DNA of 64,000 nucleotides from Heteronotia binoei. Lineage: Eukaryota. The stretch spans positions 126,356,001 through 126,420,000 of the forward strand of contig NC_083231.1 of the NCBI RefSeq assembly GCF_032191835.1, given 5' to 3'. The position numbers were made by a program, and so were the translations under genes. Of the stretch, positions 1 to 64,000 are shown piece after piece. Numbering within the stretch: the first letter of the stretch is position 1; each line of letters begins with the position of its first letter. The notes beneath the pieces are model-generated. The model was given only the letters and a program-made list of their open reading frames with translations, did not search any database and was not told the DNA's origin.

Positions 1-1574
1 TCAGCATTTTCCCTTTCCATTCTGTTCTTGAATGTTCCATTCTGTTCCTTTGCAATAAAACAGAGACTTTGAGGTCACTCACTGAATGTTGTGGGAGGTT
101 AAAGTGTTCACATACAGGTTTCTCAGTCTTATGATTCCTGATGTCAGATTTGTGTCCATGTATCCTTTGGTGTAGGTTTTGCCTTATGTAAAGAACTGAA
201 GGGCATTGTTGACATTTAGAGCGCAATCCTATGAGGGGGAGTGGAAAGTGCTTTGGGAGTGGACTTACCACTACATTGGCGCAGGTGGCATGTACGCCAG
301 TGGAAGTGTGGTGCCGTCACAGCGGAGGGAAGTTACATGAGCACCGGCCTGCTCGAGCACCACCCTGCCCGAGTGCAGCACCTAAGTGGAGGCGTAAGTC
401 TGGTGGAGCGGGCTGCAGCAGCGGAAGAGGGGGAGGAGTCAGGGGCATAGCCAGGCTTAGGTGGCTCCCTAAGGAGTTCGGGCCATGACACACACGCCCC
501 CCGAGGCGTAAAATTACGCCCCTGAAAATGGCAGCATATCACATAGGCACTCATTGAAACCGAAAACAAAGGTTGTCCCCACTGCCATGGGAGCTCGTAA
601 ACCCCTTAGGAAGCGGTGTAATTGCCTCACCAATCCCCTCGCGCCCCGAGCTGGTGAGCCCCCTCCCCAGCAGCGAATTGCCATGCCCCCCCTCCTAGAA
701 ATACTTCTGCTCTGACCTCCCACAACTCAGCTGTTAGGGACAGGCGTGCATGGCGAGAGTTCTTCTGGTGAGCTCCCCACCATGCGGACTTAGAGTGAGG
801 GATAGGCACATTGGTGATGGGCTCATCACTACGTGATTGCTTTGACAGTATCTTTGACTTGCAAGGGGGAGAGCGAGGTCCCTCCCCTGGGGCTAACTGC
901 TCTTGTTTCCAGGTCTCCGCAGGTTCCCGGCTCCCAAAGGCTCTGTATGTGAGGACTGTTGCCCATGGTCTGCCCTCTGCCACGTTCCCAACCCCTGGCA
1001 GGGTGCAGTGTGTGTGGCAGCTGCCCCAATGCGGGGAGGTGGGTCAGAGACTGTCCCTTTAAGAGCGTGCCTGGCTGAAATGCAGCCTGCTCTTCCAGCT
1101 CCTGCCCCTGCAGGTGCTCTTGATCTCTGTCTCTGTTTTGCAGGTGGGAATCCAAGACAGAGGCTTCTGTATGTGGCGCTCCACCACCCCCCCCTCCACT
1201 CCCTCAGTTGTTCCTGCCTGCCACTCGGAATGGAGCCCCACCCATGGCGAGACTGCCCAGCGCGCACCAGGGAAACCGTTGTGCTCTGTTCTGTAAAAAT
1301 AAAGTCTGAGCTGTGCCCTCTGTTGTCTCTCCTGCTTGGCATCTGCTGCACGTTCCTGGGTGCCTCCCCCCACTCTGTCAGTGGCCTCTCCGAGGGAATG
1401 CCTGGGAGCGTGGGCAGACTTGGTTCTTGGGGGTGGGGAGAGGGCTATAAGCCACCATGCTGCCCCCACATGGCTGGACAGGGGAGGGGGTTGCTGCCAC
1501 TCAGCCTGCCCGACCCCACAGGGCTGTTTTGTGCAGGGCACAAGGGGGGCTGATGGAGTGGATGTATTCCAGCA

Positions 1575-2629
1575 GCTTGCACTCTATCTACTAATGGACG
1601 GTCGGCCTGACTGCGTCCCAAAAAATCTGGACCTAGCATTGCAGGCTGTGGCAGGTTGGCTCAGGCTGAGTGGATTGAAGCTGAATCCAACGAAGAAAGA
1701 GGTCCTTTGCTTGGGCCGCGGTGCCCCGGGAAGGGAAATCCCTCTTCCGGTTTTTGACGGTGTGCCGCTGAAAGCGGCCCACAGAGTCAAGAACTTGGGG
1801 GTTCTTCTGGAGCCTTCACTGTCAATGGAGGCACAGATAGCGGCCACTGCAAAGTCCACATTTTTTCATCTTCGACAGGCGAAGCAGTTGGCCCCCTTCC
1901 TTGAGTGCTGGGACCTAGCAACGTGATCCATGCAAAGGTCACCTCGAGACTGGGTTACTGTAACGCCCTCTACATGGGGCTGCCCTTGTGCCAAACCCGG
2001 CAGAACGCAGTGGCTAGGCTGTTGTTGGGACTCCCGAGGTGGGAGCACATACAGCTGGGGCTGTGCGGGCTGCACTGGCTGCCAGTGGTGTACCGGGTTC
2101 GTTACAAAGTGCTTGTTATTACCTTTAAAGCCCTATATAGCCAAGGACCTGCCTACCTGAGGGACTGTCTCTCCCCATATGAACCCCAGAGAGTGCTGAG
2201 GTCAGCTGGAAAGAACCAGCTGAATATCCCTGGGCCGAAGGAGGCCAAATTGAAGACTACTCGGGAACGGGCCTTCTCTATTGCAGCTCCACTACTGTGG
2301 AACCAGCTCCCGGAGGAAGTGCGAGCCCTGTGGTGTTTGGGCGAATTCCGCAGGGCCTGCAAGACCTTTCTCTTTAAAATGGCCTTCACTTAATGCTGAG
2401 CCAAGATAGATTCGCTGAAGATGTTTTTAGCCACTGAATTTTATAGAAGATTTGAGTTATAGCACCATAATGTTAATTTAATATAAGTCGATTTAAATGA
2501 TGGTTTTATCTAATTGTAATTACCGTGTATTATGGTTTTATTGTACATTGTATTTATGTGTTGTGAGCCGCCCTGAGCCTGTCTTGGTGGGGAGGGTGGG
2601 ATATAAATAAAAAGTTATTATTATTATTA
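1575..2629 (+). mobile_element. L2-clade LINE, 5'-truncated (RT C-terminus + 3' tail)
   Basis: Frameshifted ORFs 1336-1926 and 1905-2393 contain L2 motifs (LKLNPTKKEVL, VKNLGVLL, SRLGYCNALY, LHWLPV, RAFSIAAP.LWN.LP). The 3' end tgtgagccgccctgagcc...ataaataaaaag is followed by (TTA)n. Confidence 0.88.
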
Positions 2630-3119
2630 GTTCTGCGGCCTCTGGGGGAGGTGTTCGTGCACAGAGCAGGGGGCGTCAGGGTGACATGGGGGTTTCTGGG
2701 GGGGGGGGGGGGTGTTGGACTTTGTGATCTGCTCACTCCCAGACACATATTCCAGCCGCTGTCTATGGCAGTGAACTCCTGCACTTCGTGTGTCCTGCGT
2801 GTCTGCGCATGCCTCTGCCCGTCTGCCTGCCATTGACAGGGTCTCTGACAGTGGGTGGGCGTGAGGGGACTGGCGGCCTCTCAGGCGCAGGCTTTTCACC
2901 CCCCTTCCTGGTCACATGCCAAGGGCTAGCCAATCTCATGATCCCGCGTGACCCTGTCCTTCCCCCACCCCTGCCTCGGACATGGGCAGCATCACCATGG
3001 TGACTGCTTGTCTCTCACTCGCCCATCCGTGCTCCCCCTCCCTGCCTGGTGTATCATCTCCCCTTTGGGAGCCGACTGGCTGCCTAGGCTAGTTCTACAC
3101 TCGGGCGCAGGATTGGGCA

Positions 3120-3640
3120 GCCCATGGCATAAACAGTGTTAGAAGATGAGCAATCAATGAGCCCGAGATGGTGTTGTTGTCGATGTTCGGTCCAGTCATT
3201 GTGTTGTCTGGGTGTATGCGGCAGCAATGTTGGCATCTGAGTTTACTGCAGGCTCTGGGAGTCCATGTCCAGTGTCCATGTCCAAATTACATGTTGCATT
3301 ATTGTGGCTGAGGAGCTGTTTGCAGTTTGGGGGTTGTCTGTGTGCAAGAAAAGATCTGCCCCCCAGTATTTGTGAAAGAGAGCTGTCATTGCCCAGTAGA
3401 AGTTGTTAGTAGTTGATGATTCAGTGAACTGTTCTGAAAGGCAAGTTGTATGTCATGCCCACTCGTGTTCTGTTGCTTTTTATAGACCTGGCTCGCAGCA
3501 GGTTTTCTGTGGGTACCATTCTGGCTTTCTTAATCTGTTTCCTGACTTCATCAGGTGGGCACTTCTGTCCCAAAAGGGTTTGTTGTGGGACTCTCTGTCT
3601 GTAGGCTGCAGCCTTGCAAATACATGCAGCTGAAGATGTT
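3120..3640 (-). mobile_element. Penelope-like element fragment (RT thumb/linker), degraded
   Basis: The minus strand translates to CPPDEVRKQIKKARMVPTENLLRARSIKSNRTRVGMTY and, further on, SQILGGRSFLAHRQPPN, matching reptile Penelope/Neptune-type ORFs as I remember them. Stops and frameshifts are present. Confidence 0.7.
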
Positions 3641-3849
3641 TTGGAAAAGGCTCTGCCTGCCTGATCAGCCAGCAGAGAAACTAGAATTTATGAAAAGAGA
3701 TGCTATTGGGAGAACTCTAGTTTTGAATTCTGTTTCTGAAATAGAAGGCCCCTCACTCACTGACTGGACTGCTCTCACTGAGCAGATGTGGGAGATGCTC
3801 AGAGACGGGACTGAGAGCAGACAGTCATTCATTCTGAGCAGACAGGTTA

Positions 3850-4052
3850 AAATGGATAAAAGGAAGTACTTCTTCACCCAAAGGGTGATTAACATGTGGA
3901 ATTCACTGCCACAGGAGGTGGTGGTGGCCACAAGCATGGCCACCTTCAAGAGGGGGTTAGATAAAAATATGGAGCAGAGGTCCATCAGTGGCTATTAGCC
4001 ACAGTGTGTGTGTGTGTGTGTGTGTATATATAATATATTTGGCCGCTGTGTG
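3850..4052 (+). mobile_element. CR1 LINE 3' fragment (continues at 5106-5510)
   Basis: [29 protein letters not shown]-terminal motif, then the CR1 3'UTR with (TG)n. Interrupted by a hAT insertion. Confidence 0.88.
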
Positions 4053-5105
4053 TAGGATGGCCAGACCGTCCCGGTCTCCCGGGAAAGTCCCGGTTCTGGC
4101 CCCCAATTCCCGGCTTCTGGGCTNNNNNNNNNNNNNNNNNNNNNNNNNNNNNNNNNNNNNNNNNNNNNNNNNNNNNNNNNNNNNNNNNNNNNNNNNNNNN
4201 NNNNNNNNNNNNNNNNNNNNNNNNNNNNNNNNNNNNNNNNNNNNNNNNNNNNNNNNNNNNNNNNNNNNNNNNNNNNNNNNNNNNNNNNNNNNNNNNNNNN
4301 NNNNNNNNNNNNNNNNNNNNNNNNNNNNNNNNNNNNNNNNNNNNNNNNNNNNNNNNNNNNNNNNNNNNNNNNNNNNNNNNNNNNNNNNNNNNNNNNNNNN
4401 NNNNNNNNNNNNNNNNNNNNNNNNNNNNNNNNNNNNNNNNNNNNNNNNNNCGACTCCCTCCGCCGGCTGTTTCTGATAGCCCTGCGCCCCCTCTTTCATT
4501 TGATATGTGTCCCGTGCGGGTGCCACCCTCCTGCCGGGAGATGCCGCAAAATGAGCCCCCTTGAGGCTTATGGAGGCAGGGCTCGGGGGAAGCAAGCTAG
4601 ACTGCTGTCCTTTTGAGGGGTTATAGAGTGTTTCGAGCCCGTCCCTGTGGCATCGGCCCCATCATTGTGGGACCCAGGGGGCCGCCGCAGCGGCCGGCTG
4701 AAGCAGCCTGTCGGTCACTTCTGGGTTCCTGTCCTGCATCTCAACCTGTGTTATTAGTGACAGGCTGCTTTGGTAGGCCGCTGCGCCGGCCCCCTGGGTC
4801 CCACAACGATGGGACCGATGCCACAGGGACGGGCTCGAAACACTCTATAACCCCTCAAAAGAACAGCAGTCTAGCTCGCTTCCGCACGGGACACATATCA
4901 AATGAAAGAGGGGGCGCAGGGCTATCAGAAACAGCCGGCGGAGGGAAATGATGTCACAAGAAGTGATGTCACTTCCTGTTTCCGGCGGTGGCATGACATC
5001 ACCGGAAGTGACGTCACTTCCTGTTTCCGGCGGCACATGCGTGCACTCACATCATTCCCCCCTCAAGGTGTCCCTGGCTGGCCTCCAGCTATTATGGCCA
5101 CCCTA
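4053..5105. mobile_element. Non-autonomous hAT (fold-back/MITE-like) element, copy 1
   Basis: TIRs TAGGATGGCCA...TGGCCACCCTA, perfect 8-bp TSD GCTGTGTG (4045-4052 / 5106-5113), internal ~490-bp palindrome (4451-4940), and an N gap at 4124-4450. Confidence 0.9.
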
Positions 5106-5112
5106 GCTGTGT

Positions 5113-5510
5113 GACACAGAATGTTGGACTGGATGGGCCATTGGCCTGATCCAACAGGGCTTCTCTTATGTTCTTATGTGACACAGAGTGTTGGACTGGA
5201 GGGGCCACTGGCCTGATCCAACATGGCTTCTCTTATGTGACACAGAGTGTTGGACTGGATGGGCCACTGGCCTGATCCAACAGGGCTTCTCTTATGTTCA
5301 TATGTGACACAGAGTGTTGGACTGGAGGGGCCATTGGCCTGATCCAACAGGGCTTCTCTTATGTTCTTATGTGACACAGAGTGTTGGACTGCAGGGGCCA
5401 TTGGCCTGATCCAACAGGGCTCCTCTTATGTTCTTATATGACACAGAGTGTTGGACTGGATGGGCCATTGGCCTAATCTAACATGGCTTCTCTTATGTTC
5501 TTATGTTCTT
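5113..5510 (+). repeat. Tandem array of the CR1 3'-terminal ~60-70-bp unit
   Basis: About 6 copies of tgtgacacagagtgttggactgga(t/g)gggcca(t/c)tggcctgatccaaca(g/t)ggcttctcttatgttctta. Confidence 0.85.
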
Positions 5511-5970
5511 AAGGGCTGCATGGTTTTAAAATGGCTGATGGGGAATCCGCATAGACACACACCTGGATAAAATTATGATGACTGTCTCTGAGCAGGAAGC
5601 CTCAGGGGATGTCCCAAAGGACCGGCAAATCCCTGTAGCATCTGCAACAGTCCACCAGCCACTGACGAGTCAAACGCCTGTGACAGAAAGAGCTCACGCC
5701 TGACTATGAGATAAATTATCTATGGGAAGAAGAAAGGACCAGAAGGAGGTCTCACAAACAACAAATAAAATGTCGGTTTCAAGGGAGCATCATGGAGAAA
5801 GAGAGAGGACACGTTTTCAAAGAACCAAGGAAAGCTTTTCCAGTGAGGCAGCGACATCCAATGGTCATATGCAGAACAGCACCAAGAATAAACCCCAATT
5901 TAAGGGAAGACACCTAGTGGCCGCGCCAAGGGAAATGCCAAGTAGAAGCCCTCTGGCACAAGCTGCGCTT

Positions 5971-6143
5971 TCTTTGTAGCAGGAACTCCTTTGCATATGA
6001 GGCCACCCCCGCCCCCCTGATGTAGCCAATCCTCCAAGAGCTTACAGGGCTCTCTCTTAGTACGGGGCCTACTAGAAGCTCCAGGAGGATTGGCTACATG
6101 GGGGGGGGGGTGCTCATATGCAAAGGAGTCCCTGCTATAAAGA
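5971..6143. mobile_element. Short palindromic MITE
   Basis: ctttgtagcaggaactcctttgcatatgag ... ctcatatgcaaaggagtccctgctataaag inverted arms, with an internal gtagccaatcctcc/ggaggattggctac pair. Confidence 0.7.
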
Positions 6144-6194
6144 ACACAAGACATATGTTGACTGGCAGTGAAAGAAAACCAAATGTTAAGAATC

Positions 6195-7540
6195 TTTAGC
6201 TGTTGGACAGTGGCAGTTATTCACATATTTGTCTTGATGAAAAATACATTACTGAATTAGACAAACAATCTACAGCAAGTTAATGGGCAATGTTGAAGGA
6301 AGTGGTGTTGTCTTATTGAGGCCATTCTGCTTAGAGACTGCACCCTTGTTCCAGGAGCCAGCAACAGCTTCCACTACAAGAATTGGAGAAAGTGGGTATA
6401 AAGTTAGACTTGGAGAGAATCCTGGTAGCCTTGTGCCCACCGCCTGTGGAACAGATTTTCATGATTTATGTAATCTTGAAGCTGCTCAGGATGCTGCAGA
6501 AGCTGCTGACAGGTCAGCGGGCCATAGAGGGCAGCCTGCATGTAGTCAGAAGGGCTGCATCTTAAAGTGGCCACAGGGATGTACAAAGTGTGCAAAAATT
6601 ATTGAAGAAGCAGGAGACCCTAGGCCAGGGATGGCCAAACTGCGCCTGGAGAATCACGTGTGGCTCTTTCCTACACACTGTGTGGCTCTCCAAGCCCCCA
6701 CCACCCTGACAGCCAACTAGGAGAAGGCATTTCTCTCTATAAATCTGTTCTCCAAGCCAGCCAGTAGCTTGGAGAAAGCATTTAAAGTTGCTTTCTTGCC
6801 ACCTCCCCCTCCCTCATCTATTTGCCTGACTGCCTTCCTTCCTTGTCCTGCAGCTCTCAAACATCTGACATTTATTCTGTGTGGCTCTTAAGTTAAGCAA
6901 GTTTGGCCACCCACTGTAGGCCAAGAGAGACAGCAACTGTGGCCACTGTGAGACATTCAGCAAGGAGCAGCCAAGAGGCCGCATTTGTGCCACCTGGAAG
7001 GGAACCCTCAACCTGGCAAGAGATGGACCAGCTGCCCGCACCAGAGAGAAGCACATGGAGGGAGGCGGTGAAGGCTGAACCTGAATCCTTATGCAAAAAG
7101 CAAGCTTACACCCTGACTCCGTTGCCTCCTGAAAGGCTGCCAGTGGGTGCTCAAGGTGAAATACAACCCAGAGGGTCGTGTGGACAGGTACAAAGCATGC
7201 CGAGTAGCAAAAGGTTTTTCACAACCATTTGGAATTGACTGTTCTGATAGCTTTGCACCTGTCATAAGTCACACTTCTGAGTACAGCAGCCTCAAGAGAC
7301 TTGCATGTTGGACATTTCTCAGTGGAGCCTTATTTGAAGAGGTCGCCATGGCACAACCAAAGGGTTTTCAAGAGGAAGAAGAAGAGAATCTCTTTGCAGA
7401 CTTCAAAAGTTTCTCTGTGGCCAAAGCAGGGAATGCCAAACAGAAGCAAGGTTTTCTCCAAGGAAAAGCGGATCCTCGCTTGCTTTCGAGATTTGAAAAT
7501 GGAGACTGTCCTCACATCTGTTGACAGCTTGATTTTATGT
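6195..7540 (+). mobile_element. Ty1/copia LTR-retrotransposon relic (protease and RT remnants)
   Basis: LLDSGSYSHIC (copia protease DSG) near 6200; EPSTWQE..W.EAV..E.ESL; KVKYNPEGRVDRYKACRVAKGFSQPFGID.SDSFAPV (copia RT). Many stops and frameshifts. Confidence 0.8.
6626..6916. mobile_element. hAT-type MITE inserted in the copia relic
   Basis: TIR-like ends CAGGGATGGCCAAAC ... GTTTGGCCACCCACTG; TSD not clean. Confidence 0.6.
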
Positions 7541-8519
7541 TGCTAGGCACAAGAGGGCATCAAGGAAAGAGCTGGTGACCTCACAAGGGAGTTGAAGGAA
7601 AGCAACTGGGAGCTTCCGCTGTAAACTGGAGCCAGGCGGGTCTGTGGGGTCCAGCAGAGAGAGGCCTCATCCACGGTCCCTTGCTGCACTGCAACTGGGT
7701 GGAGCCAGCCAAGGCGGAGGCCTAAGCGGCACGGGGGGGGGCTGCAGGGGGGGCACTCTGGGTTAAAGCAAAAATGCTTTATAAACACGACAGGAAGAAA
7801 TAAAAGATACAATAAGAACGATATCATGGTTATAATTACACCAAAGAAAAGGGAAAGTGCGCCGACATATAATAAACAAGGACATTGTAAATGACAAACA
7901 TTGTATGATAGTACAAAGGTCAAGGTTGTCCCCTGTGCGGGCAGCAGCCCTTGCTGGCTCTCGGCGTTTTCTCCGTGGCCCTCCCCTCCCCTCCCCTCCC
8001 CCGCCTCTGTTCTGGCCGCCGCTGAAGCTGAGGGGAGGGGAGGGGGAGGGCGGCTGGGCACAGGATTCCGGCAAACTGGTCGGAGGTGGCCGAGAGGATG
8101 CTGCCTCGCCCCCCGCAGCAGGCGGCCTCGCTGAGTCCAGCCACCCTTTCAGACCCACCAACCTGCCGCCGCCACCGCCCTCCTGGCCGCAGGCTTTGGC
8201 TTGCTGGGCGCCCGCACAGAAGCGTCTTTCCCGGGACTCCAGGTGGGCTCTGGCGCTTCAGAGGACCCCGGCTGGGCTGCCCCCTGGAGCGATCTGCCGC
8301 CCTTCCCCTCCCCTCCGTCTCCTCAGAAGGTCCTGCCGCGAGCGAGAAATCGGTTGCGCCTCTGGGAAGCGGCGGTGGAGCTCCTTTCAGCCACAAGCGG
8401 CTCTGCTGAGCTGGGCGACTCCTTCTTCTGCCCCTTGCGCCCGGCGCTCCTCGCCACTACACACACGCGCGCGCGCACTTCTGCCCAGGTTAGCATCCAT
8501 GGCGACAACTAATCTCGAA

Positions 8520-8700
8520 CTAATAAGGGACTGCAAGAACCGAATGGAAGGGCAACTGCTGATTTACAAGTGATTATGAGACTCGGAATAAACACGCCCC
8601 CCAGGACTGAACAGGGATATTGGTTTCTGATCGCATTACAGATGCTAAACCCAAGTGCAGCTATATATCCCCAGTATTCCAATGTATTTCTCTTTTAGAA
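8520..8700 (+). mobile_element. Penelope-like element 3' ORF end
   Basis: Translates ATADLQVIMRLGINTPPGLNRDIGF*SHYRC*, resembling the post-GIY-YIG C-terminus of reptile Penelope elements. Confidence 0.6.
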
Positions 8701-8930
8701 TATTGTATCAGAATAACGTTTTTGTATTGACGAACTTAAATATTGGTTGTTTATCTCATTACATATATTAAATTCATGTTCCACCATACTCTAATATATT
8801 ATTTTCTTGTAATGGAAAACTGCAGTGATGTTTATAATGTGTGCTACATATTAATAAGTAGGTGGAAAGGAAGGCCTCTGAAAAAAACATCTGGAGAGCC
8901 ACCGTTGGCCACCCCTGCTCTATCGAATTC

Positions 8931-9224
8931 GAAGAGCCCCATGGCGCAGAGTGGTAAAGCTGCAGTCTGAATTCTCTGTTCACGAGTCACGACCTGAGTT
9001 CGATCCCCGGTGGAAGGTGGGTTTTCAGGTAGCCGCTCAGGTTGACTCAGCCTTCCATCCTTCCGGGTCGGTAAAATGGGGGGGGGGGGGGCGGGAATGG
9101 AGATGACTGGGGAAGGCAATGGCAAATCACCCCGTAAAAATTCTGCAGTGAAAACGTTGTGGTGCGACGTCACCCCCAGAGCCGGAAACGACTGGTGCTT
9201 GCACAGGGGACTGCCTTTACCTTC
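8931..9224 (+). mobile_element. Sauria SINE (tRNA-derived head, BovB-like 3' end)
   Basis: A box TGGCGCAGAGTGG, B box GTTCGATCC, body ggttgactcagccttccatccttcc, gactggggaaggcaatggcaaa, and tail ctttaccttc. Confidence 0.88.
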
Positions 9225-9497
9225 GTCGAATTAGAAGTAGTTTGCAGAATGCCCGGGACACGATGCTTTGATCTCCTCTGCGAGATCCTAGAGTTGGAAG
9301 AGACCTCCAGGGTCATCTAGTCCAACCCCCTGCACCATGCAGGAAACTCACAAGCCCCTCCCCCTCAATCATGTATTGATGATGTTCCGGGCAGCGATTT
9401 GCTGCCCCAAGAAGAAGAGCGAAGAACCCCGAGGGGGTGGGGAGCTCCTCCAGGAGCCTTCCTCCCTCCTGCTCCTCTCCCGCCCTGCCGCGCCCTC

Positions 9498-9922
9498 TAT
9501 GGGAAATACTATTGAATTCAGAGGCTTGGAGCGGCAATAATTGGAGTCGAGCCTTAAGCTTATCAAAAGAAATAAAGTTGACTACAAAACATCAGGATAG
9601 AGCACTTGCGATAAAAAAGAAAAACAATTTAGCATACCAGCTAGTCTAACTATGTCTGTCCTACATGGCTACAACCCCTTTGTCTCACAGTTCATCTTCC
9701 CAAAGAGCATTTCGCCAGGAAGAAGAGCGATTCAGCTTGCATACAAGATCAAAGCATTTCACACCTAACATCCTTTCTGACCAATGTTGTGTTCACATCT
9801 TTTGCAGGTAAAGAAGATTCTGCTCACAATTGGGTTTAGGTTACAATACATCACTTCCTCTTTCAGGTAAACAAACAGTTAGCTCTATAATGGCTGGAAT
9901 GTGCATAGCTTGTATTCCAACA
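9498..9922 (-). mobile_element. Solo LTR, copy 1 (425 bp)
   Basis: T(A/G)T...ACA termini, perfect 5-bp TSD CCCTC (9493-9497 / 9923-9927), homologous along its length to 10662-11088. Confidence 0.75.
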
Positions 9923-10364
9923 CCCTCGGATGCCCTCCCCCCCTCCTCTTCTTCCCCAGTGGGCTAGAGGCAAGACCCCGCCTGGCCCCCAGGAGCTGGG
10001 GGGGGGGGGGAGATCCAGGGGGCTGGTTTTAGGAGGGGGCCGGCTGGTCTCCGGTTCCGTGGGGGGGGTTTCCTCTTCTTCCTCCCCCCCCCCGCCCCTC
10101 CTGGGCCACCTGGCTGCTTAACCAAAGGAGTTAAATGTTTGGAACCAAAGGTGGAGCGCTTCAGCAGGCTGGGGCTAGTGTTTTCGCGGGGAGTTGGGAG
10201 TCTCAGGATGGAGGGAGGGAAAAACCCCTGGCCTGGGTCAAGGCGGGTGAGGCCAGCGGCGGGGAGCCCGGGTCTCAACCCACACCCACCGCCACCCCGC
10301 CGCGAGACTCTCCCTTTCCCTGCTCCACAGGCTGCCCCCGACGGATTCGAATCCAGGCCTGGGG

Positions 10365-10570
10365 CAAGTTTGGTGTCCTGGTTAAGAGCGCTGGACTCTA
10401 ATCTGGAAGCACCGGGCTTGATTCCCCATTCCTCACATGCACCTGCTGGTGTGGCCTTGGGGACAGTCGCAGGTCTCGCAAGAGCTGCTCTCTCAAGAGC
10501 AGTTCCCTCTGAGCTCTCTCAGCCCAGCTCCCGCTCGCTCTCCCACTGTGCCTCTTGTGGGGAGAGGAAG
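10365..10570 (+). mobile_element. Squam3-like (MIR/Ther1-derived) tRNA SINE, degraded
   Basis: agtttggtgtcctggttaagagcgctggactctaatctgg...ttgattcccc head and ctctcagccc body. Confidence 0.7.
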
Positions 10571-10661
10571 GGAGGCGGATTCCGAGTGTCCTCCTCCTCC
10601 CCCCACCGCCCTCTTGTTTCCCGCCAGCGCCCGAAACGGCTGCGAATTCTGCCCGGGGGTC

Positions 10662-11088
10662 TGTTTAGGAAAAACGATTGAATTCAGAGGTGTGGAGCGG
10701 CAATAATTGGAGACGAGGCTTAAGCTTAGCAAAAGAAATAGTTTTATTAGAAAAACACAAGGAAAAGCTACTTGGGAGAAAAGAAATACAACTTCGCTTA
10801 GCAGCTTGGCGAAATCCGTCTGGGCTCTACGTGGCTACGGTTTACAACTCTTTGCCTTGCAGTCCTTGTTGCCAGAAAGCATTCGGGACAGGAAGACAGA
10901 CTGGCGATTCAGCCTGCATACAAGAGCAGAGCTTTTCACACCCAAGGTGCTGTCTGGCCCATGCAATGTTTCCATGTTTCCCGGGCTTAGAAGAGTCAGT
11001 CCCTAACTGGGTTTCAAGTCACACTACATCATTTCCTCTTCCAGGTGACTCGATAACGGCTGGAATGGGCATAGCTTGTATCCCAACA
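10662..11088 (-). mobile_element. Solo LTR, copy 2 (427 bp)
   Basis: TGT...ACA termini, minus-strand AATAAA (plus tttatt 10743-10748), same family as 9498-9922. Flanks ggtc/gttc (imperfect TSD). Confidence 0.75.
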
Positions 11089-11169
11089 GTTCTGGTTTAG
11101 ATGGGCCGGCTTTCCAAGGAAAGAGATGCGGCAGCGGGCGCCCCTCCGGGGAAGGGGGGGAAGAGAAGA

Positions 11170-11410
11170 CGAAGAAGACTGCAGACTTCTCTCTGAATCA
11201 GAGCGGCTCACAATCTCCTATATCTTCCTCCCCCCAAACAGACACCCTGTGAGGTGGGTGGGGCTGAGAGGGCTCCCAGCAGCTGCCCTTTCAAGGACAA
11301 CCTCTGCCAGAGCTCTGGCTGACCCAAGGCCATTCCCGCAGCTGCAAGGGGAGGAATGGGGAATCAAGCCCGGTCCTTCCAGATTAGAGTCCGCACACTT
11401 CACCAAAGTG
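11170..11410 (-). mobile_element. Squam3-like SINE
   Basis: Reverse complement of the gecko SINE consensus (ctctgaatcagagcggctcacaatctcc...acagacaccctgtgaggtggg...agagtccgcacactt). Confidence 0.85.
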
Positions 11411-11724
11411 GCTTCGGGTGAAGAGAGCCCCGCCGCCCCCCGCTTAACCCCAGGTTCCCAAGAGTGGCAGGAGGGAGCCGTGTGGGGCGCAGGTGGGGTC
11501 TGGCAGGCCGTTGGGAGGGAAGGGGAGGGGGGAGGCCTGGCCCCTGGGTGGGCANNNNNNNNNNNNNNNNNNNNNNNNNNNNNNNNNNNNNNNNNNNNNN
11601 NNNNNNNNNNNNNNNNNNNNNNNNNNNNNNNNNNNNNNNNNNNNNNNNNNNNNNNNNNNNNNNNNNNNNNNNNNNNNNNNNNNNNNNNNNNNNNNNNNNN
11701 NNNNNNNNNNNNNNNNNNNNNNNN

Positions 11725-12950
11725 TGCCGCTCGGGGTGGGCGGCGGAGGCGGCGGGTGTGCCCCTGGGCTGGAGGAGTTCGGGAGGCGGCCTTCCTCCTC
11801 CCTCCCCCTGCTGCTCTGTCTTTCGACCCGCTCGGACCGGGCTCCTTCGTGCCCGCCTTCTCCAGTCCAGGCAGCTCTGGAGTCCTTGCGGTAAAGGGCA
11901 GCGGACCAGCTGGCAGGTTCGCTGGTGGCGGCTGCCCTTGGGCTCGCACCGGATTCGCCCCCCAAGTATCCCAGCGGGCCGCTCCATGGGCCCCCCTTCT
12001 GATCGGTGCTCCCAGCCCCTTTCCGCGAAGAAGAAGGAGCCCTTCGGGGCCTCTGCCTGCTTCCCCTTGGGGACGCTTGGCTCCAAGGGGGGGGGGGGGC
12101 GCCAGCACACCAGGGGGTCTCGGCCGGGGCGCGAGGCAAGAGCTGGCGCCAGTGAAGAGGCCTGGCTGGCACGGCAGCCCCCGGAGGGGGAGGGGGGCCT
12201 CCCGGCAGACCTTTGCCCTACAGCTGCCCCCCCCCCCCGCAGGACCAGTCCTGGCTTCTCCCTCCCCCTGCGCCCCTTGCCAGGCCGGGACCTGCCGGCG
12301 GTGCGGGGAGCGGGGCTCCTAGGGGCTGCGGCGGCGAGGAAGCGGAGGAGGAGACAGGATGGGCGGGCAGGGCGCGCTGGGCGGAGTGGTGCGGAGAGGC
12401 GGGAGCCGGCTTTGGGCCGCGGGCGCGGCGGCCGAGAGGAAGGGGGGCGGGGGCGGCGGGGGCGGGCAGCGAGCGCTTCATGCGGTTACGACGTGTCTGA
12501 TTGAGGCAAGAGGCGCCAGCCGCTCCCCGGGGAGCGCAGGGGACCCTGAGCAGGGCCGCCCTAATGCAATCTGCGGCCTCCCAAATCCGATTAGCCCGGA
12601 ATTAACCCGGCAGAGAGAGAGGGCGAACCAGGAGAGCGCTGGCCAGAGAAGCGGCCTGTCCCGCGCTGGGCCTGCGGGCGGGGGCGACGAGATGGCCCCG
12701 GGGCGGGGAGGCTGCTGGCGCTCGGCACCTGGCCCTGGGCACCACCCAGCCCAGCCAGAGCCTTCCTGGGCGGGGGGGGGGGGGACTCCGGTGGCTGGCC
12801 CGGCCAGCTTGGCAGCAGAGGAGAGAGCGGGGGGGGGGGCTCCGAGCTCCCGCGGGGTTTTCAGCCCCCGGACAGACAGACAGACAGACAGAGGGCCGCT
12901 TTCTGCCCGGAGGTCATCGCCGGCCTCAGTGTCCCTGTCTGCAAAAGGCA
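11725..12950. promoter_or_regulatory. CpG island with clustered homeodomain cores (candidate distal enhancer or promoter)
   Basis: CpG-dense. TGATTGA at 12498 and three TAAT/ATTA cores within ~45 bp (12562-12604) in GC-rich DNA. No coding homology recognised. Confidence 0.4.
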
Positions 12951-13059
12951 GCCCGGGGAGGGCTGGCAATGGAGGGGCGTCTCCCCCCTTCCCCCAGTGC
13001 TCTGCTCCGAAGTCCGGCTGTGCTGACCGGGCTCTGCCCCCAAGCCGGCCGGGCGCAAC

Positions 13060-13430
13060 CCAAAGCGGTGATCTGATCACCATCTCCAAGTCCTTGAAGG
13101 GCTGTCATAGAGACGGGGGGGCTAAATTGTTGTTTGTGGCCCCGGAAGGCAGGACCAGAACCAGTGGGTTGAAATTAAATCAAAAGAGTTTCCGGCTCAA
13201 CATTAGGAAGAACTTCCTGACCATTAGAGCGGTTCCTCAGTGGAACAGGCTTCCTCCTCGGGAGGTGGTGGGCTCTCCTTCCTTGGAGGTTTTTCAACAG
13301 AGGCTGGATGGCCACCTGACAGCGATGAGGATCCTGTGAATTTAGGGGGAGGCGTTTGTGAGTTTCCTGCCTTGTGCAGGGGGGTTGGACTAGGTGACCC
13401 TGGAGGCCCCCTTCCAACTCTCTGGTTCTC
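13060..13430 (+). mobile_element. CR1 LINE 3' end
   Basis: FRLNIRKNFLTIRAVPQWNRLPPREVVGSPSLEVFQQRLDGHL, then tail ggggttggactag.tgaccctggagg.cccttccaactct. Confidence 0.9.
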
Positions 13431-14444
13431 TCCCCCCAGGCGCCCGAGCTCTTCCCAGGCCAAGAAAGCCTTGCGGTGCCAGTCCTGGTGGGGTCGCTGG
13501 CTGAGGGGACGCCCCTCCCCCTCTTCGACCTGCGCTGCTGCCCTGCCCGGAGAGTTTCTTCTCCCCCCCCCCCCCCGCGCCACCAAAGAGGCTGCCGGCG
13601 GGTTGTTGAGAGAAACGGGGGCCCCGCGCGCGTGGGGGGCTGGGGGGCAGGCGCCTGCCTTCACGGTCTCTGTTTGTGTCGCCGGGGGGAGGATAATGAA
13701 AACAAAACCTGGGCTGGGGGTGCGCAGGCGAGTCAGATCTGGGGAGCTCGGCAGGGTGGGCTCTGGTTAGCGCTGGAACAGGACGGAGACCCGCGAAGAA
13801 AACCCGCCTCTATTCTCCTGAGACGGAGCAGCCTCCCCACCCCTTGCTTCGAAAAACTGCGCGGGGGGGCCACAAACCGGCTGCGATTGGCCGCGGTTCC
13901 GCACCACGAATTAAAACCAAAGCGGCCGCTGCCCCCGCTGCCCGCAGGGTGTTTTGCACTAGGGGGGACTGAAGAGCTCTCCCAGGTGGGCGTCCTGAGC
14001 CGGCAGGGAGCTAATTCCTGAGGCCCTTCACCCAGACGGTCCCTGGCTGGGGGGCCCAGAGCGCCAAGCACCCCCCCCCCCACGGTGAAGGGCGGCGAGG
14101 GGTTTCCACGCCCCCCCCATCCGCAGTTGGCCCGGTCGGAATCCTGTAGCTGGGCGGAGGGGGGTGGGGGCGGGCAGGGGCCTCCAGCCCTCCCCCTGGC
14201 AGAGGGGATGTCGTTAGCAGCGAGAGAAGCAGCGAGAGGCGCCTGGGTGCCGCTTCCCAGGGGAGGAGAAGACTCAGCGCCAGGACCCGGCAAGGGCGAA
14301 GTGGGCGGAGTTTCAGACAACGAGTATTCTTTGAAGTTTCTAGATCACTCTTGGTTCCTTTCTTGTATCAGAAACATATTCTAAATGAAATAATTTTTTA
14401 TTAGAAAAAAAACTGCAGTTTGAAGCACTGGACTCGGAGAAGAT

Positions 14445-15170
14445 TTAGGTTTTATTAAATTTTATACCCCGCCCTCCCCGCCGAGGCAGGCTCAGGGCGG
14501 CTTGCAGCAATCATCATGAAACTTAATAAAATCACTTTAAAGCAGCTGGTGCTGGTTCTGATGTTATTCAAGTTCGGTGACTCAATATTCCCTGGATTCC
14601 CCCGGCTGTTACAAGTCTCAAAGCCAGCCGGAAGCCAGCCGGAAGAGTGTGGTCTGACAGGGCTTGCGGAACTGGGCGAGGTCTAACCTCCTCCGGCAGC
14701 TGGAGGAGGGGGCTGCTACTGAAAAGGCCCGATCCCTGGAAGCTGTCAGCCTCGCCTCTCTCTGGGGATCACTAAAAGATGTTGCGTTCCCGATCTGAGT
14801 ACCCTCCGGGGGACGTGTGGAGACAGACGGTCCTTGGCCATAAAGGGCTTTGAAGGTAACGCCCAGCGCCTTGTAGCAAATGCTGTATACTATTGGCAGC
14901 CAGTTCTTGCAGCCGGCTGTTCGTGCTCCTGCATGGGCAGCCGCCGCCTTCTGCACTAGCTGTAGTTTCCGGTTGGTGACAAAAGGCAAGCCCCATGTAG
15001 AGGGCATTACAGTAGTCCAGTCTTGAGGTGACCCCTTGCATGGATTACAGTTGCCAGGTCGTCACGGTCGAGGAAAGGAGCCAACTGTTTCCCCAGCCTA
15101 AGGTGGGGAAAGGCGGATTTCGCAGTTGCTGCTATCTGGGGCCTCTATTGTCAGCGAGAGCCCCCGAAGC
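14445..15170 (-). mobile_element. L2 LINE 3' fragment, degraded
   Basis: VTSRLDYCNALYMGL, RKLQLVQKAAA and DRAFSVAAP on the minus strand; reversed L2 tail at 14445-14510. Confidence 0.8.
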
Positions 15171-16329
15171 ACCCCCAATCTTCTGACCTTCTGATTGTTC
15201 CCTGCTTGCGGTTGCCCCCTGGAAGAAGCTGGGCATTGTTCTCATTAGTCTTGATTGCTTTAATGTATCGGAAACATATTCTAAATAAAATTTTATTTTT
15301 ATTTAAAAAAAACCCAAGGAAGTCCTGAGGAGCTTCCTGGGCAGCCCCCTTCTGTCAGTCGGGGGGGGGGGGGGGGGAGGGCTTCTTCTGGCACCTAAAG
15401 CGGGGGGGCCGGGGGGGCCTCGCGTAAAACGTGGTTGGTCTCCCGGGTGCCTGGCTGGACTCAGACTCTCTTCTGCGGCTTCACACCTGGATCTCTCCCC
15501 GTCCTTCCTCTTGCTTCTTCGTTTGCTGTGAAGACCGTGGAGCTGAGAGAACAAAGAAAGAGGGGGACTCCCCCCCCCCCCTCAGAAAAGAGACGCGCCC
15601 CCCTGCAGGTGGCAGACCACAGCGCCCTGTCCCCCGCCAAATGGATGAGCCGCTAGCAGCTCCCAGCCTGCTCTCTGGAGAAAGCCGCCCGCCTCACCCC
15701 TCCCGCGGAACTCGCGAAGCAACAAGCCCCCCCCCCCCCCGCCTGGCCCCCTGCCACTTTGTTGGCGATACCAGGGGACCTCTGCCCCGAGGGCCTGGCA
15801 GCTGGGGGAGGGTCTCCCGGAAGGGGGCTTCTGGGCCGCTGCCATGTTGGATTTATTTGCTGGTCAGTCGGGACACGATGCGTTTGTTGTTTGTATCCCG
15901 TTGGCAATTGCCTGGAGTTAAACCCGGGGAATCCCAGCTGCGAGCAGATTGACCTGTAGCCTCCCGGCTGGTTACTCAGCACCTTGTCACAGTGTGGAAG
16001 AAAGAAGGCCGCGATCTGAGGGTCCGGCCGCTGCGCGCTCTCGCTCTGAGGAGAAGGAAGGCCGGACGTCCTCAGCAAGGCGTCAGACATTTGTGCTGCT
16101 TTGATTCTTTCATCCCAAGGACCTTTCCCCGAATGCTTCCCAGTAACGATGAACTTCTCTTTTGAAAGCGTGTGTGATCCTCGGCTCCAGACATCGGTCT
16201 GCACCATCACCTCTGGATTTTAAAGCGACAGCACCCCCCCCCCCCCCCCCCCCCGCAATGCAATCCAGGCAGAAGGAGCAAATGCAAAGCCAGTCCTGAG
16301 AAGACCTAGCCTGAAGGCCCCTTCCTCTC

Positions 16330-16576
16330 TCTCACAGAATCATAGAAGAGTTGGAAGGGACCTCCAGGGTCATCTAGTCCAACCCCCTGCACAAGGCAGG
16401 AAACTCACAAACCCCTCCCTCTAAAATCACAGGATCTTCATCGCTGTCAGATGGCCATCTAGCCTCTGTTTCAAAGCCTCCAAGGAAGCAGAGCCCATCA
16501 CCTCCCGAGGAGGAAGCCTGTTAGAATCATAGAAGAGTTGGAAGGGACCACCAGGGTCATCTAGTCCAACCCCCTG
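16330..16576 (-). mobile_element. CR1 3'-end fragments
   Basis: agagttggaagggacctccagggtcatctagtccaacccc is the reverse complement of the CR1 tail; duplicated. Confidence 0.8.
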
Positions 16577-17457
16577 CCTCTCGGCTTGGCTTCGCGAACG
16601 AAGATTTAAGAAGGGTGCAATAGTCCACGTCTGCTGCAGGCACGCTGGTGGCTGACAAGACCAATGCGGGACAGGCAGGTCCGGCCACAGTGGCTGCAGG
16701 GAAAAGTCTGATTTAGGGTTGGTGCTGTAGCAGCGCGATTCTTCCTAAACGTTCCAAGATTTGCCACAGGCCTTTCCTGCTAACGGTATCGAAAGCTTTG
16801 GTTCAGGGTGCTGCCGAAAAATGCTTTCGTCTCCGGGTTAGCATCAGGCGACCAATACCCTGAACCGCCTACATGCAGGATCGGGACTGCGGCTTCCAGT
16901 GGCACCTTCCACCTGCCGTTTCGCCCCTTGTCCATCGCTGCAGGACTTGATGCGTTGTGGGTTGTGTATGTGGATATGCCCTTCAGGCCTGCGCAGAGGA
17001 ATTTTTTAGGTGAAGCCCAGTGTGCGCGGTACTGGCTCCACCCTTTCACCTGGGGGTCATCTGCCATGGCCCAGTAAGCCGGGACGCCGGCAGCGAGTCC
17101 TCCAGGTGGTAGGTGTTACATTAACGAGCTCTATCTGCCCGGGTTTGATGTTAGAGTTTTCCTTCTCTTAGGCTGGCAAGGTTGGTGGGCCCAGCCTGCC
17201 CATCCGGTTATACCGCCGGACAATTCGGTCGCACCATGACGTAGCAAACTCTGTGAAAAACGGGGGGGACCAGCGAGAAGGTGTTGCTACGGATGCAGTA
17301 ATGCAGGAGAGGCCATTGCAGTGACCATCTGCCAGGCATAGCCAGACAGTGACCACGCGGCATTCACTACACCGGGAGAGGAGAGGCTATGTATTGCGCA
17401 TACACTTTCCCTGGGGGGGTAGGATACCCAGAGGGAGCCCACTCCCCCACCCCCACC
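16577..17457 (-). mobile_element. Internally deleted RTE-clade retroposon (5'UTR + ~55 nt RT + C-terminal Zn-finger/3' end)
   Basis: 11-bp TSD CCAACCCCCTG (16566-16576 / 17458-17468). KAFDTVSRKGLWQILERLG is fused directly to the FPCSHCGRTCLSRIGLVSHQRAC-type end. RTE-like 5' motif agaaggaaaactct. Confidence 0.72.
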
Positions 17458-17459
17458 CC

Positions 17460-18430
17460 AACCCCCTGCACAAGGCAGGAAACTCACAAACACCTCCCCC
17501 TAAAGACAGGATCTTCATTGCTGTCAGATGGCCAACCCCCTGCACAAGGCAGGAAACTCACAAACACCTCCCCCTAAAGACAGGATCTTCATTGCTGTCA
17601 GATGGCCATCTAGCCTCTGTTGAAAAACTTCCAATGAAGGAGAGCCCACCACCTCCCAAGGAGGAAGCCTGTTCCACTGAGGAACCGCTCTAAACTCACA
17701 AACCCCTCCCCCTAAATTCACAGGATCTTCATTGCTGTCAGATGGCCATCTAGCCTCTGTTGAAAAACCTCCAAGGAAGGAGAGCCCACCACCTCCCAAG
17801 GAGGAAGCCTGTTCCACTGAGGAACCGCTCTAACGGTCAGGAAGTTCTTCCTAATGTTGAGTCGGAAACTCTTTTGATTTAATTTAAACCCATTGGTTCA
17901 GGTCCTACCTTCTGGGGCCACAGAAAACAATTCCACACCATCCTCTATAGGACAGCCCTTCAAGGACTTGAAGATGGTGATCCTATCACCTCTCAGCCGC
18001 CTCCTCTCCAGGCTAAACATGCCCAGCTCCTTCAACCTTTCCTCGTAGGACTTGGTCTCCGGACCCCTCCCCATCTTCGTTGCCCTCCTCTGGACCCGTT
18101 CTAGCTTGTCTAGATCCTTCTTAAAATGTGGTGCCCAAAACTGAACACAAGACTCCAGCTGAGGCCTTACCAAAGCAGAGTAAAGCGATACCATCACATC
18201 ACGTGCTCTGGACACTCTACTTCTGTCAATACAGCCCAGAATTGCATTTGCCTTTTTAGCCACCGTATCACACTGTTGACTCATGTTCAGCGTATGATCC
18301 ACTAAGACCCCTAGATCCTTTTCGCACATACTACTGCTAAGACAAGTCTCCCCCATCCTATAACCAAGCATTGGATTTTTCCTACCTAAATGCAGAACTT
18401 TACATTTATCCCTGTTAAAATTCATTTTAT
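17460..18430 (-). mobile_element. CR1 LINE 3' portion with duplicated 3' segments
   Basis: ORF 17898-18425 (FNRDKCKVLHLG, EKDLGVLVD, KANAILGCI, LERVQRRATK, RRLRGD) followed by repeated 3'UTR pieces. Confidence 0.92.
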
Positions 18431-18764
18431 TGGTTTTAGCTCAGTTTTCCAGCTTGTCAAAGTCTTCCTGTATCCTGTTTCTGCCTCCTACTGCATTTGC
18501 GACCCCTCCCAATTCAGAATCACAGGCAAATTTAATAAGCATTCCCTCTGTTCCTTCATCCAAATAATCATTGATGAAGATGTTGAGCAAAACAGGTCCC
18601 CGGACAGATCCTTGAGGCGCTCCACTTGCCACTCCTCTCCAAGCGGAGGAGGAACCATTCACAAGCACTCTTCGGGTGCGGTCTGTCCTCCCCTGGTAGT
18701 AGCTATCCAGTTAGGAAGCCGGCCGGAGGACATGGTGGAGTTAACCTGGTCACCAATTCACATA

Positions 18765-19020
18765 GTAGGAGTCAAGTGGCACCTTTAAGACCAACCTTTA
18801 AGTTTTATTCAGAACGTAAGCTTTCCTGTGCTAACAGCATACTTCTTCAGACGAGGGGATCAGGTACCTGATTAGGACCTGTACCTGATCCCCTCGTCTG
18901 AAGAAGTGTGCTTTTAGCACACGGAAGCTGACGTTCTGAATAAAACTTTGTTGGTCTTAAAGGTGCCACTTGACTCCTGCTTTGTTCAACTGCTGCAGAC
19001 GAACACGGCTGCCTACTGGA
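18765..19020. mobile_element. Inverted pair of Penelope pseudo-LTR fragments with hammerhead-like cores
   Basis: Arms gagtcaagtggcacctttaagacc...cagacgagggg / cccctcgtctgaag...ggtcttaaaggtgccacttgactc. The minus arm has CTGAAGA-stem-GAAA; the plus arm has GGAA in place of GAAA. Confidence 0.75.
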
Positions 19021-22000
19021 GCCAATTAACAGAGAGGGACCTTCCTATTGACCAGTCAGCATGTTGCTTGAAGGACTGCTTTGTTGAGAAGATCTTTCAC
19101 ACCCCTTTGTCTGTGAGCAAGAATAAGCAGAATCCATGAAGGTTTTCACCTCTTGACTGTCAAGACGTCGTCAGAATACCTCAGGCTGTTTCCTGCAAGT
19201 TCTTGGGTGTAAAGTTTCTCTTTCAAGAGCGCGACACTTTGCAACGTTTAATTCCAGCAGAGCCTGCTAAGCAGACCCCGCAGCTGAGGCCTGGAGGGAC
19301 CCTGAGCTCCCCCGCCCCACCGCAGCTGGAGTCCGGCTCCCTGCCTTCAGAGCCCGGCGGCCCCTCTCTGGGCACAGCCCTGTTGCTGGAGGAGGAAGGG
19401 GAAAGTTGGAAGCAGCTGCCGAAAAACCCAGCAAGGCTTCCTTCCGTGGCTTCCTTCCATGTTGTTAGCCGCCCTGAGCCTGCTCTGGCGGGGAGGGCGG
19501 GATACAAATAAAATTTGTTGTTGTTGTTGTTGGCTTTGGCCACGTGGATCCGCGCAGCGGTGACCTCTAGCCTAGACTACTGCATGGGTCTGCCCTTGAA
19601 GTCAGCTGAGCCATCCCCGCAGGCAAAGCACGCGGCGCCTCCTTTGCTCTCAGGGTAGCACAGCAGTTCTGTAGTCCCTCCAAGGTCACCGCAAGCGCCT
19701 GGTTATCCCAGGAAAAGCTCTGGCCGGCCGGTGCGGCTCCGAGACCTGCCGCTCTCCAGCTCTGCGGGGCCACCACCACACAGCCTCCCTCGGCTGAGGG
19801 CCGCCTTCGGAAGGTGCCGGTCGGTCCGCCCCCGGGAAGATCGACCGCTGCCCGCTGGCTGCCTTCTCCGTGGCTGCTCCCTCCCCGCCTAGCAGAGGGG
19901 TCTGCCCGAGGGCTCTAGGGAGGTCCCGCGCTTCTCTAAGGCCCTGGAGGAAGAGGGCGGCTTCCTCAGCCGGGCACCGCGGCCCTGGAATCGGAGGCTG
20001 CGTGGGGGGGATGGGGGGCGGCGGCGGCTTCCTCTTCCACTCCGGCCAGGCCCTTTCCCGCCATCTCTGCCTGCGAGCCTCTTCGCTTCCTTTGCAGCCC
20101 CCCTCGCCCTCTTGCCTTCCTCCGGGGGTGGGGGGGCAGGGCGGGGCGGCCTGGCTGCTGCTGCTGCCTGGGTGTCGGCTGCTTTCTCTCGAGGTGACCC
20201 ACCCGGTGTCTCCGGGAGGCAGGTGGTGAGGGGGGAGGGCTCTATCCATCAAGGGAAGAAATGGGGAGGGCGTGGCTGGAAGCTTCGGAGCCAGGGCCTT
20301 TTCCTTCTTCCAAGGAGGCCGAGAGGGAGGCGGCGGGCCGGCAGAGCAGGCCTGCGGGGCGGGGCGCTCTTCTGGGGGCAAAGCAGCTCCCGCCAGCAGC
20401 GGAGGCCGGCCTCGCAGGGGCCCAGAGCTGCTGTCCTCGGGTCTGAGCTCACACAGTGCTGCAGCGGAGGGAGCTGCCCTGCCCTGCCCCACAAGCGAGC
20501 CTCCTCCTTTCCCCCCCGGGCTGAGAGGCCTGGGCAGGCGCCAGTCGCCCGCGGCCCTCCTCAGGGATCATCTGAACAGCCCTGCACCGCCACCCCTCCC
20601 GCTGCCTGCCCCCCAGCGGCCGCGGGGCGGGACCATGGGGGGCGGGGGGCTGAGGCTCTGGATGGAAGGACTTCCCCCCTCTCCCGATTTGCTCCTGCCT
20701 TGCCCTGCGCTGTCGCCGGCTCTTCGGCTGGCAAGGGACGCAGCTGCAGCCTGGCCCCGAAAGGCGCCCGCCTGCCCGGGGGGGGGGGGGGGGGCCTCTG
20801 CCGCGATCTGCTTGGGCAGCTGGCCCGCCGGGCCCAGAGAGGGGGGAGCCAAGGGCTTGCTGGGGGGGGGGCTTCCGCTCTGCCCTCCCCTCCCCCTCCC
20901 TTCCAGCTGGGCTTTCCTGCCCACCATCCGGCAGAGCTGGGCGGGCAGGCGGGGAGGGAGCCAGGACGGCGCCCACCCACGCGGCACTTCAGGCCGGCTC
21001 CGACCTCCCTCCGGCCGGGGTGTGTTGGCAGCTTCTGCCCATCCTCAGAGCATCCAGCCCGGAGCGCGCCCTTCTTCTCGCAGGGACAAACGGCGTCTCT
21101 GGGCCTGCAAGGAAGCAGACACCTCCCCGCCCCCAGCCCCACTTCCTCCCCAGCCCCCTCCTACGCCCAGTCCTCCCCCCCCCCCCGCAGCCCCAGGCAC
21201 CCCTCCTCCGGCACTCCCCAGCGGCCGCCAGTGCCCTCCTCCTTCTCCGCCAGCCAGCGCCTTCCTCCTCAGCCTCAGCTGTTTTGATTTTATGTATTCG
21301 GATTTGTATTCCGCCCTTCCCGCAAGCGGACTCAGGGCGGATCGCAACAGGGAAACAGAGTCAACCACCCACGACAATATATAGTAAAGACAGATAAAAT
21401 CGTTAAAACACTTGATTAAAAACAGGTCGCATCACTCGCATAACAGAGGTGGGCGAGAAGATGCAGCAGACGTAGCCAGTACTGGGATGCTCCAGCTGGC
21501 TAATCAATACATGGGGCTGGAAGTGGAGAGGAGGCGGCGCTGGGTTTTTTAGAATCTCTGGTCTCTCCTCCTCGCAAGAGTTTGAGAAGTCTCTTCGTTA
21601 AAGACGCAGGCGAGAGTAGCCGAACAGGACGCTTGCCTGTATTGTTCTGTTTGTTCTTTTCAACTCCTAGTAAAGCTGCTGTTTAAAAGCCGATATATTT
21701 GCTTCGGTGGAGGCCTCAGCGAAATGGGAACTAAGCAGAGAGGCCGGCGGAGGCCTCTTTGCGGCCCCCCTCTCCCCAATCTGCAGTGGGAGCGGATTCC
21801 ACCAGGCAGAAAACGCCCTGGCCGAGGCTAGTGGGGGGAAACAGCCAGAACCCGGGGGTCTAGTCGCCAGCCCTCTTCTGGGTCCTCTGCCAAGAGACTC
21901 CCCCCCCCCCCGCGATGCCCACACAGCCCTGGGCCGCGGCCCCGCAGAGGAGAGGAGAGAAGGGGGGAGGCGGCGGCAGCGCTCCTCAGCAGCTCCGCGG

Positions 22001-22569
22001 CGGTTCAGTTGGGGGGGGGCAGCCTCTGCTCTGCAGCTCTCTGCAAACCCCCCCCCCATTGCCCCTAAAACCAGCCCCCCCCGCTCGGTAATCCCCCCCG
22101 CCCCCGGGACCCTGAGATGCTGGGGAGGGGGGGGGGAGCGGGCACAGACAGGTTTTCAATGAATGGTTGGGAAAGAGCCGACTACATGCTGCTGCTAATG
22201 CCGAGAAGGAGCCCCCGGGGACTTGGGAAATCGCCCGCCAATTAGCCTGCCGCCTGCCGCACTTCAACCGCTGGAAACTGCTGCTGCTGTTCAAGAGGGC
22301 CTGAGGCCTCCGGAGGAAGAACCTGCCGGGCTGTGGAAGAGCCGGCTGGGCCTCCTGGGCCCCTCCCCCCCGCTAGGAGCGAGAGAGCCGCGCCATCCCT
22401 CCCCCCCTCGCGGTGGGACCCCCGCTCTGGCCAGAACTCGGCGAATCCCTTGGCCTCGACGCTGCCCGGCCGGCGGAGACTGTTGCTGGAAGGGGACGGG
22501 ATGAAGAAGAAAAACCATCCTCTTAATTTCTGCACCCTTTGATTATAGAATAATAGCCTCGTCTAAGAA

Positions 22570-23170
22570 GACTGGAGATTTATACCCCGCCCTTCTCTCT
22601 GAATCAGAGACTCAGAGCGGCTCACAATCTCCCTTATCTTCTCCCCCCGCAACAGACACCCTGTGAGGTGGGTGGAGCTGACAGGGCTCTCACAGCAGCT
22701 GCCCTTTCAAGGACAACCTTTCTTAGAGCTCTGGCTGACCCAAGGCCATTCCAGCAGCTGCAAGGGGAGGAGTGGGGAATCCAACCCCGTTCTCCCAGAT
22801 AAGAGAGCTCTGGCTGACCCAAGGCCATTCCAGCAGGTGCAAGTGGAGGAGTGGGGAATCCAACCCGGTTCTCCCAGATAAGAGAGTTCTGGCTGACCCA
22901 AGGCCATTCCAGCAGCTGCAAGTGGAGGAGTGGGGAATCCAACCCGGTTCTCCCAGATAAGAGAGCTCTGGCTGACCCAAGGCCATGCCAGGAGGTGCAA
23001 GTGGAGGAGTGAGGAATCAAGCCCGGTTCTCCCAGATAAGAGTCTGCTCACTTAACCACTATGGCTGACCCAAGGCCATTCCAGCAGCTGCAAGAGGAGG
23101 AGTGGGGAATCCAACCCGGTTCTCCCAGATAAGAGTCCGCACACTTAACCACTACACCAAACTGGCTCTC
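22570..23170 (-). mobile_element. Squam3-like SINE with internal ~79-bp tandem amplification (~5-6 units)
   Basis: Repeated ctggctgacccaaggccattccagcag(c/g)tgcaagtggaggagtggggaatccaacccggttctcccagataagagag between the SINE head (23160) and the L2-like tail (22580). Confidence 0.88.
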
Positions 23171-24795
23171 TAAACAAATCTGTCGACTGTCACTTACGTA
23201 CTCTATATGTTTTGCTCTTTTACATTTAAGCATTCAGGCATAGAGGGATAAAATGCACTGTGAAAGGCATAGCTCAAACCGAATTGTTAAGCCCGTCAGA
23301 GAAAGGTTTCCTGCCCCTTCTGCTGAGTGGAAGCGGCTCCATTTCCGCTGCCTCCCCAAACTGGGCGTGGTTTCTACCCGGAGAAACGGATCCCTCTTGG
23401 GTTGGCTCTGGTTGTTCCCGGGTTAACTTCTCCTTACTCCCCCCCTTCTGCTGACCCCCAGGCATCAATGTGGGCGCTGAGACGCTTCTCTGCACTTGAG
23501 GGGGCCGCCGAGTCCTGGACGCTTCTGTTGCCGGAGATGCAGGGAGTCTTCCAGCTCCTGGTCCATTCTGCTGCGGCCCCCGACCGGGAGGGAGAGGGGC
23601 CGGGCTCCTAGCAGAGGCGGCTCCCATCATTCTGCAGATCTTGGGAGGGTGGCTGTTAGTCTGAAGCTACAGAGTCCACGAGCCCCTTTTAGAGCGACGA
23701 AGCTGCAGTCAAGGGACAGGCTTTGGCGTGTACAGCCCCACCCCCACCCCTTTGTATCTGAGGGCGTGACCCTGCACACCGAAGCTTCTCTCTTGGTTAT
23801 ATATATTTTATTAGAGTTTTAAGAAATAGGACAAAGAAATACAGGAAAAGGGGAAAGTGAAATAACGTTATTTCGATATAAACTCTGCGTCATTCACAAA
23901 TGTTTCTCCTAGTCTATAAAAGTTACAGTCTTTGTATTATACCTCACAGTTTGCTAATATCAACACTGAAGTGTCCAAATTGAGGGGTTACAAGTATGTG
24001 TCGTATAAGAGTCAAATTTGCGTCTTCAGCCATGCATAAAAGGGCTTCCAAGGGTTCTCTTCATCTCGTATTAGCCTACCCTTAAGAGGAAGCGCAAGGG
24101 CACCTGTTGCCGCCGCCTCTAATATTTTATGAATCAAATCCTGCTTCTTCGGAGTTTCATGATGTTTCCAGGTTTGTGCTCTCCCAAGTCTTGCTGCAGG
24201 AAGCTTCTCTCTTGAGTAACACGTCGCTGCTCTTCCGGGCGCCTGGCTGGACTCCAGCTTCGTTGTCTTGAATGAAGCCTCGCTGGTCTTCTTCTCCGGA
24301 GGCGTCTCCTGCGGATGTGGCGAAGGCGAGGGCGGAGATCCATGAAGGCACCCACTTCTTCGTGGCGGCTGAAGGCGAGAAGCCCTGGCCCCTGCCCTGC
24401 CGCCCCCGAAGAGCCTCGCCCCCTCCGCAGCAGCAGCGGAGCCCTTTAGGTCTGCAAGGGAAGAGCTGGGTTCCAGTCCAGCGTCACCTTCAACACCAAG
24501 CAGGTTTTCCCAGGAGGAGCTTCGGAGAGTCCTGGGAAGCCGCCGGCAAAGGCAGGAAGGAAGAAGACGGCGCAGGAGAAGATGGCCAGAGCCTCGGTGA
24601 ACAGGAGAATCCGGGCCGTCTGGTCGGTGGGAGAAGCTCCGATCTCTCTCCGGGGCCCTCGTGCTGCCAACACACCACTGGACGCCGCTCTTCCGTCCAA
24701 GGAACCAGCAACCAACCCCCGCTCAAAGGAAACGCGCAGCCCGGAAGTGCCTGGTGGCCCCAACTGGCAGCCATGCACAGGGGTAAATAAGACCA

Positions 24796-24854
24796 GCTGT
24801 ACTAAGACCAATTGTACTAAAGTCAATAAAACATAAAAATATTTATTTAAAAAA
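24796..24854 (+). mobile_element. Extremely 5'-truncated LINE (L1-like) tail
   Basis: AATAAA plus an A-rich tail flanked by the 11-bp TSD AAATAAGACCA (24785-24795 / 24855-24865). Confidence 0.55.
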
Positions 24855-25679
24855 AAATAAGACCATCTGTTTCAAGTTACGCTGTTTTTAATCGTTTTAA
24901 CTCTCTCTAACGTATTTGGTATGTTTTAGACTCTGTTGTGATCCGCCCTGAGCCGCTTACGGGGAGGGCGGAATATAAATGGAAACCAACCAATGAAAAG
25001 GTGCAGCTTTAAGGAGAGGCGCGGATCGGGTTCCTTCCCTCCCCGCAGACAGTCCTCCAGCCGCTTCGCAGGCATCTGGATGGGCTGTCCGTCACATATG
25101 TTGCCAGCCAGCCTCGGTAAATGCGCACTTCAGTCTCTTCAAAGAAGAAAAAGGAGGAGCTGGGATTTATGCCCCGCCCTAATCACCCCCTCCCCTCCCC
25201 ACAACAGACACCCTGTGAGGCAGGTGGGGCTGAGAGGGCAGCTCCGGGAGCAGAACTCCGACTGGCCCAAGGTCACCCAGCTGGCTGCGGGGGGGGAGGA
25301 GGAGTGGGAGAATCGAACCCGGCTCTCCAGGGATCTTCAAACTGGCTTTGCCGGGTTTTGGGAAGGTTCCACACCCCCTGTGGCGAAAGCGGGGCAGGAA
25401 CAAACGGCACCCAAACATATGCTGGGGAAGGGACTCCGGCTTCTTTGGTGGCAGGCGCAAGACAGCCCCTTCTCGCTCCCAGATGTAGGAGGTTTTTTAT
25501 CAGAACCCACTGGCCCCTTCAGAAGCCAGAAGCCGCCGCCCCACCTCCGCCCGCCCGCCCGCCTCCCCGACGTCTTTCTTTTGCACCTGCTGCGGAATGA
25601 TGGAGGGGTGGGGGCGTCCCGGCGCTCGAGGAAGGTCCTTCTCCGAAGGGCCCCCCCCCCAGCAGCGCTGCCTCCTTGA

Positions 25680-26605
25680 GAGCCAGTCTGGAGCAGGGGT
25701 GAAGTGCGCGGACTCTTATCTGGGAGAACCAAGTTGGATTCCCCACTCCTCCACTTGCACCTGCTGGAATGGCCTTGGGTCAGCCAGAGCTCTCTTATCT
25801 GGGAGAACTGGGTTGGATTCCCCACTCCTCCACTTGCAGCTGCTGGAATGGCCTTGGGTCAGCCAGAGCTCTCTTATCTGGGAGAACCGGGTTGGATTCC
25901 CCACTCCTCCACTTGCACCTGCTGGAATGGCCTTGGGTCAGCCAGAGCTCTCTTATCTGGGAGAACCGGATTGGATTCCCCCCTCCTCCACTTGCAGCTG
26001 CTGGAATGGCCTTGGGTCAGCCAGAGCTCTCTTACCTGGGAGAACCGGGTTGGATTCCCCACTCCTGCACTTGCACCTGCTGGAATGGCCTTGGGTCAGC
26101 CAGAGCTCTCTTATCTGGGAGAACCGGGTTGGATTCCCCACTCCTCCACTTGCACCTGCTGGAATGGCCTTGGGTCAGCCAGAGCTCTCTTATCTGGGAG
26201 AACCGGGTTGGATTCCCCCCTCCTCCACTTGCAGATGCTGGAATGGCCTTGGGTCAACCAGAGCTCTCTTATCTGGGAGAACCGGGTTTGATTCCCCACT
26301 CCTCCACTTGCACCTGCTGGAATGGCCTTTGGTCAGCCAGAGCTCTCTATCTGGGAGAACCAGGTTTGATTCCCCACTCCTGCACTTGCACCTGCTGGAA
26401 TGGCCTTCGGTCAGCCAGAGCTCTCTATCTGGGAGAACCGGGTTTGATTCCCCACTCCTCCACTAGCACCTGCTGGAGTGGCCTTGGGTCAGCCAGAGCT
26501 CTCTTATCTGGGAGAACCGGGTTTGATTCCCCACTCTTCCACTTGCACCTGCTGGAATGGCCTTGGGTCAGCCATAGCTCTCACAGGGGTTGTCCTTGAA
26601 AGGGC
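25680..26605 (+). repeat. Squam3-like SINE with ~11 tandem 79-bp units
   Basis: Unit ctcttatctgggagaaccgggttggattccccactcctccacttgcacctgctggaatggccttgggtcagccagagct recurs at a 79-bp period from ~25713. Confidence 0.92.
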
Positions 26606-26783
26606 AACTGTTTGCTTATTTATAGCTTTGGTGCATCTGTTAGTTATTAATATAAATTCTTTTTGTTAGTTTTGTTTTTGGTAAAAGCATTTATACTATT
26701 ATCCAGATTTACTAATTGTAAAATGATATCTATTATTTGTTGTACCTGTGGTATGTTTTAATTTGTTCCTGGTTACTGTATAC

Positions 26784-26919
26784 CAGGGGTTGCCAAGGAT
26801 AGCTCTCCAGATGTTTTTTGCCTACAACACCCATCAGCCCCAGCCATTGGCCATGCTGGCTGGGGCTGATGGGAGTTGTAGGCAGAAAACATCTGGAGAC
26901 CTACTGTTGGCTACCCCTG
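26784..26919. mobile_element. hAT MITE (136 bp, palindromic)
   Basis: TIRs CAGGGGTTGCCAA / TTGGCTACCCCTG, perfect 8-bp TSD CTGTATAC (26776-26783 / 26920-26927). Confidence 0.9.
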
Positions 26920-28024
26920 CTGTATACTTTCACGTTTCTAAATCACTCTTACTTGTTTTATTGTATCAGAAACATATTATAAAGAAAATGATTTTTTTTT
27001 TTTTTTCAAAAAGGGCAACTGCTGCCCGAGCTCTCTCAGCTCCGCCTGCCTGCTCCGAGATTCAGAGACTAGGGCGGGATATACATCCAATATCTAATAG
27101 AAATTGTTTTCATTGAAACAAATGCTGGGGGGAGGGGGGGAGGCGGCAAAGCTGTGGGAAGCGGGGCGCGGGGTGGGGGGCTGCTTGGAGCCTCGGGGCA
27201 AGTGGGATGAACACGGGAGGGGGGATCATGGCGCTAAGGTCGCTGTCTTCGGGGGTCTCGCCTGGCCAAGCGGCCCAGCGGCAACCTCCGAGACTACCTA
27301 GAGGGGGGGGGGGCGGCGGCACCGCCTGGGCCTCCTCTGCCATGGCCGCGGAAGGGGGGAGAAATGCGGGGAGCTGATCGGGTTTTTTTGGGGGGGGGGG
27401 CGATCCCGAGACTGCTTCACTTGAGGCTGCTAGAAAGAAGCGCCCCTTTGCTGACTGTGCTCCTGCGAAGTGGGATGGGATGTTGGGCCGCCTTGGCCGG
27501 GACAGAGCCGCCCGCCGCGCCCTACTTCTCCCCGACCCAGAAGCATCTCGTTCGGAGTCCTCCCCGCGTCCCCAGCTGAGCCGGACCGGGAAAGCGAAGG
27601 CGACTGGCAGGGCGGGCGAGGCCTCCCCGGCAAGGGGCTTCCAAGAGGGCGGCGCTCTCCCCTCCCCCTCCCCACCCCTCTTGTTTGGGGAGACGAAGCC
27701 CACCCCAGACGGGCAGGCCAGAAGGAAACCAGACACCTCCTCTTGGGCCCGCCAGACTGGGCCGCCGGCTCTCCCCCCGCAGACAAGGGGACCCTCCGAC
27801 CGGGCTCCTGGTGCCCCCCCCCTACCTGAGGCTTGGGGCGAGCTGGCCTCTCCGCCGGCTCCCTCTTGCTGCCCTACCGCAGCTCCTTCGCCCTCCGACG
27901 GAAGGGCTCGCCTGAGTTCCCCGAAGGCTCCGGAGGGGGCCGGGAAGGCAGGGGCGGAGCGGGTGGGGGCCTAGAGCGGAGTCACACCCAGCCCCTCCCT
28001 CGGGCGCCCACTGGCGGCCAGGGC

Positions 28025-28051
28025 CTGTCAATCACCGAGGGGGCCGCCAAT
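28025..28051. promoter_or_regulatory. TLX2 proximal promoter: PBX-PREP/MEIS decamer + CCAAT box
   Basis: CTGTCAATCA (reverse complement TGATTGACAG) at 28025-28034 and CCAAT at 28047-28051, ~270-290 bp upstream of the ATG, in a CpG island. Confidence 0.65.
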
Positions 28052-28316
28052 GAGGGGGAGGGGGGCCGGGGCTGTCCAGGGGCAGAGCGGCGGCGGCGGC
28101 GGCGGCTGCGGTAGGCAGGCAGGCAGGCAGGACGAGGGGCGCACCAGGCTTGGCCTCCCGCCGCCCCCTCCCGGGCGACCTGCTGCAGCCGCGCTCCAGC
28201 GCCAAGCCGCGGGCGGAGGAGGAGGCCGAGGCCGGGCAGCGGCTGGGAAGGGCGGCGGGCTCCGAAGGGCATGAGGGAGGCCCGCCGCCGCCGCTGAGCC
28301 CGGGCCGCGGGGCAGC

Positions 28317-30160
28317 ATGGAGGTTTTGGGGCTGGAGCCGCCGGAAGGGCCCCCCCAGTCGCAGCCAGCCCCGCAGCCCATCCGCTTCGGAATCGAGCAG
28401 ATCCTGGGCGCTGGGCAGCCGCCCCCGCTCCACCCGGCCCCGGCCCCGGCCCCTTGCCTGGCTGCGCTGGGCGAGCCGCGAGGGGAAGCGGCGGACGGGG
28501 CTCTTTACGGCAGCGGCTACGGGGCAGACTACAGCCCGGCCTGCCCGCTGGGGGGCTGCGGCCTCCCCGGAACCCCTGGCGGCTGCGGAGGGGTGATCCG
28601 AGTCCCCGCCCACCGGCCCCTGGCCCCCGCTGCCCTGCAGCCCTCGCCCCCGGGGGGGACCGGCCTCACCTTCCCCTGGATGGAGAGCGCCCGGAGGCTG
28701 GCCAAGGAGCGCCTGGCAGGTGAGGACGCCGCCCTCCCCCCCCTTTCCTCCCCCAGCGCCCCCGGGGGGAGGGGAGGGGACGGCGTCAGGGGGCTCTCCG
28801 CTGTGTGCCAGCTGCCCTGGCCCCCCTTCTCTGCCGCCCCGCAGCTTCGAGCAGGCTGCCTGCGGGTGGGGGTGGGGGGCAGTTACCCCGACAGTCACGG
28901 GGACCCAGCTCCGGAGTCTGGCAGGTGGGACTGGCGGGCGAGGCTCCGGCCTGAAGATGGCGGCGCGGGGAGGCGGACCAGCTCCCACCAGAGCTCTCCC
29001 CAGAAGGCAGCGGGGGGGGGGGGGAGGGAGGGGCGCCAGAAGCGGGGCTGGCCGCGGGAACTGCAAAGAGGCGTGCGAGGTGCGGGGCGCTGCCGGTGCC
29101 GGCCTCAGGAGGGGAGGGGGCCGGCGGGGTCACGACTGCCTGCTCTGGTTCCCTCTACTCCCAGCCGCGCTGCCCTCGTTGGCCGGGGCCCGGCGGGTCG
29201 GCCACCCCTACCAGAACCGCACGCCGCCCAAGCGCAAGAAGCCGCGCACGTCCTTCTCGCGAGCGCAGATCTGCGAGCTGGAGAAGCGCTTCCACCGGCA
29301 GAAGTACCTGGCCTCCGCCGAGAGGGCCGCCCTGGCCAAGGCCCTGCACATGACCGACGCCCAGGTCAAGACCTGGTTCCAGAACCGCCGCACCAAGTGG
29401 AGGTAGGAGGACCGGCAGGGGGCACCGGGGAGGGGAGGGGAGGGGAGCGAAGCATCCAGCCGCCGGCCTCAGGACCTTTCTGGCTGCGGCGACGCTGCTT
29501 CCCTTGCGGGGGGGGGGCTGAGGCAGAGGGGGACAGCTGTGCTGGAGTGGAGGGGGGCGAAGGCCAGGAGGGATCTGCGCGGAGGAGGCGTCCTGGCAGC
29601 TCCGGAGGAAGAGGCCCTGGCGGCCGGGCAGGAGAGGGAGCGCCCCTCAAAGCCTGCGTGCCCGGCTGCCCCCCCCCCAAAGGCGCTTCCCGCAGCTGCC
29701 TGGGGCGCGAGAAGGAGAGGCGTGTCTGCCAAGGTCGCCACTCTGCACACGCTCAGAAGAGCCCCCAGGGGTCAGGGCGTCCCAGCCCCCTCCCCCAGCC
29801 AGGAGGGCCAGCCGCGTCTGCTCGGAAAGGGGGGGCAGAGAAGCGGGAGGCCGGGAGGGGCTTGTGGCGGGGGGGGCGGGGGGCTGGAAGGGCCAGCGCT
29901 GCCCTCGGCTCACCTGGCGCGGCGTCCCCCATTGCAGGCGGCAGACGGCGGAGGAGCGCGAAGCCGAGCGCCAGCAGGCCAGCCGCCTGATGCTGCACCT
30001 CGAGCAAGAGGCCTTCCCGAAGAGCCTGGGCGCCTCGCCGCTGCCACCCGACCCCCTGTGCCGCCACAACGCCTCCCTGGCCGCCCTGCAGAACCTGCAG
30101 CCCTGGGCCCGCACCCACCACATCACCTCCGTCTCCGGGGCGGCCGCCGCCCTGGTGTGA
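28317..30160 (+). CDS. TLX2: T-cell leukemia homeobox 2 (287 aa; exons 28317-28719, 29165-29402, 29938-30160)
   Basis: eh1/TN motif [10 protein letters not shown], hexapeptide TFPWME, homeodomain RKKPRTSF...[13 protein letters not shown], and C-terminus [12 protein letters not shown]...LQNLQPW. GT-AG introns with consistent phases (1, 2). Synteny with DQX1-AUP1-HTRA2 identifies the paralog as TLX2. Confidence 0.92.
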
Positions 30161-30186
30161 GTGAGCCGCCGCCGCCCGGCCCCGCC

Positions 30187-30207
30187 GCCAGCACCCTGGA
30201 CAGAGAG
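30187..30207 (+). promoter_or_regulatory. RE1/NRSE (REST) site
   Basis: gcCAGCACCctGGACAGagag: both RE1 half-site cores are intact with the canonical 2-nt spacer. It lies 27 nt after the TLX2 stop and ~1.4 kb upstream of the IF gene TATA box. Confidence 0.65.
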
Positions 30208-31596
30208 AGGCACCCCGCGGAGGAGGCGGGAAATGGAGAGAGCCTCTGCAGGCGAAAAGGCCGGATTCCCCGCTGGCCCTTTGAGAGGCACCAGGCAGCC
30301 CCCGGACCCCCGCAGGCAGCCCTCTGTGCTTGCACGCGCCTGCTGCAACGGGCCTCAACCCCGGATGGGGGGTGGTGGTGGTGGATCTGGGCCCGCAGCT
30401 CGGCGGCGGCACTCCCACAGCGCCCACATGCGATGCAGGGGGTACTACCCGGGATGCAGGTAGCTTTTTAAGGCGGCTGGGAGGAGGCGTCTGGCGAAGG
30501 GGCGAGAAGGGCAGAGGTGCTCCGGTGCTCCTCCTGCCCGTTTATTGAGCACGGAGGGCCAGGCTCTGCCGGGCCCAGTCTCTTGTGTGGAAGCCCCCCT
30601 CCCCCGTCTGCCGGGCCCCTCCTCAGGCTCGGGCTTTGGCGCGGCCCAGCTGCTTGCGTGGAGGCCAGGGGCCCTGGAGCTGCTGCAGGCCGGAGCAGGC
30701 CTCGCCCCTGCCTTCCCCCGCCCCCGCAGCCCCAAGCTCCGGAGCCCCCGGATTTCCCAGCTCCCCCCCGGAAGAGGCCTCTGGACAGCCTGGCAGCAGG
30801 GGTGCAAGGAGCCGCCCCCAGGGGGTCCGGCTCCCCTCCCGGTAGGGCAGCGCTTGGGTGGCCCGACACCTGCTGGAAGGCCCTGAAGGAGCACGTGGAG
30901 GGCGGCTGGCTGCTCCTTTGCCTCGAGGCCTGGCAGGAGCCCCCCACCCCACCCACAGGAGCCGCAGAGGAGGGCGCTGAGCCGGGTAGGTCAAGCAAGC
31001 CTGATCTCCTCAAATCTGGGGAGACCAGCAGGGCCGACTCTGGCAAGGACTGGGCTGGGAGACCTCCTGGGAATACCCCGTCGAGGCGCGGGAGCAGGCT
31101 TCTTTCAGCCCCCTCTCTGAAGATCCTCCAGGCCCCCAGTAGGGCCCAGTCGCCGCAGGTCCCCGGGACTTCCAGGTCCACGCGCATACGAAAGACAGAC
31201 AGACAAACGAAAGGACAGAGCGCAGAGGAGGCAGGGCCCTCCAAGGGCCATCTAGCTCCCCGCTCGCCCCTGCCTCTCGCTCCTCCCCGGGGGCTGCCCG
31301 GTTCGAAGGCAGGGCGCGGGGCGGGGGGGGGGGCTGGGGGCGAGGCCCCTTCCCAGAGACAGGCCCCTCCTGCGGCCGCAAAGGATGCAGAGAGGCCCCG
31401 GGGGCTGGGGGCGCCTCCAGCAGCAGCAGCAGGGGAGGGGGTCGAGCAGGTCCTGCCTTGCAGGCGGATGAGGGCTCCTCTCGCGGAGTGGGGGGGGGGG
31501 GAGCGCGAGGAAAGAGCTCCTTCCCGCCCCTCCCTCATCCGGGCTTCGGGGGGGGGGCTGCTGCGGAGCGGAGAAGCCTCCTGGCCGCGGCGCGCT

Positions 31597-31634
31597 CTGA
31601 TTGGCTAACTGGGCCGGCGCGGCCCTATATAGAG
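31597..31634 (+). promoter_or_regulatory. Core promoter of the neurofilament-like gene (inverted CCAAT + TATA)
   Basis: CTGATTGGCT (ATTGG 31600-31604) and TATATAGAG at 31626, ~105 nt upstream of ATG 31732. Confidence 0.7.
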
Positions 31635-31731
31635 CGGGGCGCTGTGGCGCAGTCCTCCTTCCTTCCCTCCCTCCCTGGCTTGCTGCAGAGGTAGGCGGCC
31701 TGCGTCGACAGCAGCGCAGGTGGCGGGCCCG

Positions 31732-34700
31732 ATGGAGTGGGAGGCGTGGGGCGGCTGGCGGCGGGGGCTCTGGCCCGGGGGGGAGGCGGCGGAGGAGCAG
31801 TTCCTGGGCGGGGGGGGCCTGCCGGTGGCGGACCCACTGGCGCGTTTGGACCTGGCGCAGGTGGGCAGCTTGAACGCAGAGCTGCTGGGGCTGCGCGCCC
31901 AGGAGGGGGAGCAGCTGGGGGCGCTCAACGACCGCTTCGCCGCCTACGTGGAGCGGGTGCGGGAGCTGGAGGGCCGCCACCGGGCGCTGCTGCTGGAGCT
32001 GGAGGCGCTGCGCCGCCAGGAGCGCGCCGCGCCGCGCAGGCCCCAGCTCTACCGGGCAGAGGCGCGCGGCCTGCGGGAACGGCTGCAGGCCGAGCAGGGC
32101 GACAAGGCCCGCCTGGAGGAGCAGCAAGCCCGCCTGCGCCAGGCCTGCGCCCAGCTGCGCGAGCGCTGCGCCCAAGAGGCCCGCCGGCGCCTGGACGCCG
32201 AGGAGACGCTGCGCCGCCTCCGCCAGCAGGCCGCCCGCGCCGCGCTGGCCGCCTCCCACGCCGACGGCGCCGCCGCCTCCCTGGCCGCCCAGCTGGCCTT
32301 CCTGCGCAAGCTGCTGGCCGAGGAGCGCGCCCAGCTGGCCGCCCAAGCCCAGCTGGCCGCCCAAGCCCGCGCCGCCCTGGAGGAGGGCCACCCGGCGGGG
32401 GCCAGCAAGCCCGAGCTGGCGGCGGCCCTGCTCGACATCCGCGCCCAGTACGAGCGCCTGGCGGCCCAGAACATGCAGGCGGCCGAGGAATGGTACCGCT
32501 CCAAGTTCGCCTCGGTGGCGGAGCTGGCCAGCCGCAACCAGGAGGCCGTGCGCGCCATCCGCCAGGAGACCGGCCACTACCGGCGCCTGCTGCACGCCCG
32601 CTCCGCCGAGATCGAGGCCCTGCGCGCCGCCGTCGACTCGCTGCACGGGCAGCTGGAGAGCCTGCAAGGGGAGCAGAGCGCCCAGGTGGCCCGCTGCCAG
32701 GTAAGGGGGCAGCCGGGTTGCTGCAGGGAGTGGGCGGAGCTCAGCGGGGGTGGGTAGCCCGGAAGACCCCCCTCCCGTCCTCCTTCCCGCCCTCCTGCCT
32801 CCTTCCACCCAGGCCAGGCCAGGCCAGGCAGCGGCCAGCACAAACGTCTCAGCCGCCTCCCGGCGGCACGGGTGGGGCTGAGAGAGCTCTGACTGAAACT
32901 GCTCTTGAGAGAATAGTTCTGAGAGAACTGGTCACCCAGCTGGCTTCAAGTAGAGGACCCGGAAATCCGATGCGAATCCATGCCCTTACCCACTACACCA
33001 ACCCGCTACAGGCAGCCTGAAGTGGCTCGCCATCTTGATCGAGCTGAACATCGTTTCAGAATCACCCTTGAGAGTTTCACTGAGCGGGACTTGCCTCTTG
33101 GGCCACTCCCAAGGCCAGTCTGGAATTAAGCAAAATCCTTCGGGACCCTTTAAATCCTGCCGCCTGCAATCCGCCATCAGGGGGCTGTCTCGCGGAGGCT
33201 TTGGTTCCCAGACACCGGAGAGCTTTCCCTGCGGCCCCCTGGCCTGCCGCTTGTGCTCTGGTGCTCCTGGGGAAGGGGGAGGGCTGCCTGGGGCCGCCCA
33301 CAGGGCCCCTTCTGCAACGGCCTTCGGGACTGGGCACACCCAGCCGCCACCGAGGTCTGAGCCCAGGGAAGGGAGGCCTTCTCTCTCCCGGCAAACTTGA
33401 CATCGGAATCCTCGGACCGAGTTGCCAGAGCTGGTGCAGCTGCGGGAGTCTCCCGAGGGAAGGGCCAGTGTTGATTCAGTGACACTTATTTGCTTTTCAT
33501 GTATATTTTAATGGAAGATTGTACAGTTATTCTCATAACCACTTTGTTAATGTATGTTTTATTTTGCTGGGCCCTGGCCCGAATAAATTATTGAACTGAA
33601 TTGAAGCACAATGCAATATTAGAGGTCAGACATCTGACCTTTTGCCAGCAGAAGAGAGAACTTCCTCGACTTAATAAGTGTATATAAAATGAAGCATTAA
33701 CTCTTTTTAGCAGGCAAGAACATCATGCACAGGTCAGGTGCAAGTTTATCCTACAAGTAAGGAGGGGGGGATGATTCCGCAAAAATTAGATTTCTGAGCA
33801 TTTCCAAGCTTTATGAACTCATCAGTTTTCTGCTGTCCCAAGATGTGGTCGTCTCTGAGATGGTGCCACCAGCAGGTATACCCAGATTGGATCCCTGCAC
33901 ATGAGAACTATGTGGAGAAGGCGGCAGGTTAAATCTTGCTAACTTTAATATGTGAGTGTCTTCTACATAAAACATAAGAACATAAGAGAAGCCATGTTGC
34001 ATCAGGCCAATCCCGTCCAACACTCTGTGTCACATAAGAACGTAGGAGAATCCCTGTTGGATCAGGCCAAAGGCCAATGGCCCATCCAGTCCAACACTCT
34101 GTGTCACATAAGAACATAAGAGAAGCCATGTTGGATCAGGCCAATGGCCCATCCAGTCCAACACTCTGTGTCACAGAAGAACATAAGAGAAGCCATGTTG
34201 GATCAGGCCAATGGCCCATCCAGTCCAACACTCTGTGTCACATAAGAACATAAGAGAAGCCCTGTTGGATCAGGCCAGTGGCCCATCCAGTCCAACACTC
34301 TGTGCCACATAAGAACATAAGAGAAGCCATGTTGGATCAGGCCAATGGCCCATCCAGTCCAACACTCTGTGTCACAGAAGAACATAAGAGAAGCCATGTT
34401 GGATCAGGCCAATGGCCCATCCAGTTCAACACTCTGTGTCACACAGTGACCAAAAACACCCCCAAGTGCCATCAGGAGATCCACCAGAGGGGATGGGACA
34501 CTAGAAGCGCTCCCACTGTTGCCCCTCCCAAAGCACCAAGAATACAGAGCATCACTGTTCCAGACAGTTCCAATAATATGCTGTGGCTAATAGCCACTGA
34601 TGGACCTCTGCTCCATATTTTTATCTAACCCCCTCTTGAAGCTGGCTATGCTTGTAGCCACTGCCACCTCCTGTGGCAGTAAATTCCACGTTAAACATCC

Positions 34701-37700
34701 TTTGGGTGAAGAAGTACTTCCTTTTATCCATTCTAATCCGACTACTCAGCAATTTCATTGAATGCCCCCTAGTTCTTGTGAGAAAGGGGAAAAAGTACTT
34801 ATTTCTCTACTTTCTCCATCCCATGCATAATCTTGAAAATCTCTGTCACCCCGCAGTCCACGCTTCTCCAAGCTAGAGAGCCCCAAGCGTTTTAACCTTT
34901 CTTAGGGAAAGTGTTCCAAACCTTTAATCATTCTAGTTGCCTTTTCTGCACTTTTGCCAATGCTATAATATCCTTTTTGAGGTGTGGTGACCAGAATTGT
35001 ACACAGTATTACAAATGAGACCACACCATCGATTTATACAGGGGCATTATGATACTGGCTGATTTGTTTTCAATTCCCTTCCTAATAATTCCCAGCATGG
35101 CGTTGGCCTTTTTTATTGCAGTCGCACACTGTCTTGACATTTTCAGTGAGTAATCTACCACGGCCCCAAGATCTCTCTCTTGGTCAGTCTCTGCCAGTTC
35201 ACACCCCATCAACTTGTATTTGTAGCTGGGATCCTTGGCTCCAATGTGCATTACTTTGCACTTGAACAATTGAAAACAATTGAACCCTAAAGGAATTATG
35301 CAAATGATAGCAAATTGACTAGAAAACTTCTTGCTAGCTGTCATCAGATTTCCAAAGCAAGGTTTTAAGCAGGTTAGAATTCGCACTTGTTCACAGCTAC
35401 TAAAGAACAGGAAGCCAGTTCTTTATGAGCTTCACTAGTGAGCGGTCAGGTTAAGAGGCAGCCCTGAACTTTGACCAGATCGCAGGGTCCACATCAAGAC
35501 TCCCTCTAAGCTGTTGAGTTTTGTGAGCAAAAATTCCACTTTGTGAGCTACTGGCACGAAAGTTGAACAAAGGAGGAGTCAAGTGCGCCTTCAAGATCAA
35601 CAATCAAGTTTTATCCCGAAGGTAAGCTTTCTTGTGCTCCAAGCACACTTCATCAGACGAGGAATCCGGTACGGGGAGCAGAGCTACACAGAGCTGGTAG
35701 GCAGGGGTTGAGAATGCAAAATGGTTCAAGTTTAAGATCCAAGGACAGAATAGTCAAATTAACAAATGGAGCAAACCTTTGATCTGGGTAGCGGGAGCAT
35801 GAGAAACCAATAAAACAGTAACATGTCACAATGCGAGATTGTCTGTTAATCACTCTATTGTTATAAGCAAGCCTGGGAAGCTTTTCCCATTCAACTAATT
35901 TACCTTTTAACATGTAACATACATATAGTTTGGCATGAGAAGAAAAATACGTTAAAATATAGTGGAAGATGGTCAAGATCAAAGGTTTGCTCCATTTGTT
36001 AATTGTACTATTCTGTCCTTGGATCTTAAATTTGTACCATTTTGCATTCTCAACCCCTGCCTACCAGCTCTGTGTAGCTCTGCTCCCGGTACCTGATTCC
36101 TCGTCTGATGAAGGGTGCTTGAAGCACATGAAAGCTTCCATTCTGAATAAAACTTGGTTGGTCTTCAAGGTGCACGTGACTCCTACTTTGTTCTACTGCT
36201 TCAGACCGACACGGCTGCCCGCTTGGATCTATGGCGTGGGAGTTGTGAACTGCTGTATCCATGAGTGTGCGCTGGGGTCCTCCTTCCTGAGCGAAGACAA
36301 AAATGTGTGAGCTGGAGGCTAAAAAACTGTGAGCTAGCTAGCTCACACTCACTCAGCTTAGAAGGAACCCTGGGCCGCAGAAGCAAAGGCTGCAGACACA
36401 TTCAAAGGGAGCACCCAAGCGAGGGCCAGCGTTTGCCCGCCCTCAGACAGAAAACATCAGCTGGAGCCCCGCCCCCCGCCCGAGCTGTCTCTGCCCCATA
36501 GCCTAGACAAGGGGCCGGAGCAGCTGCACGGGATGATCACAGAGGCCACCTAGTCCAGCCCCTGCTCAATGGGTCTAGAGCATCCCTGACGCCGGGGAGG
36601 GGGCGCTCCCCACTCCGGATGGGGCACCTGATTCCACCGCCCAACTCTGTCCCCAACCCTGTCCCCAAGCGCCCGGTCGCCCAGCCCCGCCCTCGGGAGT
36701 CCGCTCTCCTCTGTTGCTCCCAGGACCAGCCCCTCCGCCTGTCCCCCTCGGGCTGCTCCCCTCTGCACCGCCTGCCTGGCGCGGGAAGCGCAGACCTGCT
36801 GCCGGAGCCCGGGCACCCAGAAGGCCCCCCGGGAAGAGGACTGCGCGTCGGTGGCCAGTGCGGGGGGCGGGGGGGAGGGCGGGAGGAAGCGGCTTCCCCC
36901 CGCCGGGGTTGAGGCGGAGCAGGGAGCCTTCCTCCTCCTGCTGCGGGTCTTCCTGGCGGTGCTCCTCTCTCTCCCCGGCTGCTGCAGGCGCGCGCGGCGG
37001 AGCTGGAGCAGGAGCTGTGGGCGGCCAAGGAGGAGATGGGGCGCCACCTGCGCGAGTACCAGGAGCTGCTGAGCGTCAAGATGGCCCTCGACATCGAGAT
37101 CGCCGCCTACAGGTGAGGCCGGGCCCTGCACCGCGGGGGGAGGAGGAGGAGGAAGCGGGGGGGGGGGCTCCGCGGGGGTCGATCTCCCCCGCCCTGGCTA
37201 GTCCTGGGGGGGGGGGCAAGCCCTGCAAGTCTCCTGGATTCAACAGCCCCTTGGGCGGGGGTCGCTCCGTCCTCCTGGCGCGTGGCTGAGGCCGGCCTGG
37301 GGGGGGGGCTGAGTGCCCGCGGGGGGAGGAGAGGCCCTGAGGAGGGAGGGGGCTCCCATTGCGCCCCTCCCCCTCCCCCGCGTGGGTTGGACATCCGGGG
37401 GTCCTGGCTCCCCTCCCTCCGGAGCCTCCAGCGGGGGGGGGGCAGGGTTTTCTCGGCTGGCCGCCCAGCCCCTCCTCCCCAGGGGGGCTAGATGGAGCCC
37501 GCAGTTCTCCCGAGGCTCTCTTCCTCCCCCTCCCTCTCCCCCCAGCCCATCCTCTGCTCAGCACCCAGGGGCGGGGGACCTCTTCCCCCCCCCCCGGCAG
37601 GAGCCTGCCCTCTCAGAAGACGCCCCCGCAGGCCTGCCCGGGGAGGGGAGGGCTGTTTTCAGCCTGGCCCTGGGAAGAAAGAGGGTCCCCCCCCCCCGCC

Positions 37701-38039
37701 ACACCATCGTCAGGGAGCTCTTGAGGGCTGGCCGAGGGAGGCGGCGGGCAGAGCAGCTCCAGGGGCCACCAAGGCGCCCCCCCCTCATGATTCCGCTGCT
37801 CAGCCCGGGAAAGAGACAGGGGAGGGGGGGAGAAGGGGCCCCTCGCCAGCCTTTGGTCGGAGGCTCTGGCTCGGAGCCCCCCAGCAGCCCTGCCGCTAGC
37901 CAGAGGGCCCTCGGGGGGGGGGCGGGGGCGTTCTTGGGATCGCTGGCTCAGGCGCGCTCTCTCTCGCTCTCTTCCCAGGAAGCTGCTGGAGGGCGAAGAG
38001 ACGCGCTGGAGCTCTGCGGGGCAAACGCCGCTGAAATAG
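31732..38039 (+). CDS. Type IV intermediate filament protein, NEFL/alpha-internexin-like (384 aa; exons 31732-32700, 36988-37112, 37979-38039)
   Basis: [16 protein letters not shown] (coil 1A), [35 protein letters not shown], and [20 protein letters not shown]|KLLEGEETR. Giant exon 1, 125-nt exon 2 and phases 0/2 match NEFL/INA gene structure. Splice sites are canonical and there are no frameshifts. Confidence 0.9.
33960..35260 (-). mobile_element. CR1 LINE 3' portion with tandemly amplified tail (33960-34440)
   Basis: [33 protein letters not shown] on the minus strand, plus ~8 copies of the ~60-bp tail unit. Located in IF gene intron 1. Confidence 0.9.
35565..36240. mobile_element. Inverted Penelope pseudo-LTR pair with two hammerhead-ribozyme-like cores
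   Basis: Arms of ~210 bp (35570-35785 vs 35975-36200) around a spacer. Cores CTGATGA...GAAA at 36105-36133 (+) and 35656-35628 (-). Confidence 0.75.
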
Positions 38040-39286
38040 GGGGGGGGGGGGGTTTGCTCCTGCTCCCCCCCACAGCCCCCCGCCCCCTTGCTTCACCCCC
38101 GGCGGGCGGGCTGCCCTTGCAGGAAGGGAAGAGAGCCCCCCCACCCGCCCCTTCCTGGCCCTGGCGCCCCCCTCCTTTCTGGGCCGGCCGGGCAGGCAGC
38201 TGCAGCCCAGCTGGGCCCGGGCGGGGGGGGGGGCCCTCCGGCGAAGTCCGGAGAAGGGAGGGCAGTGCCAGCCCCACCCCCAGCCCAGCGGGCTTCGGTT
38301 GAGGGCAGGCGGCGGCCCTGCGCAAAGCACGGAGGGCTCCGCTGACCACCCCCGGAGCCCCTCCCCGTCTTTCCCCGCTTAGGACCTCTTTAGGACCCGT
38401 TTGGAAAGGTCTCCCCCTCCCCCGCCCCAGAGACGTCTGCTGCTACACACCCCGCCCGCTTGGATACAGTGTTAAGGGCGGGGGGGGGGGAATCCCAGCA
38501 CCATCGCCAAAGCCAGCTCGAGACTGTCGCGAGGCCCAGTGGACCCAGCACCCCCCCCCCTGCGCTTTCTGCCCAAGGCCCCGTCCCGGGAAACCGGAGC
38601 TGCGACTGTACACGCATCCCCGCCCCCTCCTGACTTAGGGGGGTGAAACCTCAAGCTATGACCCCCTGAGCCTCCAGCGTCTGTGGGGCTGAGGGAGAGC
38701 TGCAGTGGGCAGGCAGGATCCTCTGGATCTTTGGGGGGGGGCCCTAAAGCCCTTGTGGGGCAGTTGGGAAGCTGCCCAGCCTCCCCCCTCCCCCGTGACA
38801 AAACTGGCCAGTAACCCCCCCCCCCAGAAAAAGCCCAGGGGCCCAGCAGCCCTTTGCCCCTCCCAGGGGCCAAACCTTGAGGAGGGGGGAGCCCAAGAGG
38901 CCACTTGGGAGGGCCAGGATCAGGAGAGGAGGTCCAGACCATCTCCCCTCCCAGGGGCCTGAATGCAGAACCAGCTTTCCAGACGCCTGCCTCTCATTCC
39001 CGCCTCAGCCCCCAGCAAGGCTTTCTTCTCCAGGGTCCCCCCCACAGAAGCTCTTCTCCCCCTGGCCACGGGTCAGGCCGCAGACCCCCAAGGGGCTCCT
39101 CTTGCACTGTGCTCCTCCTTTGTTTCCCCAACGCAGGTCCCGCTTTGCTTCAGAACCCCTGTGGGGCAGAGGGGGCGGCGGGCCCAGTGTTCTTGCAAGG
39201 CACCTGGGTGCACAAGGCCCAAGAGTGCAGCTCCCTCCCACCCCAGGGACGGCTGCCATGTTGTATGTGCAGAACAGAAGCAGATC

Positions 39287-39292
39287 AATAAA
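39287..39292 (+). terminator. Likely polyadenylation signal of the IF gene
   Basis: First AATAAA after the stop (38039), followed by GT-rich downstream sequence. Further AATAAA at ~39738 and 40128. Confidence 0.55.
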
Positions 39293-40033
39293 CAACTGTG
39301 GAACTGAACTGTGCCTGTGACTCTTGGGGGGGGTCTTCTGTGTGTGTGTGTGCACAGAGGGGGGATTTCTACGGCTGGTTAGGACTTGATTCAAGATGGC
39401 TAGGGGGGACTTGATCCTCCCTCCAGTCTCACTGCAGTGCCCCTGCCCTTCCCAGGTCTGACAGAACAGAGTCATGCAGTGCCAGAACCTGGCCAGTCAA
39501 TATTTTTTTCATTTGCAGGCCTTTCTCACCCGGAAGGCCCACAGCAGATTATGACTTTTAAACCTCCCTCCCCTCAAAAGAAACCTCCACCCATTAGTGC
39601 TGTTTCAGAAGCAGCCCACCGTCTGCTGTGAGGTCCTTCACTCCACCAGGAAAGTAGTTGCCCAAGTAATTTACGCCAAAGACATTTTCAAGAACACCCT
39701 TCCCTGTGCACGCAAAGTGGGCCCTGCCTCTGCAGCCAATAAAGGCAGCAACTGCACCAAGGTCAGTTTGGGTCCAGCCCCACCCCCCCAGCTCCCTTCT
39801 CCCGGTCAGGTGGCTCCATCCTTGCTTCTCTGCTTGCATTTGGCAAGATGCTTCTCCCTTTGTTTGTGACTGAGGGCTGTTTGGCCAGAGTTTGTTACCC
39901 CTTCTGTCTTCCTCCGAGGGGGAACACTGCTCCCCTGGATGGCTCCCTGGCCTCCGAGGCTGGCCAGACGGACACCCTCCTTTCTCTCTGCTGCAGGCAA
40001 CATGTCCAGTCTGAGAGTTTTCAGTACAGTGAT

Positions 40034-40039
40034 TTTATT
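40034..40039 (-). terminator. Candidate polyadenylation signal of DQX1
   Basis: Plus-strand tttatt = minus-strand AATAAA, ~1.4 kb downstream of the DQX1 stop. Confidence 0.45.
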
Positions 40040-41406
40040 TATCAGCTCTTTAAAAGACGCATGATTTGCCGATAACAATATTAATCTAAAACAAAACACG
40101 TAAGACGCAAACATTAAAGTAGCCCACAATAAATTAATAGGAGGCTCCTCGTCACATTCCCCAGTCATTTCCCCTTCTTCTATTAACTCACACTGGTTGT
40201 ACCAGAATTAGTGTTACTTTTTGTTCCCAGAGTTCCAAGAAAGGCTTTCACTTTTAAAAGGCGGCTTCTTTTTCAACACCTTCTGAGAAACATGGGAAGC
40301 TGGTCACCTTCCCACCTCCTCCTGTGGAGGGGACCAGATGCCCGAGGGATGCTTAACCTCCATGCCGCACCCCCTCCAAATCTCCACCACAGCCAGTTTT
40401 TTAGGAAGAGCTGCTTCCTCTCAAAGGAACCCCTCCAGCCTGTCTCTGTGTTGCTCACAGGAGCCTGGGTGAGGAATTACGCCCCCCTCCCCAATGACTC
40501 CAGCCCATAAGAGAGGCCCGGTCTGCTGCCCCCCCCCTTGCAGGTGATTGACAGTTCAGGCCAAAGCTCCACACTGAGGAGGCTCCTCTTCAGAAACCCG
40601 AGGCAACTGGGGTGGGCTTTCTGAACGGCAGGTCACTTGCATGGGTGCTGAACTGCATTTCCCTCCCCCCAGGCCCTGGGTACATGACCCATGGATTCAA
40701 GGCACAGTTTTTGGCTCCTAGACGTGGGGGTCTTTCTCTCCCTCCAGTCCCTGGAGATACCCTCCCCCACCATGTCCAAAGATGTGCAAACGGGCGGGGG
40801 GGGGTGGGAGGAGAAGAGGCCCCAAGCTGTTCTCTGAAGCCAGGGGGGAGTGATCCAAGCCAGGAACAGCAGTTCTCCAGCAGGGGGGGGGCGGGCAGGA
40901 CTCTCCACCTGCCCCCCCAAGCATCCCTCAGGTCTGGCCTGCCTCCTGCAGCCTCCCTCCCTTAGGCAACACCCAAACCAAAAAGACTAGCCTGCCAGAC
41001 AGCCTTCAGTTGCTCACTGGGAGGGAGGGCAGTGCAGCCAGACGCCATTAGGGCCTCCCCCTCCCCGCAGGCCCCGCTTGCTTCCTCCCCACAGCATTTG
41101 CATGACACCAAGACCACTGGAAGCACGTTTATGCACAGGACGAGAAACTGCCGCCCTCCCTCCCTCCCTGGAGACCCCCAGCACAGCCCCAGCGACCTTG
41201 CTTCCCCTGCCCCCTCACCCACCGCAAGACCCTGACCTCCCCTGAGAGGCTGCCGGCCATTGGGTTTGGAGAGCAATGCCCCGCCCACCACCCAAGCAGG
41301 TGAGGCACCGCCCCGCTTAGAGCCGACTGCCTTTGCCCTGGCCCCACACCTGCCACCTCCAGCCTTCCGGGCTCGTGGCCGGGGCTGTCTGCTCCCCGCA
41401 GAGGCC

Positions 41407-44400
41407 TCACTGAAGCACGCAGACGTCCTCGCTGTTGTCTGCAGCCTTGGCGGCCAGAGGCTCCTCGCCCTGGGGTGGGGGGGACGACACTCCTCCCGCC
41501 ATCTTCTCCCGCAGCTCCAGCAGCAAGTCCCGGCTCTCACTGGGGGGCAGGTTGCTCAAGTAGTACGGGGGGGCCACTTCTGCCAGCCTGCGGGGAGAGA
41601 GGAGGGCAGCGATGAGGCTGGTGGCAGTGACGCCCCCCCCCCCCGGCAACTCCTCAGAACTCCCCCCAAGCCACAGCACAGCGATCCCAGTGGCAAGGCT
41701 GGAGACGTGGAGGCCGAGGGCCCGGAAAGGGAGAGCTGAGCAGTCATTGGCCTGGGTGGAGGGCAGTGCGGGCAGGGGGGTCTTTCCATCCCTCTGCATA
41801 CCTGGGAGTCTCTCAAATATTGTAAGGAAGCAACACAAAAGGCAAAATCCATGCTGGAGACTGCTTGCAAGAGAACAGCCAATGACGCCCTTGCAACAGA
41901 TCTATGGGAAACTCCCATTTGGAAGTCTGTGTAGGGTTCTCATTCCCAAACCTCACAAAGGCCGCTGCAGAGCTAGAAAATGTACAGAGGGGGACAACCA
42001 GGATAATGGCGGGGCGGGGCGGGGCTGGGGGGTTGGAGCCCCTTCCCCACGAGGGAAGGCCTTTCAGCTGAGAAAAGAGGGAGTGGGGGAGGGGAGGATG
42101 TGCCAGGAGCTGTGCCTCCAGCTTCAGGGCACCCACCAAGGTCCATCAGCATCATGGAGTGCCTCTTTTTTCCAACCACCAACTAAAATCTAAAATTAGT
42201 CACCACTCAACATAGTGACACTGGCAAGGAAACGGCCTTCTAAGGTGGCTGGACTGAGTCATGGGGGAGACAGAGGTCCACTAACAGCTACCAGCTGTGG
42301 TGAGTAAAGGGCACCTCCAGAGGCCGTGGGGAGGGGGACCTCCAAGTCCCAGCCCTCAGAGGGGAAGGCTTGGGCCTCGACGCCCCATCTGTTGCTCTTC
42401 CAGGGCAACTGGGTGAGAAAGGTGGTTGGCCTCAGGATCCCACAACATCACCCGCAAACAGATTTCAGTTTCTCTCATAATATGTGTAGTTTCCTCAGAA
42501 TTTCTTCTTGTCAGGAAAAAAGGGTTCACTGTAGCTTCAAAATGTCCAGACCTTCTGCATTGCTACGGAAGCTCTTGCAGTCATAATAAAGGCACAGAAT
42601 CCCCACCCCCAAAAGGAAAAGGCCAGAATCTAAGACCCGCGAGACCACCAACAGCCGGCCCCCGCCCAGCCCCAGGATGCTCACATGTCCGGCTCAATCT
42701 CTGAGACGACGCTGAGGCAGTTGTCCAGCGAGATGGTGAACTCATGATAGAGCAGCCACGGCGGAGGGGGGTGGGGCGGCTGGCGCAGCCGGTAGCTGCA
42801 GGTGGGGGGCAGCTGGGCCACGTGCTTGCTGGTCAGCAGCAGGTAGTTGCCGGAGCCGTCGATGTCACGAGCCACCTGCGGGGGAGAGGAGAATGAGAAG
42901 AACCCAACTGGAACAGCTTCCCCCTCTGCTGCCCGAGACAGGCTGTGGGCTCTTCTGCGAAGGACCCAAGGCAGAAAGAGGCTGGGAGGGAAGAAGAGCT
43001 GCCTTGGCGGGCGGGGGGGCACTTGGCCTTCCACTCCCCAGGGCCACACTGGCCAACATGACCGCCCCCCCCCCCCCCCGACTGCACCAAATCTCAGCCC
43101 CCCTTCCGGACACGAGGTGCTCGCCCTCAGCACCTGGAGTGCCCCCACCCACCTTGAGGAAGAAGCCTGAGAGGAGGGCCTGCTTGAGCCGGCGGGGGCT
43201 GTCGTCAGAGCCAAAGGCCGGCGGGGAAACAGGCAGCTCAATGCGCTCCATGACCTCCAGGAGCTCCGCCCGCACTGCCCTGGCCAGCTGCAAGGCTGCC
43301 TCGCTCACCCCATGCTTCCGGCACCAGCTTTCTGGGTCGCTCTCTGAAGGAGGCAGGGAGGGGAAGAAGGAGTAAGCAAGAGGCCAGCAGCAGCAGCAGC
43401 CCCCCCAGCCCCCCTGTCCCCCCGGCCACTCACGCTGCAGGAAGGTGTTGAAGACGTTGATGAGGGTGAAGTGGTCTCCAGCAGGGTGCAGCAGGGTGCG
43501 CTGCCTTGCCAACACTGCCTCCCCCCAGCGAGTGGGTGGGGTGACGAAGCAGGGCCCCGCTGCAGGGAGGGGGGGAAGAGCGAGAGAGCAGCTCAGGCCA
43601 GTGACCCAGGCAAGGGGGTCTAACAGCAGAGGGGTTCACGGGGTGGAGGGAAGAGGAGCGCACCTGTCAGCATGGCGGCCAGCGTGAGCATCTCTTGGAC
43701 ACACTCAAACTCACAGGAGGCCAGGAGGGCCTTGGCCAGCTGGGGATCAACCGGGAACTCGGACATGATGATGCCCACCTCCGAAAGGCTGCCGCCATCA
43801 TCCAGGGCGGCCAAGTAGTCCAGGTCCTCCAGGGCCTGCATGAGGGACTCCGGGGCTGGGGAGGGAAGAGCGGCAGGGCTGAGGCGGAGCAGGCCTCCCA
43901 CAGCGCCGGGGCCCCCACCAGCCCCGCAGCCCCTCCTCACCTGGCCGGTCGAGGAAGTCGCACTGGCCCATGTCCGCAATGTCCAGCCTCTTCAGCAGCA
44001 GCACCAGGCGGCTCAGGTTGGCCTCCGTGATGCGGGCCGGAGGCAGGGCAGGGAGGCTCTCCTCGTAGAAGGACTCGGTGTAGAGGCGCAGGCAGGTCCC
44101 TGCCGGGCACAGGAAAGGGCTATGGGAACGAGGCGCCCCCCAGCAGCAGACCTGCCCTCTGCCTGGCCCCGCCAGACTCACCTAGGGGGCTCCCAGCCGC
44201 CCTCAGCCGCCGGCCCTCCGCCTGCTTCTTGCTGATCGGGCGCAAGCCCTGTGACTCAGCCCGGATCTGCGGATTGTAGACCTGCCCAGGAGAGACAACG
44301 GGAGAGGGTGAGGAGGGCAGACATGCTCCACCCGCAGAGGAGCCACGGGTCGCTGCCAGCAAGCAAGCCAGAGGAGCTGGGGGGGAAATAACTCCTTCAT

Positions 44401-47400
44401 TGGCCAGGCTGCTGGAGAAACACCAGCTGCACCCGCCTCGCTCGGCTGCCAAGCGTGGCCAGGATTCCCCAGCAGAGAGGGGCAGGTGGCTGAGTGCTCC
44501 CTGGCCGCAGAGCTGGCAGGACGGGGAGGGCGGGAGGCAGGGCACCATCTCTGCAGGCTCCCCCTGGGCTCAGCTCCGAGAAGCGGGCTGGACGCCTGCC
44601 CCAGGAGCACCCCCACTCACACTGCGCAGCTCCAGCCCCGTGTCGATGACATGCCGGACGCTCCCCACGGAGAAGGCGGAGTCTGCCAGCCAGTGGGTGA
44701 CAATCACCCGGCGTGCCGGAGGCTCCAAAGTCTCGTACAGTTTTTGGACCTGCCGCCCCACGCTGGGATGAAGGGGCAGCACCAGCAGGGAGCCCAGGCA
44801 GGGGTCCAAGGCCTCTGCTGCCCCATGGAGGGCCTCGCAGCACTCCTGGATCTCCTGGCGGGGGAGGAGGGGAAAACGTCCGTGACTGGGGTGTCCCACC
44901 AGACCCCAAACTCTGTCCACCGGCCTCTTCCCCTCCCAACATGCTCCGTTCCCCCTGCCCCAACCACCTTCCTGGGCCAGCCCCCTGCGCAGCGGCTGCC
45001 TCACTCCAAAAGCTCTCTGAGCTGGAGAAGAGACACCTGCCTGCCAAGAGGCTACGTCTGTCAATGGCTACTAGTCACAGGGGCTGAGGGGCACTAAAGC
45101 TCTGAATCCCAGGGGAAGGCGTTAGCCTCTTGTTGGTCCTCCAGAGGCAGTGGTTGACCTGACCCAGCAGGGCTCTTCCGATGCTCTTTTCAGGAGAAGG
45201 CCTCGGCCTCTCTGCCCCATTGTTGGCCCTCCAGAGGAACTGCCTGGCCACTCTGTGAGACAGGAGGCTGGACTAGATGGACCCTCACTGGTCTGACCCA
45301 TCAGGGCTCTTCTAATGCTCTTCTCAGGGGAAGGGCTCAGCCTCTCTGCCCCGTTGTTGGCCCTCCAGAGGAACTGGCTGGCCACTGTGAGAGACAGGAG
45401 GCTGGGACTAGATGGACCCTCCGTGGTCTGACCCAGCAGGGCTCTTCTAATACTCTTCTCAAGGGAAGGCCTCAGCCTCTCTGCCCCGTTGTTGGCCCTC
45501 CGGAGGAACTGGTTGGCCACTGTGTGAGACAGGAGGCTGGACTAGGTGGACCCTCCCTGGTCTGACCCAGCAGGGCTCTTCTGATGTTCTTATGAAAGCC
45601 TCTCTGCCCTGTTGTTGGCCCTCCAGAGGAACTGGCTGCCCACTGTGTGAGGCAGGAGGCTGGACTAGATGGACCCTCCCTGGTCTGACCAGCAGGGCTC
45701 TTCTGGTGTTCTTCTCAGGGGAAGGCCTCAGCCTCTCTGCCCTGTTGTTGGCCCTCCAGAGGAACTGGATTCCCTGCTGGCCTGTCCAGCCAAGCTGAGA
45801 GGCATTTGTTTCAATAGAGGGAGAGGATACAGGCCACATGATCAAATGATCTTAAGGGACCCTTCACATCCGGGCCACTTGCTATTTGAGATTTTACCAT
45901 CAGGTAGGCGATATAGAGTGTTGAAGGCAAAGACAAATAGATTCAAGGACAGCTTGTATCCAAGTGCCGTGGTTAAGCTAAATGCAGGGTTATGAATGGT
46001 TATGTGTTTTTAGATGCATTTAAATGGTCTATGTATATGTCCTTTTGTAGATGTGATTTTGGTATGTTTGTGGAAGAGCACCTCATTTCGTTGCTCTCAT
46101 NNNNNNNNNNNNNNNNNNNNNNNNNNNNNNNNNNNNNNNNNNNNNNNNNNNNNNNNNNNNNNNNNNNNNNNNNNNNNNNNNNNNNNNNNNNNNNNNNNNN
46201 NNNNNNNNNNNNNNNNNNNNNNNNNNNNNNNNNNNNNNAATGCAGAAAGGTTGTTTCCATTCTGAACCCCCAACCAGCAGCCTAAAATGGCTCACGTGCC
46301 CCCCCCCCCCCTTCTGACCAGACTGCTCCTTACCTGCTCGCTGGCCAAGAAGACCATCACGTCTCCAGCTTCCTCCTCCTTGTGCAGCTCCAGCACGGCT
46401 TGGCAGGCAGCAGCCACCCGGCCCTGAGGAGGGAGGGCTCCCGGTAGGTCAGGCGGGGGGCAGGGGCAAGCGGCGGCACCCGCACCAGCGGGGCATCAGG
46501 ACAGAAGCGGCAGAGTGGCTCCTCCAGCGAGGGGCTCCATCACCACTATGAGGCGCAGCTCGGGGCGCTGGCGCTGAGCGTCCTTCAGCAGTCCCAGGAG
46601 CAGGTCTGTGGCCACCGTGCGCTCCTGGGCCTCATCCAGCACCACCACCCCATACTGCCGCAGCAGGGGGTCAGAGGTCATCTCCTGCAAGAGGACCTCA
46701 TCCGAGCAGAACCTGCAACCCACACAAGGGCAGGTGGTGACCTAGAAGAGGCTGCGCTACCGGCCCCTCAATCACCAGCACTTCCCAGCGAGACCACGCA
46801 ATAAGTGACAGCCGACAAAGGCCCCCAACGAGACAGCCAAGCAGCAAAGCACCCCTTACCTGAGCAGGGTCTCCGGGATGCAGCAGTCCTCGTAGGGGAT
46901 GCAGTAGCCCACCTCGTGGCCCACGTTGAGGTCCATTTCATCTGCCACGCGCAGGGCCAGGCTCAAGGCAGCCAAGCTGTGGGGCTGAGCGCAGACCACC
47001 TGGCCATGGGCAAACTGCAGTGAAAGCGCATACTCCGCACACCACTGAGGCACCTGAGGAAGGAAGGATGAAGGAAGGCAAACCTGAGTGCTCCTCCTCC
47101 TCACTAGAGCACGACCCTGGCCCATCTGGGAAAGGCTGCTCCCCAGAAGACACCACCCGAGGAGGAGAGATGGCACAGGCAGCGTGTGTCACTCTGGGGG
47201 GCCCAGCTTCAAGAGCTGCTGTCCCTGGCTCAGTCGCCAGTCTCCAACCCTGCACAGGAGTCCAGCAGAACTGAGGCAGAAAAACAGGTTTTGGCTGCTT
47301 CACACCCCAACTGCGAGAAGGTCCAGTGAGAGCAGATATGCTTCTCAATTGCACACATTTGCCACAGAACAGCATCTGCTGAATCATAGGTGGTGCATTC

Positions 47401-48306
47401 AGTACGGTTAAAGTTGGCTGGATAAGAAATAAGCAGTGCAAATATTCTCCCCTCCCAATCAAAGACGTCATGCTTTTTGGTGGTTCTACCCCCTGTGCCT
47501 ATCCCGCTGCAACAACGCAGCCAGGCAAGGGATCCAAAGGAGCCAGCGAGGGACCCCCCCCACTCCTGTCCTCTGGGCCAAGGGGCCACTCGGCTGCCTG
47601 GCGAGGCAGTAAGCCCCCCCCCTGGGGGAGGAAGAGGCAGGCGGGGGGGGGCGCTGCAGACCCTCCCCTCCCCTCCCCCCCCCCGGGGACTGGCCTGGGT
47701 GCTCTTGCCGGCGCTCTGCAGCCCCCCCCCCCGTTGCCCCAGCAGGCAGAAGAGGCAGGCTGGGGGGGGGGGCGCTGCAGACCCTCCCCTCCCCTCCCCC
47801 CCCCCGGGGACTGGCCTGGGTGCTCTTGCCGGCGCTGGGGCTCTGCAGCCCCCCCCCCCGTTGCCCCAGCAGGCAGACGTGCCCCGCCAGGAAGAGGCAG
47901 GCGGGGGGGGGGGGGCGCTGCAGGCCCTCCTCTCCCTCCCCCCCCCGCGGGGGACTGGCCCGGGTGCTCTTGCCGGGGCTCTGCAGCCCCCCCCCCGGTG
48001 CCCCAGCAGGCAGACGTGCCCCGCCAGGAAGAGGCAGGCTGGGGGGGGCGCCGCAGACCCTCCTCTCCCCTCCCTCCCCCCCCCCCCCCGGGGACTGGCC
48101 TGGGTGCTCTTGCCGGCGCCGGGGGGCCCGGAGAGGAGCAGGAGCGGCGGGCGGCGGTGGAGGTGGCGCAGGAAGGCCTCCTTGGCGGGCCAGGCCGGCA
48201 GCCCCCGGCGCCCCCGCAGCAGCTCGGCGTAGCGCGACGAGAAGGGCAGCCCGTCGAAGGGGTTCCGCGGCAGCTCTCCTTCCTCCTCCTCTCTCCGCGC
48301 CTCCAT
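41407..48306 (-). CDS. DQX1: DEAQ-box RNA-dependent ATPase 1 (717 aa after repairing two 1-bp indels; exons 48306-48100, 47053-46860, 46712-46334, 44854-44621, 44281-44182, 44099-43941, 43855-43664, 43559-43434, 43343-43153, 42875-42685, 41587-41407)
   Basis: [12 protein letters not shown], motif I GKST, motif [25 protein letters not shown], and C-terminal [18 protein letters not shown]...CVLQ*. All exon phases chain correctly. Intron 1 is GC-AG. Exon 3 has a +1/-1 indel pair enclosing a TGA as assembled. Confidence 0.9.
45125..45775 (+). repeat. Tandem array of a CR1 3'-end unit (~120 bp, ~5 copies)
   Basis: Repeated ggccctccagaggaactgg...ggaggctggactagatggaccctc...ctgacccagcagggctcttct...gcctctctgccc in a DQX1 intron. 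Confidence 0.8.
45790..46100 (+). mobile_element. Rex1/Babar LINE 3' end
   Basis: [41 protein letters not shown] is the typical Rex1/Babar C-terminus, followed by an AT-rich 3'UTR. Confidence 0.8.
47620..48115 (-). repeat. Minisatellite (~120-145-bp unit, 4 copies) derived from the DQX1 exon 1/intron 1 junction
   Basis: GGCAAGAGCACC(C/G)AG|GCCAGTCCCC recurs with junctions at 48100, 47960, 47816 and 47695. Confidence 0.85.
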
Positions 48307-48364
48307 GGCCGGCCTGCCGGGGGAAGCGATGACCCCGCCCACCCCCCTGCGGCCCCCGGGGACA

Positions 48365-48495
48365 GGGGCACGTGACGCCACTGCTAGCCAATGGGCCGCT
48401 CGCTTCCTCTTCCTCTGGCGGGGGCGGAGCCGAGGGGCACTTCCGGCCACGCGCCCGCTCGTGGGGAGCGCTCTTTCCTCGCGCATGCGCTCCGC
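48365..48495 (-). promoter_or_regulatory. DQX1 CpG-island promoter
   Basis: GTCACGTG E-box/CRE overlap (48369-48380), CCAAT at 48388, GC box, ETS CCGGAAGTG (~48438-48446), and NRF1-like GCGCATGCGC at 48481. Confidence 0.6.
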
Positions 48496-48644
48496 CTGCC
48501 GGCCCTGGTCCGGCGGGAGACCCAGAGCAAAGAGAGAGAGAGAGAGGGAAGGAAGGAAGGAAGGGGGCTCCGGGGCCTCCAAGACTCCCACCCTGCGAGA
48601 GGGGCCTTCGCCAGTCCAAAGACCTCTTTGGTTCAGCATCTGTA

Positions 48645-49615
48645 TCATAAAGTTGGAAGGGACCTCCAGGGCCATCTAGTCGAACCCCCTGCACAATGCA
48701 GGAAACTCACAAACACCTCCCCCTAAATTCACAGGATCCTCATTACTGTCAGATGGCCCTCTAGCCTCTGCTTCAAAACCTCCAAGGAAGGAGAGCCCAC
48801 CACCTCCCCAGGAGGAAGCCTGTTCCACTGAGGAACCGCTCTGTCAGGAAGTGCTTCCTAATAGAATATAGAATCCTAGAGTTGGAAGGCACCCCCAGGT
48901 CACCTAGTCCAACTCCCTGCACAATGCAGGAAACTCACAAACGCCTCCCCCTAAATTCACAGGATCTTCATTGCTCTCAGATGGCCATCTAGCCTCTGTT
49001 GAAAAACCTTCAAGGAAGGAGAGCCCACCACCTCCCGAGGAGGAAGCCTGTTCCACTGAGGAATCGCTCTAACGGACAGGAAGTTCTTCCTAATGTTGAG
49101 CCAGAAACTCTTTTGATCTACTTTCAATTTATCAATGGTTTGGATTTGGAGGAAGGAAGAGAGGGGATGCTTATTGAATCTGCAGAGGATACTAAATTGG
49201 GAGCGGTCTCAAATACAGTAGAAGACAGAAACAGGATGATCTTGACAGGCTGGAAAGCTGGGCTGAAACCAATAAAATGGATTTAATGCGGATACATGTA
49301 AAGTTTTGCATTTCAGAAGGAAAAATCCAATGCATAGTCATAGATGGGGAGACTTGTCTTAGGAGTAGTATATGCGAAAAGAATCTAGGGGTCTTAGTGG
49401 GCCATACGCTGAACATGAGTCAACAGTGTGGCTCAAAAGGCAAATGCGATTCTGGGCTGTATCAACAGAAGTACAGCGTCCAGATCGCGTGATGTGATGG
49501 TATCACTTTACTCTGCCCTGGTAAGACCTCACCTGGAGTCTCGTGTTCAGTTTTGGGCACAAGAAGGAGATAGACAAATTGGAGTGGGTCCAGAGGAGGG
49601 CAATGAAGATGACGA
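48645..49615. mobile_element. CR1 fragments (minus-strand 3' ends 48645-49110; plus-strand RT remnant 49130-49615)
   Basis: CR1 tail sequences; ADDTKLG-like motif, EKNLGVLV, KANAILGCI, YSALVRPHLE. Confidence 0.8.
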
Positions 49616-49689
49616 GGGGTTTGCATTGTGCAGGGATTTGAAGAGGGGGGTGGTTTCAAATGCTGAATTTGGGGTAGTGCAAGTTTGAG

Positions 49690-50070
49690 AGGTGGTTTGG
49701 TGTAGTGGTTAAGTGTGCCGACTCTTATCTGGGAGAACCGGGTTGGATTCCCCACTCCTCCACTTGCACCTGCTGGAATGGCCTTGGGGCAGCCATACCT
49801 CTTGCAGTTGTCCTTGAAAGGGCAGCTGCTGTGAGAGCTCTCTCAGCCCCATCCACCTCACAAGGTGTCTGTTATGGGGGAAGAAGATAAAGTTTATTTC
49901 AATTTGTATTTTAGTTTCAAGGAGATTGTAAGCCACTCTGAGACTCTGTCCTTGAAAGGGCAGCTTTTGGAGAGCTCTCTCAGCCCCACCTACCTCACAG
50001 GGTGTCTGTTGTGGGGAAAGGAGATTGTGACTGCTCTGAGACTCCTTCGGGTAACAAAGAGTGAGGTATA
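49690..50070 (+). mobile_element. Squam3-like SINE(s)
   Basis: gtttggtgtagtggttaagtgtgccgactcttatctgggagaacc head, body, and a duplicated 3' part. Confidence 0.85.
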
Positions 50071-50792
50071 AATTCTACCTTGTTGGAAGGGGCTCAGGAT
50101 TTTGTGGTGTGTGACCAGCATGGGCCTGTCTGAAAAAATAGCCCCGCATACTTTGCATCTCACACGCTAGACCTGGTGGCTGGGGAGGGAGGTGATCTGA
50201 AGGGGGTGGAACTGCCCCATCCTGGGCAGAGCAGTCCCTGCTGGGGCTCAGACTTAAAGTGACACCTCGACTTCATGGTGGGAGGGAAAATTAAAAGCTT
50301 CTGCCCTCGTAGCCTGATGGATGTGACTGGCTGTTTCAGGGGGTGGGTTGGGGATTTTCCTGGTCATCTGGTTGGTGCTCCTGCCAGTGCCCTGGCTGAG
50401 GCACGAGGACATTCTGTGGGCAGCTGACAGCCCTCTCTCAAGCTGTCCTCTGGTTCTCTGAAGGGCTGCGGATGTCGCAGATACAAAGCAGAGGGCTAAA
50501 GCAACAATGGAGAATCACTCAGGATGCATCCAGCAAGATACAAGCTACGCCTCGCCATTATCATCACTGCTGTGCGCCAGAGATGCCAAGAAGATGGCAT
50601 CCCTTCCTCACCATTGTGTCTGCACCTCACAGGCCTGTGTGATCAGCTTGCAGGAGAAGCTGTGTTTAAAACCTCTCACATCTGTGCCAATGTGGACACT
50701 GCAATAGCAACCACAGGGTCAGATGGTACCAGAGCAACAGCTGTTGTTGGAAAAGGCAAGCGGCTCACTTTGCAGTCATTATGGGGTTAACT

Positions 50793-53700
50793 GATGCTGT
50801 TGTTCAGTCGCACAGTTGAGTCTGACTCTTTGCGACCCCCTGGACAAAGTCACGCCAGGCCCTCCTGTCTTCCACCATCCTCCGAAGTCTGCTCAAATTC
50901 ATGTTTGTTACATCAGTAACACTGTCCAGCCATCTCAACTTCTGCTGTCCCCTTCTTCTTTTGCCTTCTGTCTTTCCTGACATCAGGATCTTCTCCAGGA
51001 AGTGCTCCGTTCTCATTTGGTGGCCAGAGTATTTGAGCTTCAGCTTCAGTATCTGACCTTCCAGGGAACAGTCTGGGTTGATTTCCCTTAGGCCTGACTG
51101 ATTGGATCTTCTCGCAGTCCAAGGGACTCTCAAGAGTCTTCTCCAGCACCACAGCTCAAAAGCATCTATTCTTCTGCGCTCAGCCTTCCTTATGGTCCAG
51201 CTCTCACAGCCATACATTACTCTTGGGAATACCATTGCTTTGACTATACGGACTTTTGTTGGCAGGGTGATGTCTCTACTTTGTATTCTACTGCCCAGGT
51301 TCGCGATAGCTGTCCTCCCAAGGAGCAAACATTTTTTAATGTCATGGCTACAGTCACCATCTGCAGTGATCTTGGATCCCAGAAATGTGAAGTCTGTCAC
51401 TACTTCCATGTCTTCCCCTTCTATTTGCCAAGGTGCGATGGGGCCGGATACCATGATCTTAGTTTTTTTTATGTTGAATTTCAAGCCTACTTTTGTGCTC
51501 TCCTCTTTCACCCTCAACAAGAGGTTCTTTAGGTCTTCCTCACTTTCTGCCATTAGTGTCATCTGCATAACTGAGGTTGTTAATGTATTTCCTGGCAATC
51601 TTAATTCTGGCTTCTGCTTCATCCAGGACAGCATTCCGCATGATGTACTCTGCACATAAATTAAATAAGCAGGGTGACAATATACATCCTTGTCGAACTC
51701 CTTTTCCTATTCTAAACCAATCAGTTGTTCTATATCCCATTCTGACAGCTGATTCTTGACCCTTATACAGGTTTCTCAGGAGACATGTGAGGTGGTCTGG
51801 TACTAGGGTGACCATAATGTCTGAAGGCCAGCCAGGGACACCTTGGGGGGGGGGGGAAGGTAGGAGTGTGCGCGCGCCGCCAGAAACAGGAAGTGACGTC
51901 ACTTCCGGTGACGGCACTTCCGGTGATGTCATGCCACCGCCGGAAACAGGAAGTGACGCCACTTCCTGTGACATCATTTCCCCCACGTCACCTGCCGGAA
52001 ACGGGAAGTGACATCACTTCGTGTGGCATCACTTCCCCCAAATGACATCATTTCCCCCAAATGCCACTGCCGGAAACAGGAAGTGACTTCACAGCACTTC
52101 CTGTGACGTCCCCAAAAATCCCCCAAATATCACCGCCGGAAACAATTTTGTTCTCAAATCCTGTATATACTTCATCAGTATATGGGATAAGGCACTTTCT
52201 CAACTGTGCTGCATAATGCAGCCTATTTATTTTGTCCTGTTTGCTCTGTTGGCTCTATCTGCGCCACCTTCATCACTTTCGGGGTGTGGATCCCCCAGTG
52301 GGGTGGTCTCCCGACTCCCTCCGCCGGCTATTTCTGATAGCCCTGCGCCCCCTCTTTCATTTGATATGTGTCCCGTGCGGGTGCCACCCTCCCGCCAGGA
52401 GATGCCGCAAAATGAGCCCCCTTGAGGCTTATGGCGGCAGGGCTCGGGGGAAGCGAGCTAGACTGCTGTTCTTTTGAGGGGTTATAGAGTGTTTCGAGCC
52501 CGTCCCTGTGGCATCGGTCCCATCGTTGTGGGACCCAGGGGGCCAGCGCAGTGGCACGCCGAAGCAGCCTGTCACTAATAACACAGGTCGAGATGCAGGA
52601 CAGGAACCCAGAAGTGACCGACAGGCTGCTTCAGCGTGCCGCTGCGCCGGCCCCCTGGGCCCCACAACGATGGGACCGATGCCACAGGGACGGGCTCGAA
52701 ACACTCTATAACCCCTCAAAAGAACAGCAGTCTAGCTCGCTTCCCCCGAGCCCTGCCGCCATAAGCCTCAAGGGGGCTCATTTTGCGGCATCTCCCGGCG
52801 GGAGGGTGGCACCCGCACGGGACACATATCAAATGAAAGAGGGGGCGCAGGGCTATCAGAAACAGCCGGCGGAGGGAGTCGCGAGACCACCCCACTGGGG
52901 GATCCACACCCCGAAAGTGATGAAGGTGGCGCAGATAGAGCCAACAGAGCAAACAGGACAAAATAAATAGGCTGCATTATGCAGCACAGTTGAGAACGTG
53001 CCTTATCCCATATACTGATGAAGTAAATACAGGATCTGAGAACAAAATTGCACCAGAAGACACAAACACAAAGCTCCCTTACACTGAATCAGTTCTTGGG
53101 TCCACCAAAGTCAGTATTGTCTAGTCCAGTCACAAACACAAAGCTCCCTTACACTGAATCAGTGCTTGGGTCCACCAAAGTCAGTATTGTCTANNNNNNN
53201 NNNNNNNNNNNNNNNNNNNNNNNNNNNNNNNNNNNNNNNNNNNNNNNNNNNNNNNNNNNNNNNNNNNNNNNNNNNNNNNNNNNNNNNNNNNNNNNNNNNN
53301 NNNNNNNNNNNNNNNNNNNNNNNNNNNNNNNNNNNNNNNNNNNNNNNNNNNNNNNNNNNNNNNNNNNNNNNNNNNNNNNNNNNNNNNNNNNNNNNNNNNN
53401 NNNNNNNNNNNNNNNNNNNNNNNNNNNNNNNNNNNNNNNNNNNNNNNNNNNNNNNNNNNNNNNNNNNNNNNNNNNNNNNNNNNNNNNNNNNNNNNNNNNN
53501 NNNNNNNNNNNNNNNNNNNNNNNNNNNNNNNNNNNNNNNNNNNNNNNNNNNNNNNNNNNNNNNNNNNNNNNNNNNNNNNNNNNNNNNNNNNNNNNNNNNN
53601 NNNNNNNNNNNNNNNNNNNNNNNNNNNNNNNNNNNNNNNNNNNNNNNNNNNNNNNNNNNNNNNNNNNNNNNNNNNNNNNNNNNNNNNNNNNNNNNNNNNN

Positions 53701-55075
53701 NNNNNNNNNNNNNNNCCGCCAGCAGCCCCCCCCTCTCTGCTTACTTACCTTGTTCCAGGGCGGGTGGCGGCCTCTCCTCCGGCCTGCTGGTGCTGCTGGC
53801 GGGGCTGGCAGCGGCTGCGGAGGCCGGGGAGAGGCCTTCGCTGGTCGGCGCTGGTCGCCGGAGGCCCTCCAGAGTCTCTGGAGGGCCTCCCGGGACCAGC
53901 GCCGGCGCCTCCGCGGCCTCCGCTGGTCGCCGGAGGCCCTCCAGAGTCTCTGGAGGGCCTCCCGGGACCAGCGCCGGCGCCTCCGCGGCCTCCGCTGGTC
54001 GCCGGAGGCCCTCCAGAGTCTCTGGAGGGCCTCCCGGGACCAGCGCCGGTGCCTCCGCGGCCTCCGCTGGTCTCTGGAGGGCCTCCAGCGACCAGCGGAG
54101 GCCGCGGAGAGGCCTCCGCCACCGCCACCGGGCCCCGGGCGGGGAAGGCGGTGAGTGAGGGAGCGTCCCTGCGCACACGCAGGGACGCTCCCTCCCTCAC
54201 TTGCCGCCTTCCCCGCCCGCGCGCGGGGCCCACCGCCTCCGGGGCTGGCTAAACCGGGACCTCTAATGGTCCCGGTATAGCCAGCCCGGGAGGCGGGAAT
54301 AGGGGGCCAGAACCGGGAGGCGGGAATAGGGGGCCAGAACCGGGACGGTCTGGCCACCCTATCTGGTACTCCCATCTCTTTAAGGACTTGCCACAGTTTG
54401 TTGTGATCCACACAATCAAAGGCTTTAGCATAGTCAGTGAAGCAGAAATAGATGTTTTTCTGATACTCCTGTGCTTTCTCCATAATCCAGCGGATGGTGG
54501 CAGTTTGATCTCTAGTTCCTCTACCTCTCCGAAACCCAGCTTGAACTTCTGGTAGTTCCCAATCCACATACTGCTGAAGCCTAGCTTGTAGGATCTTTAA
54601 CATGACCTTGCTGGCATGTGAAATGAGTGCAATGGTGCGGTAGTTTGAACATTCCTTGGCATTACCCTTCTTTGGAATTGGAATATAAACTGATCTTTTC
54701 CAATCCTGTGGCCACTGTTGTGTTTTCCAAATTTGTTGACATAATGTGTGCATCACTTTAACAGCATCATCTTTTAGGACTTTGAATAGCTCAACTGGGA
54801 TACCGTCATCCTTGTAGAATTCTTCTGTGTATTCTTGCCACCTCTTTCTGATCTCTTCTGCTTCCGTTAGGTCCCTACCATTTTTGTCCTTTATCATGGC
54901 CACCTTAGCACGAAACGTTCCCTTGATTTCTCCCATTTTCTTTGAGATCTCTTGTCCTTCCCATTCTATTATTTTCCTCTATTTCTTTGCATTGTTCCTT
55001 CAGGAAGGCCTCCCTCTTTCCTTGCTGTTCTCTGGAAATCTGCATTCAGTTGGGTGAATCTTTCCTTTTCATCTT
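50793..55075 (-). mobile_element. RTE-BovB LINE (3' ~1.7 kb), split by a hAT insertion at 51804-54361
   Basis: YADDT, KVGLKFNIKKTKIM, VMYGCESWTI, IDAFELWCWRRLL and RAWRDFVQGVAKSQTQL motifs. Upstream half: WKRSVYIPIPKKG, YRTIALISHASK, QAGFRRGRGTRD, DYAKAFD. Confidence 0.95.
51804..54361. mobile_element. Non-autonomous hAT fold-back element, copy 2
   Basis: TIRs TAGGGTGACCA...TGGCCACCCTA, perfect 8-bp TSD TCTGGTAC (51796-51803 / 54362-54369). Contains a ~900-bp hairpin (52143-53050), 72-bp palindromic tandem units (53850-54090) and an N gap at 53194-53715. Confidence 0.92.
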
Positions 55076-55654
55076 GCTGTTAGTGGTTAATAAACAGGAC
55101 ATGGTGTTTTGTATCTCCTATGCAGATAAAAGTAGGCTGCAGCCTGCCTGGGATGACTGAAGAGGAGGTATCTTGACCCATAACCTTCCTCTTGGTCAGT
55201 TCGCATCTTTTTTGTTCGCATCCTCTGGGAGTAGGAGGAAGGGCAGCCATCCCAGCTCAGCCATGGAAGAGTCAGGCCCTAGCTAGCAGCCGGAAGGCAG
55301 ACTTTGCTTGCTTCTATCCAAGGCACCCTTCCTGGGTGTTTTTCAGCACACGGCATTTTCCCTTGTCAACTTAAGCAGGTGTCTTGCTACTCTGTCTGCA
55401 CATCACCACTGACTTTTAAACTGAAATCTCAACACTTACCCAGCTGTGTGGGATAATTTGCAGGATCTGGGATATCTATAGCCTGCTGCCGGCATACACC
55501 ACCTTTGCCCTTAAATCTGCTGGGCGAGGGGAAGGACTGGCCTGTCTGCCTGAGACCCTGCAGAGCCATTGCCAGGCTGAGTGGACCATGATGGACCAAG
55601 GAGGGGGGTCTGATTCAGTATGAAGCAGCTTCAGGGGGACCCACCTAGACCGAC

Positions 55655-55900
55655 TGATGATACTGGATTCATACCCCGCCCTATACTCTGAATCTCAAGA
55701 GCAGTCACCATCTCCTTTACTTCTCCCCCAACAGACACCCTGTGAGGTGGGTGGGGCTAAGAGGGCTCCCCCAGCAGCTACCCTTTCAAGGACAACCCCT
55801 ACAAGAGCTGTGGCTGACCCAGGGCCATTCCAGCAGGTGCAAGTGGAGGAGTGGGGAATCAAACCTGGCCCTCTGCACTTCACTACTACACCAAACTCCT
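55655..55900 (-). mobile_element. Squam3-like SINE
   Basis: Reverse-complement SINE from the L2-like tail (ataccccgccct) to the head (cactactacaccaaac). Confidence 0.85.
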
Positions 55901-56836
55901 CTCTGTGGAGGAGCCCTGGCTCAGTGGAACAGCCTTTGCTTGGGCAGCTCCCGGTCTCACCCCCAGCCTGATGGAAAAGACCACTGCCCGCCACTCTGGA
56001 GGGGTGCTTCCAGTCTGGGTAGACAATACTGACCGCGATGGCTCGCAGGGGCTGCCTGGGGGGCTCCAAGTGTTCAGCCCTGTGGCCGCCGCCTCCTCCT
56101 GGCCAGCCCCTCGATGGTGGCACTTCCTCCCTCTGATGGGACTGCAGTCTGTGCTCACCCCAACCCCACTATCGGAAAATCACCTGAGAGGGTGGAGGGA
56201 TCAGAGGGGGGATACCCCAAAGGGCCCTCTCGCCAGCACCCCGAGAAGACCGGGTGAGCAGCACACAGGGAAGCCCCTCTTCCTTCTCCTGGCCTCCACC
56301 CATTGGGCAGGACTTCCTCTCTTGCCCCCACTTCGTTCTTCACTCACAGTTCTCCGTTCTGGCTGAAACCCAAGGTGGATCAACTTGGTATAAAATGGTG
56401 TAAAATCAAAGAGCACGAGAGACCGGGGGCCTGCCAGCCTCCATGGAGCAGGGGGCAACGCACTTGCATGGATCCCACCCCCACGACAGTTGTCCTCTCC
56501 ATTGAATCCTCACCACCACCTGTGAGGTAGGCTTGGCTGAGTGTGTGTGGCTGACTCAAGGCCACTCGTCCAGCTGGCAGGGCAGGGCAGGGCAGAAGGG
56601 GGTTCATACCTGGAGCTTCCAGATCTGAGACCAACACAACAGCCCCTGTGCAGACCCCGCCAGAGGCTCCCGAGCAAGACAGACTCTGCCCTCCCGCCCT
56701 CCCTAGAAGGCAGCTTCCCCAGCAGCCCTGGAGTATTGGCCTGGTCGAGTAGCAGGTTCGCAAGGACCGCTCAGCAGGGCTCAGCTGTAGCACTCAAAGG
56801 AGCTGCTCCCACGCACACACGAGAAGGTGAGTCATT

Positions 56837-56842
56837 TTTATT
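56837..56842 (-). terminator. AUP1 polyadenylation signal
   Basis: Minus-strand AATAAA ~210 nt after the stop (57053). Confidence 0.6.
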
Positions 56843-57052
56843 TTGATAGCGAAAGCCTCCCCCCCCCCCGGCTCCAGGGCCCCCCAGTGCTGTGCTGAGT
56901 CCAGGGCCCGGAGCGAAAGCGCAGGTGGGCTGGGATCAGCCCGGGACACACGGAGTTGGAGTAGCCACAGGTTGCTCATCGTCCACGGCAGCCCTCCACG
57001 CCCATAGCCGCCACTGCCCGTTGCCAAGTCCAGAAGAAGTTGCATGATCTGC

Positions 57053-60000
57053 TCAGCGGTTCCCCTGGCTCTGGGGCATCCCGTATTTCTCTGTGTATTT
57101 CCTGCGGAGGCAAGGGAAGCCTGAGGCAGTGCCCAGCAGAGCCAGCCAGCCAGTCTGCCCTGCCCAAGCACCACAAGCCCTCCTTGCCCCCTCCAGCCTC
57201 ACCTCCTGGCGTAGTCAAAGAGCGCCCGCTTCCGGTCCTGCAGGGAGAGGTGCCTGGCCTCCGGGGACCTGGCAAACACCTTCAGGGGCAGCTGCAACCA
57301 CAGAGAGAGAGAGAGAGAGAGAGAGGAGAAGAGGGAGGGAGTCACCCCCTTGCCCTAGTGCATGCTTGCTTTCTCCTCCTCCCCCCACCCGAAGGCGGTC
57401 TGCACGTACCGCAGCTGGAGGAGGAGCCGCAGGGGGCTGAGCACTGGAGACGGATGGGCCAAGCAAGGAGGGCTCCTCTTCTGCCTCGCTGGGGGTGAAG
57501 GGAACCCGCCCCTCCAGCAGGTTGGCAATGGTGGCGTCCACGCAGTTTGTCTGGGCTGGGGAGAGAGGCAGGCCATATGTGAGAGGCAGGGCGAAGGGGA
57601 AAAACCAACAACCCTGGGCCAGACTTCCTCCAAGCGTGGTGGCTCTTGGATCTGGAGTATCAAATTGATTCCTCTTCCAGATCACCTCCAACGGACTTTA
57701 AACATCCCCCGCCGCCAGCCTCCTCCTGGGTTTAAATTAACACTGAATTAATGGACTATATTGATCCTTTATCCTCATTATGTGGTTTTATTATGGGATG
57801 CTGCTTATACAAGTTTTTCCGGAGAGCAGTGGGGTTTAAGTCTTCTCCAAAAACTAACACTGAAATTCAGCGACACCGCACCAATACAAGCAATGCTTAT
57901 TCTGACACAAACTTTGGCGAGACAGTGGTCATGTAACCAGGCATTGGAAAGGTAGACTGAGGGACCCTCCTGCACACCTGATCAAGTGAGGCCTGACTCA
58001 GGAGAACTCCAGTGGACCAAGTCCTGCATTTAAGGTGGCTCCCGCCTAGTTCTGCTGCAAAAGACTAACGCAGTCACCTATGTGGAAATCAGCTGGTTTA
58101 TGCCGCCTTCCAACTCACTCTGTCTTGCCTTACTGACGCTTTCCTTGCTCTGCAATGCCCAGGAGGGAACCTTGAGCTCCACCTTTCAGTCACCAATCTG
58201 CAGCAGCCCCCCTCCCACACCCTCCCAGCATCCACTCACTCACCCAAGTCTTTGCGAATGACTGCCAGGGGCACGTGAGGCAGAACTTCCTTGACACGCT
58301 GAGCCATGCCTGTCAAGTGGGGTGTATCCTCCGTGGGGGGTGAGCTGGAGGAAGCCTGAGGCCGGGCTGCCAAGGGCTGACTTGGGACTGGGAAAGAGAG
58401 AGATGGGTGAAACACAAGTGTTTGCTGAAGGTCCCACCTCCAGGGCAATTCTGGGGCGCAGCCACCTTCCTCCCTTTCTGGGACCGCTTGCCACAGGCAG
58501 AGTGAAGTTGTCACTAACATCCTCTCCTGGGGAAAAATCCACCCCCCCCCCCACTTCTACAAGCCAGAGCACAGATGGGGCTAGCAAGGCCAGGCCCGTG
58601 GGATGACCATGTTGATGGGCGCAGTGGGAAGAATGGCTCAGTTGAGGGCTGGAGGACCGTGGCCCACCTGGGGCATAGGGAGTTGGAGGGCCGTAGCTCA
58701 CCTGGGGCATAGGGGGCTGGAGGGCCATGGCTCACCTGGGGCATAGGGGGCTGGAGGGCCATGGCTCACCTGTGGCATAGGGGGCTGGAGGGCCGTGGCT
58801 CACCTGGGGCATAGGGAGCTGGAGGGCCGTGGCTCACCTGGCGCGTAGAGGGCTGGAGGGCTGTGGCTCACCTGGGGCATAGGGAGCTGGAGGGCCGTGG
58901 CTCACCCCACCTGGGGCATAGGGGGCTGGAGGGCTGCGGCTCACCTGGGGGATAGGAGGCTGGAGGGCTGCGGCTCACCTGGGGGATAGGAGGCTGGAGG
59001 GGCCGTGGCTGACCTGGGGCATAGGAGGCTGGAGGGCTGTGGTTCACCTGCAGCATATGGGGCTGGAGCGCTGTGGCTCACCTGGGGCATATGGGGCTGG
59101 AGGGCTGTGGCTCACCTGGGCATAGGGGGCTGGAGGGCTGTGGCTCACCTAGAGCATAGGGGGCTGGAGGGCTGTGGCTCACCTGGGGCATAGGGGGCTG
59201 CTGTGGCTCACCTGGGGCATAGGAGGCTGGAAGGCTGTGGTTCACCTGCGGCATATGGGGCTGGAGGGCTGTGGCTCTCCTGGGGCATAGGGGGCCGGAG
59301 GGCTGTGGCTCACCTGGGGCATAGGGGGCTGGAGGGCCGTGGCTCACCTGGGGCATAGGGGGCTGGAGGGCTGTGGCTCACCTGGGGCATAGGGGGCTGT
59401 GGCTCACCTAGGGCATAGGGGGCTGGAGGGCCGTGGCTCACGTGGGGCATAGGGGGCTGCTGTGGCTCACCTGGGGCATAGGAGGCTGGAGGGCTGTGGT
59501 TCACCTGCGGCATATGGGGCTGGAGGGCTGTGGCTCTCCTGGGGTCTGGAAGGCTGTGGCTCACCTGGGGCATAGGGGTCTGGAAGGCTGTGGCTCACCT
59601 GGGGCATAGGGGGCTGGAGGGCTGTGGCTCACCTAGGGCATAGAGGGCTGGAGGGCCATGGCTCACCTGGGGCATAGAGGGCTGCTGTGGCTAACCTGGG
59701 GCATAGGAGGCTGGAGGGCTGTGGTTCACCTGCGGCATATGGGGCTGGAGGGCTGTGGCTCTCCTGGGGCATATGGAGCCGTAGGGCTGTGGCTCACCTG
59801 GGGCATAGGGGGCTGTTGTGGCTCACCTGGGGCATAGGGGTCTGGAGGGCTGTGGCTCACTTAGGGCATAGGGGGCTGGAGGGCCGTGGCTCACCTGGGG
59901 CATAGGGGTCTGGAAGGCTGTGGCTCACCTAGGGCATAGGGGGCTGGCGGGCCATGGCTCACCTGGGGCATAGGGGGCTGGAGGGCCGTGGATCACCTGG

Positions 60001-62994
60001 GGCATAGGGGGCTGGAGGGCTGTGGGTCTCCTGGGGCATATGGGGCCGGAGGGTCGTGGCTCACCTGGGGCATAGGGGTCTGGAGGGCTGTGGCTCACCT
60101 GGGGCATAGGGAGCTGGAGGGCTGTGGCTCACCTCACCTGGGGCATAGGGGGCTGGAGGGCTGCGGCTCACCTGGGGGATAGGAGGCTGGAGGGCCGTGG
60201 CTCACCTGGGGCATAGGGGGCTGGAGGGCTGTGGCTCACCTGGGCATAGGGGGCTGGAGGGCTGCGGCTCACCTGGGGGATAGGAGGCTGGAGGGCCGTG
60301 GCTCACCTGGGGCATAGGGGGCTGGCGGGCCGTGGCTCACCTCACCTGGGGCATAGGGGGTTGGAGGGCCGTGGCTCACCTGGGGCATAGGGGGCTGGAG
60401 GGCTGCGGCTCACCTGGGGGATAGGAGGCTGGAGGGCCGTGGCTCACCTGGGGCATAGGGGGCTGGCGGGCCGTGGCTCACCTCACCTGGGGCATAGGGG
60501 GTTGGAGGGCCGTGGCTCACCTGGGGCATAGGGGGCTGGAGGGCTGCGGCTCACCTGGGGGATAGGAGGCTGGAGGGCCGTGGCTCACCTGGGGCATAGG
60601 GGGTTGGAGGGCCGTGGCTCACCTGGGGCATAGGGGGCTGGAGGGCCGTGGCTCACCTGGGGCATAGGGGGCTGGAGGGCCGTGGCTCACCTGGGGCATA
60701 GGGGGTTGGAGGGCTGTGGCGCAGTCGCTTCAGGTGCTCTGCTTTGTCAGCAGCAGTGAGCCGTGTTGACACCACATCAAGCTCCAAGGCCAGGAGCTGC
60801 AAGAGGCACAGAGATCAATGGGGAGGCTCCCTGTCCAGAGGAGCCCCCCCTGTCAACATCCCTGACACCAACCGTGGGGGGGCCCCAGCCGGTAGGATGC
60901 TGTGGAATACGAGGGCAGCGAACACCATAGTCCCATGGCTGCCATGGGGAAACCCCACCCTGGGCTTCAGTCCTTACCTCTTGGACTCGAAGAGCCAGCT
61001 CCTCCCGCGTCTCTTCAGCTCGCCTGCAGACGGAAGGGAGCCACCTGCACCAGGCCAAGAAAAAAGCCCAAATGAAGACGGGGCAACAAGCTGGCTCTCC
61101 TTCTCCCTACTGGCATAAAGGGGCCCTTCTTTTAAAGGACAACAGAGCTGCCTCCAAACACTCCTCCTCCCACCCCCAAAGAATGACAGAGAACTAGTAC
61201 CTTACTTGATAAATGGTGAAGGGAACAAAGAAAGTCCAGAGCAGCTCAGTAACCCAGGAGGCATCCGCTGTGCTCTTCAAAGAGAAAGGGAAAGGAAACT
61301 ATAAAAAGCCCCGGGAACCTGTGGCCGGCACACAACCCTGTTGGGATAAGGGTGGAGCAGCGCCCCCCCCCCCAAGACTCATTGTGGCAGAACACTTTGC
61401 AAAAAAAGGAAAGACCCGAATATGCGCAACGCAGGACAGGAGTGAAAGTACAACGCTAGCCCCTCTCCCTCCCCCCTAAAGCACTCACCACGGCAACAAA
61501 GGGCCTCTGCACTTGCAGGGCCACTGGCTGGACCACATCCAAGATGGAGAACGGCCACGTGCTGGAAAGGGAACAGCCCGGTCAGCAAGGCCAGGCCTGG
61601 AGAGAGGCAAGCCTATGGGCAGCACCCGCCCCTCCTGCTCGCTGCTCCCCCAGCCCACCTGAAGCGCAGAAGCCCCACCCTCCCGTTGGTGGTGGTCTCC
61701 TCAGGGAAGAGCAGCAGAGGCGGGTTGCCTCCGTGGAGGAGTAGGCCTTCAAGGACTCCAGGAGCTCTGCTCGGCTGCCCGTGCTCCCCACCTCCAGGAA
61801 GCCACGGGACCAGCAAATGAACCCAGAGGCTCCGTTCAGCATCGGCTGTTGGAGAAGAGAGAGAGACACAGAAGGCAAGAATGTAAAGCCTGAGAAACAC
61901 CACCCACCCATCCTCCAGGTATCCAGAGGCCAATGAGGGAAGACAGCTCTTGGGTGCCCGGAAGCAGCCCCAAGATAACTGATGGTTCAGCTGCTACCAA
62001 AAAGTCTCACCCCATCCTCCAAGATGGGGTTGGGCAGGTAAATTGCTGGAAACTTCCTAAAGGTAGCACCACAAAATGCTCAGGTGGCATCCTTCAAGCC
62101 TGGAATGAATTTTTGAGAGGACGGTGGCTTAGTGGTAGAGCATTTGCTCAGAAAGCAGAAGGTCCCTGGTTCAATCTCCAGCATCTCCAACTAAAGAAGT
62201 CCAGGCATGGAGGCGTGAAAAACCTCAGCTTGGGACCCTGAGAGACAGTCTGAGTAGACAAGACTGACTTTGATGGACCGAAGAGGGTCTGATTCAGTAG
62301 AAGGCGGCTTCATGTGTAGAGGGAGGGATAATGGCTCAGTCGTAGAGCATCTGCTTGGTAAGGTTCAATCCTGGCATCTGCAACTAAAAAAGGGTCCAGG
62401 CAAATAGGCATGGAAAAACCTCAGCTGGAGACCCTGGAGAGCGGCTGCCAGTGAGTTGACAAGACTGACCGGGGGGGGGGGGGGTCTGATGCAGTAGAAG
62501 GCAGCTTCCTATGAGACCAGGCGTGGCTAGGCGACCCTCATGCAGGGCCCACTCACCGCATTGCAAGAGGTCAGCAAGTTGACGACGTTGTGGTCGAAGT
62601 GCGTGACGTGGTTGGCGATGTAGACGCGGGCGCGGAGGCCGTGCTGCCGAGGCTGGCTCTGCCGCACCAGGAGGCCGAGCACGGAGCACATCACCCGCAC
62701 GACAAACCTGCGGAGGGCGCAGTCCGGAGGGCGCAGCTGACGAGGAAGACGTGCAGGCCGAGGAAGAGGCGCAGCAGCAGCAGGCACAGCCCCACCGGCG
62801 CGTAGAGCAGCAGCGACAGCAGCAGCAGCCCCGTCGCTCGGCAGCCTGCAGGGGGGAGAGGGCGGGCGCGCGCTTAGAGCGGGGGGGGGGGGAGGCGGCG
62901 CGCGCCCGCGGGGGAGGGAGGGGGGCTCACCGGTGGGAGTCGAAGAGGCGGTCCGGCCGGGGGCGCGGGGGCGGGCGTGCGGGGAGGCCTCCAT
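57053..62994 (-). CDS. AUP1: Lipid-droplet/ERAD factor AUP1 (~429 aa after repairing four 1-bp indels; exons 62994-62931, 62845-62557, 61845-61659, 61561-61489, 61274-61201, 61044-60978, 60796-60691, 58387-58244, 57555-57410, 57291-57203, 57101-57053)
   Basis: RLFDSHR, hydrophobic LLLYAPVGLCLLLLRLFLG, acyltransferase-like ANHVTHFDH, LLLFPEE.TTNGR.GLLRF, CUE domain MAQRVKEVLPHVPL...CVDATIANLLEG, and G2BR ARHLSLQDRKRALFDYARR. Splice sites are GT-AG and phases chain after repair. Confidence 0.9.
58643..60720 (-). repeat. 34-bp minisatellite (~60 copies) derived from the AUP1 exon 3' end + splice donor
   Basis: Minus-strand unit GTGAGCCAC(A/G)GCCCTCCAGCCCCCTATGCCCCAG. The first copy overlaps the coding end (...CCC TAT GCC CCA G|GTGAGC at 60691/60690). 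Confidence 0.93.
62115..62515 (+). mobile_element. Two tandem tRNA-headed SINEs with CR1-type 3' tails
   Basis: Heads gtggcttagtggtagagca...ggttcaatctcc and ggctcagtcgtagagca...ggttcaatcc; tails ggtctgattcagtagaaggc(g/a)gcttc. Confidence 0.7.
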
Positions 62995-63234
62995 GGCGTC
63001 CGGCCGCTCCCTCCCTCCCTCCGTCTCCCGCCTTCCCGGCCTCAGGGCCAGGCGGAGGCCCGCTCAGCCCCTGCCGCCATCTTGGCCGCGCCTGCGCAGA
63101 CGAGGGAGCGCCGTTTCCGGGCCGCCCGGAGAAAGGGCGGGGCCTCCTTCCTCCGCGGCACGGGCTCCTCTTCCCGGCAGGCCTTGCGCGGCGGCCGGCA
63201 CTTCCGGCCCCCAGGCGAGGAGGAGGAGCGGGCG
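62995..63234. promoter_or_regulatory. AUP1/HTRA2 bidirectional CpG promoter (240 bp between the putative ATGs)
   Basis: YY1-type GCCGCCATCTT at 63073-63083, GC box at ~63135, ETS CACTTCCGG at 63199-63207; head-to-head gene arrangement. Confidence 0.7.
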
Positions 63235-63461
63235 ATGCGGCGCGGTGGGCGCTGCGGGCGGGGGTGGCGGCGGGGCGGGGCTGGGGCTGGGGGCGGGGCT
63301 GGGCGGGCGCGGGGGGGGCGGCGGCGGCCGTGCTGGTGGGCGGGGACGGGGAGGGGCGCCCCGTGGGGATCACGCCCCTCCCCGCGAGGCACCTTCAACT
63401 TCATCGCCGACGTGGCCGAGAAGACCGCCCCCGCCCTCGTCTACGTGGAGATCCTGGGCAG
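63235..63461 (+). CDS. HTRA2: Serine protease HTRA2/Omi, exon 1 (gene continues beyond the window; start codon uncertain)
   Basis: SPRGTFNFIADVAEKTAPALVYVEILGR followed by AG|GTGAG (phase 2); head-to-head with AUP1. The N-terminal part is GC-rich and may contain indel errors. Confidence 0.8.
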
Positions 63462-64000
63462 GTGAGGGAGGGGGAGGAGAGGAGAGGGGCCCCCAAGCAG
63501 AGCCCCCAGCGCCCCCTCCCCCGTCTCCATGGAGATCCTGAGCGGGGGGGGGAGTGGGAGGAGAGGCCCCCCCAAGCAGAGCCCCCAGCGCCCCCTCCCC
63601 CGTCTCCATGGAGATCCTGAGCGGGGGGGGAGGGGGAGGAGAGGGGCCCCCCAGGACCCCCTCCCCTTGTCTCTATGGAGAGCCTGAGCGGGGGGGGGGA
63701 GGGGGAGGAGAGGGGGCCCCCCAGCGCCCCCTCCCCCCGTCTCCATGGAGATCCTGAGCAGGGGGGGAGGGGGAGGAGAGCCCCCCCAAGCAGAGCCCCC
63801 AGCGCCCCCTCCCCCGTCTCCATGGAGATCCTGAGCAGGGGGGGAGGGGGAGGAGAGGCCCCCCCAAGCAGAGCCCCCAGCGCCCCCTCCCCCGTCTCCA
63901 TGGAGATCCTGAGCGGGGGGGGAGGGGGAGGAGAGGGGCCCCCCAGGACCCCCTCCCCTTGTCTCTATGGAGAGCCTGAGCGGGGGGGGAGGGGGGAGGA
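63462..64000 (+). repeat. 67-79-bp minisatellite (at least 7 copies) derived from the HTRA2 exon 1/intron 1 junction
   Basis: Unit ...gccccctcccccgtctccatggagatcctgagc(a/g)gggggggagggggaggag aligns to the exon end gcccccgccctcgtctacgtggagatcctgggcag|gtgagggagggggaggag. Confidence 0.85.

Follow-up and report, generated by a model that had tools for sequence, protein, structure and literature searches.

A Probable Squamate Orthologue of Neuronal Intermediate Filament Family Member 2, a Nearly Tail-Less Relative of Neurofilament Light, in Heteronotia binoei

Introduction

The closest described relatives of the gene reported here are the light type IV intermediate filament proteins. The neurofilament light gene NEFL adjoins NEFM, and the alpha-internexin gene INA has three exons. 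Xenopus has XNIF ("low molecular weight neuronal intermediate filament", family member 1). In addition, an NF-L protein deprived of its tail retains the ability to co-assemble with other members of type IV (Ching and Liem 1993, PMC2119857).

Within a 64-kb window of the H. binoei genome (the whole stretch of DNA analysed, to which all coordinates refer), we studied a single intermediate filament gene flanked by a TLX-type homeobox gene and a helicase gene. We are confident that it is the squamate orthologue of "Neuronal intermediate filament family member 2" (hereafter NIF2), an ancient jawed-vertebrate paralogue and sister gene of NEFL, which most likely encodes a core-only neuronal subunit.

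The likeness to NEFL extends to the positions of introns 1 and 2, the LDL(S/A)QV pre-coil motif, and the two rod termini, LNDRFA at the start and YRKLLEGEE at the end; over the rod, the identity is 43%. The two proteins differ at their ends. The NEFL copies in our data set are ~540–620 aa long and have a head of ~90 residues and a glutamate-rich tail of ~150 residues encoded on two further exons, whereas the head of the H. binoei NIF2 protein has ~45 residues and its tail 12. Judged by branch lengths, NEFL also evolves about 10 times more slowly than NIF2 in reptiles. Alpha-internexin and the fish proteins inaa/inab (gefiltin) are likewise light type IV proteins, and some fish NIF2 proteins have been automatically labelled alpha-internexin, but the INA tail is ~90 residues long. 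The experimental tail-less NF-L (PMC2119857), which has the same NF-L-type rod and almost no tail, offers a functional model for NIF2; it is, however, an engineered mammalian construct with the full NF-L head, whereas NIF2 is natural and has a short one.

A Three-Exon Type IV Gene between a TLX-Type Gene and a DQX1-Like Helicase Gene

The NIF2 gene model was rebuilt by a script and comprises three exons on the + strand, with a coding sequence of 1155 nt that is translated into 384 aa without an internal stop. Exon 1 (31732–32700; 969 nt, 323 codons, donor CAG/gtaagg) ends in phase 0 and encodes the short head, coil 1A, coil 1B, L12, and most of coil 2. Intron 1 (32701–36987; 4287 nt, GT...AG) is followed by exon 2 (36988–37112; 125 nt, acceptor ctgcag/G, donor CAG/gtgagg), which carries the end of coil 2 to ...DIEIAAYR and ends in phase 2. 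Intron 2 (37113–37978; 866 nt, GT...AG) divides AAYR/KLLEGEE, and the coding part of exon 3 (37979–38039; 61 nt, acceptor ttcccag/G) encodes KLLEGEE and the 12-residue tail, closed by TAG at 38037–38039. All four splice sites are canonical (GT-AG), in-frame stops were found 5' of the ATG, and none of the N runs in the window (4124–4450, 11555–11724, 46101–46238, and 53194–53715) reaches the gene. The first AATAAA 3' of the stop (39287–39292, + strand) is a candidate polyadenylation signal, recognised by its motif only, which would give a 3'UTR of ~1.25 kb. Intron 1 contains a 67-bp tandem array and a 185-nt inverted repeat. A 529-aa antisense ORF (31252–32841, − strand) and the other long ORFs over exon 1 were rejected as genes and taken for by-products of a GC3 of 95%.

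The core promoter (31600–31631, + strand) consists of an inverted CCAAT box (ATTGG, 31600–31604) 132 nt upstream of the ATG and a TATA box (TATATA, 31626–31631) 106 nt upstream of it. The layout CTGATTGGC ... CTATA(T/A)A was also found 5' of the orthologues of a close relative (locus L007), Elgaria, Chelonoidis, gar, and stickleback. The promoter block aligned with that of L007 at 56/70, while the adjoining head-coding DNA gave no alignment.

The Pfam Filament domain (PF00038) matched residues 57–374 over model positions 1–313 of 313 (E 2.7e-73). The rod is complete, both its start and end motifs are read in the sequence, and the protein belongs to the intermediate filament family. The gene is of type IV: exon 1 codes without interruption for everything from the head into coil 2, and the rod introns of types I–III are missing. 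Both intron positions and phases are the same as in a gecko NEFL gene and are kept in the NIF2 genes of gar, stickleback, turtle, and lizard. The junctions ...ARCQ/ARAAELEQ and AAYR/KLLEGEE of NIF2 align with ...LVALQ/DTVNKLEN and AAYR/KLLEGEE of gecko NEFL (L008), and an equivalent of exon 2 is present in the NIF2 genes of gar, stickleback, turtle, and Elgaria as well as in gecko NEFL. The intact 384-aa type IV gene with clean splice sites and a TATA/CCAAT promoter that the first-pass annotation had described was thus recovered in every part.

Upstream of NIF2 lies a TLX-type homeobox gene (28317–30121, + strand), TLX2 by position. It was located by tblastn with the TLX part of P0001, has three coding blocks (approximately 28317–28751, 29158–29457, and 29936–30121), and encodes a homeodomain (E 2.2e-21). 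Downstream and tail to tail with NIF2 lies a DEAQ-box helicase gene of the DEAH family (approximate limits 41400–48700, − strand). Its motif II reads DEAQ (exon 46499–46741), and a P-loop exon lies near 48.1 kb. As Pfam gave no match in the short helicase exons or in an AUP1-like ORF, the helicase was identified using PDB sequences, the best match being DHX15 (E 2.5e-16). We take it to be DQX1-like from the DEAQ motif, from what is generally known of that gene, and from a 720-aa HA2/OB-fold helicase at the same position in the leopard gecko. The 3' end of the helicase gene is collinear with the gecko helicase in L006 by tblastx; it should be noted that, the DNA being GC-rich, tblastx gave much noise downstream and was applied solely to placing this end.

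The order TLX–intermediate filament gene–helicase, which the first-pass annotation had proposed for this locus, is repeated in the leopard gecko (Eublepharis), and TLX also lies upstream of NIF2 in Elgaria and Alligator, so the TLX2-adjacent position is shared by these sauropsids. Within 10 kb of NIF2, no TLX gene was seen in tortoise, gar, or stickleback: the tortoise and gar loci showed no neighbour gene at all over this distance, and the stickleback orthologue did not adjoin tlx2. No NEFM-like gene was found in the 64-kb window, NIF2 being its only intermediate filament gene.

Members of the NIF2 Family

In UniRef, the family is named "Neuronal intermediate filament family member 2", and its zebrafish gene is si:dkey-33c12.3 / LOC335380. 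The RefSeq records of the lizard, turtle, alligator, salamander, coelacanth, and shark orthologues read "neurofilament light polypeptide-like" or "alpha-internexin-like". Orthologues of ~390 aa were found in at least 15 squamates at 66–80% identity. The family is also held by turtles, alligator, caecilians, salamanders, lungfish, coelacanth, sharks, rays, and chimaera and, among ray-finned fishes, by bichir, sturgeon, gar, and many teleosts. The gene is thus the lizard representative of an old vertebrate gene that the databases already annotate and not an unrecognised one, and the idea of retention in squamates only must be given up for a family that spans chimaera to lizards under a database name of its own. 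The proposed absence from mammals was supported: the homology searches found no member in mammals, nor in birds, frogs, or snakes.

The H. binoei gene shares with the other members its clade of ~390-aa proteins, the three-exon structure, the intron phases, a tail of 11–13 residues beyond KLLEGEE in all members, and the CCAAT/TATA layout; the TLX neighbour is common to gecko, Elgaria, and alligator. It differs from them in a shorter head, an altered N-terminal motif, and changes at seven family-invariant residues.

A turtle orthologue was found on a contig of 1961 nt without introns, assembled from a sequencing run and most simply read as a spliced transcript. Meanwhile, the Logan contigs P0013, P0018, P0019, and P0057 extend into intron 1 and are therefore genomic, so that four of the five short public contigs examined were dropped as expression evidence. 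For Pogona P0004 and Latimeria P0064, there was no record as an exact gene product. In the open full-text literature, we found no paper describing the NIF2 family, and subscription journals, which lay outside this search, may describe it; the family is apparently unstudied.

Phylogenetic Position of NIF2

The tree was inferred with IQ-TREE under LG+C20 from 67 rows, with desmin and a hagfish intermediate filament protein as outgroups. The H. binoei protein fell inside the type IV ingroup (100/99), and thus with type IV rather than type III. NIF2 formed a clade of its own (100/100) on a stem of 0.49, inside which the branching roughly followed the species tree, and this clade grouped with NEFL at 97/96. 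With 17 GC-rich or odd rows removed, the support was 100 for NIF2 and 94 for NIF2 with NEFL. The INA proteins of a bird (P0289) and of teleosts (P0125, P0159) fell outside the NEFL–NIF2 clade, and holding NIF2 together with INA and the XNIF-like proteins was rejected by the AU test (p 0.0045). Lamprey NEFL joined gnathostome NEFL weakly (91/68 in the 67-row tree; 63 after row removal). Alligator NIF2 was placed among the lizards on an end branch of 0.84, which we treated as a long-branch and composition artefact.

These trees place NIF2 as the sister of NEFL specifically. The first-pass annotation had taken the gene for a further copy of the joint NEFL/INA ancestor; its standing as an extra type IV paralogue was upheld, but not that point of origin.

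Head, Rod, and Tail, and the Probable Role of NIF2

The complete rod of NIF2 would form parallel coiled-coil dimers and, by this route, enter 10-nm filaments. Since tail-less NF-L co-assembles (PMC2119857), NIF2 is most likely a core-only subunit, one that would co-polymerise with NEFL, NEFM, or INA in neurons and add rod mass without side-arms. Both the neuronal site of expression and these filament partners are what we infer from the relatives of the protein.

The main competitor of this reading is that NIF2 is functional but serves in another cell type (glia, muscle, lens, or epithelium) or builds filaments alone. The family was named "neuronal" from homology alone, and the stem of 0.49 together with an evolution faster than that of NEFL would suit a changed role. 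Self-assembly has a precedent in INA, a type IV protein that assembles by itself (PMC2119857). The nearest relative of NIF2 is nevertheless NEFL, and the short head argues against efficient self-assembly. Moreover, all characterised light type IV proteins are, to our knowledge, neuronal. We therefore regard a role outside the neuronal co-polymer as unlikely, though it is the most serious of the alternatives.

Constraint on the H. binoei Copy

A second alternative is that the H. binoei copy is still open but no longer needed, and on its way to a pseudogene. The head gives one reason for it. In the family, the head carries the motif M-x-x-D/E-P/A-F ... R-K/R-P-W-D/E-E-Y-R, after which comes an Arg/Ser-rich stretch; in H. 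binoei, GWRR persists, but other residues stand in place of the PWEEYR part and the Arg/Ser-rich stretch is absent. The head is 12–24 residues shorter than in all other lizards, and a close relative (P0013) still has a longer one. In addition, of the 116 positions at which 12 other members, spanning shark to lizard, share one residue, seven differ in H. binoei; two of these substitutions, Y343H and N352S, fall in the strongly conserved coil 2 end. Repeated loss of the family elsewhere also seems to have occurred, as the homology searches gave no member from snakes, birds, frogs, or mammals.

The rest of the gene speaks for constraint. The reading frame of 1155 nt contains neither a stop nor a frameshift, all four splice sites follow the GT-AG rule, and conservation extends to the promoter block. 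Exon 1 showed 89% DNA identity to L007 with gaps in multiples of three only, whereas intron 1 had no alignable similarity to the L007 intron. The end branch of the H. binoei protein (0.15) is within the range of other lizards, with Sceloporus, Rhineura, Tiliqua, and Paroedura having branches at least as long. The dN/dS ratio, proposed as a check by the first-pass annotation, ranged from 0.19 (YN00, a value from one of five pairs) to 0.57 (NG86, range 0.46–0.57), but at a GC3 of 0.95–0.99, dS is unreliable in either direction. The YN00 value argues against decay and the NG86 values would favour it; as NG86 is inflated by the near-saturated GC3, we based our judgement on how much better the exon is conserved than the intron.

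Taken together, the conserved intron positions, the CCAAT and TATA promoter, and the 109 of 116 invariant residues kept indicate that the gene is probably functional, while the shortened head and the seven changed residues point to a constraint that is present but looser than that on NEFL. Decay of the H. binoei copy is, on this evidence, improbable.

Discussion

Two further readings concern the identity of the gene. The first-pass annotation had suggested a kinship with Xenopus XNIF, which, like NIF2, is a light type IV gene that mammals are without. In our data set, XNIF is represented by XNIF-like proteins of a shark (P0127) and teleosts (P0133, P0137), to which the lizard protein P0132 probably belongs. 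They belong to another lineage, outside the NEFL–NIF2 clade, and have 455–577 aa with a real tail; moreover, no frog sequence was among the NIF2 matches. Together with the AU result, this makes orthology to XNIF very improbable. That the gene is an ordinary NEFL or INA orthologue that has been relocated, as the automatic names "NEFL-like" and "alpha-internexin-like" of its orthologues might suggest, we consider practically negligible, because NIF2 and NEFL form separate clades with full support, NIF2 and a normal NEFL of ~550–620 aa occur together in five species (Paroedura, Pogona, Alligator, Chelonoidis, and Latimeria), the NEFL gene of a gecko is on a different contig, with four exons and an acidic tail that NIF2 does not have, and the INA side is excluded by the AU test; the first-pass annotation was right to see an extra paralogue.

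The preferred reading thus remains that of a squamate NIF2. Its split from NEFL may go back to a whole-genome duplication, an origin made plausible by the paralogy of the human LOXL2/3/4, TLX, PCGF, and HTRA genes. A wider picture can be drawn tentatively, which we consider slightly less likely than not: NIF2 would be a fourth, naturally tail-less light neurofilament protein, the twin of NEFL by genome duplication, kept beside TLX2 in reptiles, lost in separate events from mammals, birds, frogs, and snakes, and never studied for its function.

The discovery itself is modest, because the family already stands in the databases under its own name. For annotation, it means that the gene should carry the label of a NIF2 orthologue; its orthologues currently appear in public records as NEFL-like, alpha-internexin-like, GFAP-like, or vimentin. 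For neurofilament biology, NIF2 is of interest as a widespread sister of NEFL without a tail, and its role is directly testable, since zebrafish, axolotl, and lizards all have the gene. Given the patchy loss of the gene, one may ask what took over in mammals and birds. If the wider picture is true, NIF2 would be a natural experiment on a neurofilament core subunit without a side-arm.

The Filament Gene and Its Protein

The model of the filament gene was examined with a script joining exon 1 (31732–32700, 969 nt, followed by intron 1 in phase 0), exon 2 (36988–37112, 125 nt, followed by intron 2 in phase 2), and the coding part of exon 3 (37979–38039, 61 nt), all on the + strand. The joined exons gave a 1155-nt frame of 384 codons ending in TAG, and the gene model of the first-pass annotation proved exact to the base. 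The junctions are GT-AG throughout, stop codons lie in frame 5′ of the ATG, and none of the four N runs in the window reaches the gene. The Pfam Filament model aligned over its entire length with residues 57–374 of the protein (E 2.7e-73), and the best full-length solved relative was vimentin (E 4e-46). An inverted CCAAT box (31600–31604, +) and a TATA box (31626–31631, +) are located 5′ of the ATG, while the first AATAAA is found 1.25 kb beyond the stop codon.

The GC content is 78% in exon 1 and 95% at the third codon positions of the gene, and the protein consists of 22% Ala, 14% Leu, 13% Arg, and 13% Glu. This extreme composition accounts for the numerous long ORFs that overlap one another on both strands; a 529-aa antisense ORF over exon 1 (31252–32841, −) was rejected as a gene, being a by-product of the 95% GC3. 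Intron 1 contains about seven head-to-tail copies of a 67-bp unit (33972–34443, 91–96% matches) as well as an inverted repeat (35601–35785/35976–36160) with 185-nt arms, 92% complementary and separated by a 190-nt spacer, which is probably a transposon-derived hairpin.

Family Membership and Phylogeny

A search of 5.8 billion proteins with the window protein returned a long list of relatives of ~380–410 aa. The closest came from lizards, geckos, and one amphisbaenian (66–80% identity), followed by turtles (57–61%) and then by teleosts, bichirs, sturgeon, sharks, rays, coelacanth, lungfish, caecilians, and salamanders (48–58%). Members from gar, chimaera, and zebrafish (si:dkey-33c12.3/LOC335380) were added by a second search seeded with the alligator protein. 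The names given to these orthologues conflict (NEFL or NEFL-like, alpha-internexin or alpha-internexin-like, GFAP-like, vimentin), and UniRef uses one name for many of them, “Neuronal intermediate filament family member 2”, hereafter NIF2. Public annotation is also inconsistent among the orthologues of Gekko kuhli (P0001), Eublepharis (P0002), and Varanus (P0011), where a 663-aa TLX–NIF2 fusion model, the name “GFAP-like”, and the name “Vimentin” are found. When 1.84 billion cluster representatives were scanned exhaustively with HMMER, only those from gecko, shad, alligator, pipefish, shark, and turtle and two unnamed ones had NIF2 as their best match; all the remaining representatives belonged to other filament families.

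For the phylogenetic analysis, rod domains were cut from 67 proteins: 31 NIF2; 16 NEFL, including those of five species possessing both genes; bird and teleost INA; four XNIF-like proteins (“low molecular weight neuronal intermediate filament”, UniRef “family member 1”); lamprey proteins; NEFM/NEFH-type proteins; and desmin and hagfish outgroups. In the IQ-TREE analysis (LG+C20), NIF2 formed a single clade (support 100/100) on a long stem of 0.49, within which chimaera branched first and then sharks, roughly matching the species tree. NEFL was its sister (97/96). NEFL and the lamprey proteins were united weakly (91/68), and INA and the XNIF-like proteins were left unresolved at the type IV base. 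When 17 rows, mostly GC-rich or compositionally odd, were dropped, the support was still 100 for NIF2 and 94 for NIF2 with NEFL. A constraint placing NIF2 with INA and the XNIF-like proteins, a group picked once the tree was known, lowers the log-likelihood by 16.9 units (AU p 0.0045).

The clade, its sister position, and the AU test thus indicate that the filament gene is neither NEFL, INA, nor XNIF. Judged from the rod sequences, NIF2 is a fourth light type IV lineage with NEFL as its nearest. The first interpretation is partly supported. The proposal of an extra neurofilament-class paralogue beside NEFL is borne out by this clade, as a sister to NEFL, and by the five species having both genes; the grouping with INA is rejected together with the suggested relation to XNIF. 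Retention in squamates, as first proposed, was too narrow a description: the gene is this genome's orthologue within an ancient, widely distributed family that already has a name and reaches from chimaera and sharks to lizards.

Gene Structure and Proposed Mode of Action

The NIF2 genes of gar, stickleback, tortoise, and Elgaria have the same three coding exons as the window gene, with exon 1 ending in ...(K/R)(Y/C)Q and exon 2 in AAYR. The gecko Paroedura has a NEFL gene whose exon 1 (1068 nt) ends in ...LVALQ|gtgagt and whose second exon ends in AAYR; two further exons encode an acidic tail. In the protein alignment, both window junctions share columns with those of Paroedura NEFL, a direct test which shows the type IV intron pattern. 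With the exact exons and the Filament match, this confirms an intact neurofilament-class gene between a TLX-type and a DQX1-like gene.

All NIF2 proteins stop 11–13 residues past KLLEGEE and thus have practically no tail. Head length in the family is ~55–65 residues, compared with ~90 in NEFL, and the heads have in common an N-terminal motif with an Arg/Ser-rich stretch after it. The window protein retains GWRR and the LDLAQV pre-coil motif; since its Arg/Ser-rich stretch is gone and its PWEEYR motif changed, its head is the shortest among lizards. The longer head persists in a close relative (contig L007, 89% DNA identity in exon 1). In squamate NIF2, a longer Ala-rich segment substitutes for the usual L12 linker.

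The window protein combines an NF-L-like rod, its start and end motifs intact, with a short head and no tail. The rod would be expected to dimerise and enter 10-nm filaments. Ching and Liem (1993, PMC2119857) reported that co-assembly with alpha-internexin and the other triplet proteins persists in NF-L cut back to two tail residues. By analogy with such tail-stripped NF-L, NIF2 would most simply serve as a core subunit lacking a side-arm and co-polymerising with other neuronal type IV proteins. Expression in neurons is assumed here, from the kinship with NEFL and the database name only, and a non-neuronal or self-assembling role seems unlikely.

Function or Decay

The open frame and canonical splice sites of the filament gene were counted for function. 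The inverted-CCAAT and TATA layout is found upstream of NIF2 in gar, stickleback, tortoise, Elgaria, the close relative, and the window. All gaps between exon 1 and that of the close relative are in-frame, and the intron past the donor site shows zero alignment. The window protein retains 109 of the 116 residues invariant in twelve other members, and its terminal branch length (0.15) is typical of lizards. A turtle orthologue is represented by an intron-less 1961-nt contig of a sequencing-run assembly (SRR22107230), which codes for all 388 aa of the protein. With its introns, the tortoise gene extends over 2961 nt; the contig is most simply a spliced transcript, which means that at least one sauropsid uses the predicted splicing.

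The seven changed residues include Y343H and N352S in the conserved coil 2 end, and, judged from branch lengths, the evolutionary rate of NIF2 in reptiles is roughly ten times that of NEFL. The dN/dS was 0.46–0.57 by Nei–Gojobori and 0.19 by YN00 (one pair), with dS untrustworthy because GC3 is 0.96–0.99 in all species. As far as sequence goes, the changed residues, the Nei–Gojobori values, and the fast evolution are evidence for looser constraint. We conclude that the gene is probably functional; a decaying copy, to which the looser constraint might point, is improbable.

Neighbourhood, Distribution, and Origin

Located 5′ of the filament gene on the same strand is a homeobox gene in three blocks (about 28317–28751, 29158–29457, and 29936–30121, +) that bears the TLX signature. 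A DEAH-family helicase gene lies 3′ of it, tail to tail (about 41400–48700, −; P-loop exon near 48.1 kb, motif II exon 46499–46741, 3′ end near 41.4 kb). Its motif II is DEAQ where DHX15 has DEAH, a change characteristic of DQX1. An assembly gap (46101–46238) falls within this gene, so the helicase model will be incomplete. The ORF at 62530–63063 (−), with an acyltransferase HxxxxD-like NHVTHFDH motif, had no match in a Pfam search; it may be AUP1, which in human is the next gene past DQX1. No second intermediate filament gene was found within the 64-kb window. An interspersed repeat translating as ERFLSGTGFLLGRWWALLPWRFFNRG has at least five copies in the window, at 13221–13316 (+), 17613–17711 (−), 17753–17836 (−), 48776–48934 (−), and 49013–49117 (−).

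The leopard gecko locus has the same order: a homeodomain gene (+), the filament gene (+), and a helicase of 720 aa (−) carrying HA2 and OB-fold domains. A TLX gene is also directly upstream of NIF2 in Elgaria and Alligator, where in the latter an IL12p40_C-domain gene stands downstream in place of the helicase. At the Alligator mississippiensis locus (L005, 5075–15990), the NIF2 gene is very compact (1290 bp) and highly divergent (end branch 0.84), and Pfam labels are missing from the model of the upstream gene although it contains the TLX homeodomain. In stickleback (locus L002, 6944–18027), NIF2 lies between a nanos-type zinc-finger gene and an MRP-S26 gene, and tlx2 is not adjacent; the vertebrate loci were compared over 10-kb flanks.

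No mammal, bird, frog, or snake was found among the NIF2 matches of the window- and alligator-seeded searches, which covered annotated proteins. NEFL of snakes, birds, monotremes, marsupials, and placentals is abundant in the same database, so snakes, birds, and mammals are well represented there; a lizard-like snake NIF2 would have been placed near the top of the window-seeded list. Mammals thus appear to be without an orthologue, as had been proposed. The absences from these groups point to several independent losses or suggest GC-rich assembly gaps; GC-rich genes are often absent from assemblies, especially those of birds. The sister relation of NEFL and NIF2 fits the whole-genome-duplication origin first proposed, as does the location next to TLX2, DQX1, and possibly AUP1, and we give NIF2 about an even chance of being an ohnologue.

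No paper on the NIF2 family was found in the open-access literature, itself only part of the record, and NIF2 biology seems unexplored. A 577-aa protein of the lizard Phrynocephalus forsythii (P0132) is of the XNIF type (family member 1) in its rod and tail, and its N-terminus looks mispredicted. If this protein is XNIF-type, squamates may retain two light type IV genes that mammals are without.

Follow-up and report, generated by a model that had tools for sequence, protein, structure and literature searches.

Minisatellites spanning exon ends and 5' splice sites in the adjacent genes DQX1, AUP1 and HTRA2 of the gecko Heteronotia binoei

Introduction

Minisatellites whose first monomer lies across an exon-intron boundary have been described in human F7 (intron 7), IFI6 (6-16), CBS (intron 13), LMNB2 and PDGFA (intron 4) (Borensztajn et al. 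2006, PMC1557585). F7 has several identical donors, of which the most upstream one was shown experimentally to be used exclusively, and this choice was attributed to 5'-to-3' scanning; in IFI6 and CBS, use extends to the first few donors (PMC1557585). A related system is known from amphioxus, in which Ebner et al. (2010, PMC3087553) described "mirages", i.e., tandem repeats that span exon-intron boundaries in the Adh3 and globin genes and are possibly a general feature; earlier Adh3 work on mirages is cited by these authors. Mirages leave normal splicing undisturbed, show concerted evolution and length instability, and were discussed as raw material for intron gain under the tandem-duplication model (PMC3087553). 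In the Rogers model, as cited in the same paper, an intron is gained via the tandem duplication of an AGGT-containing segment, and cases of intron gain by tandem duplication have been reported (PMC4974935, PMC2891723).

The gecko arrays that are presented here are three further examples of this documented curiosity, the architecture of which is already known. The window, i.e., the whole stretch of DNA that was analysed, comprises 64,000 nt of the forward strand of Heteronotia binoei NC_083231.1 (positions 126,356,001-126,420,000; GCF_032191835.1). It contains three adjacent genes, DQX1, AUP1 and HTRA2, each of which carries a tandem array with a first unit that consists of an exon end and a 5' splice site. 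As in the F7 type, an authentic donor is followed by reiterated pseudo-donors and the most upstream donor is normally used, and the unit lengths overlap (37-100 bp in the F7 type vs 34-140 bp in the gecko). Unlike IFI6, for which 26 donors are cited, the gecko AUP1 has approximately 60 units, and 29 of the 34 nt of its unit are exonic compared to 4 of 37 nt in F7. Moreover, in contrast to the human F7-type cases, the pseudo-donors of HTRA2 have decayed, the donor of DQX1 is of the GC type and three adjacent genes are affected. The arrays resemble mirages in being minisatellite-like boundary duplications in several genes of one lineage, although mirages occur at both 5' and 3' boundaries, whereas in the window of the gecko, a squamate, they are found only at donors. 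A strict rule that arrays on the acceptor side cannot survive was dropped because amphioxus has such arrays (PMC3087553). What the gecko arrays share with the Rogers model is that the segment duplicated in tandem contains a splice signal, but they only lengthen existing introns and create none. Intron gain by duplication, in which both splice sites come from the copies of a single duplicated segment, was rejected because the acceptors of DQX1 (47054, 577 nt past the array) and AUP1 (58388, 258 nt past the array) lie in unique sequence. An earlier note on this DNA had seen in the arrays a new bearing on intron evolution; this has been anticipated, since boundary-spanning minisatellites were already linked to intron gain by tandem duplication (PMC3087553).

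Results

TRF, the unit listings and the alignments showed that in all three genes the first unit combines the 3' end of an exon with its authentic donor and that the array expands from there into the intron, as the earlier note had described (Table 1). The note had also placed the seeds exactly at the exon/donor junction, which is correct in that the junction lies within the first unit in 3/3 genes and incorrect in that the arrays start 17-38 nt upstream of it, within the exon. Its view that the arrays are unrelated was confirmed: the units differ in size (~140 bp in DQX1, 34 bp in AUP1 and 78 bp in HTRA2) and share no sequence. A transposable-element origin of the three arrays was rejected because their units match nowhere else in the window. 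Separately, arrays of the window with units of 67, 74/140 and 79 bp do match elsewhere within it.

The GC content of the arrays was 69-80% (80% in DQX1) vs 57-58% in the remainder of their introns. On the coding strand, the AUP1 array is C-rich (skew -0.36) and has no G4 motif, while those of DQX1 and HTRA2 are mildly G-rich, carry G4 motifs and are located in first introns, approximately 230 nt or less from the start codons, with CpG-rich promoters. RNA reads revealed 1-nt homopolymer errors in the assembly and, therefore, the lengths of the G-runs and the copy numbers are approximate.

Table 1. Positions of the exons, tandem arrays and assembly gap discussed in the text (numbered from the first letter of the window)
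Feature	Position	Strand	Basis and remarks
DQX1 exon 2 (predicted), starts VPQWCAEY	46859..47053	-	DHX15 alignment begins at residue 65 of 5xdr_A
DQX1 array, three complete units (121-144 bp, ~140) plus part of a fourth	47631..48119	-	TRF, unit listing, alignment, composition
DQX1 coding exon 1 (predicted), 69 aa, phase 0	48100..48306	-	translation; ATG at 48306; GAGKSTQ (Walker-A end) at its 3' end
Assembly gap, within a LINE reverse-transcriptase copy	53194..53715	.	DQX1-AUP1 intergenic space; touches no array or exon
AUP1 exon 8 (predicted), phase 1, where the CUE domain begins	58239..58387	-	open frame; CUE Pfam match, E=0.002
AUP1 array, ~60 units of 34 bp	58646..60719	-	TRF, unit listing, lag analysis
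AUP1 exon 7	60691..60796	-	RNA joint 60796>60978; GT at 60690; its final 29 nt supply the exonic portion of the unit
HTRA2 coding exon 1, ends VYVEILGR (76 aa in the assembly)	63235..63462	+	translation; match to human HTRA2
HTRA2 array, at least 7 copies of a 78-bp unit (range 67-84 bp)	63425..64000	+	TRF, unit listing, alignment, lag analysis

The gene that we take to be AUP1 was named from the reading of its translations and from synteny, as it lies head-to-head with HTRA2. Its repeat unit consists of 29 exon nt followed by GTGAG, and a perfect CAGGTGAG is present in 42 of the 60 units. Lag analysis revealed a perfect higher-order duplication of 141 bp at 60268-60549 (141/141 identical). 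Intron 7 measures 2303 nt, of which the array occupies 2045; without the array the intron would be approximately 260-280 nt long, and the other introns of the gene are small (97, 156, 181 and 214 nt). The end of exon 7 corresponds to a variable linker, and reading through the donor leads to a stop codon within 12 codons. An AUP1 protein is expected to carry a CUE domain behind an acyltransferase-like N-terminal part. The CUE match in exon 8 scores 18.1 bits, below the Pfam cut-off of 21.1, as the domain is divided between two exons. The possibility that AUP1 is a pseudogene was rejected; since RNA reads correct the four apparent frameshifts of exons 1-3 (61734, 62725, 62973 and 62997) and the spliced mRNA is abundant, these frameshifts are assembly errors.

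The first, authentic donor is used in the mRNA of both AUP1 and HTRA2. In AUP1, the borders of exon 7 and five other introns are supported by RNA joints, and the RNA contigs (1624 nt at a depth of 102 in run X1, and also in run X3) depart from the genome exactly at 60691, with the depth falling from approximately 19-26 in the exon bin to 1.4-6.2 over the first array units. Because these units are deeper in RNA than the other AUP1 introns (0-1.3), later donors may be used to a minor extent, or the sequence may be retained; reads of three runs fall on array units 2-5. The counts of loose ends at AUP1 are dominated by SINE reads from 62150-62450. In HTRA2, a piece of an RNA contig spans 63373-63459, stopping 3 nt short of the exon end, and there is no RNA depth across 63500-63700. 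With approximately 60 near-identical strong donors and, in the RNA contigs, a clean use of the first one, the AUP1 intron offers a larger natural test of 5' splice-site choice than the human cases.

Exon 1 of HTRA2 aligns to human HTRA2 up to ...YIEILDR. The match of its end to the human HTRA2 chains (E about 6e-7) is better than to HTRA3 (4e-4) or HTRA1 (2e-3), which places the gene, judging by these alignments, closer to HTRA2 than to either of the others. The first unit of the array combines 26-38 nt of the exon end with GTGAGG, and lag analysis gave a higher-order period of 292 bp. The array continues beyond the edge of the window, so that the copy count is a lower bound. GT has been lost from all seven later copies; reiterated donors are a feature of the AUP1 and DQX1 arrays and not of this one.

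The DQX1 candidate has the features that define a DEAQ-box helicase, i.e., a P-loop (with weak Pfam matches), a DEAQ motif II (VLDEAQERT in the open frame 46741-46499) and an HA2 domain (HA2_N and HA2_C matches, E about 1e-8). Based on the gene order, which is as on human 2p13.1, we presume that it is DQX1 rather than another DEAH helicase. The alignment of exon 1 to DHX15 ends at residue 64 of 5xdr_A, and exon 2 follows there without a gap (residues 64/65 of this one PDB chain). The exon 1 junction is accordingly a predicted one that is fixed only by homology; an alternative GT donor was rejected because the two exons fall on consecutive DHX15 residues. The predicted donor is of the GC type (GCCAGT at 48099) with a weak C at +3. 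Each unit starts with approximately 20 nt of the exon end, followed by CAG/GCCAGT (the slash marks the junction), and the first intron bases of the four junction copies are 48099, 47959, 47815 and 47694. Two of the three later copies are identical through CAG/GCCAGT and the third has CGG. We infer that the first donor is also used in DQX1.

The probability that at least three of the six window-unique arrays would cover one of approximately 23 donors was ~0.01, and an own-intron null gave 0.002-0.02 for three of six arrays on donors; both values are nominal and post hoc, and the excess of donor-covering arrays within the window is suggestive.

Discussion

We propose, with a probability of roughly 65%, that these are three independent, neutral boundary-spanning minisatellites in compact GC-rich genes, which are tolerated through first-donor choice. 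Each array would have originated from a short tandem duplication, 34 to ~140 bp in length, that by chance lay across the end of an exon and the adjoining 5' splice site, and would then have been amplified by the usual minisatellite processes, i.e., slippage, unequal exchange and multi-unit duplications. The exon ends appear to be the older sequence, as that of HTRA2 aligns to human HTRA2 and that of DQX1 is the conserved end of Walker A. Multi-unit turnover is ongoing, as is visible in the 141/141 block of AUP1 and the 292-bp period of HTRA2. Tolerance would follow from the spliceosome keeping to the most upstream donor, the only one that is attached to a real exon, as is the case in AUP1 and HTRA2 and is probable in DQX1. 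Because the spliceosome stays on this donor, the mRNA would be unchanged and the copies would merely lengthen a once-short intron. The donors of the later copies have either been kept, as what would be silent pseudo-sites (AUP1 and DQX1), or been lost (HTRA2); judging from the reading frames, the use of a later AUP1 donor would lead to a premature stop. A survival filter of this kind, with the first donor preserving the open reading frame, was one of the two explanations that the earlier note had offered, and it fits the use of the first donor in the AUP1 and HTRA2 RNA as well as the parallel with F7 (PMC1557585). The clustering in three adjacent genes would most likely reflect a GC-rich, compact and minisatellite-prone region in which there are few junction-free placements and in which exon-internal duplications are purged. 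Neither a donor-specific mutational mechanism nor a function would be needed.

The other explanation was a mutational bias that acts at the donors themselves, with GC-rich 5' splice sites and the adjoining intron starts, which are rich in G-runs, being prone to duplication through G4, R-loop or hotspot instability. We regard such a bias as unlikely, though it is the best of the alternatives. It would account for the nominal excess of donor-covering arrays within the window (~0.01; 0.002-0.02 under the own-intron null), but this excess is post hoc and comes from one window out of about 750 that were read, and arrays that contain exon sequence catch the notice of readers more easily than others. 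The high GC content of the arrays, as compared to the other parts of their introns, points in the same direction, as do the coding-strand G4 motifs, first-intron positions and CpG-rich promoters of DQX1 and HTRA2. Against this, the coding strand of the AUP1 array is rich in C and lacks a G4 motif, and the array is located in intron 7, away from a promoter; for this reason no single strand-specific mechanism fits all three. In addition, the seeds start inside the exons rather than at the donors, and the unit lengths and sequences are unrelated. R-loop or G4 instability as a common cause, as the earlier note had suggested, was abandoned, given the different strand composition of the three arrays.

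A broader form of this idea, which we find more doubtful still, is that in the gecko lineage a mutational process linked to donors favours the birth of boundary-spanning minisatellites at the 5' splice sites of genes that are compact and GC-rich. If this were true, such arrays would rank as a major driver of intron growth that is specific to this lineage, and no natural test of upstream-donor selection would be more extreme than the AUP1 array with its approximately 60 consensus donors. Likewise, if the arrays proved to be unusually common and donor-biased across gecko genomes, this would reveal a way, specific to the lineage, in which tiny introns become longer and would provide numbers for the tandem-duplication ideas of intron evolution.

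It is also conceivable, but quite improbable, that the reiterated donors have a selected function, serving as platforms for the U1 snRNP or tuning the expression or splicing of these genes in the role of decoy or poison sites. The 42 perfect consensus donors among the approximately 60 AUP1 units and the slightly raised RNA depth over the first of these units would agree with a function. The high identity of the units is, however, accounted for by recent amplification, of which the 141/141 block is an example, and the main mRNA contigs use the first donor alone. Since every later copy in HTRA2 has lost its GT, the donors are not a shared preserved feature of the arrays; the pseudo-sites of F7 are silent as well (PMC1557585). 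The arrays are least of all to be explained, in contrast to the three independent neutral minisatellites that we favour, as having been created or inflated by an error-prone long-read assembly: although reads correct single-base indels in the AUP1 exons, the window has 4 N gaps and a mis-join could have produced the perfect 141-bp duplicate, the units have diverged and show structured variants and higher-order periods like those of real minisatellites, AUP1 units 2-5 carry RNA reads from three runs and the exon junction in the first unit has been verified.

One of the gaps interrupts a LINE on the minus strand between DQX1 and AUP1. Around it, positions 1-99 of the RVT_1 profile were matched at 54250-54978, and positions 110-156 and 156-204 at 50807-52013. 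Because the two reverse-transcriptase halves flank the gap in the right order and orientation, the join across it is supported.

Arrays at exon-intron boundaries

In DQX1, AUP1 and HTRA2, TRF detected three tandem arrays in the window, which confirmed the observation of the earlier note, while its interpretation was partly supported. The first unit comprised an exon end and its donor in all three genes, whereas the arrays did not start exactly at the junction, as had been claimed, but inside the exon. The AUP1 unit consisted of the terminal 29 nt of exon 7 followed by GTGAG, and 42 of the 60 units contained a perfect CAGGTGAG. Intron 7 has a length of 2303 nt, of which the array occupied 2045 nt; without the array it would measure about 260-280 nt, similar to the neighbouring introns. 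Each DQX1 unit began with about 20 exon nt and CAG/GCCAGT, with CGG replacing CAG in one copy; GCCAGT was kept in all of the later copies. In HTRA2, the GT was lost in all seven later copies inside the window. A unit comparison bore out that the three sequences were mutually unrelated, and none occurred elsewhere in the window. Other arrays in the window, with units of 67, 74/140 and 79 bp, were multi-locus and therefore TE-derived, forming a class distinct from the three junction arrays.

Coordinates of the junction arrays, other arrays, genes and assembly gaps in the window
Feature	Position	Strand	Description
AUP1 array	60719-58646	minus	about 60 units of 34 bp; TRF and unit listing
DQX1 array		minus	3 complete units (121-144 bp) followed by an incomplete fourth
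HTRA2 array		plus	units of 67-84 bp, starting 26-38 nt inside exon 1; extends past window end
67-bp arrays	5110-5506 / 33972-34443	opposite orientations	at least 2 loci
79-bp arrays	22725-23154 / 25713-26582	opposite orientations	at least 2 loci
DQX1	start 48306	minus	exon 1 of 207 nt, ends with Walker-A end
DQX1 exon 2	start 47053	minus	followed by DEAQ motif and HA2 domains
AUP1	62994 to about 57056	minus	five introns backed by RNA joints
HTRA2	start 63235, exon 1 end 63462	plus	end of exon 1 matches human HTRA2 as far as ...YIEILDR
Gap (N run)	53194-53715		flanked by the start codon of DQX1 (48306) and the final exon of AUP1 (about 57056); outside every exon and junction array
Second gap	46101-46238		in DQX1 intron, outside arrays

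Each exon of the three genes served as a separate query. All five of the RNA-confirmed AUP1 introns (181, 156, 214, 97 and 711 nt) were GT..AG. In the DQX1 alignment, exon 1 ended at residue 64 and exon 2 started at residue 65 of the DHX15 chain 5xdr_A, and the exons were likewise contiguous on 6sh6_A and 6id1_V. On this alignment, the intron must start directly after the Q codon with GCCAGT, and intron 1 is thus a GC-AG intron with a weak donor that has C at +3 (48098-48099; acceptor 47054). The exon ends of HTRA2 and DQX1 are conserved coding sequences, which indicates that the intronic copies came from the exon and not the exon from the copies. We assert this direction for these two genes only; the AUP1 exon 7 end falls within a variable proline-rich linker.

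Donor choice and tolerance of the arrays

Over 60560-63700, the raw RNA runs X7 and X8, the RNA contig set X1 and a set labelled 'DNA?' (X3) were compared with the window. Because the AUP1 introns were spliced out of the X3 contigs, this set contains cDNA-derived sequence and is unusable as a genomic control. The earlier note had offered a survival filter as one explanation, and this was supported: the principal AUP1 contig, which is record 1 of X1 with 1624 nt and a depth of 102, broke exactly at the first donor (60691), as did one X3 contig, and a piece of a 1524-nt HTRA2 contig ended at 63459, with no RNA or contig coverage on the array side at 63500-63700 in X1, X3, X7 or X8. This aligns well with the human F7 minisatellite, in which identical pseudo-donors, although functional, never enter into competition with the authentic donor upstream of them, owing to a 5'-to-3' scanning-type selection (PMC1557585). 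Tolerance of the arrays through the choice of the upstream donor is therefore well supported. Read-through of the first AUP1 donor would meet a stop within 12 codons and donor 2 would shift the frame, hence we infer that the later donors would yield transcripts with premature stops. The AUP1 depth of about 19-26 over the exon bin fell to 1.4 in X7 and 6.2 in X8 across array units 2-5, values above those of the other AUP1 introns (0-1.3). Owing to this residual depth, it is possible that a minor part of the AUP1 RNA uses the later donors or that intron 7 is removed more slowly.

Two SINE-like copies in AUP1 intron 2 (62150-62450) showed very high RNA and contig depth with many false joints. Their reads dominated the table of loose ends, from whose listing the AUP1 pseudo-donor positions were absent. 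Additionally, every X7 and X8 read differed from the assembly at 60761, 61008, 62602, 62662, 62695 and 62704, while X1 and X3 matched it, and thus runs under one species label come from diverged lineages.

Known counterparts, chance and mutational bias

The gecko arrays belong to an already known class of boundary-spanning minisatellites, and the novelty claimed for them was overstated. Minisatellites whose first monomer lies across an exon-intron boundary were described in human F7, IFI6 (26 donors), CBS, LMNB2 and PDGFA (PMC1557585, introduction). In amphioxus, such repeats were named 'mirages', are possibly general in cephalochordates, occur at the 5' and 3' boundaries alike without disturbing splicing and were tied to a tandem-duplication model of intron gain (PMC3087553). 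The gecko arrays create no introns because their acceptors are unique sequences. No genome-wide enrichment study of such arrays was found in our literature search.

Chance was evaluated using two null models. The first assumed uniform seeding with the arrays collapsed and used about 23 donors from the stretch 41.4-64.0 kb (six RNA-validated, the others predicted from open frames); three or more of the six window-unique arrays would then overlap a donor with a probability of about 0.01. In the second, a seed could fall only within the ancestral intron of its gene or over the donor of that intron, and the values were 0.13 for AUP1, 0.21 for DQX1 and 0.08-0.73 for HTRA2 (joint 0.002-0.02). The coincidence is nominally unlikely, and the figure is post hoc and from one window among about 750 examined in the genome.

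A donor-specific mutational bias is unproven. The arrays had a GC content of 69-80% vs. 57-58% in the remainder of their introns, and those of DQX1 and HTRA2 had a mild G excess and G4 motifs in the coding strand. The R-loop/G4 form of the bias that had been proposed does not fit AUP1, whose array has a strongly C-rich coding strand (skew -0.36) and is located in intron 7; given this difference in strand asymmetry, a process of this kind, tied to the direction of transcription, does not explain all three arrays.

Assembly quality and gene neighbourhood

In several runs, the reads added a base after 61734, 62725 and 62973 and removed one at 62997, coinciding exactly with the apparent frameshifts in AUP1 exons 1-3 and restoring the frame. 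AUP1 is therefore intact and the assembly carries single-base homopolymer errors, so that neither exact copy numbers nor the lengths of G runs in the arrays of DQX1 and HTRA2 are reliable. In the N-terminal part of HTRA2 exon 1 (63235-63400), the expected HTRA2-like residues did not share the reading frame of the conserved exon end, which suggests another such error in a very GC-rich stretch. A perfect 141-bp higher-order duplication of four units in the AUP1 array (60268-60549, 141/141 identical) either arose very recently or is a product of the assembly, and the HTRA2 array had a 292-bp higher-order period. Judged by their sequences, the structured variation and higher-order periods of the assembled arrays are consistent with the appearance of real minisatellites.

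The larger gap lies inside a minus-strand LINE copy (50807-54978). Reverse-transcriptase profile positions 1-99 were found to its right (54250-54978) and 110-156 and 156-204 to its left (50807-52013), and this correct order and orientation supports the scaffold join and hence the three-gene neighbourhood. Between the LINE halves lie about 2.5 kb of foreign DNA, including the gap and GC-rich repeats. This insert contains a 70-bp repeat at 53061-53193, which adjoins the gap, and a 72-bp array at 53849-54119 that includes an internal palindrome.

Follow-up and report, generated by a model that had tools for sequence, protein, structure and literature searches.

In the gecko Heteronotia binoei, the intron that follows exon 7 of AUP1 opens with a long series of tandem copies of its own 5' splice site. 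The locus raises the question of which donor is used when the authentic one is followed by dozens of competitors, and of whether these competitors influence the output of the gene. It was analysed within a window of 64,000 nucleotides (the whole stretch, from contig NC_083231.1), and all coordinates are counted from the first letter of that window.

The gene had been called AUP1 in a sequence-only reading of the same stretch, and this identity is borne out by both of the domains concerned: the half of the CUE domain encoded by exon 8 matches PDB 2EKF (human 'Ancient ubiquitous protein 1'; E=2.9e-6), and the acyltransferase-like exon with the HVTHFD motif is 70–80% identical to source-named AUP1 proteins of two turtles and a bird. 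The order of parts is also the one that is the hallmark of AUP1, with an N-terminal hydrophobic segment, an acyltransferase-like region that contains HxxxxD, and the CUE domain after it. No Pfam match was obtained for the upstream exon ORFs, so that the CUE domain alone scored, and its score fell under the Pfam cut-off because the domain is divided between two exons. An HTRA2-like gene adjoins AUP1 head to head, as indicated by HTRA2 exon 1 and by trypsin Pfam matches on the contigs of relatives. The features on which the argument rests are as follows, with the borders of exons 1 and 2 read from the sequence.

62994–62930, 62845–62557, 61845–61659, 61561–61489, 61274–61199 and 61042–60978, minus strand: upstream exons of AUP1, from tblastn frames and splice joints.
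60691–60796, minus strand: exon 7, 106 nt, encoding ...TRLTAADKAEHLKRLRHSPPTPYAPG and ending in phase 1; its junctions 60796/60978 and 60691/58387 are found in reads and contigs.
60685–60693, minus strand: authentic 5' splice site CAG/GTGAGC, cut at 60691/60690, the sole donor seen used.
60653–60655, minus strand: in-frame TGA, formed by G/GTGAgc at donor 2, within an ORF at 60653–60802 of the frame scan.
58646–60720, minus strand: 34-bp minisatellite of ~61 units, with 38 further exact CAGGTGAGC donors and ~21 degenerate ones.
58388–58645, minus strand: unique 3' part of the intron, ~258 nt, with a branch-like motif (TTCAC), a tract of pyrimidines and, as acceptor, cccag/T.
58244–58387, minus strand: exon 8, coding for the linker and the CUE domain's N-terminal half (MAQRVKEVLPHVPLAVIRKDL), supported by Pfam CUE positions 3–24, by 2EKF and by joints.
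57410–57555, minus strand: exon 9, coding for the CUE domain's C-terminal half, supported by Pfam CUE positions 26–42 and by contig pieces.
57202–57291, minus strand: exon 10, with the stop of the donor-2 frame ~13 nt before the exon end, supported by contig pieces.
56840–57101, minus strand: last exon, with the stop TGA at ~57056–57054 and AATAAA near 56842, read from the sequence.

RNA evidence came from four runs of three studies carrying the same species label, mapped on positions 57150–63100. Two of them (X7 and X8) are raw RNA reads, of which ~6% of each run was used, X1 is an RNA contig set and X3 is a contig set whose library type is not given. X3 had been guessed to be DNA; it yielded only spliced contigs at this locus, and for that reason it was treated as RNA-like, with no DNA check. 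In X7, X1 and X3, the consensus of the loose read ends at 57202 matches the sequence from 57101 onward.

As assembled, the reading frame of AUP1 changes at ~62727 and ~61734, within well-conserved exons (tblastn with turtle and bird fragments). The transcripts carry one G inserted behind 61734 (5/5 reads in X7, 12/13 in X8 and the X1 contig) and one G inserted behind 62725 (13/15 in X7, 7/7 in X8 and contigs of both X1 and X3), and one X3 contig has a C inserted behind 62973. Each of the three insertions restores the frame, and the one at 62973 connects the conserved ...LFDSHR with the ATG at 62994. AUP1 is thus intact and expressed, and the frameshifts are single-base homopolymer errors of the assembly; that the locus is a pseudogene was ruled out by the same reads. 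With such errors in the assembly, features of the array that hinge on a single base, the 33-bp units among them, call for cautious reading.

Intron 7 spans 2,303 nt and has GT..AG ends on the gene strand (minus). Its proposed beginning of ~60 tandem copies of the 5' splice site was recovered by Tandem Repeats Finder as a minus-strand array at 58646–60720, with a period of 34, 61.5 copies, 85% matches and a score of 2848. The unit consists of GTGAGC followed by CACGGCCCTCCAGCCCCCTATGCCCCAG, and the tail of exon 7 reads CACAGCCCTCCAACCCCCTATGCCCCAG and is followed by GTGAGC. This agrees with the description of the unit as the last 28 nt of the exon plus GTGAGC: 26/28 letters of the tail are shared with units 1–2 and 27/28 with several inner units, the likeness actually reaching 30 nt into exon 7 (the repeat starts at 60720 and the exon ends at 60691). 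Because the exon tail and the GTGAGC behind it resemble a unit, the first monomer spans the exon–intron boundary, and the last 28–30 nt of exon 7 are part of it. A 20-nt probe for the unit junction had 51 matches at up to 2 mismatches, with 0 expected, all of them minus-strand matches within the array. The window also holds an array at HTRA2, in which the GT has been lost from later copies.

The wealth of donors was nearly as great as had been claimed. Most copies do recreate CAG/GTGAGC, given that 39 sites, the authentic donor counted in, are exact copies of the 9-mer CAGGTGAGC; "about 60 near-identical donors" was slightly generous, as the GT sites of the intron compared with MAG/GTRAGT include 42 that match at 8/9 positions and 60 that match at least at 7/9. 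Exon 7 terminates ...gcc cca g/gtgagc, in phase 1, and the acceptor ...ctttcccag/tc at 58388/58387 completes the codon G/TC and restores the CUE frame. The frame scan upheld the prediction that donor 2 would add 34 nt and shift the frame, and also the prediction that donors 3 onward all lie beyond the in-frame TGA (60655–60653), which only donors 1 and 2 precede.

The two kinds of alternative product would be expected to differ in their fate. Nonsense-mediated decay follows a 50–55-nt rule, and isoforms from donors 3 onward would be its expected targets. The donor-2 frame is open across exons 8 and 9 and meets its stop in exon 10; because this stop lies ~13 nt before the last exon junction (57202/57101), the donor-2 mRNA should escape decay, and since it should be stable, its absence from RNA would be informative. 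An AAG/T acceptor 7 nt downstream of the regular one (58381/58380) would bring donor 2 back in frame; 0 RNA reads support it.

Joints were listed from a threshold of 3 reads, with 8 less-supported joints beyond those listed. Among the joints listed, exons 7 and 8 are connected by a single one, which leads from 60691 to 58387, skips 2303 nt and ends CT..AC. It is carried by 14 reads in X7 (13 different starts) and 9 in X8 (8 starts), the total of 23 reads leaving room for decoy use, in the case of donor 2, of up to roughly 10–15%. The shorter side of these reads measures up to 48–50 nt and so extends past the repeated 30 nt of the tail, into exon sequence that is unique. The same joint is present in one X3 contig and in an X1 contig of 1,624 nt (depth 101.8) that covers exons 10, 9, 8, 7, 5, 3 and 2. 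No joint of any other donor of the array is among those listed at a 1% share in X7, X8, X1 or X3, and none of the joints listed lies inside the array. The donor-2 isoform, which should have persisted, is likewise absent among the joints listed.

Read depth points in the same direction. Depth is zero at 60135–60532 in X7, X8, X1 and X3, the depth of exon 7 being ~23 in X7 and ~36 in X8 (estimated from bin depths), and we estimate that transcripts retaining units 6 onward make up less than ~3% at steady state. The depth of the bin that contains the exon end and units 1–5, divided by that of the next bin, is 0.74 for X7 and 0.54 for X8, where 0.63 would be expected, so the exon part alone accounts for its depth. 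These data show that the use of donor 1 is exclusive, or at least dominant, and that the intron is removed efficiently. The products of donors 3 onward could nonetheless be hidden from steady-state RNA by decay. The proposal that the array offers a natural test of 5' splice-site choice, with the real donor followed by dozens of identical ones, holds good, and counting junction reads per donor gave one of the two outcomes that the sequence-only reading had itself named as refuting, all listed exon 7–exon 8 reads being at the first donor.

Our main reading, which we hold with a probability of roughly 80%, is that the array is a lineage-specific minisatellite spanning the exon–intron boundary, that the dominant mRNA uses the first donor with the acceptor unchanged, and that the array most likely is ballast, neutral or slightly deleterious. 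Several features may contribute to the choice. Exon definition across the 106-nt exon 7 would favour donor 1, and so would a 5'-to-3' order of recognition, in which the first-transcribed donor has the advantage. Donor 1 would also be the only one that stands directly behind the purine-rich stretch of the exon (GACAAAGCAGAGCACCTGAAGCGAC), which may aid its choice. The 38 identical decoys would then be ignored, as are those in intron 7 of human F7. We also considered whether RNA structure masks the decoys and rejected this, the 9-mer being predicted to be unpaired with a probability that is just as low at donor 1 as at the decoys.

Of the other explanations, the one that survives best is that the array is a VNTR tuning the dosage of AUP1, in which transcripts from decoy donors are destroyed by decay, or splicing is slowed, so that array length sets the output of the gene. 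The 38 decoys identical to the real 9-mer would suit such a function, and the premature stop of donors 3 onward is far upstream of later junctions, so that their products, because the stop triggers decay, would be invisible in steady-state RNA; in humans, moreover, the length of tandem repeats often shows an association with splicing (PMC10078293). However, the RNA has neither a decoy joint among the joints listed nor any depth at 60135–60532, the decay-resistant donor-2 isoform is missing from the same joints, and the intron reads of X8 amount to merely ~1–2% of exon depth (estimated from bin depths). In F7, identical pseudo-sites offer no competition whatsoever (PMC1557585). Searching the literature for AUP1 in combination with VNTR brought up no paper. 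With only first-donor joints listed and the donor-2 isoform not seen, the suggestion of dosage tuning found no support, and we regard it as improbable.

Less probable still is that the assembly has collapsed, inflated or mis-joined the array and that the true intron is much shorter. The single-base homopolymer errors in AUP1 and an N gap ~5 kb from the array would fit such an artefact. However, the units diverge ~15% from one another and include small indels, odd lengths of 26, 29, 33 and 39 bp and one duplication of GTGAG, and there are nested duplications of whole blocks, which recur as units 4–7, 8–11 and 12–16 and as units 27–29, 34–36 and 42–44, with local best self-matches of the array at shifts of 141, 225 and 242 bp. 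Divergence and nesting of this kind are unlike typical assembler stutter; they are what a real array that evolves as a minisatellite would be expected to show. In addition, a few X8 reads fall inside the array with a likeness of at least 95% (bins 58941–60134, depth 0.05–0.75). They are taken to be pre-mRNA, and they mean that the repeat exists in another individual.

The units could also act as ratchet points of the form (Y)nCAG/GTGAGC, the array being excised stepwise with the donor regenerated at each step. Recursive splice sites of this type, an acceptor and a donor adjacent to each other as YnCAG/GTRAG, occur in long introns of Drosophila and vertebrates. The intron holds 45 YAG/GTRAG motifs, and splicing within the array would merely shorten it, hence leaving no trace in the final mRNA. 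The resemblance to ratchet points is nevertheless one of letters only: the array has 0 yTnAy branch-site motifs, the tracts are C-rich and U-poor instead of U-rich (a mean of 3.3 T in the 20 nt before each AG), and no intermediate with an intra-array joint is among the joints listed, so that we consider recursive removal highly improbable. Finally, that the array is a coding repeat, a proline-rich part of the AUP1 linker (PPAPYAPGEP...), is ruled out by an mRNA that skips all 2,303 nt; the units do translate into proline-rich sequence and the ORFs of the array reach 92 aa, but 34 bp, the period, cannot be divided evenly by 3, and no frame is free of recurring stops.

The boundary-spanning minisatellite that we favour is absent from the corresponding intron of two relatives. 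In one relative (L007) the orthologous exon ends ...GCTTTGCCCCAG/GTAGGT and the next begins ...tcttgcag/CCTCGAGCCAGCC, the intron between them being ~318 nt long and placed at the same position and in the same phase as in the gecko, and Tandem Repeats Finder found no tandem repeat in the whole contig. The second (L009 and L011, which are alike) has a repeat-free orthologous intron of ~340 nt. The AUP1 residues of these relatives look closest to the bird fragment, with none resembling human sequence, and the unique part of the gecko intron aligns with their introns nowhere except at the acceptor; the relatives are too distant for the age of the array within squamates to be dated from them. Word searches with two ORFs, the one that contains the CUE exon and one that lies within the array, had 0 matches.

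As the non-repeat part of the gecko intron is ~258 nt, the ancestral intron was probably of that order. We envisage that a 34-bp segment made of exon 7's tail and the intron's first bases was duplicated, a likely cause being slippage of GCCA(C) in the exon's tail against GCCA where the intron begins, 34 bp away. Unequal exchange, including the duplication of multi-unit blocks, would have made the array grow, and an ancestral intron of ~270–320 nt may in this way have expanded to 2,303 nt. The last unit decays into TGAGCCATTCTTCC, which is probably the old start of the intron.

The template strand, which is the G-rich one, had been described as G4-prone, and by the usual criteria (four G3+ tracts with loops of 1–7 nt, or a G4Hunter score of at least 1.5) it is moderately so at best: the mean G4Hunter score is 1.06, 11% of 25-nt windows reach at least 1.5, and the 2,075 nt of the array hold 7 canonical G3+N1-7 motifs, four-tract motifs becoming common only when one loop may be 13 nt long. 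On its antisense strand the unit also carries GGGCTGGAGG, which has 10/11 letters of the classic 33.6 minisatellite core, that core occurring 27 times in the array and 2 times in the other 62 kb of the window. It is tempting to see in exon-end/5'-splice-site junctions the preferred birthplaces of minisatellites in this gecko genome and not their chance victims, an idea that we think doubtful and to which the 33.6-like core might provide a link. If true, slippage or unequal exchange would be promoted by the very sequence that lies near the donors of short GC-rich introns, and the AUP1 array would be an extreme case, in which selection only keeps the first donor dominant.

To our knowledge, this is the largest example of an authentic donor followed by dozens of identical, near-consensus donors. 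It shows a non-mammalian amniote following the rule found for human F7, that the most upstream donor wins, and does so in a harder case than F7, since its donors agree with the consensus at 8/9 positions and its decoys are as much as 2 kb nearer the acceptor. Minigene tests that pit exon definition against proximity rules would find ready-made material in the array. The array also calls for caution in annotation, because gene predictors may choose a decoy donor and the errors of the assembly break the frame of AUP1.

Boundary-spanning minisatellites have been described in several human genes. In intron 7 of F7, a 37-bp VNTR has a first monomer that spans the boundary (Borensztajn et al. 2006, PMC1557585), and its 4–8 identical pseudo-sites are functional yet unused unless the ones upstream are destroyed (PMC1557585). 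As in AUP1, the real donor is followed by identical pseudo-donors and the most upstream alone is used. The two differ in scale and in strength, since F7 has 5–9 copies, a weak donor (UGG/gugggu) and 4 bp of exon in the monomer, whereas AUP1 has ~61 copies, a donor that matches 8/9 consensus positions and a monomer that includes 28–30 nt of exon. For F7, polymorphism and mutational tests are on record, while the copy number of AUP1 comes from one assembly.

IFI6 and CBS likewise have minisatellites that reiterate a donor from the exon end. Intron 2 of 6-16/IFI6 has 25 pseudo-sites, the first two of which are used constitutively alongside the authentic donor, and in the VNTR of CBS intron 13, with 15–20 repeats, two pseudo-sites are used constitutively (PMC1557585). 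In contrast to this use of the first two pseudo-sites, donors 2 and 3 of AUP1 are undetected among the joints listed, and they would break the frame. LMNB2 (100-bp monomer) and PDGF intron 4 (81-bp monomer) are of the boundary type and use the authentic donor alone (PMC1557585), as AUP1 does, but their monomers are longer and their copies fewer (10–18). The AUP1 array by itself reveals no new mechanism and the phenomenon is already known; with a first monomer that spans the boundary, a donor that is reiterated and the most upstream donor in use, it belongs to the same class as F7, IFI6, CBS, LMNB2 and PDGF.

Within 62557-62845, the gecko AUP1 gene has undergone the precise loss of an intron that its relatives have; both the genome and the transcript contig are uninterrupted at the relatives' intron site, between ...LPDSVLR(R) and FIVRV. 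The intron is present in three contigs from distant relatives, namely L009 (500-1090, with borders CGACG/gtgcgt ... cccag/GTTTATT), L006 and L007. Inside AUP1 exons, the assembly lacks single bases at three sites:

61734, G/C homopolymer, one base missing from the assembly
62725, G/C homopolymer, one base missing from the assembly
62973, G/C homopolymer, one base missing from the assembly

The missing bases are supplied by RNA reads and contigs, which restore the AUP1 reading frame; annotated automatically from the assembly alone, AUP1 would yield a broken gene model. The raw-read RNA runs X7 and X8 point to a divergent lineage carrying the same species label, since about 2% of their exon letters (57200-62800) differ from the assembly, while the RNA contig set X1 and the RNA-like, spliced set X3 agree with it over these exons. 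Six of the differences, all fixed, lie in 62602-62760. The AUP1 junctions of this lineage are the same, and a few of its reads fall inside the AUP1 array (58646-60720).

Other repeats were also observed. A SINE-like repeat with tRNA-like letters lies within an intron (62125-62522), where X1 contig depth reaches 12,000-18,000 with many joints that go back; the family to which the repeat belongs is transcribed and very abundant. Over 53849-54088 and 53200-53700, a GC-rich 72-bp tandem repeat (3.3 copies, 97% matches) adjoins both an N run, where the assembly has a gap, and an ORF resembling reverse transcriptase.

A further array follows exon 1 of the HTRA2-like neighbour gene:

63440-64000, + strand, HTRA2 exon 1 and adjoining array

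The exon ends in CCTGGGCAG, followed by the donor GTGAGG, and after it stands a 78-bp array of copies of the exon tail (GTCTCCATGGAGATCCTGAGCGGGG...). Unlike in the AUP1 array, the GT donor is gone from the later copies. On the + strand, the AUP1 unit (58646-60720) starts with GGGCTGGAGG, whose exact copies number 27 within that array versus only 2 in the remaining 62 kb, and from which the AUP1 exon tail differs by one mismatch. This start shares 10/11 letters with AGGGCTGGAGG, the classic core primer for minisatellite 33.6 (PMC10079795, table 2).
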